From positions 204,724,001-204,788,000 of the forward strand of contig NC_042998.1 in the NCBI RefSeq assembly GCF_006345805.1: a DNA stretch of 64,000 bases. The letters are read 5' to 3'. This document shows, one piece after another, positions 1 to 64,000 of this stretch (positions are counted from its first letter, which is position 1; every line of letters begins with the position of its first letter). The notes below the pieces were generated by a model. The model was not told the DNA's origin. It saw nothing but the letters and a program-made list of their open reading frames with translations, and searched no databases. This DNA comes from Octopus sinensis. Its lineage: Eukaryota. Both the position numbers and the translations under genes were made by a program.

Positions 1-512
1 AGTTACGCACTGGGGTCAATGTAATCGACTTTATCCCTTTGTTTGTCCCCTCTGTGTTTAACCCCTTGTGGGCAATAAGGAAATAAGAATAAGTACCTGG
101 AATTAAAAAAAAGAAGTCTTGGGTGGGGGTTGATTTGTTTGACTAAAATTCTTCGAGGTGGTGCCCCAGCATGGCCAGAGTCTAATGACTGAAACAAGTA
201 AAAGAATAAGCCACTCAGTTTACCTACATATAACCAGGAACCTGACCTTAACAAAGAAGCACTTTTCTTGCCATATTTCTGTTGGTAGAGACTCTGTTTA
301 TTTCAGTTAGTTTAGAAAATGATGAAGCTTTTAATAAAATAACTGTCATAATTAAACTGGCATTTGGAACATTAATTAATGGGGAATTTTTATTAAAACA
401 GGAAGCTTGTATTATCGGAGCAAGGCCAGTCTGAAACCGGTTGACATCAAAATGGTTAAATGATTGTCTAAAAATGAAGAACTTCACTATAAAGAAATAT
501 TGGCTATTACAT

Positions 513-817
513 ATATTGTTTGTTCCTTCTTGAGCCATGCCTGGCTCATAAGGGCCAATTTTCCCGGTTTCCTTGGTGTATAGGTTCCCCACCTGGATGG
601 GACGCCGGTCCATCACAGGTGAGCTGCAAGATGCAGGAGGAAAGAGCGAGAGAAAGTTGTGGCAAAAGAGTCAGCAGAAGTTCACCATTACCTTCTGCCA
701 GAGTTGTGTGGAGCTTAGGTGTTTCGCTCATGAACACACTACATTGCTCAGTCTGAGATTCGAACCCACGATCCCTCGACTGCAAATTCGCTGCTCTGAC
801 CACTAGGCCATGTGCCT
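513..817 (-). mobile_element. tRNA-derived SINE family C (others 22625-22910, 24478-24686)
   Basis: TGGCCTAGTGG A box, GGTTCGAATCTC B box, shared body CACCTAAGCTCCA...GGAAACCGGGAAA. Confidence 0.75.
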
Positions 818-856
818 CCCCATTATAACTATTAATTGAAGGTAAACATATTTATA

Positions 857-1258
857 GGTGCAGGAGTGGCTGTGTGGTAAGTAGCTTGCTAACCAACCAC
901 ATGGTTGCGGGTTCAGTCCCACTGCGTGGCATCTTGGGAAAGTGTCTTCTGCTATAGCCCCGGGTCGACCAATGCCTTGTGAGTGGATTTGGTTGACGGA
1001 AACTGAAAGAAGCCTGTCGTATATATGTATATATATATGTATGTTTGTGTGTCTGTGCTTGTCCCCCTAGCATTGCTTGACAACCGATGCTGGTGTGTTT
1101 ATGTCCCCATCACTTAGCAGTTCGGCAAAAAGAGACCGATAGAATAAGTACTAGGCTTACAAAGAATAAGTCCCGGGGTCGATTTGCTCAACTAAAGGCA
1201 GTGCTCCAGCATGGTCGCAGTCAAATGATAGAAACAAGTGAAAGAGTGAAAGTGAAAG
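857..1258 (+). mobile_element. tRNA-derived SINE family A, full copy (others about 3570-3753, 10740-10960, 12345-12725, 21450-21612, 53340-53645, 54200-54350, 59588-59960)
   Basis: A box TGGCTGTGTGG, B box GGTTCAGTCC, shared body CCTTGGGCAAGTGTCTTCT and GAAACAAGTAAAAGAG tail. Confidence 0.8.
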
Positions 1259-1694
1259 AGATATTCAACCAGATTATCACCTGTCTGTGTGTGTTATCTT
1301 CATCATATAATGTCTCTCTCCTATGTCAGCATGTGTTGGCTGGTTTAACAGGATTCAATAAGTCTGAGGACAGTATTAAGCTTCAATTGTTCTGGCTTTC
1401 TACAACTGGATGCCTTTCCTAATGCCAACCACTTTACAGAATGTACTGGGTTTTTTTTTTTTATGTGGCACCAGCACTAGTGAAGTGACCGAGCAATTTG
1501 CAAGACAACCCTCCAAATGAGTGAGGGAAGTGAGTTTGTGCCAAGTGTTGAGAGGTTATGACAATGGCAGGGGGACAAGGATCTTGATAGAGAGGAGATT
1601 CATAACTACCCAGTAATAGATATGGGTGGGTGGAAGTAACTGGAAAGAAGGTGGTCTGCTGGATGTGTAATGTCAGTGTGCACACACGACAGAG

Positions 1695-2378
1695 TGTAAG
1701 CGCCCTGGGAGAAATGCTGGACTTAAGATGCGGATTGCAAGAGAGACGTTAGCATTGGTATGGTCATGTACTACGGATGGATGAGGAGAGCTGTGTGAAG
1801 AAGTGCCACTCCCAAACTGTTGAAGGAATCCAGAGTAGAGGGAGACCGAGGAAGACACGGGATAAGGTGGTGAAGCATGACCTTCGAACGCTGGGCCTCA
1901 CAGAGGCAATGATAAAAGACCGAGAACCTCTGAGGGTATGCTGTGACTGAGAAGACCCGGCAAATAAAGTGAGTCCACAGCTGTAACCTGCACCAGTGTC
2001 GCATAACCAGCCCACTTAAAAGTACCTCGGATCGTAGGGTGACATGCCGTGCTTGAGGAGACCTACTGAGTTAGGTACATCAACATCAGCAATATCAAAA
2101 TGAAATCAAATGGAAATTGTAGTTGTGAGGCCCATGCCAGGAGCACATAAAAAGCAACATCCGAACATGGCCAAATTCAGTGCCACTTTAACTGCCTTCC
2201 ATGCTGGTGGCATGTAAAAAGCACCATTCAATCGTGGTCGATGCCAGCTCCTCTGGCCCTTTGCGCCAGTGACATGTAGAAAGCACCCACTACACACTTG
2301 TAGTGGTTGGCATTAGGAAGGGCATCCAGCTGTAGAAACCTTGCCAGCATGGAAAAAGGACATTTAACGATGATGATG
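1695..2378 (+). mobile_element. RTE LINE 3' fragment
   Basis: RT C-terminal RRLHWYGHV-like sequence plus family 3' UTR and GAT tail. Confidence 0.75.
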
Positions 2379-3753
2379 ATATGAGATGTCTGTCAACAAG
2401 AATGACCATCAATGACAAAAGCAATATTTGTTCAAAATTACAGGTCCATATGGTTTGGCATATCTCATTCCACCCTATTGTCATAATTCAGAGACAAACT
2501 TAGGCAAGGTACCTAATGCTAATAGGGCTCAGGAAGTGGGATCCCTGTGATCTCAAGCACCAGCAAAGGGTTCCAACATGCTTTAACAAAATCTGAGTAG
2601 TACTTCCCAGTGATCTTCCATCCTGCTGGACACCAGCCTGGAATTTCTGAGTGCCCCTGCTGTTGCTAGATAGGGGTTGGACCTACATTGGGTCTTGTTT
2701 TTAGTCCTGCTGGGTTTCTAGCAACCTTCCCCACCAGGCCACGCTAGTGGTGTGGTGCTGGTTTAGTTGCTGCTGGCCCCTGACCATGCAACCAGTTCTA
2801 CTGGATTCCATGTCACCAACAGAACTCCTGACAGACCTCACAAATGACTTGACATACACACACACATATCTTTCTCTGCGTATGTATATATGTGTATATA
2901 TATATACATATATCATCATCATCATCATTTAACGTCCGCTTCCCATGCTAGCATGGGTTGGACGATTTGACTGTGGGCTGGCAAGCCAGATGGCTGCACC
3001 AGACTCCAAACTAATCTGGCAAAGTTTCTACAGCTGGATGCCCTTCCTAACACCAACCATTCTGTGAGTGTAGTGGGTGCACAAGGGCCAGTTTGGTGGT
3101 ACTGGCAACGACCACGCCCAAATGGTGCTTTTACGTGCCACCTGCACAGGAGCCACTCCAGCGGTACTGGTGACGACCTCACTCGAATGTTTCACATGCC
3201 ACCAGTACAAGTGCTAGTAAGGTGACGCAGGTAACGATCACACTCGAATGGTGTGCTTAATGTGCCATCGGCACAAAGGCCAGCTTGTTGCTCTGGCAAC
3301 GATCTCACTCGTATGGTACTCTTAGCGCTCCACTAGCAGCGGATGCCAGTCACCGAGTTTGATTTCACTTTGAAATCAAACTCGGTGAAGTGAAATCGAA
3401 GTCGAAATCAATATATATATATATGCTGTGGTTACATTAATGCTATTCTTGAGCATGGTCCTATGTTAATTCTCTCTAATGGCAGCAGGAAACTAATGTT
3501 TTGAGGGGAGGGGTGAGTAGATTACATCAACCACCTGAAGGATGACAAACAAAATTGACCTCACCAGTAGGCGCAGGAGTGGCTGTGTGGTAAGTAGCTT
3601 GCTAACAAACCACATGGTTCTGGGTTCAGTCCCACTGCGTGGCACCTTGGGCAAGTGTCTTCTGCTATAGCCTCGGGCCGACCAATGCCTTGTGAGTGGA
3701 TTTGGTAGACGGAAACTGAAAGAAGCCCGACGTATATATGTATATATATATAT

Positions 3754-6700
3754 ACTAGTAGTATCGCCCGGCGTTGCTAGGGTTTGTTTCGACCCTTTAG
3801 AATTGGAATTTTTGAAAAGTAAAAATTGTGCATTATGTAGCTTGTTATTCTCTTTAAGTGAACATTTTTCTGGTTGAAATACACCGAAAAATGGCGACAC
3901 AGCAGTAAAAAAATCGTCAAAAATAGGGATTTTCATAGAAAAAAAGCATCTTTTTGATGTAAATAATTATTGGTGTTAACATGGTCCGATTTGAATTTTT
4001 TCTTCTATGGAAGGAAGAGCAAGCCGTCTTCTATCATACTCTCAATTTTGGTCAACTTGTGCCGCAGGGTCTCGGAGGAGAGAGTGTTAGTTGAAGGCTA
4101 CCAAACCTGCCATACACAGACAACTTCAGCTTTATATATATACTAGCAGTATCGCCCGGCGTTGCTCAGGTTTGTAAGGGAAATAACTATAAAGCATTTT
4201 TAGAGTTATAGCCAAAAAATAGAAAAAAAATGATGGTAAATTTTTTTTTGAGAGTAAAAAAAGGTCGAGTTGCGTCCCCTAGACAGTCTGTGGTTTGTGT
4301 TTCTCATTCTCGACCCCATGTCGAATTTATCGATTTTTTTCAGAACTGGGGGAACTTTTCAAAATTTTCGCTGCGTTAGTTTTGAATTATGACATTGGGC
4401 TATGTGTGTGTCAAGTTTCATCAGAATCGGTTGAAAGCAGTGGTCAGGGTGAGGGTACAACCAAACACACACAGAAACACACACAGACAAACTGCCGTTT
4501 ATATCGCCCGGCGTTGCTCGGGTTTGTAAGGGAAATAACTATATAAGCATTTTTAGAGAGTTACTTCCCTTATAGATGCCAATTCGGGCTTTCTTAGCCA
4601 TTTCTGTTTTGGTGTCTTCAAGCCATGAAGTCGTTGTTCTAAAAGAACGCTGGTCTCCTTGACAACGCATTACGACGTTGATTTCCTTACACTCCCTTCC
4701 CCACAGCTTCACGAGGGAGGGAAGAAGGAGGAGAAGCAAACAGGTGCAGGTGTGACCATGGACGCCAACTCCGCCGCCATCGCACACGAAAAATTATGCA
4801 TTAAAATGGAATAAAAAATGATGTTAAATTATTTTTTAAATCGTAGACTCATCGTAGACGCGCGCTAATAGTCAGACGGGCTCGATATGAATCACGACTA
4901 TAAGATACCCGAATTTGGTTAAACTGCACCGCAAAATGTGGGAGTAGTTAGGAATCTAAATCGAAGGGGACAGACACTCACACAACTACAGTTTTATATA
5001 TATACTAGCAGTATCGCCCGGCGTTGCTCGGGTTTGTAAGGGAAATAACTATATAAGCATTTTTAGAGAGTTACTTCCTTTAGAGATGCCAATTCGGGCT
5101 TTCTTAGCCATTCCTGTTTTGGTGTCTTCAAGCCATGAAGTCGTCGTTCTAAAAGAACGCTGGTCTCCTTGACAACGCTTTACGACGTTGATTTCCTTAC
5201 CTCCCTTCCCCATAGCTTCACGTGGGAGGGAAGAAGGGGGAGAAGCAAACAGGTGCAGGTGTGAGTGTGGACGCCAACTCCGCCGCCATCGACACACGAA
5301 AAATTATGCATTAAAATGGAATAAAAAATGATGTTAAATTATTTTTAAAATCGTAGACTCATCGTAGACGCGCGCTAATAGCCAGACCGGCTTGATATTA
5401 ATCACGACTATAAGATACCCGAATTTGGTTAAACTGCACCGCAAAATGTGGGAGGAGTTAGGAATCTAAATCGTAGGAGACAGAGACTCACACAACTACA
5501 GTTTTATATATAGATATATATATATACTAGCAGTATCGCCCGGCGTTGCTCGGGTTTGTAAGGGAAATAACTATATAAGCATTTTTAGAGAGTTACTTCC
5601 CTTATAGATGCCAATTCGGGCTTTCTTAGCCATTTCTGTTTTGGTGTCTTCAAGCCATGAAGTCGTCGTTCTAAAAGAACGCTGGTCTCCTTGACAACGC
5701 TTTACGACGTTGATTTCCTTACCTCCCTTCCCCATAGCTTCACGTGGGAGGGAAGAAGGGGGAGAAGCAAACAGGTGCAGGTGTGAGTGTGGACGCCAAC
5801 TCCGCCGCCATCGACACACGAAAAATTATGCATTAAAATGGAATAAAAAATGACGTTAAATTATTTTTAAAATCGTAGACTCATCGTAGACGCGCGCTAA
5901 TAGCCAGACGGGCTCGATATTAATCACGACTATAAGATACCCGAATTTGGTTAAACTGCACCGCAAAATGTGGGAGTAGTTAGGAATCTAAATCGTAGGA
6001 GACAGACACTCACACAACTACAGTTTTATATATATAGATATATATATATACTAGCAGTATCGCCCGGCGTTGCTCGGGTTTGTAAGGGAAATAACTATAT
6101 AAGCATTTTTAGAGAGTTACTTCCCTTATAGATGCCAATTCGGGCTTTCTTAGCCATTTCTGTTTTGGTGTCTTCAAGCCATGAAGTCGTTGTTCTAAAA
6201 GAATGCTGGTCTCCTTGACAACGCTTTACAACGTTGATTTCCTTACACTCCCTTCCCCACAGGTGCAGGTGTGAGTGTGGACGCCAAGTCCGCCGCCATC
6301 GACACACGAAAAATTATGCATTAAAATGGAATAAAAAATGATGTTAAATTATTTTTAAAATCGTAGACTCATCGTAGACGCGCGCTAATAGCCAGACGGG
6401 CTAGATATTAATCACGACTATAAGATACCCGAATTTGGTTAAACTGCACCGCAAAATGTGGGAGGAGTTAGGAATCTAAATCGAAGGGGACAGACACTCA
6501 CACAACTAGAGTTTTATATATATAGACTAGCAGTATTGCCCGGCGTTGCTCGGGTTTGTAAGGGAAATAACTATATAAGTATTTTTAGAGAGTTATAGCA
6601 AAAAAATGCATTAAAAATGGAATAAAAAATGATGATAATTTTTTTTTTAAATCGTTGACTCAGTGTCTTCAAGCCATGAAGTCGTTGTTCTAAAAGAACG

Positions 6701-7061
6701 CTGGTTTCCTTAACAATGCATTACGACGTTGATTTCTTTACACTCCCTTCCCCACAGCTTCACGAGGGAGGGAAGGGGGAGAAGCAAACAGGTGCAGCTG
6801 TGAGCGTGGACGCCAACTCCGCCGCCATCGACATACGATGCATTTTATGCATTAAAATGGAATAAAAAATGATGTTAAATTATTTTTTAAATCGTAGACT
6901 CATCGTTGACGCGCGCTAATAGTCAGACGGGCTCGATATGACTCACGACTATAAGATACCCGAATTTGGTTAAACTGCACCGCAAAATGTGGGAGGAGTT
7001 AGGAATCTAAATCGAAGGGGACAGACACTCACACAACTACAGTTTTATATATATAGATATA
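3754..7061 (+). mobile_element. tandem array of 7 non-autonomous Helitron-like (Lep1/HINE-type) elements
   Basis: units start ACTAG(C/T)AGTATCGCCCGGCGTTGCT at 3754, 4142, (4502 truncated), 5004, 5526, 6050, 6526 and end GACAGACA...TTTTATATATA; units 3-6 nearly identical, about 480-525 bp. Confidence 0.75.
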
Positions 7062-7381
7062 TGTCGTCTGGGTTCTTCCAATTCTTCGTGTGTCGGCGTC
7101 CATGCTCGCACCTGCACCTGTGTTGCTCCTCCCCTTCTTTCCCTCCCTCGTGATGCTGTGGAGAAGGGGAGGGCAGGGAAAACACACGTCGTAAGCGTTG
7201 CCAAGGAGACCACCGTTCTTCTCGAAGAACGACTTCATGGCTTTGAAGTGGCCATGCTCAAAGCAGAGAATGGCGAGGAAAGCCGAAGAGGAATTTAGAA
7301 AATGGGGAAACACGCCACACAAAGGCAGGTTTCCCGTGCAAAGAATTGGCACAACCGAATGTATTTATTGGTTGTTGCGCA
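7062..7381. repeat. direct repeat copy A (about 320 bp)
   Basis: near-identical to 8326-8652; reverse-complement homologue of the internal segment of the Helitron-like units. Confidence 0.8.
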
Positions 7382-7464
7382 ATAGACGCCATTGATTGGT
7401 TGAAATTGCAGAAGAAAAAACAGCAAATATCTTAGAAACTCTAGAATTTTCTGAATAAAGCCAA

Positions 7465-8290
7465 GGTGGTGGTTGTGATGGTTGTGGTGGTGGTGGTGGT
7501 GGTGGTGGTGGTGGTTGTAGTGGTGGAGTTGGTGATGATGGTGATGGTGGTGGTGGTGGTGGTGAAGTTGGTGGTGATGGTGGTGGTGGTGGTGGTGGTG
7601 GTGGAGTTGGTGATGGTGGTGGTGGTGTGGTGGTGGCGGCGGTTGTGATGGTGGTGGTGGTGGAGTTGGTGGTGGTGGTGGTGGTGGAGGTGGTGGCGGT
7701 GGTGGTGGTGATGGTGGTGGTGGTGGTGATGGTGGTGGTGGTGGTGATGGTGGTGATGGTGGTGGCGGCGATGGTGTTGGTGATGGTGGTGTTGGTGGTG
7801 GTGGTGGTGGTGGTGATGGTGGTGGCGGCGGGCGGATGGCGGTGGTGGTGGTGGTGGTGGTGATGGTGGTGGTGGAGTTGGTGGTGGTGGTGGTGGTTGT
7901 AGTGGTGGAGTTGGTGGTGATGGTGGTGGTGGTGGTGGTGGTTGTGGTTGGTGGTGGTTGTAGTGGTGGAGTGGTGGTGGTGGAAGTGGAGTTTGGTGGT
8001 GGTGGTGGGGGTGGTGGTGGTGTGGTGGTGGTGGTTGGTGTTGTGGTGGGGTGATGGTGGTGGTGGGGATGGTGGTGGTGGTGGTGGTGGTGGTGATGGT
8101 GGTGGTGGAGTTGGTGGTGGTGGTGGGGATGGGGGGTGGTGGTGATGGTGGTGGTGGTGGTGGTGGTGATGGTGGTGGTGGTGGTGGTGGTGGTGATGGT
8201 GGTGGTGGTGATGGTGGTGGTGATGGTGGCGGCGATGGTGGTGGTGGTGGTGGTGGTGGTGGTGGTCGTGGTGGTGGTCGTGGTGGTCGT
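7465..8290. repeat. compound (GGT)n/(GAT) trinucleotide tract
   Basis: about 830 bp of GGT with GAT/GTT/GGC interruptions. Confidence 0.95.
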
Positions 8291-8325
8291 GGCAGAGTTG
8301 TCCGTAGTAGTGGTGACTGTGAAGC

Positions 8326-8652
8326 TGTCGTTTGGGTTCTTCCAATTCTTCGTGTGTCGGCGTCCATGATCGCACCTGCACCTGTCTTGCTCCTCCCCTT
8401 CTTTCCCCCCCTCGTGAAGCTGTGGGGAAGGGGAGGGGAGGGAAAACACACGTCGTAAGCGTTGCCAAGGAGACCACCGTTCTTCTCGAAGAACGACTTC
8501 ATGGCTTTGAAGTCGCCATGCTCAAAGCAGAGAATGGCGAGGAAAGCCGAAGAGGAATTTACAAAATGGGGAAACACGCCACACAAAGGCAGGTTTCCCG
8601 TGCAAAGAATTGGCACAACCGAATGTATTTTGTATTTATTAGTTGTTGCACA
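8326..8652. repeat. direct repeat copy B
   Basis: near-identical to 7062-7381. Confidence 0.8.
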
Positions 8653-8922
8653 ACTTTTACATAAAAAATATTATCCAAACACAAACTTTTGAAGACAATA
8701 TAAAGGCAAACTTACTACTATATAGTAGCCCTTTGGCTGCTATTTCTAAAGTTTTCGGTATGTGGTCAAGCAACTTGTTGCAAAAGCCCTTATTATTATA
8801 ATTATATAAGTTTTTCACCGAATATGGTCTTTTTCCATACCGAAATACTACTAGGTGAAATTTGTTGATTTTATTAAATTAATTATATTTCACCCTATAT
8901 CTGTAATGATATATATATTTAA

Positions 8923-8954
<32 letters not shown>

Positions 8955-9223
8955 TTAATAAGGGTGAGAGAATTAGATACTAATTTAATAGTATATCTAT
9001 TCAACACCAAGTGGCCTAGTGCTCCGAGAAACCTGGATTATTATAATATTTTATAATATATTATAATATTTTTACAAAATAAATATAAGAGAGTGGTCAC
9101 TATATGGCTCACTCTAGCACCAGTTAATCCAAAAGGTTTCAACCACAAAAATACATGTTTCCCATGAAAGTCAGTACGATTGTTAGCTCACACGGACAGG
9201 GCAAATAAAAAATAACAAAAATA

Positions 9224-9319
9224 CAGATTATTTTGGGACAATTGTTTCGCTATTAGTGAATTAAATGTAATTTTACTTACAAAAAAATCCACTTGTAGCT
9301 CGTCAGCCAAAACTATCTG
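9224..9319 (-). ncRNA. type I hammerhead ribozyme, complete
   Basis: helix I UUUUGG/CCAAAA (extends to about 13 bp), CUGACGA, helix II GCUA/UAGC, GAAAC, helix III palindrome ACAAUUGU, GUC cleavage triplet. Confidence 0.85.
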
Positions 9320-9475
9320 GATGAAATCCACTCAATCACACGCCAGATTTTATATATATATATATATACATATATATAGTTAATCCAAACAGGAAAGCAC
9401 AAAAAAACACAACAACGCGAGGACGTGGAACAAATATAGTATTATTGGACGCTCAGGAAAGAAGGAAAGAAGGAG

Positions 9476-9512
9476 GGCTTAACGTTTCGAGCGGAGCTCT
9501 TCGTCGGAAACA
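9476..9512 (-). ncRNA. minimal hammerhead-like motif with U4C core change
   Basis: GUUU-CCGACGA-A-GAGC ucc GCUC-GAAAC-GUU-AAGC. Confidence 0.5.
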
Positions 9513-9615
9513 TAGGAGAAGGAAAGATCCAGAGAAAGGAAGACAGAGGGAAAAAATCGCCAACGGTACACCCGAGGTCACATTTTGATATATATATATA
9601 TATATATATACACAA

Positions 9616-9714
<99 letters not shown>

Positions 9715-10119
9715 ATATAGATATATATTCAAAGATGCGTATGAATATCAGAAGAAATATATATATATATACATACACACACACATACATATATATTATA
9801 CTCACACACACACATTTTTCCATGCATACATACATGTGTGTGTTTAATGCAACTTTGTATACATGAACAACTGACGTAAGCTGCATGTAATATGAAAGCC
9901 TGCACATGCTCCCCCCGCTATATATACACACATACGCACACCCCCACATATATGTATACACACACACACACACAGAATTCAACCATCCGTAAACACATAA
10001 GGAAATAATCCCAATCTAGTCCTTTCCCTCTAGGGAACGAAGGCGCATGTGTAGGTTGCAATGTCTTCTCTTCACTCCCAAATAACTATCAAACAGCTAT
10101 CGATAATTCAACCCAACCA

Positions 10120-10735
10120 ATTGCGTCCCCTAGAAAGTCTGTGGTTTGTGTTTAATACACAAATCGGTTTGCTATGTGTGCCACATATGATTTAATTAAC
10201 CAATTTTTTCCAGTGATAAAGTAACATATTGGAATAAAAAGGGTCATATATCTCCTTGGACCAGACATAATGCTCGCTGTGAATTAAAAAAAAAAATTCC
10301 TGCCAATTTGTGAAAGATATTGTCGAAAATATGTCATCTTGAATTTGAATACGATTTCCCAAAATGGCATGATTTTATCGATTTTTTCTGATGGTAAGGT
10401 ATTGCATGGAAAACTAACGCCAGAATTAAGTTTCTTAGGGTAACATTAAGCTTCACCATGAGTTTGGTGAAAATCGATTGCAAGTTGCGAAAACTACAAC
10501 AGAAAATGTGTTGCATATAAAAAGCTTAGATTCTCGACCCCATGTCGAATTTATCGATTTTTCTCAGAACTGGGGGAACTTTCCAAATTTTCGCTGCGTT
10601 AGTTTTGAATTATGACATTGGGCTATGTGTGTGTCAAGTTTCATGAGAATCGGTTGAAAGCCGTGGTCAGGGTGAGGGTACAACTTGACACACAGACACA
10701 CAGACAGACAAACTGCCGTTTATATAGAGAGAGAT
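10120..10735 (+). mobile_element. 3' part of the same Helitron-like family (matches unit at 4270-4500)
   Basis: shares TTGCGTCCCCTAG...GTCTGTGG and AAGTTTCAT..GAATCGGTTGAAAG...GACAAACTGCCGTTT. Confidence 0.65.
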
Positions 10736-11067
10736 GTGTGTGTGTGTGTTTGTGTGTCTGTGTTTGTCCCCCTAGCATTGCTTGACAACCGATGCTGGCA
10801 TGTTTATATCCCCATCACTTAGCGGTTCGGCAAAAGAGACCGATAGAATAAGTACTGGGCTTACAAAGAATAAGTCCTTGTGTCTAGTTACTCGACTAAA
10901 GGCAGTGCTCCAGCATGGCTGCAGTCAAATGACTGAAACAAGTAAAAGAGTAAAAGAGTATCTGAACTTCGAATGCCAAGAGCTGGAAGAAATGCCACGA
11001 AGCACTTTGTCCCTTGTGCTGACCCTTCTGCCAATTTGTCACCTGAAAAGGGTAAAAGGATAAAGGC

Positions 11068-11390
11068 ACCCTTTGGTCATGAATGGCTGTGGGATTGCCT
11101 CTAGAAAGTTCCCCTCCGAGACCCAAGTCCAAGCAAGGTTATTTTATGGAAGACAAGCAGTGACCCCTGCATACCAGCCTCCCCTCCCTACACCACCGAT
11201 GTTATCCAAGGGAAAAGCAAAGGGGCCAATACAGCTTGGCACCAGTGATGTCACAACTCATTTCTACAGCTGAACGAACTGGAGTGATGGGAAATGAAGT
11301 GTCTTGCTCAAGAACACAACACAGTCCAGTCCAGGAATCGAACTCACTACCTCATGATTGTGAAACCGATGCTCTAACCACTGAACCATC
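11068..11390 (-). mobile_element. tRNA-derived SINE family D
   Basis: TGGTTCAGTGGTTAGAGC A box, GAGTTCGATTCC B box, then TGTTCTTGAGCAAGACACTT. Confidence 0.6.
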
Positions 11391-11405
11391 CACCTTTACA
11401 TCACT

Positions 11406-11442
<37 letters not shown>

Positions 11443-13781
11443 TAATAATATAGGTTTCAAATTTTGGCAAAAGGCCAATAAGTTTTGGAGAAAGGAGCAA
11501 CACCACTATATTGACCCCAGTATTTGACTGGTATTTATTCTATTGAAAGTGAAAGGATGAAAGGCAAAATCAACCTTGGTGGAATTTGAACTCAGAACAT
11601 AAAGGACAAAATGCCAGTAAACATTTTGTCTGGCATGCTAATGATTCTGCCAGCTCACTGCCTCCTTAATAATAATTATAACGATGATGATGAAAGAATG
11701 AAAATAAGAGACAGCTGTCAAGGATGCTTGTCTTCTCTGCATCAATTGCGGAAACCATCATTGATGTCTTTCAAAGAATATCCTTGTTTTGTTTCTGTTT
11801 CCAGAATTGGTTTCTTTTATATTTGTTTTTTTGTTTTTTGTTTTCTTGTCATTTTCTGACAGAGAATAGCTTTATATTTATTAGGTCAGGAACCCAGAGA
11901 ATTATAAAGAAATCAATCTTTGAAGACGGATGTTCCAGCTGTTGTATACAAGCTGTTGAAAAGTTTTCTCTGTAAATAAATGTAAATAAATAAGCTGGAA
12001 GCTTTACTTCTTATTACAAACAAAAAGACAACAACTTATTTGGAGTGTATAAGTTTAGTTTCAGTGAAAGGTTTTTTTGCAATGAAAACTCAATAACAGA
12101 ACCAAACAAGTTGTGCCAGCATGGAACATGGATGATGATGAATCTAAATTCTCATTAAAGACAGCAAAAAAATATTAACAAATGTAAAAAGCATGTTTTT
12201 TCCATAAAGACAAAGAAGGAGGTTTCAATATTTCAAGCATGTAGCTCTTTGTCAAGAAAGTAGAAAATTGAGAGGAAAACATCATTGTATATATGCTATC
12301 AAGCAAAGATGGTTTGCAGATGGTAGGAGTGGACAGGCGTATCTTTTACTTGTTTCAGTCATTGGACTGCAGCCATGCTGGGATGTCACCTTGAACGTTT
12401 AATCAAATAAATCAACACCAGGACTATATTTTTTTTAAACCTGGTACTATTCTGTTAGTCTCTTTTGTTGAACCACTAAGTTATGGGTTGTCATGTGGGG
12501 GACAAATGGGTTGTCGTGTGGGGAGGGTAAACGCCAACACAAAGACACACACACACACACATATATACAACAGGCTTCTTTCAGTTTCTATGTATCAAAT
12601 TCATTAACAAGGCTTTGGTCAGTCTGAGGCTATAGTAAGAGACCCTTGCCTAAGGTGCTATACAATGGGACTGAACCTAGAACCTTTTGGTTGGGAAGCA
12701 AATTTCTTAACCCCACAGCCATGCTTGTACCTCTCTTTGTTTTCTGACCGAATGCAACATGCAGCAATTGATGATGCATCAAAGCCAACACTTCTTCAGT
12801 TCTGCATTCATCATCATCATCGTTTAACGTCCATTTTCCATGCTGGCATGGGTTGGATGGTTCGACCGGGGTCTGGGAAGCCAAGAGGCTGCACCAGGCT
12901 CCAGTCTGAAACACTGCCAGATTAGACTGGAGCCTGGTGCAGCCTCCTGGCTTCCAGACCCCGGTTGAACCATCCAACCCATGCCAGCATGGAAAACGGA
13001 CGTTAAACGATGATGATGTATTATTTCATGTATTTTTTGTTTAATGAAGAATTACTGACTCTCAAAGCAGCCATTTGTGCCAAGATCGGCATCTTTTATA
13101 AAATGAATATACCTATGAGGCTGGTCTGGTTAGACTTGCTCTAAGACCAGACATCAGTGAGATCAAAACCATTAGTGGTGGTATCGTTTAACCACGGGCA
13201 AGCTATGATTGAGCGGACCATCTTCTATTATAATAAAAGAGGTCTGACCATGGCCATCCCATCTTATCTGAGACAGGACAAGACCAAAGAGAAGAGGCGG
13301 GGGTCTGAAAAACAGACAGTCAATGATGAGGTTACATATTGTGTGACAAAAGAACTCTGACATAACTAATAATAATAATAATATAATAAAAAAGAAGATG
13401 AAATGATATCATACATAACTGCTGTGTTAATAATAAAGAATAATAATAAAAGAATTATAGGCAAAAAGGTGGAGGCTCTTCTCACTCTTTGAATAAAAGA
13501 TTTTTCCACAAGATGAAAGAAACGATTATCTCACCCTGAGCAGCAACTCCTTCGTTCTCTGTTTCTCCTATCACAGAATATACAGATTCCAGTAAGACTA
13601 TCATGAATAATAATAATAATAATAAAAGCTAAAGTGAAGATCAAATAACTGGTGTGTGTGTGTTTATTGGCAAAATGGCCATCTGCAAATGTAACACATA
13701 TATATATATATATATAATGAAAATAGTAATGCAATACGAGAGTATCGCTTTCTAGTAAAGGATAGCCCGTGAGGGTAAAAT

Positions 13782-13913
13782 TATACATAAAAGTAAATAA
13801 ATGCTACAACGAAGCACCGATATTTACTGGAAAATAGCGTCGTATTTATTACATTCGCTATTTTCCAGTAAATATCGGTGCTTCGTTGTACCATTTATTT
13901 ACTTTTATATATA
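13782..13913. repeat. near-perfect inverted repeat (58-bp arms, 16-nt loop)
   Basis: arms 13782-13839 and 13856-13913, 2 mismatches. Confidence 0.9.
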
Positions 13914-14091
13914 TCATCATCATCATCATCATCATTTAACGTCCGCTCTCCATGCTAGCATGGGTTGGATGGTTCAACTGGTGTCTGGGGAGCCCGAAGG
14001 CTGCACCAGGCCAGTCAGATCTGGCAGTGTTTCTACAGCTGGATGCCCTTCCTAACGCCAACCACTCCGAGAGTGTAGTGGGTGATTTTAT

Positions 14092-14478
14092 GTGCCACCG
14101 ACACAGGTGCCAGACGAGGCTGGCGAACGGCCACGCTCGGATGGTGTTTTTATGTGCCACCGACACAGGTGCCAGACAAGGCTGGCAGACAACCACGCTC
14201 GGATGGTGTTTTTATGTGCCACCGACACAGGTGCCAGACGAGGCTGGCGAACGGCCACGCTCGGATGGTGTTTTTATGTGCCACCGACACAGGTGCCAGA
14301 CAAGGCTGGCAGACGACCACGCTCGGATGGTGTTTTTTATGTGCCACCGACACAGGTACCAGACGAGGCTGGCGAACGGCCATGCTCGGATGGTGTTTTT
14401 ATGTGCCACCGACACAGGTGCCAGACAAGGCTGGCAGACGACCACGCTCGGATGGTGTTTTTATGTGCCACCGACACA
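14092..14478 (-). repeat. 62-bp VNTR in an RTE 3' end (about 6.3 units, alternating A/B)
   Basis: GTGCCACCGACACAGG at 14092, 14154, 14216, 14278, 14341, 14403, 14465. Confidence 0.9.
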
Positions 14479-14677
14479 TAGATAGATAGGTAGCTATGTA
14501 GGTAGATAGATAGATAAAGACAAGCAATGGTCTGCATAGCACTATTCAAATGGTAGAACAAAAACCATATGAAAAAGGGTGATATTTTCTGTGTCACATT
14601 GTAGTGTAACATTTGTAGAATTATGATGCCGAGATAGAGTGGGATAGAATATATATATATATATATGTGTGTGTATA

Positions 14678-14825
14678 TAGTAGCCTGCGCTATTAACCAT
14701 ACGCCATATGCCCTAAAATTCACTCCATAATTGCCCACAGGCAAATGGCGTAGTGGTTAAGAGTGCGGACTACTAACCCCAAGATTCCAAGTTCGATTCC
14801 AAGCAGTGACCTGAATAATAATAAA
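14678..14825. mobile_element. truncated second copy of the head-to-head tRNA-like junction
   Basis: identical spacer CTAAAATTCACTCCATAATTGCCCACA between two divergent tRNA-like heads. Confidence 0.8.
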
Positions 14826-14912
14826 ACAACTGAATGGTGCAAGGATAAAACACAAGGCAACACTGGCCTGTTTCTGTCTGTCTCTCTTTCTCTCTGAACA
14901 CTCACATTATAA

Positions 14913-14943
<31 letters not shown>

Positions 14944-15195
14944 CATTTAGAAAAACAAGACTGACCTGTTTCTCTCTCTCTCTCTTTGAACACACATCAC
15001 CACCACCCACCACCATCATCATCATCATCATCATAAGGACTAACCTCTCTCTCTCTCTCTCTCTCTCTTTGAACACATCACCACCACCATCATCATCATA
15101 AGGACTAACCTCTTTCTTTCTCTCTCTCTCTCTCTGGACAGACACACTCACAAGCAACCACCAACACCACAACCACTGTCACGGTCACCTTCACC

Positions 15196-15253
<58 letters not shown>

Positions 15254-16004
15254 GTCAAAGCAATAAGAAAAATTCAGAAGATGAAAGGCCTTGCTCCATT
15301 CAACGAGCATCGATGAAACTACGGCAACCAAAACATTACACACAAAGTTATTTGTTTAAGCTAATCAATAAAATAGATATTGATAAATGGCAATATTTGC
15401 TGAAGAAGAAGAAGAAGAAGAAGAAATGTATAGTTTGTCATAATAGCTGTGCAGGGGGGGGGGGAACCAACAGAAACTAGATTTTCCAGCTGTTTTATTT
15501 GATGGTTGTGGAATTGCAGAAGACAGCCAACCTGTTGAGAGCAGTGGTGGGCCAGGGTGGGTTTATTAAATACTGGTTTGACACAACTAGTAAAGCCATG
15601 ATGGCACCAGATTGAAAATGGTGAGCGGCCAAAACTATGCTTCTTGCTCACAACCCCTCTCTCTCCACCACACACATTCTCTCTCAGTCTCTCTCTCTCT
15701 CTCTCTCACACATGCACACTCTTTCTCTTTCTCACACATAACATACATACTCCCCCCCCCACAAACCCACTTCCACACATGTAAACACATACATACACAC
15801 ACACTTCTGCACTTATGTAGGCACACACACACACACACACACACACCAATGTTAATACATTAACATTTGTTTATTCGTTTCAGTCATTTGACTGTGGCCA
15901 TTCACCCCAGTACATGACTGGTAAATTATCAACCAAAAAGGGTTGAAAGACAAAGTCCTTGTAGGATCTGAACTCAGAGCACAAAAGGTTGAAACAAATA
16001 CTGC

Positions 16005-16057
<53 letters not shown>

Positions 16058-16151
16058 CAACAACAATGATAATGATAATAATAATAATAATAATTAAAAA
16101 AATAATAAAAATAATAATAATGATAATAATAATAATAATAATAACAACAGC

Positions 16152-16189
<38 letters not shown>

Positions 16190-16203
16190 TGATGATGATG
16201 ATG

Positions 16204-16243
<40 letters not shown>

Positions 16244-16263
16244 TAATAAAAATAATAATAATG

Positions 16264-16294
<31 letters not shown>

Positions 16295-16338
16295 CAGCAA
16301 TAATAATAATAATAATAATAATAATGATGATGATGATG

Positions 16339-16386
<48 letters not shown>

Positions 16387-16396
16387 TAATAATAAT
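16005..16396. repeat. (AAT)n microsatellite with GAT/AAC interruptions
   Basis: direct reading; internal blocks recur. Confidence 0.95.
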
Positions 16397-16426
16397 GGAA
16401 GCATTTAAACAATTGCATTCAATGAA

Positions 16427-16432
16427 TTTAAT
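16427..16432 (-). terminator. candidate polyadenylation signal ATTAAA for CCDC96
   Basis: ATTAAA on minus strand about 35 nt after the stop, just before the (AAT)n array. Confidence 0.35.
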
Positions 16433-16467
16433 GTAAAGCTGTCACAAACTCCATTGGAATATGTTGT

Positions 16468-16719
16468 CTACAACAAACTTTTCTGATGTTCGGCTGCTGC
16501 TATTTTCTTCTGTAATTTCTGTGAATTCATGTTGAATTCTGTGTATCGTAGTTTGAGATTCTCCACTTCTTGGAGCAGTTGTTCACTCTCGTCCTTCTGC
16601 ACTTCAAAGTTATATAACAAGGTTTTGTTGTTCAACAGGCCACAGCTGCGTTGTAGTGCCTGGTTATCATTTCTCAAATAGTCTCGGCCTTGTTTCGTGT
16701 TGTTCAACCGGTCCCTCTT
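16468..16719 (-). CDS. CCDC96: CCDC96 last coding exon 12 (KRDRLNNTKQGRDYLRNDNQALQRSCGLL...KSLL*)
   Basis: tttacag acceptor, 252 nt ending in TAG; TKQxRDxLRxDN...CGLL motif. Confidence 0.92.
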   Translation of the reverse strand, partial: KRDRLNNTKQGRDYLRNDNQALQRSCGLLNNKTLLYNFEVQKDESEQLLQEVENLKLRYTEFNMNSQKLQKKIAAAEHQKSLL

Positions 16720-18214
16720 CTGTAAAGGTCAACAAGTTTGCAACTCATTACACATACATCAATACAGACATGGTTATATACATTTTCAAGTATACATACA
16801 GATGCACCCCAGGCACTTATATACAAGGGTGCAAAGAGCACCATACGAGCGTGATCATTGACAGAGCAGCTAACCGGTTTCCGTGCCAGTGGTACTTAAA
16901 AGGCACCATTCGAGCGTGATCATTGCCAGAGCAGCCAACTGGCTTATGTGCCAGTGACACGTAAAAGGGCACCATTCGAGCATGATCGTTACCAACATTG
17001 CCTTACTGGCACCTGTGCTGGTGGCATATGTAAAAGATTCGAGCGAGGTCATTGCCTGTACCACCTGTCTGGCCCCTGTGCCAGTGGCACGTAAAAGCAC
17101 CCACTACACTCTTGGAGTGGTTGGTGTTAGGAGGGCATCCAGCTGTAGAAACTCTGCCAGATCAAGACTGGAGCCTGGGGCAGCCTTCTGGTTCACCAGC
17201 CCTCAGTCAATCGTCCAACCCATGCTAGCATGGAAAGTGGACGTTAAATGATGATGATGATGACATGAGTATACACTTAGCACACATATACATCCATAGA
17301 CACAGACCAGGCATGTATGTGCTTCCATAGACACAGGTACACACCAAACACTTATGTACATCCATACACATGAATACAGACAAGGCACTCCCGTATACCC
17401 CCCCATAAACATACATAGTGGTATATACCAGGTATTTATGGGTGTACAATGGATGTCGCGGGGTCAGAGGCTGGTCGACACAGGAATGGTAAACAGAAAG
17501 AACACCAGAACAATGATGTCTTTCAAGTGTTTGGAAGATTCTTCTGAAGATGCTGATAGTTATTCTTACCTGGGTGACTTAATTAGCAAAGGAGGTGGAT
17601 GTCCCTCATTGAAAACATAGTTAACAAACTGGAAAAAGTGTAGGGAACTGTTATCTCTGTTGGCAACAAGGGGCTACCCTCTTCATGTGAAAAGTATGAT
17701 GCTTGGGCATGAAGTGTGATGTTGCATAGTAAACAAATATGTACCTCCCCATGGTACCAATTTTGTATAGAAAGAAGTGATGCTTAACATTGTTGGTGAA
17801 GCTGGGCACATAACCAGTTGACAGCAAATAGTCAGGTGACTGTTGTCATTGAAGAGGCTGTTGGGGTTGAGGTGATGGCGTTTGTGGTGTAGGTGTTGGT
17901 GGTAGTAGTGGTGATAGTACTCTTGGTGGTGGTATTAGTGATAGTGGTATAGGTGAGTGTAGAGGTGGTAGTAGTGTTGTTGTTGGCAGTGACAGAGGTG
18001 GTAATAGTTGTGAGAGTAGTTGTGGTGGTTGCCATAGCAACAGTATGGTCCTGATGACAGAAACAGAAGGAATCAGAGAAACAAAACCAAAGATTCCCAA
18101 ATGGAACTGGAGCAGGAACACGTGACTTGGAAATCCAACCCATATCGTTATGTCTGATGCAAAAGAACAACTCAAGAATATGATTGTAATTCACTAGAAT
18201 ATTACCAAAGTCAT

Positions 18215-18950
18215 ATGGCAAGAATGGATGAGGATAGCTGTGTGAAAAAGTGCCACACCCTAGCGGTTGAGGGAACCTGTGGAAGAGGTAGAGCCAGGAA
18301 GACTTGGGATGAAGTGGTGAAGCACGACCTTCAAACATTAGGCCTCACCAAGGAAATGACTAGTGACTGAGACTTTTGGAAATATGCTGTGCTCGAGAAG
18401 ACCCAGCAAGCCAGATGAAACCACAACCTGTGGCCTATGCCAGGAGCATAACCAGCCTGCTTACGTGTAGCTTTTCCTCCTTTGGTCACTAAACTTTGCT
18501 TGGGAAGACCTGTTGAGGCAAGTGAAATCAAAATCAAATTCGATGACTGGCATCTGTGCTAGCGGGGTGCAAAGAGTATCATACGAGTGTGATCATTGAC
18601 AGAGTGGATAATTGGCTTCCGTGCCAGTGGCACATAAAAGGGCACCATTCGAGTGCGATCGTTACCGGCGTTGCCTTACTGACACCTGTGCCGGTGGCAT
18701 GTGTAAAAAGATTCGAGCGAGGTCATTGCCAGTACCGCCTGACTGGCCCCCATGCCGGTGGCACGTAAAAAGCACCCACTACACTCTCGGAGTGGTTGGC
18801 GTTAGGAAGGGCATCCAGCTGTAGAAACTCTGCCAGATCAAGATTGGAGTCTGGTGCAGCCATCTGGTTTGCTAGCCCTCAGTCAAAATCGCCCAACCCA
18901 TGCTAGCATGGAAAGCGGACATTAAACGATGATGATGATGATGATGATGA
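18215..18950 (+). mobile_element. RTE LINE 3' fragment
   Basis: same 3' ORF end, UTR and (GAT)n tail as 39300-40401. Confidence 0.8.
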
Positions 18951-19287
18951 AAAAATCTGACTCTTTAAGAGTTTGTGTGGAACCAGATCTAACAACAATT
19001 TCATCTTTGGCTTTTTACTGAGCATGGCCACCACCTTATATTCAGATGGTGGATGGTAGACATCAGACCAGACACAAAAGACGACAGAGCGCCACCAAAC
19101 ACAAAAACAGCAGACGCAATGACCAGCCAACATTTTGGCAACTACCAATATCATATTCACTCCAAGAACAATGAACTTCAAGCCATCCCAGCATTTGTCA
19201 TTCATAGAATGATCAGCAGTTTTTGTTTACAATAAAAATATAAAAATGTTTTTCAAAAATCGCAAAGAGACCCATTGATTTCCTTAC

Positions 19288-19425
19288 CTGGACAACGGCC
19301 AGCTCCACTTTATTTAGTTCCTCCCCCAACATTTTATTCTCCAACTTCATAAACTGTAATTTCTCTTTCAAATGGGTCAACACCTCCACAGTGCTTTTGA
19401 TTTTTTTCTTTAATTTTTGTAGTTC
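19288..19425 (-). CDS. CCDC96: CCDC96 exon 11 (ELQKLKKKIKSTVEVLTHLKEKLQFMKLEN...AVVQ)
   Basis: tttcag acceptor, gtaagg donor, 138 nt; THxKEKLxF motif. Confidence 0.93.
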
Positions 19426-19906
19426 CTGAAAGACAGAAAAATGGGAGAAAAAATACTTTGGCATTTCCAGGGCTTTATTCCTTCCTGACTTTATGCTAAT
19501 TACCACACACACACAGTTAAATAGCAAGGAACTGTCTGAGATTAATCAGAATCCACCAGCTGTTTAACAAACTCTTTCTTCTCCTCTCCTGACTCACTCC
19601 ATAACTCGAGGATCCAGGATCTATCCCTGGCATCTCATTGCCGCTATTTTCCACCTCAATCACTCTGACCCTCTTTTATGAAGCTGTTAAAAATAGCAGA
19701 TTTTTACTGGCTTAAATAAGTATGGAACATATGAGAAAACATTGATTGTCCAGTGTCCCCTAAGGGTCCAGTCCCCTAAGGGTCCAGTCCTCTAAGGAAA
19801 TTGGATGGTCTTGACTGAAATAACTTTCACTTCTATATTTAAGAGATGAGGAATTATTTACATTATTTCCATTTGACGGATATTTGTCCTCATCTTGTTT
19901 GTTGTT

Positions 19907-19952
19907 AACACAACGTTTCGGCTGATATACCCTCCAGCCTTCATCAGGTGTC
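19907..19952 (-). ncRNA. minimal type I hammerhead ribozyme within a tRNA-headed SINE
   Basis: GACAC-CUGAUGA-A-GGCUG gagggu auau CAGCC-GAAAC-GUU-GUGUU; helix III reduced to ACGU palindrome. Confidence 0.75.
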
Positions 19953-20297
19953 TTGGGGAAATTTCGAACTTGGGTTCTCATTCCTAAAGTATTTTTCGAT
20001 GTTGTTGTTGTTGTTATTATTATTATTATTATTATTATCATTCAGATCACTGCTTGGAATTGAACTTGGAATTTTGGGGTTAGTAGCCTGCACTATTAAC
20101 CATACGCCATATGCCCTAAAATTCACTCCATAATTGCCCACAGGCAAATGGCGTAGTGGTTAAGAGTGCGGGCTACTAACCCCAAGATTCCAAGTTCAAT
20201 TCCAAGCAGTGACCTGAATAATAATAATAATAATAACAATAACAACAACATCAAAAAATACTTTAGGAATGAGAACCCAGGTTTGAAATTTCCCCAA

Positions 20298-20340
20298 GAC
20301 ACCTGATGAAGACTGGAGAGTATATCAGCCGAAACGTGTC
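20298..20340 (+). ncRNA. degenerate hammerhead in the sister SINE copy
   Basis: GACAC-CUGAUGA-A-GACUG...CAGCC-GAAAC-GUGUC; lacks the 3-nt GUU cleavage triplet, helix II has one mismatch. Confidence 0.55.
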
Positions 20341-20534
20341 AACAAACAAAGAAGATGAGGACAAATATCCATCAAATGGAAATAATGTATATAATGAAAT
20401 AACTTTGGTTGTAGATAATGAATCTTTTGCTCCCTGCCCAGAATATTTGAGGGGAGGGGCGGATGGTCAAAGAATAGGAAATCTTTTGTTGAAGAAAAGA
20501 AAATAAACAATTTTTTGTTAAGTAATCCTTAAGG

Positions 20535-20535
20535 A

Positions 20536-20580
<45 letters not shown>

Positions 20581-20657
20581 TGGTAGTGGTGGTGGTGGTG
20601 GTAGTAAGTAGTAGTAGTAGTAGTATTAGTAGTAGTAGTATAGTAGTAGTAGTAGTA
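20535..20657. repeat. (AGT)n microsatellite abutting CCDC96 exon 10 donor
   Basis: direct reading. Confidence 0.9.
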
Positions 20658-20664
20658 TATTTAC

Positions 20665-20757
20665 CTCATTCCTTTCTTCAATTTTTTCGTTATATGTTTG
20701 ATTTTCAATTTTCAGTTGTTCAAAATCAATCAAATGCAAACCTTCAGCAAGTTCCTC
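20665..20757 (-). CDS. CCDC96: CCDC96 exon 10, DUF4201 core (EELAEGLHLIDFEQLKIENQTYNEKIEERNE)
   Basis: IDFEQLKIENQTxNEKIEERNE is the recognisable CCDC96 signature (CCDC113 has DFQQLKIEN); ag/gtaaat, 93 nt. Confidence 0.95.
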
Positions 20758-22085
20758 CTACCAACCGTCATAATACACAGAGATAACACAAATAAGCCCA
20801 TTTAAAAAAAAAAAATTCTTCAATATGTAACATTGGTGAAGCAACTATCTAAATATTTACAAAGTGAAAACGGAAATTAAATAATAATTCATTTAAGTCA
20901 CAGTTTCTGTACAACAATCTCGTTAATTATAGATTTATAACAGACCTGGTTTGATTGGGGAGTTTAGCTGATTCCATTAACCCCAAAATTTGAATTGTGC
21001 CTTATCTTGCCGACCCCCCAACCCCACCCATCCACCACCAAAAGAATAAAAGGCAAAGTTGACCATGGCAGGATTGAAATTCAAATGTCATCATCATCAT
21101 TGTTTAACATCCGTTTTCCATGCTAGCACGGGTTGGACGGTCCGACCGGGGTCTTGGAAGCCATGGAGGCTGCACCAGGCTCCAGTCTGATCTGGCAGTG
21201 TTTCTACAGCTGGATGCCCTTCCTAACGCCAACCACTCTGTGAGTGTAGTGGGTGCTTTTTACGTGCCACCAGCACAGGTGCCATCCGAGGCTGGCAATG
21301 GCCACGATCGGTTGGTGCTTTTTATGTGCCAATGTAAACAATCAAAAGAAACATTAGAAGACATTTTTTTCCAATCTTCTGAAAAACCATAAACACGCCA
21401 CCACTGATTGTCAACCAGTGGTGGAGGACAAACATATATACACACATGCATATATATATATGACAGGCTTCTTTCAGTCTCCGCCTACTAAATCCACTCA
21501 CAAGTCTTTGACTGGCTCATGGTCATAGAAGAAGACACTTGCCCAAGATGCCATGCAGTGGGACTGAAACCAGATCCATGTACTTGGGAAGCAAACTTCT
21601 TGCCACACAGTCAGATATACTAAGATCAAACTTCTTATATTTGCTTTTATTCTTTTACTTGTTCCTACTCCTAGGTTGTGGCCATGCTGGAGTACTGCCA
21701 TATATTTGTGTACAATCTGCAATAATAATTTAGCAACATCATGCATGGGTTGCTGCCAGAGCCGCCCGGATGATTCCCCATACCGGTGGCACGTAAAAAG
21801 CACCTTCTGAACGTGGCCGATGTCAGTGCCGTTGACTGGCTCCCATGCTAGTAGCACGTAAAAAGCACACACTACAATCTCAGAGTGGTTGGCGTCAGGA
21901 AGGGCATCCAACTATAGAAACACTGCCAGAACACACCATTGGAGCCTAGTGCGGTTCTCAGCCTGGCCAGCTCCTGTCAAACCATCCAACCCATGCCAGC
22001 ATGGAAGGCAGACAGTAAATGATGATAAGATGATTATATATCATCATCATCGTTTAACGTCTGCTTTCCATGCTAGCATGGGGTT

Positions 22086-22135
<50 letters not shown>

Positions 22136-23231
22136 TCGAGCGAGGTCATTGCCAGTAACGCCCGTCTGGCCCCTGTGCCGGTGGCACATGAAAAGCACCC
22201 ACTACACTCTCGGAGTGGTTGGCATTAGGAAGGGCATCCAGCTGTAGAAACTCTGCCAAATCAAGATTGGAGCCTGGTGCAGCCATCTGGTTTGCTAGCC
22301 CTCAGTCAAACCGTCCAACCCATGCTAGCATGGAAAGCGGACGTTAAACATTGATGATGATGATATATATATGTATACACATATTTCCTGTGCTGGTGGC
22401 ACATAAAATGCACTCACTACACTCCCAGAGTGGTTGGCGTTAGGAAAGGCATCCTGCTGTAGAAATACTGCCAGATCAGACTGGAGCCTAGTGCAGCCTA
22501 CTAGCCTGTCAGTCCTCAGTCAAACCGTCCAACCCATGCCAGCATGGAAAATGGATGTTAAACGATGATGATGATCAAACTGAACTCCTGAAACAATTGT
22601 ATAAGTCCCTTCCTTCTCCTTCTCAAGCCATCTCTGGCTCATAAGGGCCGGTTTCCCGGTTTCCTTGGCGTATAGGTTCCCCACCTGGATGGGATGCTGG
22701 TCCATCACAGGTGAGCTGTAAGATGCAGGAGGAAAGAGTGAGAGAAAGTTGTGGCGAAAGAGTCAGCAGAAGTTCGCCATTACCTTCTGCCGGAGCTGCA
22801 TGGAGCTTAGGTGTTTCGCTCATAAACACACACATCGCCCAGTCTGAGATTTGAACTCGCGATCCCTCGACCACGAGTCCACTGCTCTAACCACTAGGCC
22901 ATGAGCCTCCACAATTGTACAAGAGAAGACCAACTCCCAACTTTTGCTTTAATTTCCATTGTGTCTAGCAAGAATGCTTCCACCAATATTTTCAATTCTT
23001 CACTTGATAGCTTAGTCCCAAGAGGAAGGGCAATGCCCCTGACAATTTGGCTGGCAGAAGGGCAATTTGGAAAATTGGACGAGGAAAAAGGCAGATCCTT
23101 TGATGCTTTGGCAGGAAGAAGAGCAACGTCTCTGAAAATTTGGTGGAGAGAAAGGCAACGGTCCTGACAGTTTGGCTGGGAAACCATTTCTCTTTTACTC
23201 CCTTCTTTTCAACCATTTCTACCAAACTTAC

Positions 23232-23351
23232 CGTAGATTTCAACTGTTGTTCCTTTTTCTTCAATTTGTTCTTCAGTTTTATATTTTCCAACCGAATACT
23301 TGAAACCTCAGTTTGTCTCTTCTTCTCTGCTTGCAAATAGTGTTCAACATC
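23232..23351 (-). CDS. CCDC96: CCDC96 exon 9 (DVEHYLQAEKKRQTEVSSIRLENIKLKNKLKKKEQQLKST)
   Basis: cttttccag acceptor, gtaagt donor, 120 nt, phase 0 to 0; RLENIKLKNKL motif. Confidence 0.92.
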
Positions 23352-23566
23352 CTGGAAAAGAACACTGACTGTGTAAGTTATATCATTTCTAAGTAATATA
23401 CATGTTACAATACATGTAACTCAGTGAATTACCGCTATCATGCTATTAAACTAATGCAATACCCACTAGCTTTTAAATTCAATGAATATATTATAACCCT
23501 TTTGATGCCAACCTGCTTCAGATCACCTTTGGTTCTACAACCTGTTTTGAAATCATCTAAATTAAA

Positions 23567-23719
23567 ATTCTGTTGTGTCTGGGGAGAGTCATTTTCTTTT
23601 TGTGTCTTATAATGTAACACACACACCGGTAAAATTTCCACTTTTTTCTTATTTTACCGGTGAGTGTGTTACATAATAAGACACAAAAATAAAATGACTC
23701 TCCCCAGACACAACAGAAT
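23567..23719. mobile_element. hairpin MITE (69-bp arms, 15-nt loop)
   Basis: arms 23567-23635 and 23651-23719, 3 mismatches. Confidence 0.8.
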
Positions 23720-24901
23720 ATGCTTCAACACGCAAACTCATATAAAGAATCTTGCAAACCAAATCCAAAAACGAAATCTAAATCAAAATCTTTTGTCAAA
23801 ATTTCCTGTTAATTTTTCTTCTGAAGACCAATTTGGTAATATAAAATTATTTTGTTAAATTCTTCATTATTTACAAAATTAATTAAAACAAAGATAGAGT
23901 ATTTCAACAGGAAAATGGTAACGAAAGATTTAAATGCTTAGTAACACTGATTGGCTGTCATCATCTCAGCTCCATAAGGCATGAAAATAGCCAAAGTGAT
24001 GACAGAAATTATACAATAATAGTGATTGTGATAGTGATGATAGTGTTTATGGTGGTAGTGGTAGTGGTGTTGTTGTTGTTGTTGTTAAGCAACAAGACTG
24101 GTAAGGGTGATTAGGTGATGGTCTAGGGCTTAGGGACGGGAGACCCCAGACCTTGGAAAAAAAAAAACTTTGGTCGTCTTGTTGTAGTCGAGGGCTCTTC
24201 GTTGACGCCCGACACCACTGGGAGGTGGCCCTCAAATCGCTGGAAATGGAGATCTCCAGGCCCAAATTCTTGGACGGCTGCTGCTGCTTGTTTGTTTGTT
24301 TGTTTGTTGAGCGAAGCGGTCTTCGTCCCAGAGCTTGCAAGATTGCGCCTCAAGAAAAGTCCAAAACGTGGTCCTTTGCTATTCGTAAGACCCGCAGAAG
24401 AGAAAGCAGGTCAACCCCTGACACCGAAAGCATCGACGGATGGATGAACGCACATCAAGTCTCAGCGGTTGCGTAGGAAGTCAGGGATAAGAAACAGGAA
24501 GGAAGAGTGAGAGAAAGTTGGAGTGAAAGAGTACAGCAGGGATCACCACCATCCCCTGCCAGAGCCTCATGGAGCTTTAGGTGTTTTCGCTCAATAAACA
24601 CACACAATGCCCGGTCTGGGAATCGAAACCGCGATCCTCCGACCACGAGTCCACTGCCCTAACCACTGGGCCATTGCGCCTCCACTTGCTGTTATTGTGT
24701 ATATGGAGCCACTACATATTTGTTTGACCTACTAGAAATAGCAGCCAAACTTCCTACAAACTTCACCCTACCATGTTCAAAGGATATGCTGGATTGCTCG
24801 CTTTTGGATAAAGTATAAGAAGACAGTGCAGGATGGTCATGGTTAGAATGTCAGTTAGATGGTGAAGACAGGTCACAGAGAGCTGTTACAGGGATGCTAG
24901 T

Positions 24902-25110
24902 GGTGGTGATGATGATGATGGTGATGATAATGATGATGGTGATGGTGATGATGATGGTGATGATGATGATGGTGATGATGGTGATGATGATGATGATGGT
25001 AATGGTGATGATAATGATGTAGATGATGATGGTGATAGTGATGACGAAGATGATGATGATGATGATGATGATGATGACAACAACGATGATGATGGCAATG
25101 ACAATAAGGA
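24902..25110. repeat. (GAT/GGT)n microsatellite
   Basis: direct reading. Confidence 0.9.
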
Positions 25111-25246
25111 CAACAGCAATGACAATTGCATGAAATCTTCCTTTCACCAAACGAATACCATTCCAAAATGGAATCCGTCCTGTCTTTGGAATCATGTTGA
25201 ATGTGTTGTAGAAAAACAAAGACCAAAGCAACCCCTATTTCCTCAC

Positions 25247-25440
25247 CATTTTCGGTATTTGCTGACCCGTTCGGCTATTTATGGCACAGGCAGCAACCGC
25301 TTTCTTAAAGTCAAAGAGTTTCATCAACTCACTGTCGACTTTCTCTTTCTTTTCGGAACATTTCTGCTTCAGGTCTTCAATATATTGGTAGTGCCGGTCC
25401 TTTTCGGCCGCCTCTTGCTCCTGTAAGTCTTCTATTTGTG
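25247..25440 (-). CDS. CCDC96: CCDC96 exon 8 (AQIEDLQEQEAAEKDR...AINSRTGQQIPKM)
   Basis: tttccag acceptor, gtgagg donor, 194 nt, phase 1 to 0; NSRTG..IP motif typical of the family. Confidence 0.9.
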
Positions 25441-25862
25441 CTGGAAACATAAATGAACAGATTTTAATTTCTCAGACTGCTCTTTAGGGGTAATTGATAG
25501 TTTCTGTTTCTTGGGGACTTTAATCAGGGAAACAGGGAGCTACAGAAGCATAGGGGCCAGAGAAAGAATGGACAAAAAGGAAGTTTGGCAAAAATTCAGC
25601 CCCTGCTGGCACCAAATACATTTTCATCTTTGAATGAAAGACAGATTGTATGAGGCATGGTTATGATGAATAATACAGTAGAATATGGATAATGAATGCA
25701 AGTAAAGGGCAAAGACTATCAAGAAATGAGATGAGGGTGCTCCAGCAGGGCGTGTAGTTATTATGAACACTGGAACTGGAGTTTAAAGGATGTCATTATT
25801 AACAATTATAAAATGAATTGATCAATTATAGAATATCTCCCCCACCCTACACATACACACAC

Positions 25863-25970
25863 ATTAATGGTTCCAGAAGTTGTAATCTTTGTCTTGCAGA
25901 TAAGTACAACATCCTATTCCAGCCTTTTATAATTTTGAACAAAAGATCTGAATTTGTGATTTCCTGCAAA
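25863..25970 (+). mobile_element. possible Penelope-like C-terminal remnant
   Basis: NGSRSCNLCLADKYNIL...LNKRSEFVISCK resembles the CxLCLxEK...LNKRSE...C motif I recall from invertebrate PLE ORF ends. Confidence 0.45.
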
Positions 25971-26238
25971 CCTTCATCAGTATTTATTGAGGAATTTCCA
26001 GACTCAAACCAGTCACAAAAGTCAACTCTTCACATAACAGAATTAAAATACCTTGGCAATTACTCACCAACACTAAAACTGCATTAACAATAATCTTCGA
26101 CATTGAGAAGAAAGGACTGTTTAGTCTTGCAGGGTACAAGGCAACCTCACTAGCTGTGGTGCTACAATAAAATGCACCCAGCACACTCAATAAAGTTCAT
26201 GGTGTTCAGAAGTGCAGTGCCATTCACGGAAATTGTGT

Positions 26239-26434
26239 TTAACCTTTTAGCATTTTAACCGACCATATAAGGCCAAAATATTCTACCTGTTTTATGTTCA
26301 AACTGACCCCATTTGACCTCTTACACCTACCCTACAATGTCATTCTGAAAGTAAACAATCACATATTTGAAATCTTAAAGCTACAAGATGATGCAAACAA
26401 ATTTGACAGAACAATCCAAGTGCTAAAGGATTAA
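26239..26434. mobile_element. piggyBac-type MITE
   Basis: TTAA|CCTTTTAG...CTAAAGGA|TTAA; interior homologous to 53975-54186. Confidence 0.65.
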
Positions 26435-27490
26435 AATGTAGAGCTCAATATTTTATACCTGAGAATAAGATGGAATGGTCAGCACTGGAACACCAGGACC
26501 GATCTGGGGTGAAATAATCTTTTCTGCTCGAGGCACAAGGCCCAAAATTTTGGGGGCTGGGTGCCAGTTGATTAGATCAACCCCAGTACGCAACTGGTAC
26601 TTAATTTATCGACCCTGAAAGGATGAAAAGCAAAGTCGACCTTGGCGGAATTTGAACTCAGAACGTAAAGACAGACGAACCTGGGGCTAAATAATAACAA
26701 AGGGAAGGGACACAAGGTATAGGGAATTGGAACAAATACCTTTCAGTATTTAATTCCAGTTCCTTAGATTGTGAGTTCAAACCTTAACAGAATTGACTTT
26801 GTTTTTCCTCTTAATGAGGTTAATTAAAAAAGAGAACCAGGCATGTTTTAGGAGCAACTTTCAAAGAGATTGTGCTGACCTCATTCTCATCTGTAACATT
26901 GGGAAATAAATTAGTTCGAGTTGTTGTTTAGAACAAGGTTAGTCACATCAGATGTTCCAGCCATGACGTTCCATGAAAATAACCCAATACCACATTACTA
27001 ATCATCATCATCATCATTTAACATCCGTTTTCCATATTAGCATGGGTTGGATGGTTCGACCAGGGTCTGGGAAGCCAGAAGGCTGCACCAGGCTCCAGTC
27101 TGATCTGGCAGTGTTTCTACAGCTGGATGCCTTTCCTAATGCCAACCACTCCGTGAGTGTAGTGGGCGTTTTTTACGTGCCACCGGCACAGGGGCCAGAA
27201 CAGGCTGGCGAACGGCCACGACTGGTTGGTGCTTTTACGTGTCACCAACACGGACGCCGGTCAGGTGGCGCTAGTATCTGCCCTGTTCGGACGGTGCTTT
27301 TTATGTGTCACCGGCATGGATGTCTTAACTACAATTTCCATTTGAATTTTTATTTTGATGTTGACGTAAAAAAAAAAAATGATACAATGTGATATGAGTG
27401 AGATCTGGCTGTTATTTCTAGCATTTCTACCAACAATGTCAAGGTTCACTGTTGGTTCCTTATGATTAAAAAACAAACGAAACACCATAC

Positions 27491-27641
27491 CCATCAGTTT
27501 CAGATAGCGTTCTTCTTGGTCTGCAGTGCTTTTGGCCTCAATGTGGGTGTCATCAGCTTTCTTCTTCTTAAAGAATTCTGCCAGTTTTTGCTGTACATGG
27601 GAATTCCGAACTTGTATTTCCTCCAAGACATTTATTGCAGC
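27491..27641 (-). CDS. CCDC96: CCDC96 exon 7 (AAINVLEEIQVRNSHVQQKLAEFFKKKK...QEERYLKLM)
   Basis: ttgcag acceptor, gtatgg donor, 151 nt, phase 0 to 1; coiled-coil resembling CCDC96 LQHKI/LxExxRKK region. Confidence 0.88.
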
Positions 27642-30507
27642 CTGCAATGAACAAAGTTATTCCAACATTGTGGAATGGTAGAATTTAGAGAAGTTACTAA
27701 AAGCCAGTTGAATGTGGAATGGTACTTAAGCCGGGGAACAAAGGGCACAAGAGCACCTGCTAAACTTTTGGGGGTTGTGTTGGGAGGAATGTGGCAATGG
27801 ACGTAGGTTTGTGGACCCTAAGCAAATTTCATTCCTGCATTTATGGAATTGTACAAAGATGGGCTTAAAGGGCACCATTCGAGCATGTTCGTTACCAGCG
27901 TCGCCTTACTGGCACTCGAGCCCCATGCTAGTTGGGTGCCAAGAGCACCATCCGAGCATGATTGTTGCCAGAGCAGCCAACTGACTTCCATGCTGGTGGC
28001 ACGTAAAAGGGCACCATTCGAGCGTGATCGTTACCAATGTCGCCTTACTGGCACCTGTGCCAGTGGCATGTGTAAAAGGATTCGAGCGAGGTCATTGCCA
28101 GTACCACCTGATTGGCCCCCATGCTGGTGGCACATAAAAAGCACCCACTACACTCTCAGAGTGGTTGGTGTTAGGAAGGGCATCCAGCTGTAGAAACTCT
28201 GCCAGATCAAGATTGGGGCCTGGTGCAGCCATCTGGTTCGCCAGTCCTCAGTGAAATCGTCCAACCCATGCTAGCATGGAAAGCGGACATTAAACGATGA
28301 TGATGATGGAGAGAAACTGGAATAAATTACTGAGAAGAAGAGGCAGAGATGAAAGTCTTGAGCAAGACAACATCACTGAGGAGAGATGAACTGTTTGGTG
28401 GGGAGAAGTAGAAAAGGAAATAGTAATGAAGTATAGGGGGGGGGGGATGAAGGAAAGAAGAGAGGGAGAGATGTTAGTGGGAGGAGGAAGAAGAAGGACA
28501 AAATCATTAAGGATGTTAGCTGGGAGATGAATCACAGTGTTGTAGGTTCAAATTCAAATGAAGTCAACTTAAGCCTTAATCCACCCACAGGTCAATAAAG
28601 CCAGGTACCAGACCATGGCAGGGAACCAGCATGATTGTAAGAACATCAGACAAAGTCCTTTGTGGTATTTGTTCCATGACTTTGTGTTCTGAGTCCCTGG
28701 CTGGTAGACTAAATTCATTCAGGTCCAGTTTAATACCCCACCCCCACCCAACTGGTCCTTGAGTACCTTTAGCAGGGTCCATTCTGTTACAAACAATCAG
28801 GCCAGGTCTCCAGTTTGATGACCCCTTCCTCTCTTCCTTTAATCAGTCTCAGGGGTCCTAAAAGAAAGAGCTACAGCTGCTTCTCTCCTTAACTAAGTGG
28901 TAAGAAAAATGATTTGAAAAACAATGGGTGGGGAAGGAGAAAACGAATTTCTTCTTCTTCTTCATCTTCTTCTTCTTCATCTTCTTCTTCTTCTTCTTCT
29001 TCTTCTTCTTCTTCTGTTTAAATTTTTCTTTCTCCATTCTTAGTCTCTATTTCATTTCTCTCTATCCAACAATAAACTGTTCTGCATGAAAGCCACAACT
29101 TCCCTTCTTCCTTTCATGTCAATCAGGATTTCTTATGTTGGATTATGATTGTTACTGTTTTTGTTTAGCCCCAGGTCAACCTCATTGAAGCAGATCAACA
29201 ATCAAAGGCATTCTGGCCATGACCACCTCCTCTATCTACATTATTTGATATGTTTTTAAGGCAACGAGGGTCCATATTTCACCGTTATCTTGTCCCCTTT
29301 TCCAACCAGGGTGGTCATGTTATCTCCTCTACAGCAATGCAGTTGTCTGTGTCCTTCTTTCTCATGTCAGGGTCACCAATGTTGAGAGGGTGCCACTTGT
29401 ATAGTTTTACATCAGTTAACGTCTGTTTTCCATGCAAGCATGGGTTGGACGGTTCAACCGGGGTCTGGGAAACCAGGAGGCTGCACCATGCTCCAATCTG
29501 ATCTGGCAAAGTTTCTACAGCTAGATGCCCTTCCTAACGCCAACCACTCCGTGACTGTAGTGGGTGCTTTTTATGTGCCACCAGCACAGAGGCCAGAGGA
29601 GGCTGGCAACAGCCATCATCAGATGATGCCTTTTATGTGCCACCGGCATGGACACCAGTTAGGGCAGCGCTGTCATCGGTCACTTTTGGATGGTGCTTTA
29701 TACGTGCCACCAGCATGGGTATCACAACTACAATTTCCATTTGATTTTTATTTTGATGTTGATGTACTTGACTCAATAGGTATCCTCAAGCACAGCAGGT
29801 CACCCTGCGAGGTAAGAACAGCAGGTATGCACAGCAGGCCCTCCTGTGAGCCATGTCGAAAACCACCTTTATATATAAAAAAGATTCGAGCGAGGTCATT
29901 GCCAATACCACCTGACTGGCTCCTGCGCCGGAGGCACGTAAAAAGTATCCACTACACTCTCGGAGTGGTTGGCGTTAGGAAGGGCATCCAGCCGTAGAAA
30001 CTCTGCCAGATCAAGATTGGAGCCTGGTGCAGCCTGCTGGCTTCTCAGACCTCAGCCAAACCATCCAACCCATGCCAGCATGGAAAGCGGATGTTATGAT
30101 GATGATGATGATATAGGGCTCAATGAGCACGTTTTAGAAAGTCAAATCACATGATGGCTTGATGCTGATTGGTTGCTTAATCAGCCAATCACATGAAACG
30201 ACAGTGGTCTCCTCATGGCCATCCAGTGGATTCAGTGTCCAATCCATGACCTTCTCATCACTTGGCATAAATTCACTTTCCTCAATATTGCATCCCTACT
30301 TCAGTTCAGGAGTCCACTAAGTGACACGGTGACTCCACTTGTGCCAGTGCCACGGGGTAAGCACCCAGCTGCAAAAACAATGTCAAATCAGAGCCTGATG
30401 CAGTTTCTGGCTCATAGGACCCTACTGAGTCATCTACCCCATGCCAGCATCGATCATGGGGGTTAAATGAATAATAAGGATGATGATGATGGTGGTGATG
30501 GTGATGG

Positions 30508-30735
30508 TGGCGAGCTGGCAGAGACGTTAGCACGCTGGGCGAAATACTTAGCGGTATTTCATCTGCCGCTACATTCTGAGTTCAAATTCCGCCAAGGTCG
30601 ACTTTGCCTTTCATCCTTTCGGGGTCGATTAAATAAGTACCAGTTACGCACTGGGGTCTATGTAATCGACTTAATCCCTTTGTCTGTCCTTGTTTGTCCT
30701 CTGTGTTTAGCCCCTTGTAGGCAATAAAGAAATAG
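30508..30735 (+). mobile_element. tRNA-derived SINE family B (others 33748-33982, 11480-11660, 26535-26680, 1-95, 52110-52220)
   Basis: GGCGAGCTGGCAGA...GAGTTCAAATTCCGCC...AAGTACCAGTTACGCACTGGGGTC...AAAGAAATAGG. Confidence 0.8.
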
Positions 30736-30859
30736 GTGGTGGTGGAGTTTAATCTGTGAGAGATTTAGCTGGTGTTTCTAGCTTGTTCAGTGACTGAATA
30801 GTGTTCCTCATCCTCTGTAGTATTTTATGATGTCGACTGGCCTCCATGCTGTGGGCACG

Positions 30860-31110
30860 TAACAAACACCGTCCGAGCGTGGCCGTCTGCCAGCCTCGTC
30901 TGGCACCTGTGTCGGTGGCACATAAAAACACCATCCGAGCGTGGCCGTCTGCCAGCCTCGTCTGGCACCTGTGTCGGTGGCACATAAAAACACCATCCGA
31001 GCGTGGCCGTCTGCCAGCCTCGTCTGGCACCTGTGTCGGTGGCACATAAAAACACCATCCGAGCGTGGCCGTTCGCCAGCCTTGTCTGGCACCTGTGTCG
31101 GTGGCACATA
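30860..31110 (+). repeat. 62-bp VNTR in an RTE 3' end (about 4 units)
   Basis: same unit as 14092-14478 in the opposite orientation. Confidence 0.85.
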
Positions 31111-31441
31111 AAATCACCCACTACACTCTCGGAGTGGTTGGCGTTAGGAAGGGCATCCAGCTGTAGAAACACTGCCAGATCTGACTGGCCTGGTGCAGCC
31201 TTCGGGCTACCCAGACCCCAGTCGAACCGTCCAACCCATGCTAGCATGGAAAGCGGACGTTAAACGATGATGATGATGATGATGATGATGTTCTCAGTGT
31301 TGTTGTAGTCAGTTCAAGTTGACTAGAGCTTTGGTATGAAGCTGACCAGTTCATTGCATAGCTACAAGAACAACAACAACGCATACAAGATGTTTGGGCT
31401 AAATTTGAAAGTTTGCATAAAAGGAAAAGAAAACATAATAT

Positions 31442-31667
31442 AAATAGAAAAATAATTATTTCTAAATCTTTGAACAAGAAACCTTTAGCAACAGAACTCT
31501 AGAGTAAAGATTATTTGTCAACATAATGGGGCAGTCTTGGTTAGGATGAATGTTACTGTTATTTAGCCCCAGGACAGCCACATTATGTTGACAAATAATC
31601 TTTACTCTAGAGTACTGTTGCTGAAGGTTTCTTGTTCAAAGATTTAGAAATAATAATTTTTCTATTT
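31442..31667. repeat. large inverted repeat (87-bp arms, 52-nt spacer)
   Basis: arms 31442-31528 and 31581-31667, about 3 mismatches. Confidence 0.88.
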
Positions 31668-31751
31668 TTGAGATCAGTGTCTGTGTGTCACTTTGAAAAA
31701 TATACATTTTGAACAAGTATTTAGTGTCACCATCTCTAGCCAAGCAGTTAT

Positions 31752-31797
31752 TCTGTGCTGATGAAGAGAAATAACCCAGAAACCATTGGTACACAGG
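31752..31797 (+). ncRNA. hammerhead-like motif with decayed helix II
   Basis: CUGUG-CUGAUGA-agagaaauaaccca-GAAAC-CAUUG-GUA-CACAG; helices I and III pair, helix II does not. Confidence 0.45.
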
Positions 31798-32200
31798 TAT
31801 TGCTTTAGATGTGAGTGGGGACACTAAACTCCCTTGTTTGAAACTATAAGGACACTGTGTCGTATAACCAGCTGGAGACGATGTTTCCTGGGGCTTTATA
31901 ACAGTAACCTTCATCTTAACCAGGACTTCCACATTATGTTGGCAAATAGTTTTTACTCTAAAACACAATATTCCATCCAAAAATAAAAGTATTTTAAAAC
32001 CTCAAAAAATATCAACTCGATTATGGCTGGAGGATAACAGTTTATTCAAAGAAGCTGCCCTCAGCCCCCACCATGGTCCCAAGACCACTCCAGAACCTGG
32101 CACATGCATTCCTCACGGTTACTTTTGTTACACACACACACACCCACCCACATCATATATCACCACAGACGATAAAACAAATAGTAAAAAAGACCCTCAC

Positions 32201-32277
32201 TTGGTAACGAGTCATCAACATGTCTCTTTTCTGTTCGTAGTCATATGCCTCTAATTCTGGTGGTGCCGAACCTTCTT
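32201..32277 (-). CDS. CCDC96: CCDC96 exon 6 (EEGSAPPELEAYDYEQKRDMLMTRYQ)
   Basis: ttgtag acceptor, gtgagg donor, 77 nt, phase 1 to 0. Confidence 0.8.
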
Positions 32278-35045
32278 CTACAATAACAACAACAACAACA
32301 ATAAGCAAAAACTTTAATGAAAACCAAAAACTTTAATGTAAACCAAAAAAAAAGCATTTAATTTTTAAATTGGTCTTTACGTTATATCTATGTTCCGCCA
32401 ATTCCTGTGCCATACAAAGAATGGCAACATCGGGACAACAAAGAACTAGATCTTCAAACATCAGCATCATTGTTCTTTTGACATTGCATAAACGGCACCA
32501 ATGCTGGTGCCATGCAAAAATAGCACCCAGTCTACACTCTGTGAAGTGCTTGACATTTGGAAGGGCATCCAGCCATAGAAACCATGCCAAAGCAGACAAA
32601 TGGAGCCTGGTGTGGCTCCTGGTCTTAAAAGTGCTTGTGAAACCATCCGACCCATGCCAGCACGGAAAACAGATGATGACTATGATGATGAGGACATTCC
32701 TATGCATGGGTTGGATGGAATTTATTGAGTCAGATGGCCTTCCTGTTGCCAAGCAAGGTAGTATTCCCTTATGGCCAGATGTGTCCTTACGGAATATTGG
32801 AAAGCACAGCCTCCCATCTTGCCAGTTCTCAGTCAAACTGTCCAACCCATGCTGGCATGGAAAGCAGACATTAAACGATGATGATGATGATGATGATGAT
32901 GAATGATGAATGATGCTGCTTGTATGACAATGAGGGTTATTTTACAATTATCACATGATGTAAAATCAGGTGGGGACACACAGACACACACACACATAGA
33001 GGAAAAAGAGCAGGGAGAAGAATGAGAAAGAGGAAAAGTCAGTGAGAGAAAGAAAACAGATGAGGGATTAAGAGTTAGGTGGGGAAAAAGGGTTAGGGGG
33101 TTAAGAAGGGAGCAGAGGTGGATGTATATGTGCAAGTATAGTAGGGTGTTTATGAGGGGGGAATAATAGGCGTGGGTTGTCAGGAAGGAGTGTATGGGTG
33201 TGCAGATGTATTGTGGTATATATGAGTAGGAGGAGGTGAGATGTTGGGGGAGGGGGCGAGAGGAAAGTACAGATGTGAGGAGGTGGGGGGAGGGCATGCA
33301 GGGGTGGAAAAGGGATGGGGTTTGGAAAGATTGGAAGAAAGGAAAAAAACCCCTACCAAAAGGCTGGAAGAGTAGGCAGACATTAAGGGAGAGAGAGAGC
33401 AAGAAAAGGGGCTGAAAGGAAGAAATTTGCAGATAAAATGCTACAAGAGTAAAGAGATGGATAAGAGAGAGATGAAGAAAGAGCAGGGGAAGTGTCGTCT
33501 GGTGCTTCTATCCTGCTGGATCAGGTTTTGGAAGTTGTGGAGAGAATTCTTGCAAAATTGATAAAGAACCAGATTAGCCTGCATCAGATGCAGTTTTGGG
33601 TTTTGTGGCTGCAGTGGTGGCAGCACCAACAGCAATTTTCTAGTGAGACAACTGCAAAAGTATTTAGCTTGAAATAAGCTTCTATAACATGGGAAAAACC
33701 CTCGACAGGGTCCCTCACTCTGTGACTCGATGGTTACAGAGGAAGTTAGGCGGCGAGCTGGCAGAAACGTTAGCATGTCGGGTGAAATGCTTAGCGGTAT
33801 TTCGTCTGCCGTTACGTTCTGAGTTCAAATTCCGCCGAGGTCGACTCTGCCTTTCACCCTTTCAGGGTCGATTAAATAAGTACCAGTTACGCATTGGGGT
33901 CGATATACTCGACTTAGTCCGTTTGTCTGACCTTGTTTGTCCTCTCTGTGTTTAGCCCCTTGTGGGTAGTAAAGAAATAGGTTACATAGGAAATTAGGGG
34001 TAGATGAAGAGGGCAGCACAAGCAACGCACAAAAGGGCAGACAACTAAGTAAAAGTCAGTAAGGGATTCAGTGACAAATTCCCCATATGAATAGGGTTTA
34101 TGAAGGAGTCAACTGGTAGAAATATTTTAGTGTATGGGGCAAAATGCACAGCAGTATTTCTTCTTACTTTATGGGGTCAATGCAGCTTGGTCCCTCCCTT
34201 GAAATTGCTGGCCTTGCACCAAAATTTGAAACCAAATAGAGATTTATGAGGGTAAACAGCCAGTGAGATGGCTGCAGGATGCATACTTCACAGTATAGTG
34301 AGACATAACTAATGTTGTCAGGGCTCATCTTTTCACTGGTCAAGGAAATCAGAGGCAAAAGGATAAGTCTGACCACCTGGTACAACCCTGGCCTTACTAT
34401 AATCTGAGTCCAGCACAAATCAAATCTCAGACCTCTTCGAACCACAAACAAACAACTGGAATGTTCGCTGTGGCAGGCAGGACGTCACCAAAGTGTGTAA
34501 CCAAGGTATATTGCCGCTGTTGTACTCTGTCTTCTTCTTATGGATAAGTGTAAGGAAGAGTATAGGGAAAAAGCAGTGTGCAGTGTCTATTGCTCATCAG
34601 TGTCTTGGACGGAGAATTTGGATCATCTTCAAAAATTAAGGAACGAACAAGAAATGTTGTTGTTTGAGCTACAAGAAGTAGCAGCTAAATCTTTGTCTTT
34701 ATAATAAAAAGGAAAGACATGTTGGATAATGTAAGATGAAAAACACTGTTGGAAGCAGACAGGATGGTCATGGCTAGAATGTCTTTGGTCATAGGTCTGT
34801 TTGATCAGAACTAACCTGGAGCTAAAGAACAATAGAGTTTCTCTCCATAACCAAAATCTTCCTTAATTCACACTCAAATCATTGATCAATGTGATGCTAG
34901 TTATACTGTGTCTAAAACTAAAAGACAGGATGGTCATAGATGGAATGATCATGGTCAATTTGATCAGAGTTGCCCTGAAGGTTAAGCAACAACAGCAATA
35001 ACAACAACAACAAGCATTACCGTATGCAAGTGGCGTTTCCCCGAC

Positions 35046-35099
35046 CTCGAGTCTCTGTTGGTACTTGTCCAGATCCATTATTTGTTCCAGGTCCAATGG
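35046..35099 (-). CDS. CCDC96: probable CCDC96 exon 5 (AIGPGTNNGSGQVPTETR)
   Basis: good polypyrimidine acceptor (ttctttgtttttgctgacag), weaker gtcggg donor, 54 nt symmetric phase 1; no homology support, could be skipped. Confidence 0.5.
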
Positions 35100-36423
35100 C
35101 TGTCAGCAAAAACAAAGAAGGACAAATTGTTGGGGAATTCAAAGTTTATTACAGCAGCAACAATGGTGAAGGAATCAGAAATGGCAAAGAACAAGACTAA
35201 ATATCTAAAATACTATTTCACTTATTTTCACCCTGTTCTCCCTTGAAATCCCAGAATAGAATTATTGTTAGCAAGAACAACACAGTATTTTATTTTGCCA
35301 TCATAATAAACTACCAAATATATTCAAGGTTTCCATGTCAACACTTCAGACATTCCTTGTGCTAGCAGAGTAGTGCATTCATCCTTTTGAGTTGGACCTC
35401 TGGAAATATGCTGGGCTTCAGAAGACTCAGCAAGCGCAAGTGTGACCATAACCTTGTGGCCTATGCTAGGGGTGTAACCAGTCCACTTATGTGTGCCTTT
35501 CCTTCATTGGACACTAAATTCTGCTTGTGAAGACCAGTTGAGGCAAGTGAAATCAAAGTCGAAATCAAACTCGGTGACTGGCATCCGTTGCTAGTGGAGT
35601 GCTAAGAGTACCATATGAGTGAGATCGTTGCCAGAGCAACAAACTGGCCTCTGTACCAATGACACGTTAAACACACCATTCGAGGGTGATCGTTACTGCG
35701 TCACCTTACTAGCACTTGTGCTGGTGGCACGTGAAACATTCGAGCGAGGTCGTCACCAGTGCCACTGGAACATCTCCTATGCAGGTGGCACATAAAAAGC
35801 ACCATTTGGGTGTGGCTGTTGCCAGTACCACCAAACTGGCCCTCGTGCTGGTGGCATGTAAAAGCACCCACTACATTCTCGGAGTGGTTGGCGTTAGAAA
35901 GGGCATCCCGCTGTAGAAACTCTGCCAGATCAGATTGGAGTCTGGTTCGCCAGAACTCAGTCATATCGTCCAACCCATGCTAGCATGGAAAACGGATGTT
36001 AAATGATGATGATGATGAAGATGATTTTGTATAGAATTTAGAGCCAGTGCTGAAAGTTGCCAATGTTTCATAAATGAATGTGTCCATGTAAACAATTTGA
36101 TTCTCTGTCTTCGATTGCATTATTTAAAAGAATTATTTATGTACAAAATGTCATAATTTTCAGAGCTGGTTCTGAATTCTATTGGAAATCTATAGAGATA
36201 CACTTAAAAAGATGATAATATTAGTCTAATCCCCCGGAATTAACAGATATCTCTCTCATTATCATAATCAATATCACATATTTGACATGCGATATTTTGC
36301 AGTTTTGTTGTTCTCTTTAGTTTTGCATTGAATGCACATCGCTCAGCCTCGACACCAACGAATATTGCTGCGAACAAGTTACAAAGTTACTGGAATGGTA
36401 AGAGAAACCAATATTTACAATAC

Positions 36424-36630
36424 CATCTTTTGCTGCATACATTTCACCAGCTTCAGTTGGAAACAATCCAATCACTGCCTCTTCAGCTTCCTTTTCACTC
36501 TCTTTCTTCTCTCCTTCAGGCCGGCCCTCTTCTGCTTCCGTTTCTGCCGCTCCTGTTGGAACTTCTTCCGCAGCTGCTGCTACTGCTGCTGTTTCTCCTT
36601 CTTTACCTTCCTCGCCTTCTTCACCTTCTG
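36424..36630 (-). CDS. CCDC96: CCDC96 exon 4 (AEGEEGEEGKEGE...AGEMYAAKD)
   Basis: tcttctttag acceptor, gtattg donor, 207 nt, phase 1 to 1, Glu/Ala-rich. Confidence 0.75.
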
Positions 36631-37322
36631 CTAAAGAAGACATTTCCCAACATTAACAAGAAAAGCCTCCAACCCAAAACAAACCAAAGAGAAAAATCAC
36701 AAAACAACCAGAAATTGATTTTATTGATTCTTATTTATCTTTTCTTTTTCTTTTTACTTGTCATTAGACTGTGGCCATGCTGAGGCACGAACGAACCAAC
36801 CTCATTACTTATTTTTTGTAAAGCCTGGTAAGTTCTATTGGTCTCTTTTGCTGAATCACTAAGTCACACAGGCATGTAGACATAGCAACAGATAATTTAT
36901 ATTAAAACTAAATACACTAAAGTTGTAATTACTATTTACATAAAATGATTTATCTCAAATTTAGTTTTATAAATTATTATAAGAATCTCAACGATATATT
37001 TAGGAAAATATATATATATATATATCATCATCATCGTTTAGCGTCCGCTTTCCATGCTAGCATGGGTTGGACGGTTCAACTGGGGCCTGGGAAGCCAGAA
37101 GGCTGCACCAGGCCCAGTCTGATCTGGCAATGTTTCTACGGCTGGATGCCCTTCCTAACGCCAACCACTCCATGAGTGTAGTGGGTGCTTTTTACGTGCC
37201 ACCAGCACAGGTGCCAGACAAGGCTGGCAAATGGCCACGATCGGATGGTGCTTTTTACGTGCCACCGGCACGGAGGCCAGGCGACACTGGCAACGGCCAC
37301 GATATATATATATATATATATA

Positions 37323-40300
37323 AGCCTTTGACGACTTGAAGCCTTTGACGAAGTAGAAGGGGATAGTGTATCACATGGGGTAGAGGACAACTGGACGTTT
37401 CTAAGGGACAACCTGCTGAGAGCCACTGACCAGATCTGTGGCTGGTGCAAAGTCCCCTCTCGTCCCAAGGTAACGTGGTGGTGGAACAGTGTCGTAGACA
37501 GGGCTATTAGAGAAAAGAGACAGACTTGGAAGCACTGGAAGAATGGTGGTAGCAGGGAATTGTATCAGACTGCTAAAAGGGAAGCTAGGAGACAGGTCTA
37601 TCTAGCCAGAGGGGAAGCAGATAAGAAAAAATTTGCCAATGTTCTGCGCCGTGAGGACCAAAGACTGGAGGTGTTTCGCGTTGCAAGACAGTGTGTGAGA
37701 GAGAATTGTGATGTGGTGGGAGAGAAGTGTGTTCGCATGGAAGATGGTTCACTTGCGCTAAACGAGGATGCAAAGAGAGAGGCTTGGAGATGCCACTATG
37801 AAAGGTTGCTGAATAAAGAAAATGAATGGGATAAAGAGAGTCTGCCGAACGTTGACCCAACAGAGGGACCAGCTATCAGGGTTGATAGTTCCTTAGTAGC
37901 TAAGGCAATTAGAAGCATGAAGACAGGGAAAGCCCCAGGCCCATCAGGTATCACTGCAGAGATGCTCAAAATATCTGGTAGTGTCGGCTATAGCCTAGTC
38001 ACCTGTATAGTTAATCAGGTGATACATGAAGGAGTCATACCCAATGACTGGTGTAGCAGCATAATAGTCAACTGCTACAAAGGTAAAGGTGATGCCCTAG
38101 ATACAAATAATTACAGAGGTATCAAGCTGTTGGATCAGGTGATGAAGGTTACAGAGAGGGTCATAAGCCAACTAATTAGAGAGAGAGTTAGTTTAGATGA
38201 GATGCAGTTTGGTTTCGTGCCAGGGAAAAGTACCACTGATGCTATATCCTGGTAAGGCAGCTGCAGGAGAAATACCTAGCCAAAGATAAGGCCATGTACC
38301 TGGCTTTTGTTGACATGGAGAAAGCCTTCGACAGGGTCCCCCGATCCCTCATATGGTGGTCAATGAGGAAACTAGGAATAGAAGAATGGTTAGTGAGAGC
38401 TGTGCAAGCCATGTACAGGGACGCTGCTAGTAAGGTGAGGGTTGGAAATGAGTACAGTGAAGAATTCCGGGTAGAGGTAGGGGTCCACCAAGGCTCAGTC
38501 CTCAGCCCCCTCCTATTTATCATAGTCCTCCAGGCAATAACGGAGGAATTCAAGACAGGATGCCCCTGGGAGCTCCTCTATGCTGATGACCTTGCTCTAA
38601 TTGCTGAGTCATTATCAGAACTGGAGAAGAAGTTTCAGGTGTGGAAGCATGGTTTAGAATCGAAGGGCCTTAGAGTCAACCTAGCTAAAACCAAAGTCGT
38701 AATAAGTAGGAAGGTAGACAAATCACAAACGCCTTCAGGTAGATGGCCCTGCTCGATCTGTAGAAAAGGTGTAGGTAGAAACTCTATAAGATGCACCAAG
38801 TGTAAGCTATGGACACATAAGAGGTGCAGCAATGTCATAGGAAGGCTAACTAGGAAGATGGTTTTTGTATGTGGCAGATGCTCGGGAGCATTAACCTCTG
38901 AAAATCTGCAGAAAACAATTTCCGTCACTTTCCAGGGGAAAAAACTAGAAGTGTTTGATAGCTTCCGTTATCTTGGTGACCAAGTCAGTAGTGGGGGTGG
39001 GTGTGCTGAAAGTGTAACGGCTAGAGTAAGAATAGCCTGGGCAAAGTTTAGGGAGCTCTTACCTCTGTTGGTGACTAAAGGCCTCTCGCTCAGAGTAAAA
39101 GGCAGACTGTATGATGCATGTGTACGAACAGCCATGCTACATGGCAGTGAAACATGGGCCGTGACTGCTGAGGACATGCGTAAGCTCGCGAGAAATGAAG
39201 CTAGTATGCTCCGTTGGATGTGTAATGTCAGTGTTCATAGTCGACAGAGTGTAAGTACCTTGAGAGAAAAGTTGGACCTAAGAGGAATCAGATGTTGTGT
39301 GCAAGAGAGACGATTGCGCTGGTATGGTCATGTGGTGAGAATGGATGAAGATAGGTGTGTGAAAAAGTGCCACACCCTGGCAGTTGAGGGGACCTGTGGA
39401 AGAGGTAGACCCAGGAAAACCTGGGTCGAGGTGGTGAAGCACGACCTTCGAACTCTAGGTCTCACCAAGGAAATGACCAGAGACCGAGACCTCTGGAAGT
39501 ATGCTGTGCGTGAGAAGACCCGGCAAGACCAGTGAGAACAATCAAAATCAAATCATATATCAGAAAGCAGGGGTTAAGTGACCCATCTGTTCGTGTTCGC
39601 TGTCAGCCTCGTCTGGCACCCGTGCCGGTGATACGTAAAAGCACCATTCGCTCATGGCCGTTTGCCAGCTCTGCCTGGCCCCGTGTCGGTGGAACGTAAA
39701 AGCACCATCTGTTCGTGTTCGTTGCCAGCCTCGCCTGGCCCCGTGCTGGTGACACGTAAAAGCACCGTCCGTTCGTGGCCGTTGGCCAGCTCTGTCTGGC
39801 CCCGTGTCGGTGGCACGTAAAAGCACCATCCGTTCGTGGCCATTTGCCAGCTCTGTCTGGCCCCGTGTCGGTGGCACGTAAAAGCACCATCCGTCCGTGT
39901 CCGTTGCCAGCCTCGGCTGGCCCCCGTGCCGGTGACACGTAAAAGCACCATCCGCTCGTGGCCGTTTGCCAGCTCTGTCTGGCAACCGTGTCGGTGGCAC
40001 GTAAAAGCACCATCCGTTCGCATCCGTTGCCAGCCTCGGCTGGCCCCCGTGCCGGTAACACGTAAAAGCACCATCCGTTCGTGGCCGGTTGCCAGCTCTG
40101 TATGGCCCCGTGTCGGTGGCACGTAAAAGCACCATCCGTTCGTGTCCGTTGCCAGCATCGCCTGGCCCCGAGCCGGTGACACGTAAAAGCACCATCCGTT
40201 CGTGGCCGTTCACCAGCTCTGTCTGGCACCCACTACACTCGCGGAGTGGTTGGCGTTATGAAGGGCATCCAGCCGTAGAAACACTGCCAGATCTGACTGG

Positions 40301-40401
40301 GCCTGACGAAGCCTTCCAGCTTCACAGACCCCAGTTGACCCGTCCAACCCATGCTAGCATGGAAAACGGACGTTAAACGATGATGATGATGATGATGATG
40401 A
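37323..40401 (+). mobile_element. 5'-truncated RTE-clade LINE with near-intact reverse transcriptase, VNTR 3' UTR and (GAT)n tail
   Basis: ORFs 37560-38255 and 38294-39535 (YRGIKLL, QFGF, DMEKAFDRV, GVHQGSVLSP, LYADD) joined by a 1-nt frameshift near 38247; tail GGACGTTAAACGATGATG; (TA)n on both sides. Confidence 0.92.
39603..40225 (+). repeat. about 60-bp VNTR (about 10 units) in the 3' UTR of the young RTE LINE
   Basis: recurring CCCCGTG(T/C)CGGTG(G/A)CACGTAAAAGCACC. Confidence 0.9.
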
Positions 40402-40444
40402 TATATATATATATATATATGTATAAATATATATATGTGTATAT

Positions 40445-42188
40445 ATGTATATGAATGGTTAGTGAGAGATGTGCAAGCCATGTACAGGGACACTGTCAGT
40501 AAGGTGAGGGTTGGCAACAAGTACAGTGAAGAATTCCGGGTAGAGGTAGGGGTCCACCAAGGCTCAGTCCTCAGACCCCTCCTATTTATCATAGTCCAAC
40601 AGGTAATAACAGAGGAATTCAAGACAGGATGCCCCTGGGAGCTCCTCTATGCTGACGACCTTGCTCTAATTGCTGAGTCACTATCAGAACTAGAGGAGAA
40701 GTTTGAGGTGTGGAAGCAAGGATTAGAATCGAAGGCCCTTAGAGTCAATAGCTAAAACCAAAGTCCTAATAAGTAGGAAGGCAGACAAACCTCAAATCCC
40801 TTCAGGTAGATGGCCCTGCTCGATCTGTAGAAAAGGTGTAGGTAGAAACTCTATAAGATGCACCAAGTGTAAGCTATGGACACATAAGAGGTGCAGCAAT
40901 ATGAAAGGAATGCTAACTGGGAAGATAGTTTTTGTATGTGGCAGATGCTCAGGAACAATAAACACTGAAAATGCTCTGAGACCAACTTCTGTCACATTCC
41001 AGGGAGAAAAACTAGAAGTAGTTGATAGGTTCCGTTACCTAGGTGACCAAGTCAATAGTGGGGGACGGGTGCGCTGAAAGTGTAACTGCTAGAATAAGAA
41101 TAGCCTGGGCAAAGTTCAGACAGCTCTTACCTCTGCTGGTGACTAAAGGCCTCTCGCTCAGAATAAAAGGCAGACTGTATGACGCATGTGTACGAACAGC
41201 CATGCTACATGGCAGTGAAACATGGGCCGTGACTGCTGAGGACATGCATAAGCTCGCAAGAAATGAAGCCAGTATGCTCCGATGGAGTGTAATGTCAGTG
41301 TGCATACACAACAGAGTGTAAGTACCTAGGGAGAAAAGTTGAACCTAAGAAGCATCAGATGTGGTGTGCAAGAGCAACGACTGTGCTGGTATGGTCATGT
41401 GGCGAGAATGGATGAAGATAGTTGTGTGAAAAAGTGCCACACCCTAGAGGTTGAGGGAACCTGTGGAAGAGGTAGACCTGGGATGAGGTGGTGAAGCATG
41501 ACCTTCGAACTTTAATCCTCACCAAGGAAATGACCAGTGACTGGGACCTTTGGAAATATGCTGTACTTGAGAGGACCCGGCAAGCCAAGTGAGACCATAA
41601 TTTCGTGGCCTATGCCAGGGGTGTAACCAGCCCACTTATGCGTACCTTTTCTTCATTGGACACTAAATCTGCTTGCAAAGACCTGTTGAGGCAAGTGAAA
41701 TTGAAATCAAATACGATGACTGGCATCCGTGCTAGTGGAGCGCTAAGAGCATCGTCCAAGTATGATCGTTGCCAGAGCAGCAAACCAGCTTCTGTGCTGG
41801 TGGCACGTAAAAAGCACCATTCAAATGTGATCATTACCAGCGTCACCACACTGACACTTGTGCCGGTGGCATGTGAAAAAACATTTGAGTGAGGTCATTG
41901 CCACTGCCGCTGGACTGGTCTCCTGTGCAGGTGGCATGTAAAAAACACTATTTGAGCATGGCCAACACCAGTACCACCCACCTGACTGGCCCTCATGCCG
42001 GTGGTACATAAAAGCACCCACTGCACTCTTGAAGTGGTTGGTGTTGGGAAGGGCATCCAGCTGTAGAAACTCTGCCAAATCAGATTTGGGCCTGGTGCAG
42101 CCATCTGGTTCGCCAGTCCTCAGTCAAATCGTCCAACCCATGCCAGCATGGAAAGCGGACGTTAAACGATGATGATGATGATGATGAA
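40445..42188 (+). mobile_element. second, more degenerate RTE LINE fragment directly downstream
   Basis: same RT motifs (VHQGSVL, LYADD) with stops and frameshifts, same 3' end and (GAT)n tail. Confidence 0.88.
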
Positions 42189-42653
42189 GAAAGATAGACA
42201 GATGGGATAATTATTGAAGAAGTCGCAGAGAATATTCTCTTTTGGAATCCACATGAGAGCAGGAGTGACATTTAAGCAGACAATCCATCTAATGTGGTAC
42301 CAGACTACAATGGAGTGGCTTCACTCTCAGAACTATCAGGAAGAACACCAGAACTGATTTTAGGCTAAATTCTCTCAGCTGAATTTGATGTAATTTAGTA
42401 ATTCTGATTCCGTTCTCAGATTGGGTTCCATCTTGTGCTCTTTACTCTATCTGGCTTTGAGCCATGATTGTGTGGAATTCTTCACAGGAATATAATATGT
42501 CTGCTGCTGCTGGGGATGGGGAAAGTGTTGTCATAGTAACCAGTTGTTAGAGAATCTGTCAATTCTACCATTTTATCAACTTCAACACACAGAAATTGGT
42601 TGCCACTCAGACACACACACACACACACACACGTGTATACATATGTATGTGTG

Positions 42654-42708
<55 letters not shown>

Positions 42709-42800
42709 GCATCATCATCATCATTGTTAACAAGTATGTTGCAACAAGTAGAAAAGTCTAAGGGGAGGTAATTGATTATCGCTATTATTGTGAAGGGGGG

Positions 42801-42845
<45 letters not shown>

Positions 42846-42934
42846 TCATCATCATCATTGTTAACAAGGATGTTGCAACAAGTAGAAAAGTCTAAGGGGA
42901 GGTAATTGATTATCGCTATTATTGTGAAGGGGGG

Positions 42935-42980
<46 letters not shown>
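42709..42980. repeat. 134-bp tandem duplication bounded by (TA)n
   Basis: GCATCATC...GAAGGGGGGTG(TA)n at 42709 and 42843. Confidence 0.85.
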
Positions 42981-42985
<5 letters not shown>

Positions 42986-43314
42986 AAATAAGAAAATGGA
43001 GAAATACATCGAAATCAAATATCAATTACCAGATAATACTCAATCACATACTTTATTAAACCACCACATAAGAAACTATAAGGTCAAACATAATAAGGCA
43101 GGTTAAATCAGTGTACATAAAATAGTAATGTTATACAATAAGTAGAATACATATAATAGAACATAAATATAAGTACACATAGATATAAATATAGACTATA
43201 TCTTACAGCTGTTTCGGCCACACACAAAAAAATTCAAAAAGTAGAGTAAAGCTTCACATAAATTCATCAGATGCAAAAAGCAACACAAATCACTAAAGAG
43301 ATCTTCTAACAAAT

Positions 43315-43745
43315 GTGAAGCTTTGCATAACAACCACAAAACCAACATTTAAAAAATGTGGACACCCAAACTGTGGAATATGCCCCAACCTACTTAAAGG
43401 CTCAGATTTCCTTTTCAAACAAGTAGAGAGGTTCATGATTAAAACCAACTTCACCTGTGCCTCTGAGAATCTAATTTATGTAATAACCAGCTTGGGTTGT
43501 GGACATCACTATATAGGACAGACGAGTATGACATTGAGACAGAGAACCACTCTACAAAAAGAGCAGATCCAGTTCCCACAGTACAGACAAATTCCTTTAA
43601 GTGAACATATAGAGAAATGTGCAAGTAACATCAAACCAAATTTCGCAGTTTTTCCCTTTTATTGGTGCAAAGATACAATTTCTTAACAAGAACGTTTAAA
43701 TAAAGAAAATTTATTCATCGAAATATACAGAACATGTCTAAATAT
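43315..43745 (+). mobile_element. Penelope-like element GIY-YIG endonuclease remnant
   Basis: KKCGHPNCGICP...FTCASENLIYVI...GCGHHYIGQTSMTLRQR; in-frame stop at 43684-43686. Confidence 0.8.
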
Positions 43746-44183
43746 GCACACATAACCAACTTTGATCTCCGTACATATTTTAATTCACGATTATATAGCC
43801 ATCACTGTACATATTTCTCCCCACTAATCTAGTTTTTGAATTTTTGTATATATATATTCCTCCCCACTAACGAAAGATGAACAATTATCTCCCTTGTCCA
43901 CAATAATGATGATAATCAATTACACCCCCTTAGATTTTTCTACTTATTGAATCATTCATTCATAAACTCCACACACAACAAAAATAATTTCTCTTAAGGA
44001 AATACGTTTTTAAATGATAACAACCACGAAACCAACAAAAGCAAAACTTGTTGACAAACACAATACAAGAATACAAGATATATCAAAAGTTATATTAAAA
44101 CTATGTAAATGTGTGCATTTTCCTTCTTTAATTTCTTATATACAACTCACCACCTGGGGATAATCAAAATTCCTCCCTTTCTC

Positions 44184-44225
<42 letters not shown>

Positions 44226-44660
44226 TATTTTACTAGTTTCATCTTGTCTCTTTGTTATCTCTCCGTGTTGATATATGGACAATTAAGGTGGTTTTAGAGT
44301 CAGATCATGGCTGCTATCTTCAGCATGGTGGTATCTCGTAGATACCCTAATTTATAATTTTAATAATTATTACCTTTGAGGGTTATTTTTTCCATGCTGA
44401 CCACTTGATAAAATCGTTATTTTATTTTAAATTAATGAACTTATCCTTATTTATATATATATATATATATATAAAAGGGAACCGGAGACTGGATTGTGTT
44501 TGAGTCCCCGAGAAACCACAGAGAATAAAGGAAGAGGGAGAGAGAGAGAGAGAGAGATGTAGGAACGAACCAAACCTCCTGCTGATAATTAGGAAAAGAG
44601 GAACAAAAGCCCAGTCGAAGCCGGAAGTTGTTTGTGTCAAAGAATCCAGCACAACCAGCA

Positions 44661-45131
44661 ATGTCTTCTGTCGCAGAACCCTCCAGCTCCGCTGCCAGTG
44701 ACTCTCCGAGTAAAGAAAGAGTTGAGGTGATGGCAAAAGCTGTGAACTTGATGGGCCAAAGTAAAAGAAATCTAATCTGTGGAGATGTTCCAATGGCTGT
44801 TACTCAATTTGAAGAATCTTGTCAAATTCTGGCCAAGTGCTATGGGGAGATGGCATTTGAATGTGCAGCTGCCTACTTCTCTTGTGGTCATGCCTTGCTA
44901 GAATTGGCCAGGCTGGATTTGAAAGTCATTGAAAGTCTTGAAGCTGAAGCAGCTGCTGCTGAAGAGGAGGAATTTTCCAGACACCCATTTTTATTAAAAT
45001 TTACCTTCAATTTAGCATTCTGCCTTTCTATCATTTTTCCTCGCCTATCATTTCTCCACGTGCGGTCAACACCCCCCCCACCATTTATTGATTTATATAT
45101 ATATCGTGCTAGCATGGAAAACGGACGTTAA
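44661..45131 (+). pseudogene. NASP: intronless NASP-like N-terminal fragment nested antisense in CCDC96 intron 3 (ORF open, status unknown)
   Basis: AVNLMGQSKRNLICGDVPMAVTQFEESCQILAKCYGEMAFECAAAYFSCGHALLELAR aligns with the NASP TPR1 region ([20 protein letters not shown]...[24 protein letters not shown]); similarity ends by about 44972; ETS-type CCGGAAGT at 44621-44628. Confidence 0.75.
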
Positions 45132-45182
45132 ACGATGATGATGATGATGGTATATAAATTTATACATATATAATTATAAAGA

Positions 45183-45292
45183 TATAATTATAGTTAAGGG
45201 CAACTGGAAATGACCAGTGCTAATGCTAGAAATAGGTGTCAAATACCTACATTGATGCTGGCCATTTCCAGTAGCCCTTAACTATAATTATA
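45183..45292. mobile_element. small hairpin MITE (about 43-bp imperfect arms)
   Basis: TATAATTATAGTTAAGGGC...GCCCTTAACTATAATTATA. Confidence 0.65.
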
Positions 45293-45901
45293 TACATAAA
45301 AAAAATTAATGTTACCTCTACAGTCATTTTTAAGTGCTAGGACACTGATGTAGTCATTTTATGATTATATTCTTCATCATCATCGTTTAACGCCCGTTTT
45401 CCGCGCTAGCACGGGTTGGACGGTTCGACCGGGCTCTGGGAAGCCAGGGGCTGCACCAGGCTCCAGTCTGTAGAAACTCTGACAGAGTTTCTACAGCTGG
45501 ATGTCCTTCCTAATGCCAACCACTCCGCGAGTGTAGTGGGTGCTTTTTACGTGCCACCTGCACAGGTGCCAGGAGGGTCCGGCATCGGCCACGGTCGGTT
45601 GGAGCTTTCAACGTGCCACCGGCACGGAAGCCAGCCAAGGCGGCGCTGGCAATGGCCACGTTCGGGTGGTGCTTTTTATCCTTATCTTATATATATATAT
45701 ATATATATATCATCATCATTATCTAACGTCTGTTTTCCAACCTGGCATGGGTTGGACAGTTTGACAGGAACAGGCAAGGAAGAAGACTGTCTATTTTGGC
45801 AGGGTTTTTACAGCTGGATGCCCTTCCTAACACTGGCCACCCCAAAGAGCGGAATGCTTTTTGATGACTCTAAGCCATTACCTCCTCCTCCCCCTCCTTA
45901 C

Positions 45902-46318
45902 CTTTAACTTGTTTTTCATCAGTTTGGACTTCAGTCATTTCTGTGCCTTTTGCCTCCTCCTCCTCCTTCTCTACATGGCTGGTCGTTTTTGGCTCGTCTG
46001 GTTGTTCTCCTGCCTCCTCTGCCTCACCTGCTTCAACTTTGGCCTCCGACTTTTTTCTTTCTCCATCTTGACTTACCAATTGGTCATCAGTTTTCTCATC
46101 AACATGACCACCACCACCACCACCACCAACATCCTCCGTCACACCACCACCACCACCACCACCGCCACCATCATCTTCAGCACCTTCAGCAGGGGTACCA
46201 TGAACAGCAGCACCATCCACTGTGCCGCTCACATCCTCATCTTTAATTTCTTTGACATTTGCAGCATCAGAAGCCATTTCTTCAGCTTCTGTGTGGTCAG
46301 GCTTCGACTCTGCAGCAA
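45902..46318 (-). CDS. CCDC96: CCDC96 exon 3, acidic low-complexity segment with poly-Gly
   Basis: ttcattttag acceptor, gtaagg donor, 417 nt, phase 1 to 1, Glu-rich (VAAESKPDHTEAEE...DEKQVK). Confidence 0.8.
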
Positions 46319-46357
46319 CTAAAATGAAAGAAAAGAAGAAAAAAAAAATCATAATCA

Positions 46358-46441
46358 TCACCACCACCACCACCACCACCACCACCACCACCACCACCAC
46401 TACTGCCACCACCACCACCACCACCACCAACCACCACCACC

Positions 46442-46472
<31 letters not shown>

Positions 46473-46498
46473 CCACCACCACCACCACCACCTTCACC
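46358..46498. repeat. (ACC)n microsatellite upstream of CCDC96 exon 3 acceptor
   Basis: direct reading. Confidence 0.9.
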
Positions 46499-48194
46499 AT
46501 GTAAACTTACACTGTCCATATTACAGATCATACTAAGATCTATTATTCTTCTTACTTCATCTTTTGTCCATTTTCTAAGATTATTTCTCATAAAACAAAA
46601 AACGGTCTGCTTTCCATGACCATCCCTCCTCAATCACAACATTGCATTCTCTACACAACTCTCATCCAAGTCTGGAGAGAAACATTTGGAAATGAGCAGA
46701 CCTTGTAGTTCCCACCCAGTTTAATGCCTCTCCACCACCACCCTGTTTCCTTGGATACCTTCATTGGTGTCTGTTGAGGTGCAAGCATTGAAACCAAGTC
46801 TTTGGTCAGAAGACCACCGTCTCAGAAACCCAGACAGAGATCACAGATGCCACCACAACCCATAGAACTATCTCAGACTCCCTGTATCAGCTGTTCTGTC
46901 ACTTGGTCCGTTCTACGGCCAGAAATAGCAAAACTTTCTATACATTTGCGTGAAATTTGACTGGTGAACACTGCTGCTGCCACCTGCAGTTGTTTTTAGT
47001 GTAACAGGCAGAGATAAATAGGGTTTGCTGAGAAATAAAAGTGGGGGAAGAAATTTCTCTTAAGGGAAAGAATTACTGAGAGAAATTTTTAAAACTTTTT
47101 TAGACACTTATTTTTATATGCTTATCTTTATATACTTATTTTATTATTTTATTTGATGGTTAGTCCTTGCCAATTATACCTAAGACCCCTAATGTCCTTT
47201 GTTTTTTTACAAATACACAAATCTATTGCAGATCAATCATATTATGAAACCAGGCCAAAAGTCAACAAAGCATGTCAACAAACCAAGGAAAATATTTTAA
47301 TTCGAGCGAGGTCGTTGCCAGTACTGCCTGACTGGCCCCTGTGCCGGTGGCATGTAAAAGCACCCACTACACTCTCGGAGTGGTTGGCGTTAGGAAGGGC
47401 ATCCAGCTGTAGAAACTCTGCCAGATCAAGACTGGAGCCTGGTGCAGCCTTCTGGTTCGCCAGCCCTCAGTCAAACCGTCCAACCCATGCTAGCATGGAA
47501 AGCGGACGTTAAACGATGATGATTGTCAAGGAATTCTCAAGGATAAGATGTAATGGAAAATTGGTGATTGGTTGATGAAGTGGGTGGAAGATGTGTTTCT
47601 TCTTGTATTTCCTGTTGAACAGGATTGCAGAAGCACAATGAAAACCTGAACTGCACAAGTCCAGAGTCAACTCTTTGTCTCCAGCCCCAGCAGACCACCA
47701 ATGCCTGACCTGTGGCAGAGCCATCTGAGTATGCATTGGACTGACTGACCACAGCTGGACACACCATGCCCCACCTTTTCTCAGGTGATATTATTGGACA
47801 AACTAATAATAATAATAATAATTTATCATTTTCTTTCATGCATTTCCCCCAAAGACACCATTCTGCAGAACTTCAAGGTAACAACCAATTTTATTGATTC
47901 TACCAGTCTGATGAAACGGTTGTGGTACGGTCCTTTTGTAGCATTGATCTTTTCCAGCTGGGATATATTTGTGAGAGCCCTACCCACCTGGACCTCTGGC
48001 TAAAACCTAACAACATCTGCCCCCCTCCCCCCAACCCAAACAAAAGAAGCTCATGCCAGTTGTCCTTCTGCTCCCATGACCCCCCTCATTCCACTCCTTC
48101 CAGTAAATCCATCTCAGCCCCACAATGGTCAAATAAGTAACATTGTCTTTCATATCTGGATTAAAATATTAAGGAACATGAAAATGGGTCCCAC

Positions 48195-48315
48195 CTGGGG
48201 CAGAAGGTTCTGCATGACCTTCTTCTCCAACTTCCTTCTGTTTAGATTCTGTGTGTTCTTCATTTTGGTCATGAGAAGGATCAGTCTCAGACATTCCTTC
48301 ACTAACATCTTTTGC
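48195..48315 (-). CDS. CCDC96: CCDC96 exon 2 (AKDVSEGMSETDPSHDQNEEHTESKQKEVGEEGHAEPSAP)
   Basis: poly-T/ag acceptor, gtggga donor, 121 nt, phase 0 to 1, acidic open frame. Confidence 0.75.
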
Positions 48316-48973
48316 CTAAAAAAAAAAAAACAAGCATAAGAATTTTAAAAATTGGGCACAAATTTACATTCAATATTTTAAAACTTGTTTTTCTTTCTAC
48401 TTATTTCCTGCCTTCAGCCATTCTATCTCTTCTATCTCGCCCCCCCCCTTTTACCCTCAATTTTAATTGACCCTTTTTTAGCAATTAGGACCATCAATGG
48501 TCTCCTTATTTATTATTTCATAAAACGCTGATCGTTTTAAAAAGTGAAGAAACACGGGATTTCATCCTTTATATTTGCCCCTCTTATCTGCAGCCTGTGT
48601 ACAAACTGCAATGCTGCAGGGGCCCCTGGATGCAGATGTCTTCCAAAGACAAAAAAGAAATGAAGCTAGTATTTTCTGCTGAATGTGCAACATCAGTGTG
48701 CACGAATAAAGTATAAATATGTTGAGAAAAAAGAGAGAGAGAGAGAGAGAGAGAGTGGGGGAGCTGTGTAATGGTGGCGATGCCGTGGGGGGTTTTGTTA
48801 GAACATCAAAATCGAAGAAAGAAAATCGAAATGTCAATGAATAAAAAAAAACTCGCTAACACAACGCGTAGCTTTATTTTAAATAATATCTATGTATACA
48901 TCCATATTTTCTGTATATTATATCTTTGTAAAATATGTAATACATTCAAAAGCAATATTTTAAATAACAATAC

Positions 48974-48985
48974 CTCATCTGCCAT
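48974..48985 (-). CDS. CCDC96: CCDC96/CFAP184 coding exon 1 (MADE)
   Basis: ATG GCA GAT GAG followed by donor gtattg; phase 0 joins exon 2 in frame; lies in the promoter interval shared with the TK1-like gene. Confidence 0.65.
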
Positions 48986-49298
48986 CTTGTTGCTAAGGAA
49001 GCGAATGTTCGTTGTCAACAAAATACATACTCCACAGTAAAAGTTTCGTATTTGAGCAACCCAGACTTTAAGAATGTTGTTGTAATATCAGTGTTATTTT
49101 TTAATGTTATAAATAAAAATTAAAAACACAGAAACGAATTTTTATAAGTGCGTGTTCTGAAGCGAGCGCTAATTTCAGCTTAAAAACAATCCGGGTCAAA
49201 GTTCAATTCGTTTGGCGGGTAATTAAAAATCAGTTTCAAAAAAGTCGGTGCTTCTTCCGCCTCTTCCTCATTAAACGTCCAGAACCGTTTTGCTCAAA
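48986..49298. promoter_or_regulatory. bidirectional promoter between CCDC96 and TK1-like
   Basis: 313 bp between divergent ATGs; X-box-like GTTGCTAAGGAAGC 48989-49002, forkhead-like GTCAACA 49014-49020, E2F-like TTTGGCGGG 49211-49219, CHR-like TTTGAA (minus) 49235-49240. Confidence 0.7.
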
Positions 49299-49343
49299 AT
49301 GCTCTCTTTGGAAGGAAATCAGAGCAAAAGAGGGGAAATTCAG
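49299..49343 (+). CDS. TK1: TK1-like exon 1 (MLSLEGNQSKRGEIQ)
   Basis: ATG in AAAATG context, RGEIQ matches TK1 RGQIQ, gtaaat donor, phase 0. Confidence 0.85.
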
Positions 49344-49778
49344 GTAAATTATTTATATTTTACTAAACTGTTTTATCCAAACTTAACCCAAAGTTTTTAA
49401 TGTCGAAAAAATAATTTGTAACGAACTTTTCAAACTTTGCCACGATGACATTAATTTCAATGCTTGGAAATAATCTGCTTAGGCGAATGAGACTTTTACG
49501 TAAGAAAAACCTATTATAAACATAAAAATGCTCGAATAAGTTCAATTAAAATTCTTTTTCTTCCTCTATATCTTATAATTAATAAATTATTTGTCAAAAC
49601 CGAAATTGTTCTGAAGCAAGTCTGAACACCGACTTCATGAAAATATATCTCGGAAGAGACAGAAATATATAGGAAAAACTAAATATCTAATTTTGATATA
49701 AAAACTATATTTCTACAGGTTAATGTTGTTGGTGTTAAGAAACCCCGTCAACCACCTACCTGTCTGTCTATCTCTCTT

Positions 49779-49832
<54 letters not shown>

Positions 49833-51894
49833 GCACCTCTCTTTGAAAAAGGGTTTTCGAATACCTAAGCTTTAGATATTAGACATTACGAATATGCAAA
49901 AAAAAAAAAAAAAAAAAAACCCGCCCCATTGATTTTGTTTACCTTAAAGAGATCGTAGCAAATCGACAAACATCTACAAATCGAAATTAAATATCGATAA
50001 AAACATTAGAGTGGAAAGGATTTGCGTTTTACTTGTGTTTGCCTTAAATAACCGTAAATATAAATTAGATATGTTTCAGCACACGAACTCGGGTCAAGTC
50101 ACTTGCTATGCAAATACATCTCCGTAAATGTAAACCATTCTATGAGAAACAAACGTTAATATGTTTAATAATTACTGTTATAAAGTTTAATAAGGGCCTC
50201 AAATTTCACCCCATCTCCAATTTTAAATTTTTAACTATTTATTTGTCTGTCTATCCCTATCCGTTTATTCATATCTATCTATATATGGCGAAGGTAAAGA
50301 ATACGCACACCACTCTGAGAGTGGATGTTTTTTATGCTCCAGCAGCACAGGAGCCAGTTGGGTAGGCCTGGCTTTGATCACGTTCGATGGTGCTTTTTAC
50401 ATGCCATTGGCACGGGGAGCTAGTCAGGAGGCACTGGCCACAGCTATGATATTGGTTTTACTTGACTCAACAGGTCTTCTCAAGCATATCATATCACACA
50501 AACGCATTAGGGGTCCTCGTAACTGGGCCGGACATGTGTGGCGGTAATCTCACTTTAGTTGCTGGGTCCTCTCAATCACAGCATATCCCCAAAGGTCTCG
50601 GTCTCCCGTCATTCATCGTCATCATTTAACGTCTGCTTTCCGTGCTAGCATGGGTTGGACGGTTTGGCTGAGGTCTGGTTAACCAGATGGCTGCATCAGG
50701 TTTCAGTCTGATCTGTATTGTTTTCTACAGCTGGATGCCCTTCCTAACGCCAACCACTCCGAGAGTGTAGTGGGTGCTTTTTACGTGCCAGCAGCACGAG
50801 GGCCAGTTGGGTGGTACTAGCAACGGCCATGCTCAAATGGTGCTTTTTATGTGCCACCTGCACAGGAGACAGTCCAGTGGCACCGGCAATGACCTCGCCA
50901 ATCAAAAATCAAAATTAGAATATCAATCAATTCAAAATGAAAATTGGAAATTCTAGTTGTGGCTGATGCCAGTGTCATCTGACTGGATCCCGTGCTGGTG
51001 GCACGCAATAAGCACCATTCATGCGTGGGTCGTTGCCAGTGCTGCCTGAATGGCTCCCTGTGCCAGTAGCACGTAAGAGGCATCATCTGAACATGGTCGA
51101 TGCCAGCCCTCCTGCCCTGTCTGGCTCCTATGTCAGTAATACATAGAAAGCACCATCTGAACATGGCCGATGCCAGTGCTGCCCGACAGGCTTCTGTGCT
51201 GGTGACACATAAAAAGCACCCACTACAGTCTCAGAGTGGTTAGTGTTAAGAAGAGCATCCAGCTGTAGAAACCTTGCCAGATCAGATTGGAGCCTGGTGC
51301 AGCCTCCAGGCTTCCCAGATCCCAGTCGAACCATCCAACCCATGCCAGCATGGAAAACAGATGTTAAACGATGATGATTATATATATTTTCACTCTGTAT
51401 TTCTCTATATTGCTTTTTTATATGTCACTAGCAGCTAAGCCCAGTTTCACCCGGTCTGTTTGGATGATGCGGCTGTGATCATTTGCGGTTAGGCATAATC
51501 TATAACAGCGTTTGTCAACCTTATCATTTCGGGTCCCCTGTTTCAATTGGAGCCTCCAACTATATGAAAATTTCCTAACCCCACCCCGTCAGAAAACAGC
51601 TTCTAAGCAACTGGTTGTTTTAGTGGCAGAAGAAAGAGGGAAATTCCATTAGAAACAGTCTTAATCAATTCTCTTGGTAAGTATGGGAGTTAGGAAAAAA
51701 ATACAAACTGTATTCCAATCTATGCACCCATCTCCACATGTGTGCCATTTTTCACGCGAATCCACCCAGCCGTTTGGCTGTGAACCTCAAGACAAGAAAG
51801 AATTCAACGATTGCCCACGTTCAATTTATATTATAGATTTTATATTTCTTACCAGTTCATCATTTTTGTATTAATTGAATCTGGTGTTTTTCAG

Positions 51895-51926
51895 GTGATA
51901 ATTGGTCCCAAGTTGAGCGGAAAAAC
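51895..51926 (+). CDS. TK1: TK1-like exon 2, P-loop (VIIGPKLSGKT)
   Basis: tttttcag acceptor, gtaagt donor, 32 nt; corresponds to TK1 VILGPMFSGKS. Confidence 0.9.
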
Positions 51927-53974
51927 GTAAGTTCAACAACAACATTGATTTCATTCTGAGCTTCATCACGTCCCTTGGTCACATCTTTTGCATCAGTTTG
52001 TTACATTGGACAGCTAATCCTCTCCTCCTCTTCTTTCTCTTTTTCTTCCTCAGCAGAAGATACAATACAACATACTAGTAGACAAATAGTTGTACTGTTG
52101 GTGGTCTATAAAGGTCGATTAAATAAGTACCAATTATGCACTGGGGTCGATGTAATCGACTTAATCCATTTGTTTGTCCCCTCTGTGTTTAGCCCCTTGT
52201 GGGTAGTAAAGAAATAGGTCTATAAATGTTTGTCTGTCAGAGGGAATATTGTGTGTGTGTGTGTAGCTGTTGCAACATTAATCTGTTTACCTGGGAAACG
52301 GCCCTCATCATGTGACTAGTAGGCGTGTGTGTCTGTTTGGTGGTTGGCGATTATTCATAATTCATGGAATATTTTGTGACTCTGAAAGGGAATGTTGGTT
52401 GTGATTACAACCAGGTCTATTTTTTTATTTTATCTAGTTTCAGCCCACGAGCTGTGGCCATGCTTTTTAACACTTTTCTTGAGAAACACATTGTTTCAAT
52501 TCATTTCAAAAATACTGAAGAATATAATGAAATATCTTGTTTATCAAACTCGGTGACTGGCATCCGTTGCTAGTGGAGCGCTAAGAGTACCATACGAGTG
52601 AGATCGTTCCCAGAGCAACAAGCTGGCCTCCATGCCGATGGCACGTTAAACACACCATTCGAGCGTGATCATTGCCACGTCACCTTACTAGCACTTGTGC
52701 TGGTGGCATGTGAAACATTTGAGCGATGTTGTTGCCAGTGCCACTGGACTGGCTCCTGTGCAGGTGGCACATAAAAAGCACCATTTGAGCGTGACCGTTG
52801 CCAGTACCACCTAACTGGCCCTCGTGCTGGTGGCACGTAAAAGCACCCACTACACTCTCGGAGTGGTTGGCGTTAGGAAGGGCATCCCGCTGTAGAAACT
52901 CTGCCATATCAGATTGGAGTCTGGTTCGCCAGACCTCAGTCAAATTGTCCAACCCATGCTAGCATGGAAAGCAGACGTTAAACGATGATGATGATGATTT
53001 TAGCAGTGGTTTGAAACATTTACCTCCTGACTCTCTCATCTCTATTACAGTGAAATTTGTTTTGCTAAGGAAGTCTAATTAGATTGAAGTATGCCTAAAG
53101 TTGTCTCCCATTATTTACTGAAACAATTAGAATTATTTTAGTTATTGAGCTAATGTTGTCTTTTCTTTATCCTCACTTAACATCCACAGACAGAATTTGT
53201 CAAGGCAGATTTTCAGCGTTTGGCTGCCCTTCCACAGAAGGCTGGAAATGAACAACCTCGCTTGTATGATGGTGATGTTCATTTACAGCCATCACGTGGG
53301 GTCGAGAGAAGAAGACCCCCAACTCACAGACATGCACATACCTTTTATCTTTTACTTGTTTCAGTCATTGGACTGTGGCCATGCTGGGGCACTGCCTTGA
53401 AGGGTTTAGTCAAACAAATCAGCCCCAGTATTTACTTTTATTTGTTTTCTTAACTTTGGTACTTATTCTATTAGTCTCTTTTGCCAAACTGCTAAGTTAC
53501 AAGGACACACACACACAATGAGCTTTTTCAGTTCCGTCTGCCAAATCCACAAACAAGGCTTTTCAGTCAGCTTAGGACACACGACACTTGTTCCACACAC
53601 CCTGCAGCAGGACTGAGCCATGGTTGGGAAATTAATTCTTTAACCACATCTCTACCTTACTGTATAATTATGGATTACCACTCCATAAAATACATCCACC
53701 ATAATTATTTCTCTCCATTTAGCATGCAAAGGTGTATGGCCCTTATTGGCTCCATCAACACAAGATTTGGCTTGTTCATTTCCCCCCGACTAGGTGACAC
53801 CTTGAGCATGGCCCTTCATTTCACTGTTCTCCAGTTCTGGTGGTTCTCTGTCCTTGTAGCTGTGACTTTATGGATGTTTCACAAAGTCAAGGATGAGCAG
53901 ATTGGAAACATGTTTGTGTCTTCTCATTACACCATTAAGACAACAAAAGTTCCAACTATTGCAAGGGATGTAGT

Positions 53975-54186
53975 TTAACCCTTTAGTGTTCACATTATTC
54001 TGCCAAAATTTTTATCCACATTGCCTTGAACTAATCAGGCATTAATCTTGTAGCTATGAGATTTTGATGAGGTACCTGTTAATTTTTAGAATGATATTGT
54101 AGAGTTGGTGTGAAAGACCAGATGTGGCCAGTTTGAACATAAAACAGGCAGAATACTTTTGGCTGGTTTAAATGCTAAAGGGATAA
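53975..54186. mobile_element. piggyBac-type MITE
   Basis: TTAA|CCCTTTAG...CTAAAGGG|ATAA. Confidence 0.65.
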
Positions 54187-55133
54187 ACAGCAAGGCACAG
54201 GTGTGGCTGTCTGGTAAGAAGCTTGCTTCCCAACCACGTGGTTTTGAGTTCAGTCCCAATGTGTGACACCTTGGGCAAGCGCCTTCTACTACATAACCTG
54301 ACCAAGACATTGTGAATGGATTCGGTAGACAGAAACTGAAAGAAGCTGGTTGTGTGTGTTTTTCTCCACGTTTTCACATTAGACAATTGTTGTAAATGAA
54401 TGTGATTCATCTCCAACATTCTGTGGAAAACATGTTTGGCCATGTGGGATGTATTTCCTTGCTTGGTAACTGGTGAGGGCTAGCAACAGGAAGGGCATCC
54501 AGCCATAGGAAATCTGCCTCAATAAACTCCATCTGACCCATGCAAGCATGGAAAAGTGGGCATTAAAACAGTGATGAAAATCACATTATATATGTGTGTG
54601 TGTGTGTATCACCATTTAACATCTGTTGTCTATGCTGGCATGGGTTGGATGGCTTGACAGGAGCTGGTAAGGTCAGAGAGCTGTATCGTGCTCCCATTGT
54701 CTGTTTTGGCATGGTTGCTATGCCTGGATGCCCTTCCTACTGACAACCACATTACAAAGTACACTGGGTGCTTTTTATGTCACACCAGCTTGGGAGCTTT
54801 TTGTGTGGTGCCAACACTCATGAGCTCACAAGACAAGGACCTCTCAGGAGAGAGAAGGAATGAAACAGAGATTAGAGTACAATAGTGGGACAGAGGTAAC
54901 CCTCTTACTAGAGAGGAAATATTTGGCTACTTCAGCAGGACAAGGAAGATGGGAGAGAGACAGAGGGAGGGCTTGGCTTCAGGGAACAGTGTGGGGTAGT
55001 AATAATATTAGAGAAAGGACAGAGGGGGTGGTGCCCCATAAGTGTGTGAAGGAAGATGTGTAGATATGCATATATTCCTCTATGTGTATATTAAAGCAGT
55101 ATTTATTCACTTTTTTTTTTTTTCTATTTTCAG

Positions 55134-55211
55134 AACTGAACTGAATCTTCGCATTCAAAGGTACAAGATTGCTCAATATCGCTGCTTTCTCATAGAACAG
55201 GACTCGGAAAG
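55134..55211 (+). CDS. TK1: TK1-like exon 3 (TELNLRIQRYKIAQYRCFLIEQDSER)
   Basis: ttttcag/gtaatt, 78 nt, phase 2 to 2; aligns to [21 protein letters not shown]. Confidence 0.9.
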
Positions 55212-55433
55212 GTAATTAACCAGCTTTAACATCATCCACCCGGTTTTTTTTTTTTATGTACCTTGTTTGCATGGGTTTGATGGGTTTTCTGCCACATGTG
55301 GTATGTTGTCATCATCGTCATCATTCCCTTAACCCCCCCCTCCTTTCTGTCCAGACTCAGCCTGTCGCTTTTGCCCCCCATTCTTATTTGTCTTTTATCG
55401 TGACACAGCGAAACTGTTCTTTTCCACTTTCAG

Positions 55434-55524
55434 ACTGATTGATCAGACGAAAAGAAAACCACTGGAGACTTACTTGGAACTTGCTGATCAATACGACGTG
55501 ATTGGTATTGACGATGGACATTGT
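55434..55524 (+). CDS. TK1: TK1-like exon 4 (LIDQTKRKPLETYLELADQYDVIGIDDGHC)
   Basis: ctttcag/gtaagt, 91 nt; VIGIDDGHC aligns to VIGIDEGQF. Confidence 0.9.
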
Positions 55525-56099
55525 GTAAGTAGGAATGATTGTTGGGTGAAACCACTTGCTTGCTGCTTAACCCTAGGTCAGACCCTGAATGAGTAATTAT
55601 TGAAAATATATGTTGGCAATATGTCAGGAAGAAAATCTTGTTTTGTGTTGTGCTGCTTTTATGAAGGAAGAAAAGAGCAATATGGATTTTGTGTGTCTTG
55701 TTATACAGGAATCACGTACTGTCATCACAATACATAGGCATACACACAGGCTATATAATGTGCATTTCTAAGTTTATCTCTGGACATTTTCTATAGAATT
55801 CAGAGCCAGCATCGCAAATTACTATGTTTCATATATGAATACGTCCATGTAAATAATGTGATTGAAGACAGAAAGCTAGGTGATGGGTGTATATGCATAT
55901 TTTAGGCGTAATTGCCCTTTCCTCAGTGGCACATTCAACGAATTAGGTATATGACCCAACAATAATAACTCTTTGCTAGTGGGCCATGGTGCTCCATATA
56001 TGACGAAAAGATTTCACCAGGTGGTGCTATTAAGTTAGATATGGCCTAGGCCAATATTGGCTGAAACCTATCAAAGTATGTGTGTCTGTGTGTGTATAT

Positions 56100-57120
56100 A
56101 TATATATATATATTGTCATCGCCGTTTAACGTCTGCTTTCTATGCTGGCATGGGTTGGACGGTTTGACTGGGGGCTGGCAAGCCAGACGGCTGCACCAGG
56201 CTCCAATCTGATCTGGCAAAATTTCTACAGCTGGATGCCGTTCCTAACACCAACCACTCTGAGAGTCTAGTGAGTGCTTTTTTATGTGCCACCAGCACAG
56301 GAGCCAGTCAGGCAGGCCTGGCATCGACCACTCTTGAATGCTGCTTTTAACGAGCCACTGGCATGGGAACCAGTCAGCTGGCACTGACAATGATCATGCT
56401 CAAATGGTGCTTTTAACGAGCCACTGGCATGGGTGCCAATCAGGCGGCACTGCCATCAGCCACGACATCGGCCTCGCCTCAATAGGTCCTCACAAGCGCA
56501 GTTCACTGTCTAATGATTGAAGGGCACTCTTGAATGGGCTGGTTATGCTGCACCGGCATAAGCCACAGTTACGGTCCAGCCTGGCCCACCAGATCCTCTC
56601 AAGCACAGTACACCTTCAAAGGCCTCGGTCACTCGTCATTCCCTCAGTTAGGCCCAACGCCTGAAGATCACACTCCACCATCGCATCCCCCGTCCTGCAG
56701 GGTCCACCTCTTCCACAGGCTCCCTCAACCGCTAGGGTGTGACACTCCTTCACACAGCCGTCCCCATCCATTAGCAACAAATGACCACACTAGCGTAGTT
56801 GTCTCTCCTGCACACCACATTTGATACTTCCCAAGTACAAGCCCTCTCTCAGGGTGCCCACACTCCGTCTTGCATGCACACTGACGTCACACATCCAGTG
56901 GAGCATATCGGCTTCACTCCTTGCAAGCCCACGCATGTCCTCAGCAATCACAGCCGATGTTTCACTGCCACGTAGCAGGGCTGTTCACACACATGCGTCA
57001 TACAGTCTACCTTTTACTCTGAGTGAGAGGTCTCTGAACTTTGCCCAGGCTATTCTTATTCTTGCAGCTACACTTTCGGAGCATCCACTCCTGCCACCGA
57101 CTTGTCACCCAGGCAACGGA
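56100..57120 (-). mobile_element. RTE LINE 3' fragment(s), antisense in TK1-like intron 4
   Basis: reverse complement of RT C-terminus (RIRIAWAKF..., LHGSET) and 3' UTR. Confidence 0.75.
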
Positions 57121-57663
57121 TGCTATCAACTACTTGCATATATATGTATAAGACCCATCAAGCCAAGCAAAATCTGTCACGGCAGATACTGGTGCCACGC
57201 AAATGGCATGTAAAGGCACCCATTACTCTGGCATTAAGAAGGGCATCCAGCCATAGAAAACCACACCAGATCAGACTGGATCCTGGTGCAGCATGCCAGC
57301 ATGGACCTTAAATGATGATGATAATGTGTTTGTCTGTATATCATCATCATCGTTTAACGTCCGCTTTCCATGTAGCATGGGTGGGACAATTTGACTGATG
57401 GCTGCACCAGACTCCATTCTTATCTGGCAGAGTTTCTACAGCTGGATGGTCTTCTAACGCCAACCATTCCGAGAGTGTAGTGAGTGCTTTTATGTGCCAG
57501 TCAGGCGGTACTGGCGACGACCTTGCTCGAATCTCTTTACACATGCCACCGGCACAGGTGTCAGTAAGGCAATGTTGGTAACGATCACGCTCGAATGGTG
57601 CCCTTTTATGTGCCACTGGCATGGAAGCCAGTTGGCTGCTCTGGCAATGATCATGCTTGGATG

Positions 57664-57706
<43 letters not shown>

Positions 57707-58146
57707 TATACACTGACATGTCCATACACATCACGCATGCACTCCTTTGGCAACTTTTAGCTCCCTTGGAAACAAATGAATGTTGGTGACAGGAAGGGCA
57801 TCCGGCTGCTAAAAATCTCCACAGACTTTGTCTGAATTATGCAGACATAGAGAGCTGGACATTAAAATGATAATGATGTGATTGAAGGAGGTTTTAGCTT
57901 GTGATGGCATGGGTGGATTGTCGCATGGGGAATAAAATGTATTGTAGCTTTTAATAACATCTTTTTGTTTTGAGTTCAAATCCTGACCATAATTTCCAGA
58001 TTGTCTGTCAATATTGGGTGTTTCTATTCTCATCTCTCCCCACCCCTCTCTCTCTCTATCCTTTCCTCCAACTTCCTCCTCTCTCTCTTCTCTTCTTCCT
58101 ACTCTCTCTCTCTCTCTCTCTCTCATTGCTCTTTTTTTAATTCCAG

Positions 58147-58236
58147 TATGACGCCGTTGCATCTTTTTCCAATGACTTGGCTGACAAAGGTAAAACTGTA
58201 ATCGTTGCCGGACGTGACTCTACCCACCTGAAGAAG
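58147..58236 (+). CDS. TK1: TK1-like exon 5 (YDAVASFSNDLADKGKTVIVAGRDSTHLKK)
   Basis: ttccag/gtaaca, 90 nt; GKTVIVA motif. Confidence 0.92.
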
Positions 58237-59455
58237 GTAACAGCTGCACTTAGATCTCTTCTTATTACTAAAATGGGGGAGCTAACAGTAGTTTGGTGGG
58301 GTTTTTTTTTTTACTTTCAATAACCTGAAGTCAGGGGGCACAGCTGCCATGACTGTTTTCAGGGTCTCTGAGACAGGTTGGAGGGGTAAGTTGTTGTTAA
58401 ACCACCAGAGATCAGGTTTGGATGTTTATTACTGCTGGTGCCATGTATAAAGCATCCAGTCCACCCTGTAAAGTGGTTGGTATCAGGAAGGGCATCCAGC
58501 CATAGAAATCTTGCCACAATAGATGACTGGGGCCTGGTGCAGCTCCTGTTGAACCGTCCAACCCATGCCAGCATTGAAAACATGTTAAATGATGATGGTT
58601 TCTTCAAGCTAGCAGAACTAACAATGGAATGGGTTTTTTTGTTTTTTTTTTGTAAATTTCTTCATTTGTATGTTATTGAAACAGTTGTCTCCCCTTGTGG
58701 ATGTCTTCTGTACATTTTAGGTATGGGTCCTTCGCACAGCCACACAGACTGTGTCTTATGTCTTGTACAGGATTACAAAACTATAATTCCTTTTGTAAAT
58801 ATTGAACTCACTCACACCTGCCAGGTTAGCCATTGTGTCTCTAGTAAGGTTTGAACACATGTCCATGTAGTGAGCCAGTTAGTGCTGTTATCTTGGGCCA
58901 GCATATTTCATTGAGATCCAGTTTAATTGGAAATCAAATAGAATTGGGGTTTGCAAAACTAAACCCTTTGTTTTATATCAAGGAGGTCTGCAAAGAGAAC
59001 ATGTGAATAAGAAAGGGATTATGCAGTGTGGTACATTTACTTGTGAGTACTTCCACCCTCGCTCAGAGAGTGGAACTACTCACAATAATAATAATAATAA
59101 TAATCATCGTTTAACGTCCGGTTTCCATGCTAGCATGGGTTGGACAGTTCGGCCAGGGTCTGGGAAGCCAGGAGGCTGCACCAGGCTCCCGTCTGATCTG
59201 ACTGTTTCTACAGCTAGATGCCCTTCCTGACGCCAACCACTCCGTGAGTGTAGCGGGTGCTTTTTACGTGCCACCGGCACAGGTGCCAGAGGAGGCTGGC
59301 AGCGGCCACGATCAGTTGGTGCTTTTTACGTGCCACCAGCACATGATAATAATAATAAACATCTTTTATCACTAATGTAAGATTATCAACCAACTTAAGC
59401 TGAACTGCTGATGCTTATCTCTTTTGTTAATCTGTTCTTGTCTTCACTTCAACAG

Positions 59456-59575
59456 GGTTACCCGGGTATCTTATCCTTAATCTCACATGCTGAAAGGGTA
59501 GACAAACTGTCTGCTGTCTGCGTTTATTGCTCACAGAATGCCTCTTTCACTCATTTTCGGGACTCAGAATCTCAG
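59456..59575 (+). CDS. TK1: TK1-like exon 6 (GYPGILSLISHAERVDKLSAVCVYCSQNASFTHFRDSESQ)
   Basis: caacag/gtaaaa, 120 nt; AExVxKLxAVCxxC motif with first Zn-ligand pair. Confidence 0.92.
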
Positions 59576-60912
59576 GTAAAATGTTTCTTTTTCTTCCACT
59601 CATTTCAGTCATCTGACTGTGGCCATGCTGGGGCACAACCTAGAGGAATTTTAGTTGAAGGAATCAACTTCAGTACTTGTACTTTTTAAAGTCTGGTACT
59701 CATTCTATCAGTCTTTTTTGCTGAACTGCTAAGTTACAGGAATGTAAACACACCAACACTGGTTGTCAAGCACTGGTGGGAGACAAACAAGGACACACGG
59801 ACACACACGATGGGCTTCTTTCAGTTTACAGTTCCCAAATCTACTCACAAGCCTTTTGTATGGCCTGAGGCTATAGTAGAAGACACTTGCCCAAAATACC
59901 ATGCAGTGGGCCTGAACTCAAAACTCTGTGGGTGGAAAGCTAGCTTCTTACCACACAGTCACAAATTTTTTATTTTCATAAAGTTAAAGAATTTTCCTAA
60001 ATTATTTTTGTTCAGGTTTCCTGATATTTTTTTTACCTCTAGTATGTGACCCACTGAAGAATTAGTTTGGCATCAAAGAATGCTTTTGTTATCAGTGCCT
60101 TTACCATATTTGTTTGTAGTAAATGATTTTTACATCCTTATTAAAAACTTCCGTTTTCATTGCCCCCTTATTCTGGTGTAGGTTGTAGGCACAGAGTTCT
60201 CAAACTTGCCCTTCCAGAAGTTCCTTAGCAAATGTTCCAGATAGATTCTCAACCAAAACCTAATCTGACCATCTCACTAATGGCTGACCTCTAAGTCTCC
60301 TCCAGTTCGCTTTTCTGCGATTCTGTCCTCAGTTTCTTTGTTTTGTTCTTTAACCATTTACCCAAAGAGTGATTGGTGTAACTTGAACTGAAGGTTTGTA
60401 GCTCAGAGACGAGGAAGGCATTCCCGGCCAAGCTGCTGCCTTTTTTACGCAAACAGGTCGCATTTTCTGTTCTACGACACGTGCAGGTTGAATACTTCTT
60501 TCTGTCTGTTTTCCCTGCTGGCATGGGTTGGATGGTTTGACAGGAGCTACACTAGGTTCCATCGTCTGTTTGGCATTTTTCCTACAACTGGATGCTTTTC
60601 CTCACCCCCAAACACTTCCGTGTGGATGGGATGCTTTTTACATGGCAACAGCATCAGTATGTTTGTGTTTTGTTTTTGTGACACCAACCCCAGCACTTTT
60701 TACGTGGCACCATGATGAATGTTTTAAAAGAAAGACACTTTGTGTCATGGATTCAAGGGGGTCTTTGGTTAACCTGAGAGAATTAAGACCAAATTTGGTA
60801 AGATGTAACAGGATTCACCAGCTTGATGTCCCTTAACTAAATGAGGCTAATTTGGAGGTGCCCCAATTAACTAATTAGTTATCGTAATTACTTTATTAAT
60901 TACTGGTTCCAG

Positions 60913-61257
60913 GTTCAAGAAGACCATTCCGGCTTCTCCAAGCACTATGAACCAGTGTGTCGAAGATGTTTCAAGTTACCTCATCAGTCTCTCACTTCAA
61001 GATCTGCCAAATCTCCACATGAATCTTTTACTCCAAGACGTCCATTGAAAGAAAACTTCAAAGAGAATGTCACACCACTTCTGGAACATTCAACTGCAGA
61101 GATACCAGTTGTTACTAAACCATCACCTCTGGTACCTAAGGTTACTAAACCATTGGATCCAGCTCCTGTTCCTGCTCAAGACGAGACATTTAGCCCACCA
61201 CCATTGGCTAACTTCAAAACTACTGTAAATAGAAACAAATTATTCAGTAGTCCATAA
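60913..61257 (+). CDS. TK1: TK1-like exon 7 (VQEDHSGFSKHYEPVCRRCFK... Pro-rich tail, stop)
   Basis: ttccag acceptor; YxxVCRxC second Zn pair; frame open to TAA at 61255-61257. Confidence 0.9.
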   Translation, partial: VQEDHSGFSKHYEPVCRRCFKLPHQSLTSRSAKSPHESFTPRRPLKENFKENVTPLLEHSTAEIPVVTKPSPLVPKVTKPLDPAPVPAQDETFSPPPLANFKTTVNRNKLFSSP

Positions 61258-61261
61258 ATGA

Positions 61262-61405
61262 CTGAATATTTTCGTTAAGGTATCCCTTAAATATTTTCGC
61301 TAGGGTATCCCCTGAATATTTTCAATGGGGTATACCCTGAATATTTTCCTGATGATGATGGTATCCCCTGAATATTTTTGTTAAGGTATGCCCTGAATAT
61401 TTTTC
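61262..61405 (+). repeat. 25-nt tandem repeat (about 5.5 units) at the start of the TK1-like 3' UTR
   Basis: consensus CTGAATATTTTCGTTAAGGTATCCC. Confidence 0.85.
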
Positions 61406-61972
61406 TTGCTATTATACTCCTAATTTTAAACCATTGCACCGTTCAACATTTTCACACACACACACACACACACACAAAATTGATTATATTTATGGAAGAA
61501 AAGAAAATTCCTTGTATCTTGGGAGGGTCATTATGGGAATAAGAACCATACATTGGTTCTCTTTCATTTCTGTTATTAGTCAACCAATTAACTAAATGAT
61601 TGGTAACTAATATCCATGTTTCACAACGACCGGGAGCTACCATATCTCTCTTGTATTACTCTATCCAGCTTCCAAATTTGTCCCCAAAATTAATGATTTT
61701 TTTTCATTTTCCTTTATTGTTAAAAGGGTATTTTATGTTGCAAGGGTTTCCAAAAAAATCCAAGATAATCTAATATAGTACCCTATATTGCTATATATCG
61801 GTCTGTCTATCTATCTATATATACACACCCAGTTAAATATATATATCGGTCTGTTTATCTATCTATCTATACACACACGCGCACCCAGTTAAATATGATT
61901 TAGATAGAAACGTAAAATGCTAGGCAAAGCTTGTCCATAGTTATTGGCCACCTAATGTCATTGTACAGTGTA

Positions 61973-61978
61973 AATAAA
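61973..61978 (+). terminator. candidate polyadenylation signal AATAAA for the TK1-like gene
   Basis: AATAAA about 715 nt after the stop, upstream of the next repeat block. Confidence 0.4.
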
Positions 61979-62239
61979 AAATGTTCATTCCATTTTCTAT
62001 CATTTATCTATCTACACTATATGCACATATATACACACGTTTTTATGTGAAGCCATATGTATCAACGATTAACCATTAAACTGAAGGGGTCTGGAAAGCC
62101 AGAAGCCTGGTGCAGCCTTCTGGCTTCCAGTTGAACCGTCCAACCCATGCTAGCATGGAAAGCGGACGTTAAATGATGATGATGATGATGATACTCAATA
62201 TTTTTGAGTAGAACACATACTTATTAAGTCTTATAAGTT

Positions 62240-64000
62240 AAAGGATGGCAGTCATCATGACTTCAAGGTTTTGCCATGATCCACTGCTGCATTGTGTCCA
62301 GGTCTGCTTGCAATAGAGATCTATCGTGTACAGGATCTGACCTCTTTATTTCGAGGTACAGCTTGATGTCATCTGCATATTTCAGCACTGTGGCATTCTT
62401 TAAGTTGGCATCTATGTCATTAACATATGCAACAGATAAAAGGGGCCAAGAACAGATCCCTGTGGTTCACCAGATGTCATCTCATAGGGTGAAGAATGCT
62501 GTCCTAGAACTGTGACAACCTCTTTTTGGCAGAAAATAAAGGACTTCATCCAGTTATAGAGATCGTCTCTTACGCCCAACGCAGAGAGCTTCACCATAAG
62601 TCTTTTGTGTGGCACAGAATTAAAAGCCTTAGCAAAGTCCAGGTAAACAACATCCACCTAGAAACCGCGATCAGTGATTTGGGTAATGTCCTCAAGAAAC
62701 TTGATGAGTTGATTACAGCAGCTGGAGTTAGGAATAAATCCAAATTGTGACGGCTGGATGAGGCTGTGAGACTTCCAGAAGTTCCAGAGGGTTTCTCTGA
62801 TACAGGATTCCATCAGTTTCGCGATGCAGCTAGTAAGACTGACGGGGCGATAGTTGACAGGCGATGTGCGGTCACCTTTTTTGAACAGAGGGATAACACT
62901 GGCAGTTTTCCACTGCTCTGGAGTAACACCATTGTCAAGACAGAATTGGAAGAATAGAGAAAGTTAGCCTAGAAGAAAGTACCCACCGCATTTGAGAAGT
63001 AGGTATGTAACACCATCGAAACCAGGAGAGGCATAATTGCGTTTATTCTTAAGGTAGCGTTGTAGAATTGCTGGTGTAAATTGCATAGTAGATATAGAGT
63101 CCGGTGTCAGTGGTGATGAAGATGGAACATTTTGGTCTTCGACAGTAAAGATGCCTGCATAGCATCCAGCAATGATTTCTGCACATTCTTTGGGATTGCC
63201 AGTAATCTGTCCTGTGTGGGAATTGCGAAGGGGACCAACTGGAGAGTGAGGTCTCTGCTTTGAGTGCACATACTTCCAGAACACTTTGCTGTCAGGGTTG
63301 GTTGCAATGCGTTGTTCGAATTCAAGCGCTGCCTTTTTTGTCACCTGCTTGAGGTAGTTGGCTGATCTATTGCGCTTTTTCCTGTTGCTCTCTGATTTGT
63401 GCAATTTGTATTCCTGTTCAGCATTACGGCGTCCTTTCCTGGCAAGTCGGACTGCTGCAGTCTCCCAAATTGCACTATTGGGTGGGTTTTTTGTGCTTGC
63501 ATGGTACTGATGCTGCACATGCCGCCCTTATTGAATTCAGAATGTTCTGAAGTATAGTGTTCACATCTCCAGAGGCATAAAATTCGAGCCAGTTTGGGCG
63601 TTGCAGGTCAGTACAATAAGAGCTCCAGTTTGCTTTATTCCAGTCAAAGCGGGCAGTTTGAAGATGGTTGTGGTTTTTGTTACAACTAATCAGAGACAAG
63701 TCAGCCATGATCATGGAATGATCAGAGTCACCTAAAGGTTCTTCAGTAGTGACACTGATAATTGTTTCAGGAGAAGCGGTAAGTAGCAGATCCAAAGTGT
63801 TGTTACCCCTTGTGGGGGAGGTAACGACTTGGGACCAATTTGAATTCAGCACCAGTTCAAGGAAATCATCTGCACTTTGCGGCCAACGGAAGGCCTCCCA
63901 GTCAATCTCAGGGAAATTGAAGTCCCCCGCAACATAAACATAAGTGGCTGTTTTCATGGCAGCAGCTCTGAGGATATAAAAAAGCTGTGCGTCTTGACGA
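62240..64000 (-). mobile_element. degenerate CR1-like LINE (APE endonuclease and RT), runs off window end
   Basis: GDFNFPEIDW, PTRGNNTLDLLL, SDH (APE); YLDFAKAFNSVPH, PQGSVLGP, YADD (RT); broken into several frames. Confidence 0.85.

What the first reader, a model, noticed from the sequence alone, without database searches (positions are those of the whole stretch)
49299..61257. Intact TK1-family gene with a rebuilt active site: candidate pseudo-thymidine-kinase or neo-specific kinase
Seen: 7 GT-AG exons splice into one open 266-aa frame. Compared with remembered human TK1 motifs: P-loop GPMFSGKS becomes GPKLSGKT; KYAKDTRY becomes EQDSER; DEGQF becomes DDGHC at 55510-55524 (catalytic base Glu98 to Asp, Gln100 to His, base-stacking Phe101 to Cys); ALDGTFQRKPF becomes GRDSTHLKKGY; TKR becomes THF; lasso IGGADKY becomes DHSGFSKHY. 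Retained: Walker A Lys, Walker B Asp, both Zn pairs (CVYC, CRRC) and the lasso Tyr. Established: these motifs are highly conserved in TK1-type enzymes, and Glu is the catalytic base. Inference: fold, Zn and nucleotide-binding residues are kept while acceptor-site residues change, with no stops across 12 kb. That fits a selected protein that has lost thymidine kinase activity or acquired another substrate or a scaffold role.
Basis: partly seen in the sequence, partly recalled or inferred. Interest (0 to 1): 0.88.

Follow-up and report, generated by a model that had tools for sequence, protein, structure and literature searches.

The report
Octopus thymidine kinase with rebuilt active site
Octopuses keep one intact, selectively maintained copy of the DNA-precursor enzyme thymidine kinase 1, but the residues that bind and activate thymidine in other organisms have been replaced, so it probably no longer does the standard job.

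Summary
Seven GT-AG exons (49299-61257, + strand) splice into an 801-nt frame of 266 aa. It matches Pfam TK (PF00265) full length (E 1e-30) and folds like human TK1.

It is the octopod orthologue of TK1, not a paralogue or pseudogene. Octopus vulgaris, O. bimaculoides and Argonauta hians carry the same derived motifs (DDGHC, AGRDST, deleted STHD hairpin). No canonical TK1 was found elsewhere in this 2.7-Gb genome.

Among 61 columns at least 90% conserved in 86 other eukaryotic TK1s, it departs at 25; the others have a median of 1 and a maximum of 8. The octopod stem branch is about 8 times the median tip.

The gene is under purifying selection. dN/dS between Octopus and Argonauta is 0.25 (core 0.15-0.17; p = 1.5e-16). 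The splice pattern is preserved in retrocopies in two lineages.

The P-loop, Walker B Asp, four Zn cysteines, a KEN box and a conserved C-terminal motif are retained. The lasso and the donor-side loop are remodelled and vary among octopods.

Most likely it is a cell-cycle-regulated, nucleotide-binding TK1 derivative that has lost efficient thymidine phosphorylation. A Dm-dNK-like kinase elsewhere could supply salvage. Loss of activity is inferred, not shown.

The parts
49299..49343 (+). Exon 1 (ATG; MLSLEGNQSKRGEIQ), donor GTAAAT
   Evidence: 100% identical in O. vulgaris L017. Joined to exon 2 in the C14 retro-fragment.
51895..51926 (+). Exon 2 (32 nt, phase 2): P-loop GPKLSGK(T), from 51904
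   Evidence: The GxxxxGK[ST] motif is intact. Met21Lys is specific to the O. vulgaris group.
55134..55211 (+). Exon 3: helix TELNLRIQRYKIAQYRCFLIEQDSE(R). The DSER loop replaces KDTRY.
   Evidence: The exon 2/3 and 3/4 junctions are reproduced exactly in the C14 retro-fragment.
55434..55524 (+). Exon 4: shortened segment replacing the STHD beta-hairpin, then Walker B strand VIGIDDGHC (GIDDGHC = 55504-55524)
   Evidence: This is the only G[IV]DDGHC site in the genome, and there is no G[IV]DEGQF site.
58147..58236 (+). Exon 5: helix plus strand GKTVIVAGRDSTHLKK (replaces GKxVIVAALDGTFQRK)
   Evidence: DLADKGK.VIVAGRDST is identical at 16 of 17 positions in Argonauta. This exon is skipped in O. 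bimaculoides isoform X2.
59456..59575 (+). Exon 6: GYPGIL..., first Zn pair CVYC (59519-59530), THFR (59549-59560) in place of TKRL
60913..61257 (+). Exon 7: lasso VQEDHSGFSKHY (60913-60948), second Zn pair CRRC (60958-60969), two KEN boxes (61048-61056, 61060-61068), conserved C-terminal motif ETFSPPPLANFKTTVNRNKLFSSP (61183-61254), stop TAA
   Evidence: The lasso tip has pLDDT below 50.
49211..49241 (+). Possible promoter elements: E2F-like TTTGGCGGG (from 49211), with a TTTCAAA (CHR-like, about 49234-49240) downstream, about 60-90 nt upstream of the ATG
   Evidence: Present in O. vulgaris; no strict match in Argonauta. Weak evidence.
48971..48985 (-). Start codon (MADEV, GT donor) of the head-to-head neighbour gene, of the CCDC113/CCDC96 family. 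The intergenic promoter region is about 310 bp.
   Evidence: The start motif is conserved in Argonauta L015, which supports orthology of the locus.

Best explanation
This is the single-copy octopod orthologue of cytosolic thymidine kinase 1.

Shown:
- It is a real seven-exon gene, and its mRNA is spliced as predicted.
- It has been held open by purifying selection since before Octopus and Argonauta diverged.
- It keeps the TK1 fold, the ATP-phosphate-binding P-loop and Walker B Asp, the structural Zn(Cys)4 site, a KEN-box degron and a conserved C-terminal motif.

Also shown:
- The elements that hold and activate thymidine in other TK1s are substituted. These are the transition-state Arg60, the catalytic base Glu98, the hydrophobic thymine pocket (Met28, Phe101, Leu124, Phe128, Phe133) and Arg165.
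- The STHD hairpin is deleted.
- The base-reading lasso is lengthened by two residues and varies between octopods.

Inferred:
- The protein still binds a nucleotide at the P-loop and is still produced and destroyed with the cell cycle.
- It no longer works as an efficient thymidine kinase. It is a pseudo-enzyme, or at most a weak enzyme, serving a non-catalytic or regulatory role linked to proliferation.
- Thymidine and BrdU salvage in octopus is carried by a Dm-dNK-like multisubstrate deoxynucleoside kinase encoded elsewhere in the genome.
For: - Gene model and family.
- Fold: AF2 core pLDDT above 90; Foldseek top hits are TK1 structures, human 1xbt with target-normalised TM 0.86-0.89.
- Orthologues with the same derived motifs in O. 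vulgaris, O. bimaculoides and Argonauta. Argonauta has the same seven-exon structure, and the head-to-head neighbour start motif is conserved there.
- Outlier status: 25 of 61 conserved columns changed, against a median of 1 and a maximum of 8 in 86 other TK1s. Stem branch 2.66 substitutions per site against a median tip of 0.33.
- Selection: dN/dS 0.25 overall, 0.15-0.17 in the alpha/beta core, 0.13 in the last 24 residues. pN 0.28 against pS 0.64, Fisher p = 1.5e-16.
- Expression and splicing: a processed retro-fragment of exons 1-4 on C14 and a young intact retrocopy in Argonauta with exactly the seven exon blocks.
- Sole copy: human and scallop TK1 queries find only this gene and its retro-fragment. 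The back-translated G[IV]DEGQF pattern has 0 hits, and G[IV]DDGHC has 1 hit, which is this gene.
- Residue roles: Glu98 is the base, Arg60 acts on the transition state, Asp58 contacts the 3'-OH, and Phe101/Phe133/Arg165/Tyr181 stack on the base (PMC8757434; PMC9190010; PMC7694900).
- The lasso and DSER loop are modelled at pLDDT below 50. A scallop TK1 folded with the same alignment is at least 84 there. The lasso is only 43% identical between Octopus and Argonauta, and the Tyr is lost in Argonauta.
- Erosion is continuing inside Octopus: Met28-to-Lys and deletion of AK.
- Alternative salvage: a dNK-family gene on C1 has an intact P-loop, ERS motif and LID, and best matches Drosophila multisubstrate dNK at E 2e-26.
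Against: - No biochemical data exist, so loss of activity is inference from sequence.
- Glu-to-Asp is conservative. DDGQFF occurs in otherwise near-canonical single-domain TK1s (P0130, P0150).
- Each lost arginine is followed by a basic residue at +1 (E51-R52; F146-R147, Lys in Argonauta), so a register shift could rescue phosphate contacts.
- The substituted pocket-floor residues (D79, H81, C82, R105, S107, Y114) are themselves conserved between Octopus and Argonauta. That fits a site still in use as well as a structural constraint.
- BrdU is incorporated by O. vulgaris brain cells (PMC6082961), and this protein has not been excluded as the kinase responsible.
- The own-genome search scores only the best candidates exon by exon, so absence of a second TK1 is strong but not absolute.
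Confidence: 0.5

Rival explanations
1. It is an active kinase with a new specificity. The P-loop and Walker B still transfer phosphate, Asp79 acts as the base, and the re-tiled polar or cationic pocket floor (His81, Cys82, Arg105, Ser107, His109, Tyr114) binds an acceptor other than thymidine.
For: - The P-loop, Walker B Asp, Asp58-equivalent (Octopus) and Zn site are conserved in all octopods.
- The substituted floor residues lie in the two best-conserved stretches between Octopus and Argonauta: DQYDVIGIDDGHCYD at 15/15 and DLADKGK.VIVAGRDST at 16/17.
- Core dN/dS is 0.15-0.17.
- The KEN box is kept, so the protein is still tied to the cell cycle.
Against: - The lasso that covers and reads the acceptor differs strongly between Octopus and Argonauta and is modelled with low confidence.
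- The transition-state Arg60 and Arg165 are both replaced.
- The hairpin next to the Arg60 loop is deleted.
- The conserved strands are also core beta-strands, so fold constraints alone could explain their conservation.
Confidence: 0.27
2. It is still an ordinary thymidine kinase that tolerates unusual residues. The sequence looks odd but the function is unchanged.
For: - BrdU labelling works in O. vulgaris (PMC6082961).
- Asp-for-Glu occurs in other TK1s.
- Basic residues lie at +1 of both lost arginines.
- The gene is the only TK1 in the genome.
Against: - 25 of 61 near-invariant positions are changed. Nine of them are 100% invariant in 86 other TK1s: Met28, Phe29, Arg38, Arg60, His68, Glu98, Phe101, Leu124 and Arg165 equivalents.
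- The hydrophobic thymine pocket has become polar or charged.
- The rate within octopods is several-fold higher than in other molluscs: the Octopus-Argonauta path is 1.15 against 0.55 between two bivalves.
- A Dm-dNK-like kinase can account for BrdU labelling.
Confidence: 0.13
3. It is a paralogue, and a canonical TK1 exists in octopods but is missing from assemblies or annotations.
For: The own-genome search is exon-by-exon and scores only the best candidates. Assemblies of 2.7 Gb contain gaps.
Against: - Human and scallop TK1 queries, plus a motif pattern with a positive control, find nothing else.
- Profile searches returned only the derived form from three other annotated octopod genomes, while canonical TK1s of six other molluscs were returned.
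- The gene has seven exons in both Octopus and Argonauta, and the start of the head-to-head neighbour is conserved, as expected of one orthologous locus.
Confidence: 0.05
4. It is a decaying pseudogene or a chance or annotation artefact.
For: Evolution is very fast and catalytic residues are lost. An exon-5-skipped isoform model exists in O. bimaculoides.
Against: - The frame is open, with canonical splice sites, in four species.
- dN/dS is 0.25 with p = 1.5e-16.
- The C-terminal motif and KEN box are conserved.
- By contrast, the true retro-fragment on C14 is frame-broken.
Confidence: 0.02

Closest known systems
Human cytosolic thymidine kinase 1 (TK1; PDB 1XBT, 1W4R, 2ORV) and canonical animal TK1s
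   Same: - Full-length Pfam TK domain.
- Alpha/beta P-loop domain plus Zn-lasso fold (target-normalised TM 0.86-0.89).
- About 40% identity.
- GxxxxGK[ST] P-loop, Walker B Asp and four Zn cysteines.
- C-terminal KEN box and a terminal (R/N)KLF motif.
   Different: - Arg60 to Glu, Glu98 to Asp, Gln100 to His, Phe101 to Cys, Leu124 to Arg, Gly126 to Ser, Phe128 to His, Phe133 to Tyr, Arg165 to Phe.
- The roughly 12-residue STHD hairpin is deleted.
- The lasso is 2 residues longer and lacks the IGG motif.
- Met28 to Lys in the O. vulgaris group.
- The tail is about twice as long.
Inactive TK1 domains of tandem thymidine kinases (Trypanosoma brucei domain 1; Giardia intestinalis part 2)
   Same: A TK1-derived module that lacks residues needed for catalysis yet is retained. 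In T. brucei it stabilises the protein and raises substrate affinity of the active domain (PMC9190010). Unnamed tandem TKs in metagenomes even show DDGHH or DDGHT in their degenerate second domain.
   Different: Those domains are fused to an active TK1 domain in the same polypeptide. The octopus protein is single-domain, keeps the Zn site and P-loop, and no active TK1 partner was found in the genome.
Drosophila multisubstrate deoxynucleoside kinase (Dm-dNK) / TK2-type kinases
   Same: They provide thymidine salvage in animals without relying on TK1. An octopus gene on C1:86.557-86.570 Mb has intact dNK motifs and best matches Dm-dNK.
   Different: It is an unrelated fold and family (PF01712). 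It is relevant only as the probable substitute activity, not as a relative of the window gene.

Membership tests
TK1-type thymidine kinase (Pfam PF00265, EC 2.7.1.21) | Full-length match to the family profile above the curated cut-off | tested here: met
   107.3 bits against a cut-off of 20.6, profile positions 1-176 of 176.
TK1-type thymidine kinase (Pfam PF00265, EC 2.7.1.21) | Alpha/beta P-loop domain plus lasso domain fold | tested here: met
   AF2 core pLDDT above 90. Foldseek top 46 hits are eukaryotic and poxviral TK1 structures, probability 1.0. The lasso tip is modelled at low confidence.
TK1-type thymidine kinase (Pfam PF00265, EC 2.7.1.21) | P-loop GxxxxGK[ST] and Walker B Asp (ATP phosphate and Mg binding) | tested here: met
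   G19-P-K-L-S-G-K25-T26 and D78, conserved in all four octopod sequences.
TK1-type thymidine kinase (Pfam PF00265, EC 2.7.1.21) | Four cysteines of the structural zinc site (human C153, C156, C185, C188) | tested here: met
   C134, C137, C168 and C171 are invariant.
TK1-type thymidine kinase (Pfam PF00265, EC 2.7.1.21) | Catalytic base Glu98 | tested here: not met
   Asp79 in all octopods. Glu is 100% conserved in 86 other TK1s of the alignment. Role from PMC8757434 and PMC9190010.
TK1-type thymidine kinase (Pfam PF00265, EC 2.7.1.21) | Transition-state Arg60 and 3'-OH-binding Asp58 in the KDTRY loop | tested here: not met
   Asp is kept in Octopus (D49) but is Gly in Argonauta. Arg60 is Glu51 in Octopus and Val in Argonauta; an Arg follows at +1.
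TK1-type thymidine kinase (Pfam PF00265, EC 2.7.1.21) | Hydrophobic thymine pocket and base-reading lasso (Phe101, Leu124, Phe128, Phe133, Arg165, Tyr181, VEVIGG) | tested here: not met
   Cys82, Arg105, His109, Tyr114 and Phe146. Tyr164 is kept only in Octopus. The lasso is 2 residues longer and not conserved.
TK1-type thymidine kinase (Pfam PF00265, EC 2.7.1.21) | Thymidine phosphorylation activity | not testable with these tools
   Needs an enzyme assay or complementation.
Pseudo-enzyme of the TK1 family (as in the inactive domain of tandem TKs) | Lacks residues required for catalysis while under purifying selection | tested here: met
Pseudo-enzyme of the TK1 family (as in the inactive domain of tandem TKs) | Fused or partnered with an active TK1 domain | tested here: not met
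   The protein is single-domain, and no other TK1 was found in the genome.
Pseudo-enzyme of the TK1 family (as in the inactive domain of tandem TKs) | Demonstrated lack of catalytic activity | not testable with these tools
   Needs biochemistry.
Decaying or processed pseudogene | Frame disruptions, loss of introns or dN/dS near 1 | tested here: not met
   Seven introns, an open frame in four species and dN/dS of 0.25. The C14 retro-fragment shows what decay looks like.

The most novel reading that the evidence does not exclude
Without any gene duplication, octopods converted their only TK1 into a different cell-cycle-regulated P-loop enzyme. A newly fixed polar and cationic pocket floor (Asp79, His81, Cys82, Arg105, Ser107, Tyr114) would phosphorylate, or bind in an NTP-dependent way, a substrate other than thymidine. 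Thymidine salvage would have been handed over to a dNK-type kinase.
Probability: 0.25. Interest if true: 0.78.

Novelty: new variant of a known kind. Interest (0 to 1): 0.6.

Why it matters
TK1 is among the most conserved salvage enzymes, and its active-site motifs are nearly invariant from protists to humans. Lineages usually either keep it unchanged or lose it. Here an animal clade has kept the single orthologue under selection, with its nucleotide-binding loop, zinc site and cell-cycle degron, while dismantling the thymidine site. Inactive TK1 modules were so far known only as domains fused to an active TK1 in parasites.

If confirmed, this would be a clean natural case of orthologue-to-pseudoenzyme (or neo-enzyme) conversion. 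It could be used to ask what TK1 does besides making dTMP.

It also has a practical side. BrdU, EdU and nucleoside-analogue labelling in octopus, widely used to study neurogenesis and regeneration, would depend on a dNK-type kinase rather than TK1. That may affect labelling efficiency and its interpretation.

Tried and rejected
- A Pfam TK search of the own genome at default thresholds found nothing, not even the window gene, because exons are scored singly. I replaced it with protein queries and back-translated motif patterns with a positive control.
- O. bimaculoides coding DNA could not be fetched; neither isoform is on record. dN/dS therefore rests on Octopus-Argonauta, where dS of about 1.4 is partly saturated, and on the very close O. 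vulgaris pair, with 3 nonsynonymous and 4 synonymous changes (p = 0.05).
- I could not find squid, cuttlefish or Nautilus orthologues. The representative search and the profile search gave no other cephalopods. A search restricted to the C-terminal tail found only Octopus. The age of the change beyond the Octopus-Argonauta ancestor is therefore unknown.
- TARA protein P0018 looked like a possible cephalopod intermediate (GYP, CFKLP, NDGQRF). The tree places it with canonical TARA P0016 (88/79 support) and not with octopods, so I treat it as an independent case.
- E2F/CHR promoter elements: an E2F-like site is present in Octopus only, with no strict match in Argonauta. I treat this as weak evidence.
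- RNA editing as a rescue is rejected. None of 11 canonical residues is reachable by A-to-G changes.
- Literature: no paper on an octopus or cephalopod TK1 peculiarity was found. The BrdU/EdU mentions counted for eLife PMC8384421 are not in the held text. The T. brucei tandem TK paper PMC3366807 is not held.
- Pseudogene and chance-ORF readings are rejected on selection, splice and orthologue evidence.

Full report
**Observation**

Reading the region directly shows seven exons on the + strand: 49299-49343, 51895-51926, 55134-55211, 55434-55524, 58147-58236, 59456-59575 and 60913-61257. Every intron begins with GT and ends with AG after a pyrimidine tract. The exons join into an 801-nt frame of 266 codons ending in TAA.

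The product matches Pfam TK (PF00265) over the whole profile (E 1e-30, 107 bits against a cut-off of 20.6). Its best solved relative is human TK1 (1xbt, E 9e-29). GIDDGHC, for example, lies at 55504-55524.

**Origin of the window**

The window lies at C2:204724001-204788000 of a 2.72-Gb, 13,516-contig assembly. The protein is 98% identical to 'thymidine kinase, cytosolic-like' of Octopus vulgaris, and introns are about 95-96% identical to that species. The genome is therefore an Octopus very close to O. vulgaris. From memory the assembly statistics fit O. sinensis, but I did not test that.

**Orthologues**

The homology search returned O. vulgaris (98%), two isoform models of O. bimaculoides, and Argonauta hians at 50% (BLASTP; 53-54% in alignments). 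All of them share:
- DDGHC in place of DEGQF.
- AGRDST in place of AALDGT.
- Loss of about 12 residues that form the STHD beta-hairpin.
- GY in place of xF before the helix after strand 4.
- All four Zn cysteines.
- A KEN box, and a strongly conserved C-terminal motif (FSPPPL..K.TVNR.KLFS.P).

O. vulgaris and Argonauta have the same seven-exon structure. A head-to-head neighbour (CCDC113/CCDC96 family) starts about 310 bp upstream on the other strand, and its start motif is conserved in Argonauta. This is one orthologous locus, and the change predates the Octopus-Argonauta split.

**How unusual it is**

I aligned 86 other eukaryotic single-domain TK1s with the octopod sequences. In the 61 columns that are at least 90% conserved among those 86, the window protein differs at 25. 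The other sequences differ at a median of 1 and at most 8.

Nine positions that are 100% invariant elsewhere are changed or deleted, namely the equivalents of human:
- Met28, Phe29 and the first Arg of the LxRR helix.
- Arg60 and His68.
- Glu98, Phe101, Leu124 and Arg165.

Canonical TK1s of bivalves, gastropods, a nemertean, a crinoid, a rotifer, a tardigrade, an insect and a copepod all read GPMFSGK, KDxRY, STHD, DEGQFF, AALDGT[FY]Q, FT[KR]R and EVIGGxDKY.

Among 213 single-domain hits, DEGQF occurs 154 times. DDGHC occurs only in the four octopod entries. In an ML tree the octopod stem is 2.66 substitutions per site against a median terminal branch of 0.33. The Octopus-Argonauta path (1.15) is about twice the path between two distantly related bivalves (0.55).

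**Is there a canonical TK1 elsewhere in the genome?**

- Whole-genome searches with human TK1 and with scallop TK1 found only exon 6 of this gene and one fragment on C14.
- A back-translated pattern for G[IV]DEGQF has no match in 2.7 Gb.
- The analogous pattern for G[IV]DDGHC has exactly one match, in this gene, which serves as a positive control.
- Profile searches returned canonical TK1s from six other molluscs, but only the derived form from the three other octopods.

The gene is therefore very probably the only TK1 of octopods. The caveat is that the own-genome tool scores only the best candidates, exon by exon.

**Selection and expression**

Between the window gene and Argonauta, dN = 0.34-0.37 and dS = 1.4-1.8 (dN/dS 0.21-0.25; 0.38 by LWL85). 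The proportion of nonsynonymous differences is 0.28 and of synonymous differences 0.64 (Fisher p = 1.5e-16).

| Region | dN/dS |
|---|---|
| Alpha/beta core | 0.15-0.17 |
| Zn/lasso part | 0.23 |
| Middle of the disordered tail | 0.5-0.9 |
| Last 24 residues | 0.13 |

Against O. vulgaris there are 3 nonsynonymous and 4 synonymous changes plus one codon deletion. Exon divergence is 0.9% against about 2.5% mismatches in the longest aligned intron block.

The C14 fragment (C14:8073339-8073497) is a truncated processed copy of exons 1-4. It is frame-broken by a 16-nt deletion and a 7-nt insertion, and it joins exons 2/3 and 3/4 exactly at the predicted junctions. Argonauta carries a very young intact retrocopy that matches its seven exon blocks at 100% in the coding part. 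The mRNA is thus spliced as predicted and was present in the germ line in both lineages. A decaying pseudogene is excluded.

**What is kept and what is lost**

Residue roles are taken from the literature:
- Glu98 abstracts the 5'-OH proton, Arg60 stabilises the transition state and Asp58 binds the 3'-OH.
- The thymine is held by main-chain atoms of Phe128, Val172, Val174 and Gly176, and is stacked between Arg165/Tyr181 and Phe101/Phe133.
- Met28 constrains the 5' position.
- Cys153/156/185/188 bind zinc, and a KEN box at 203-205 directs APC/C-Cdh1 degradation.
- Sources: PMC8757434, PMC9190010, PMC7694900.

Kept in all octopods: GxxxxGK[ST], the Walker B Asp, the four cysteines, the KEN box and the terminal KLF motif shared with human and mollusc TK1.

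Changed in all octopods:

| Human TK1 | Octopod |
|---|---|
| Arg60 | Glu or Val |
| Glu98 | Asp |
| Gln100 | His |
| Phe101 | Cys |
| Leu124 | Arg |
| Gly126 | Ser |
| Phe133 | Tyr |
| Arg165 | Phe or Leu |
| STHD hairpin | deleted |
| Lasso | 2 residues longer, without IGG |

The O. vulgaris group shows further erosion: Met28 to Lys, and deletion of the AK of AKDSER. O. bimaculoides and the old retro-fragment still have the ancestral state at both sites; Argonauta keeps only the Met.

AlphaFold2 models the core at pLDDT above 90, but the DSER loop (51-55) and the lasso tip (152-160) fall below 50. A scallop TK1 folded with the same alignment is at least 84 throughout and shows the hairpin strands. 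Foldseek confirms the TK1 fold. A-to-I editing cannot recreate any of 11 canonical residues.

**Interpretation**

The pattern is asymmetric. The floor of the acceptor pocket on the alpha/beta domain was replaced once and has since been conserved: DQYDVIGIDDGHCYD is identical at 15 of 15 positions and DLADKGK.VIVAGRDST at 16 of 17 between Octopus and Argonauta. The roof (lasso) and the DSER loop that replaces KDTRY differ between octopods, and the lasso Tyr is lost in Argonauta.

The nucleotide-binding loop and the degradation tail are well conserved. I therefore think the protein most likely still binds a nucleotide and is still cell-cycle regulated, but is no longer an efficient thymidine kinase. 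I put this pseudo-enzyme or weak-enzyme reading at about 0.5.

The main rival is an active kinase with a new acceptor, supported by the conserved, now polar and cationic, pocket floor (about 0.27). An essentially normal thymidine kinase is less likely (about 0.13) but not excluded, for three reasons:
- Asp-for-Glu occurs in otherwise near-canonical TK1s (P0130, P0150).
- Basic residues lie one position after both lost arginines.
- BrdU is incorporated by O. vulgaris brain cells (PMC6082961).

The BrdU result does not need this protein. The genome encodes dNK-family kinases with an intact P-loop, ERS motif and LID (C1:86.557-86.570 Mb and C5:25.61 Mb). The C1 gene best matches the multisubstrate Drosophila dNK (E 2e-26), which by established knowledge phosphorylates thymidine.

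**Comparison with what is known**

By sequence and fold this is a member of the TK1 family, but it fails the family's catalytic definition at Glu98, Arg60 and the thymine pocket.

Inactive TK1 modules are known as the N-terminal domain of the T. brucei tandem enzyme and the second part of the Giardia enzyme (PMC9190010). Unnamed tandem TKs in metagenomes show DDGHH or DDGHT in a degenerate second domain. All of these are fused to an active domain.

I found no report of a free-standing, single-copy, selectively maintained derived TK1 in an animal. I class it as a new variant of a known kind.

**Limits**

- No activity or expression data could be examined.
- dS to Argonauta is partly saturated.
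- Positive and relaxed selection on the stem cannot be separated.

Noticed in passing
G000:C14:8073339-8073497 (loci L001, L006, L011/L012): A truncated processed retro-fragment of exons 1-4 of the window gene. It is 82% identical across the alignment with gaps counted (about 94% within the aligned blocks), has a 16-nt deletion and a 7-nt insertion, and its frame is broken. It preserves the ancestral P-loop Met and the AK of AKDSER, which dates those two changes to after the retroposition.
   Followed up: yes
L016:2941 to beyond 4300 (Argonauta hians BAAFZT010000011.1), parent gene L015:3001-11482: A very young, intact, intronless retrocopy of the Argonauta TK1-like gene. Its CDS is 100% identical to the spliced parent, and it lies inside a gene with an Autophagy_act_C domain. 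The identical protein is recorded on 5 contigs, so there may be several copies.
   Followed up: partly
L018:396-1181 and L019:427-1212 (TARA Oceans metagenome contigs; protein P0018): A second, apparently independent derived TK1 from an unknown planktonic eukaryote. It reads GVNDGQRF and SALDATSQ, has a shortened hairpin and lasso, and keeps the Zn cysteines. It groups with a canonical TARA TK1 (P0016), not with octopods.
   Followed up: partly
Proteins P0008, P0013, P0017, P0011, P0014 (JGI/Logan metagenome contigs): Tandem two-domain TK1 proteins. The first domain is canonical. The second lacks the Zn cysteines and reads DDGHH, DDGHT, DDGEK, DDAQN or DNVEK at the catalytic strand. They probably come from protists, resembling the trypanosome and Giardia arrangement.
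   Followed up: no
window 50.4-51.4, 52.6-53.0, 54.4-54.8, 56.0-56.5, 57.2-57.7, 58.4-58.6, 59.1-59.4, 60.4-60.7 kb; also 13.9-14.5, 27.0-27.4, 29.4-30.0, 30.8-31.3, 39.6-40.2, 45.4-45.9 kb: One interspersed repeat family recurs on both strands. Its conceptual translations recur, for example LTSVFHASMGWTV...GKPGGCTRLQSDLA.FLQLDALPNANHS.SVVGAFYVPPAQ. It fills much of the TK1 introns and accounts for the patches of 82-89% identity to O. vulgaris in the intron alignment.
   Followed up: no
window 37332-39535 (+): A non-LTR retrotransposon remnant. It has a reverse transcriptase (RVT_1, E 1e-22) split over two frames, followed by a weak PHD/C1-like zinc-finger match (below Pfam cut-offs).
   Followed up: partly
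window 48971-48985 (-) and upstream; L017:1-2688; L015 around 2690: A head-to-head neighbour gene of the CCDC113/CCDC96 coiled-coil family starts with MADEV about 310 bp from the TK1 ATG, which implies a shared bidirectional promoter. The start motif is conserved in Argonauta.
   Followed up: partly
window 7295-8670 and 15852-16418: Long low-complexity tracts. One is triplet and GC-rich repeats reading as poly-Pro/His/Thr/Gly in all frames; the other is ATT/AAT-type repeats. They produce spurious long ORFs.
   Followed up: no
window 44589-45131 (+): A 180-aa open frame (MSSVAEPSSS...AKCYGEMAFECAAAYFSCGHALLELARLDL...). By eye it resembles the N-terminal TPR-like part of the histone chaperone NASP. 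Pfam gave no hit.
   Followed up: partly
O. bimaculoides proteins P0002 and P0003: The annotated isoforms either skip exon 5, removing 30 residues that include strand GKTVIVAGRDST, or read through after exon 6. If real, they would not fold as TK1. They may be minor or aberrant transcripts.
   Followed up: no
G000:C1:86557718-86569510 (-), G000:C5:25614851-25617973 (+), G000:C12470:41810-42190 and G000:C9061:300536-300916: Members of the dNK family in this genome:
- A Dm-dNK-like gene with intact motifs on C1.
- A second paralogue on C5.
- Intronless 279-aa frames on two small contigs that, by eye, look like the NDUFA10 type.
   Followed up: partly
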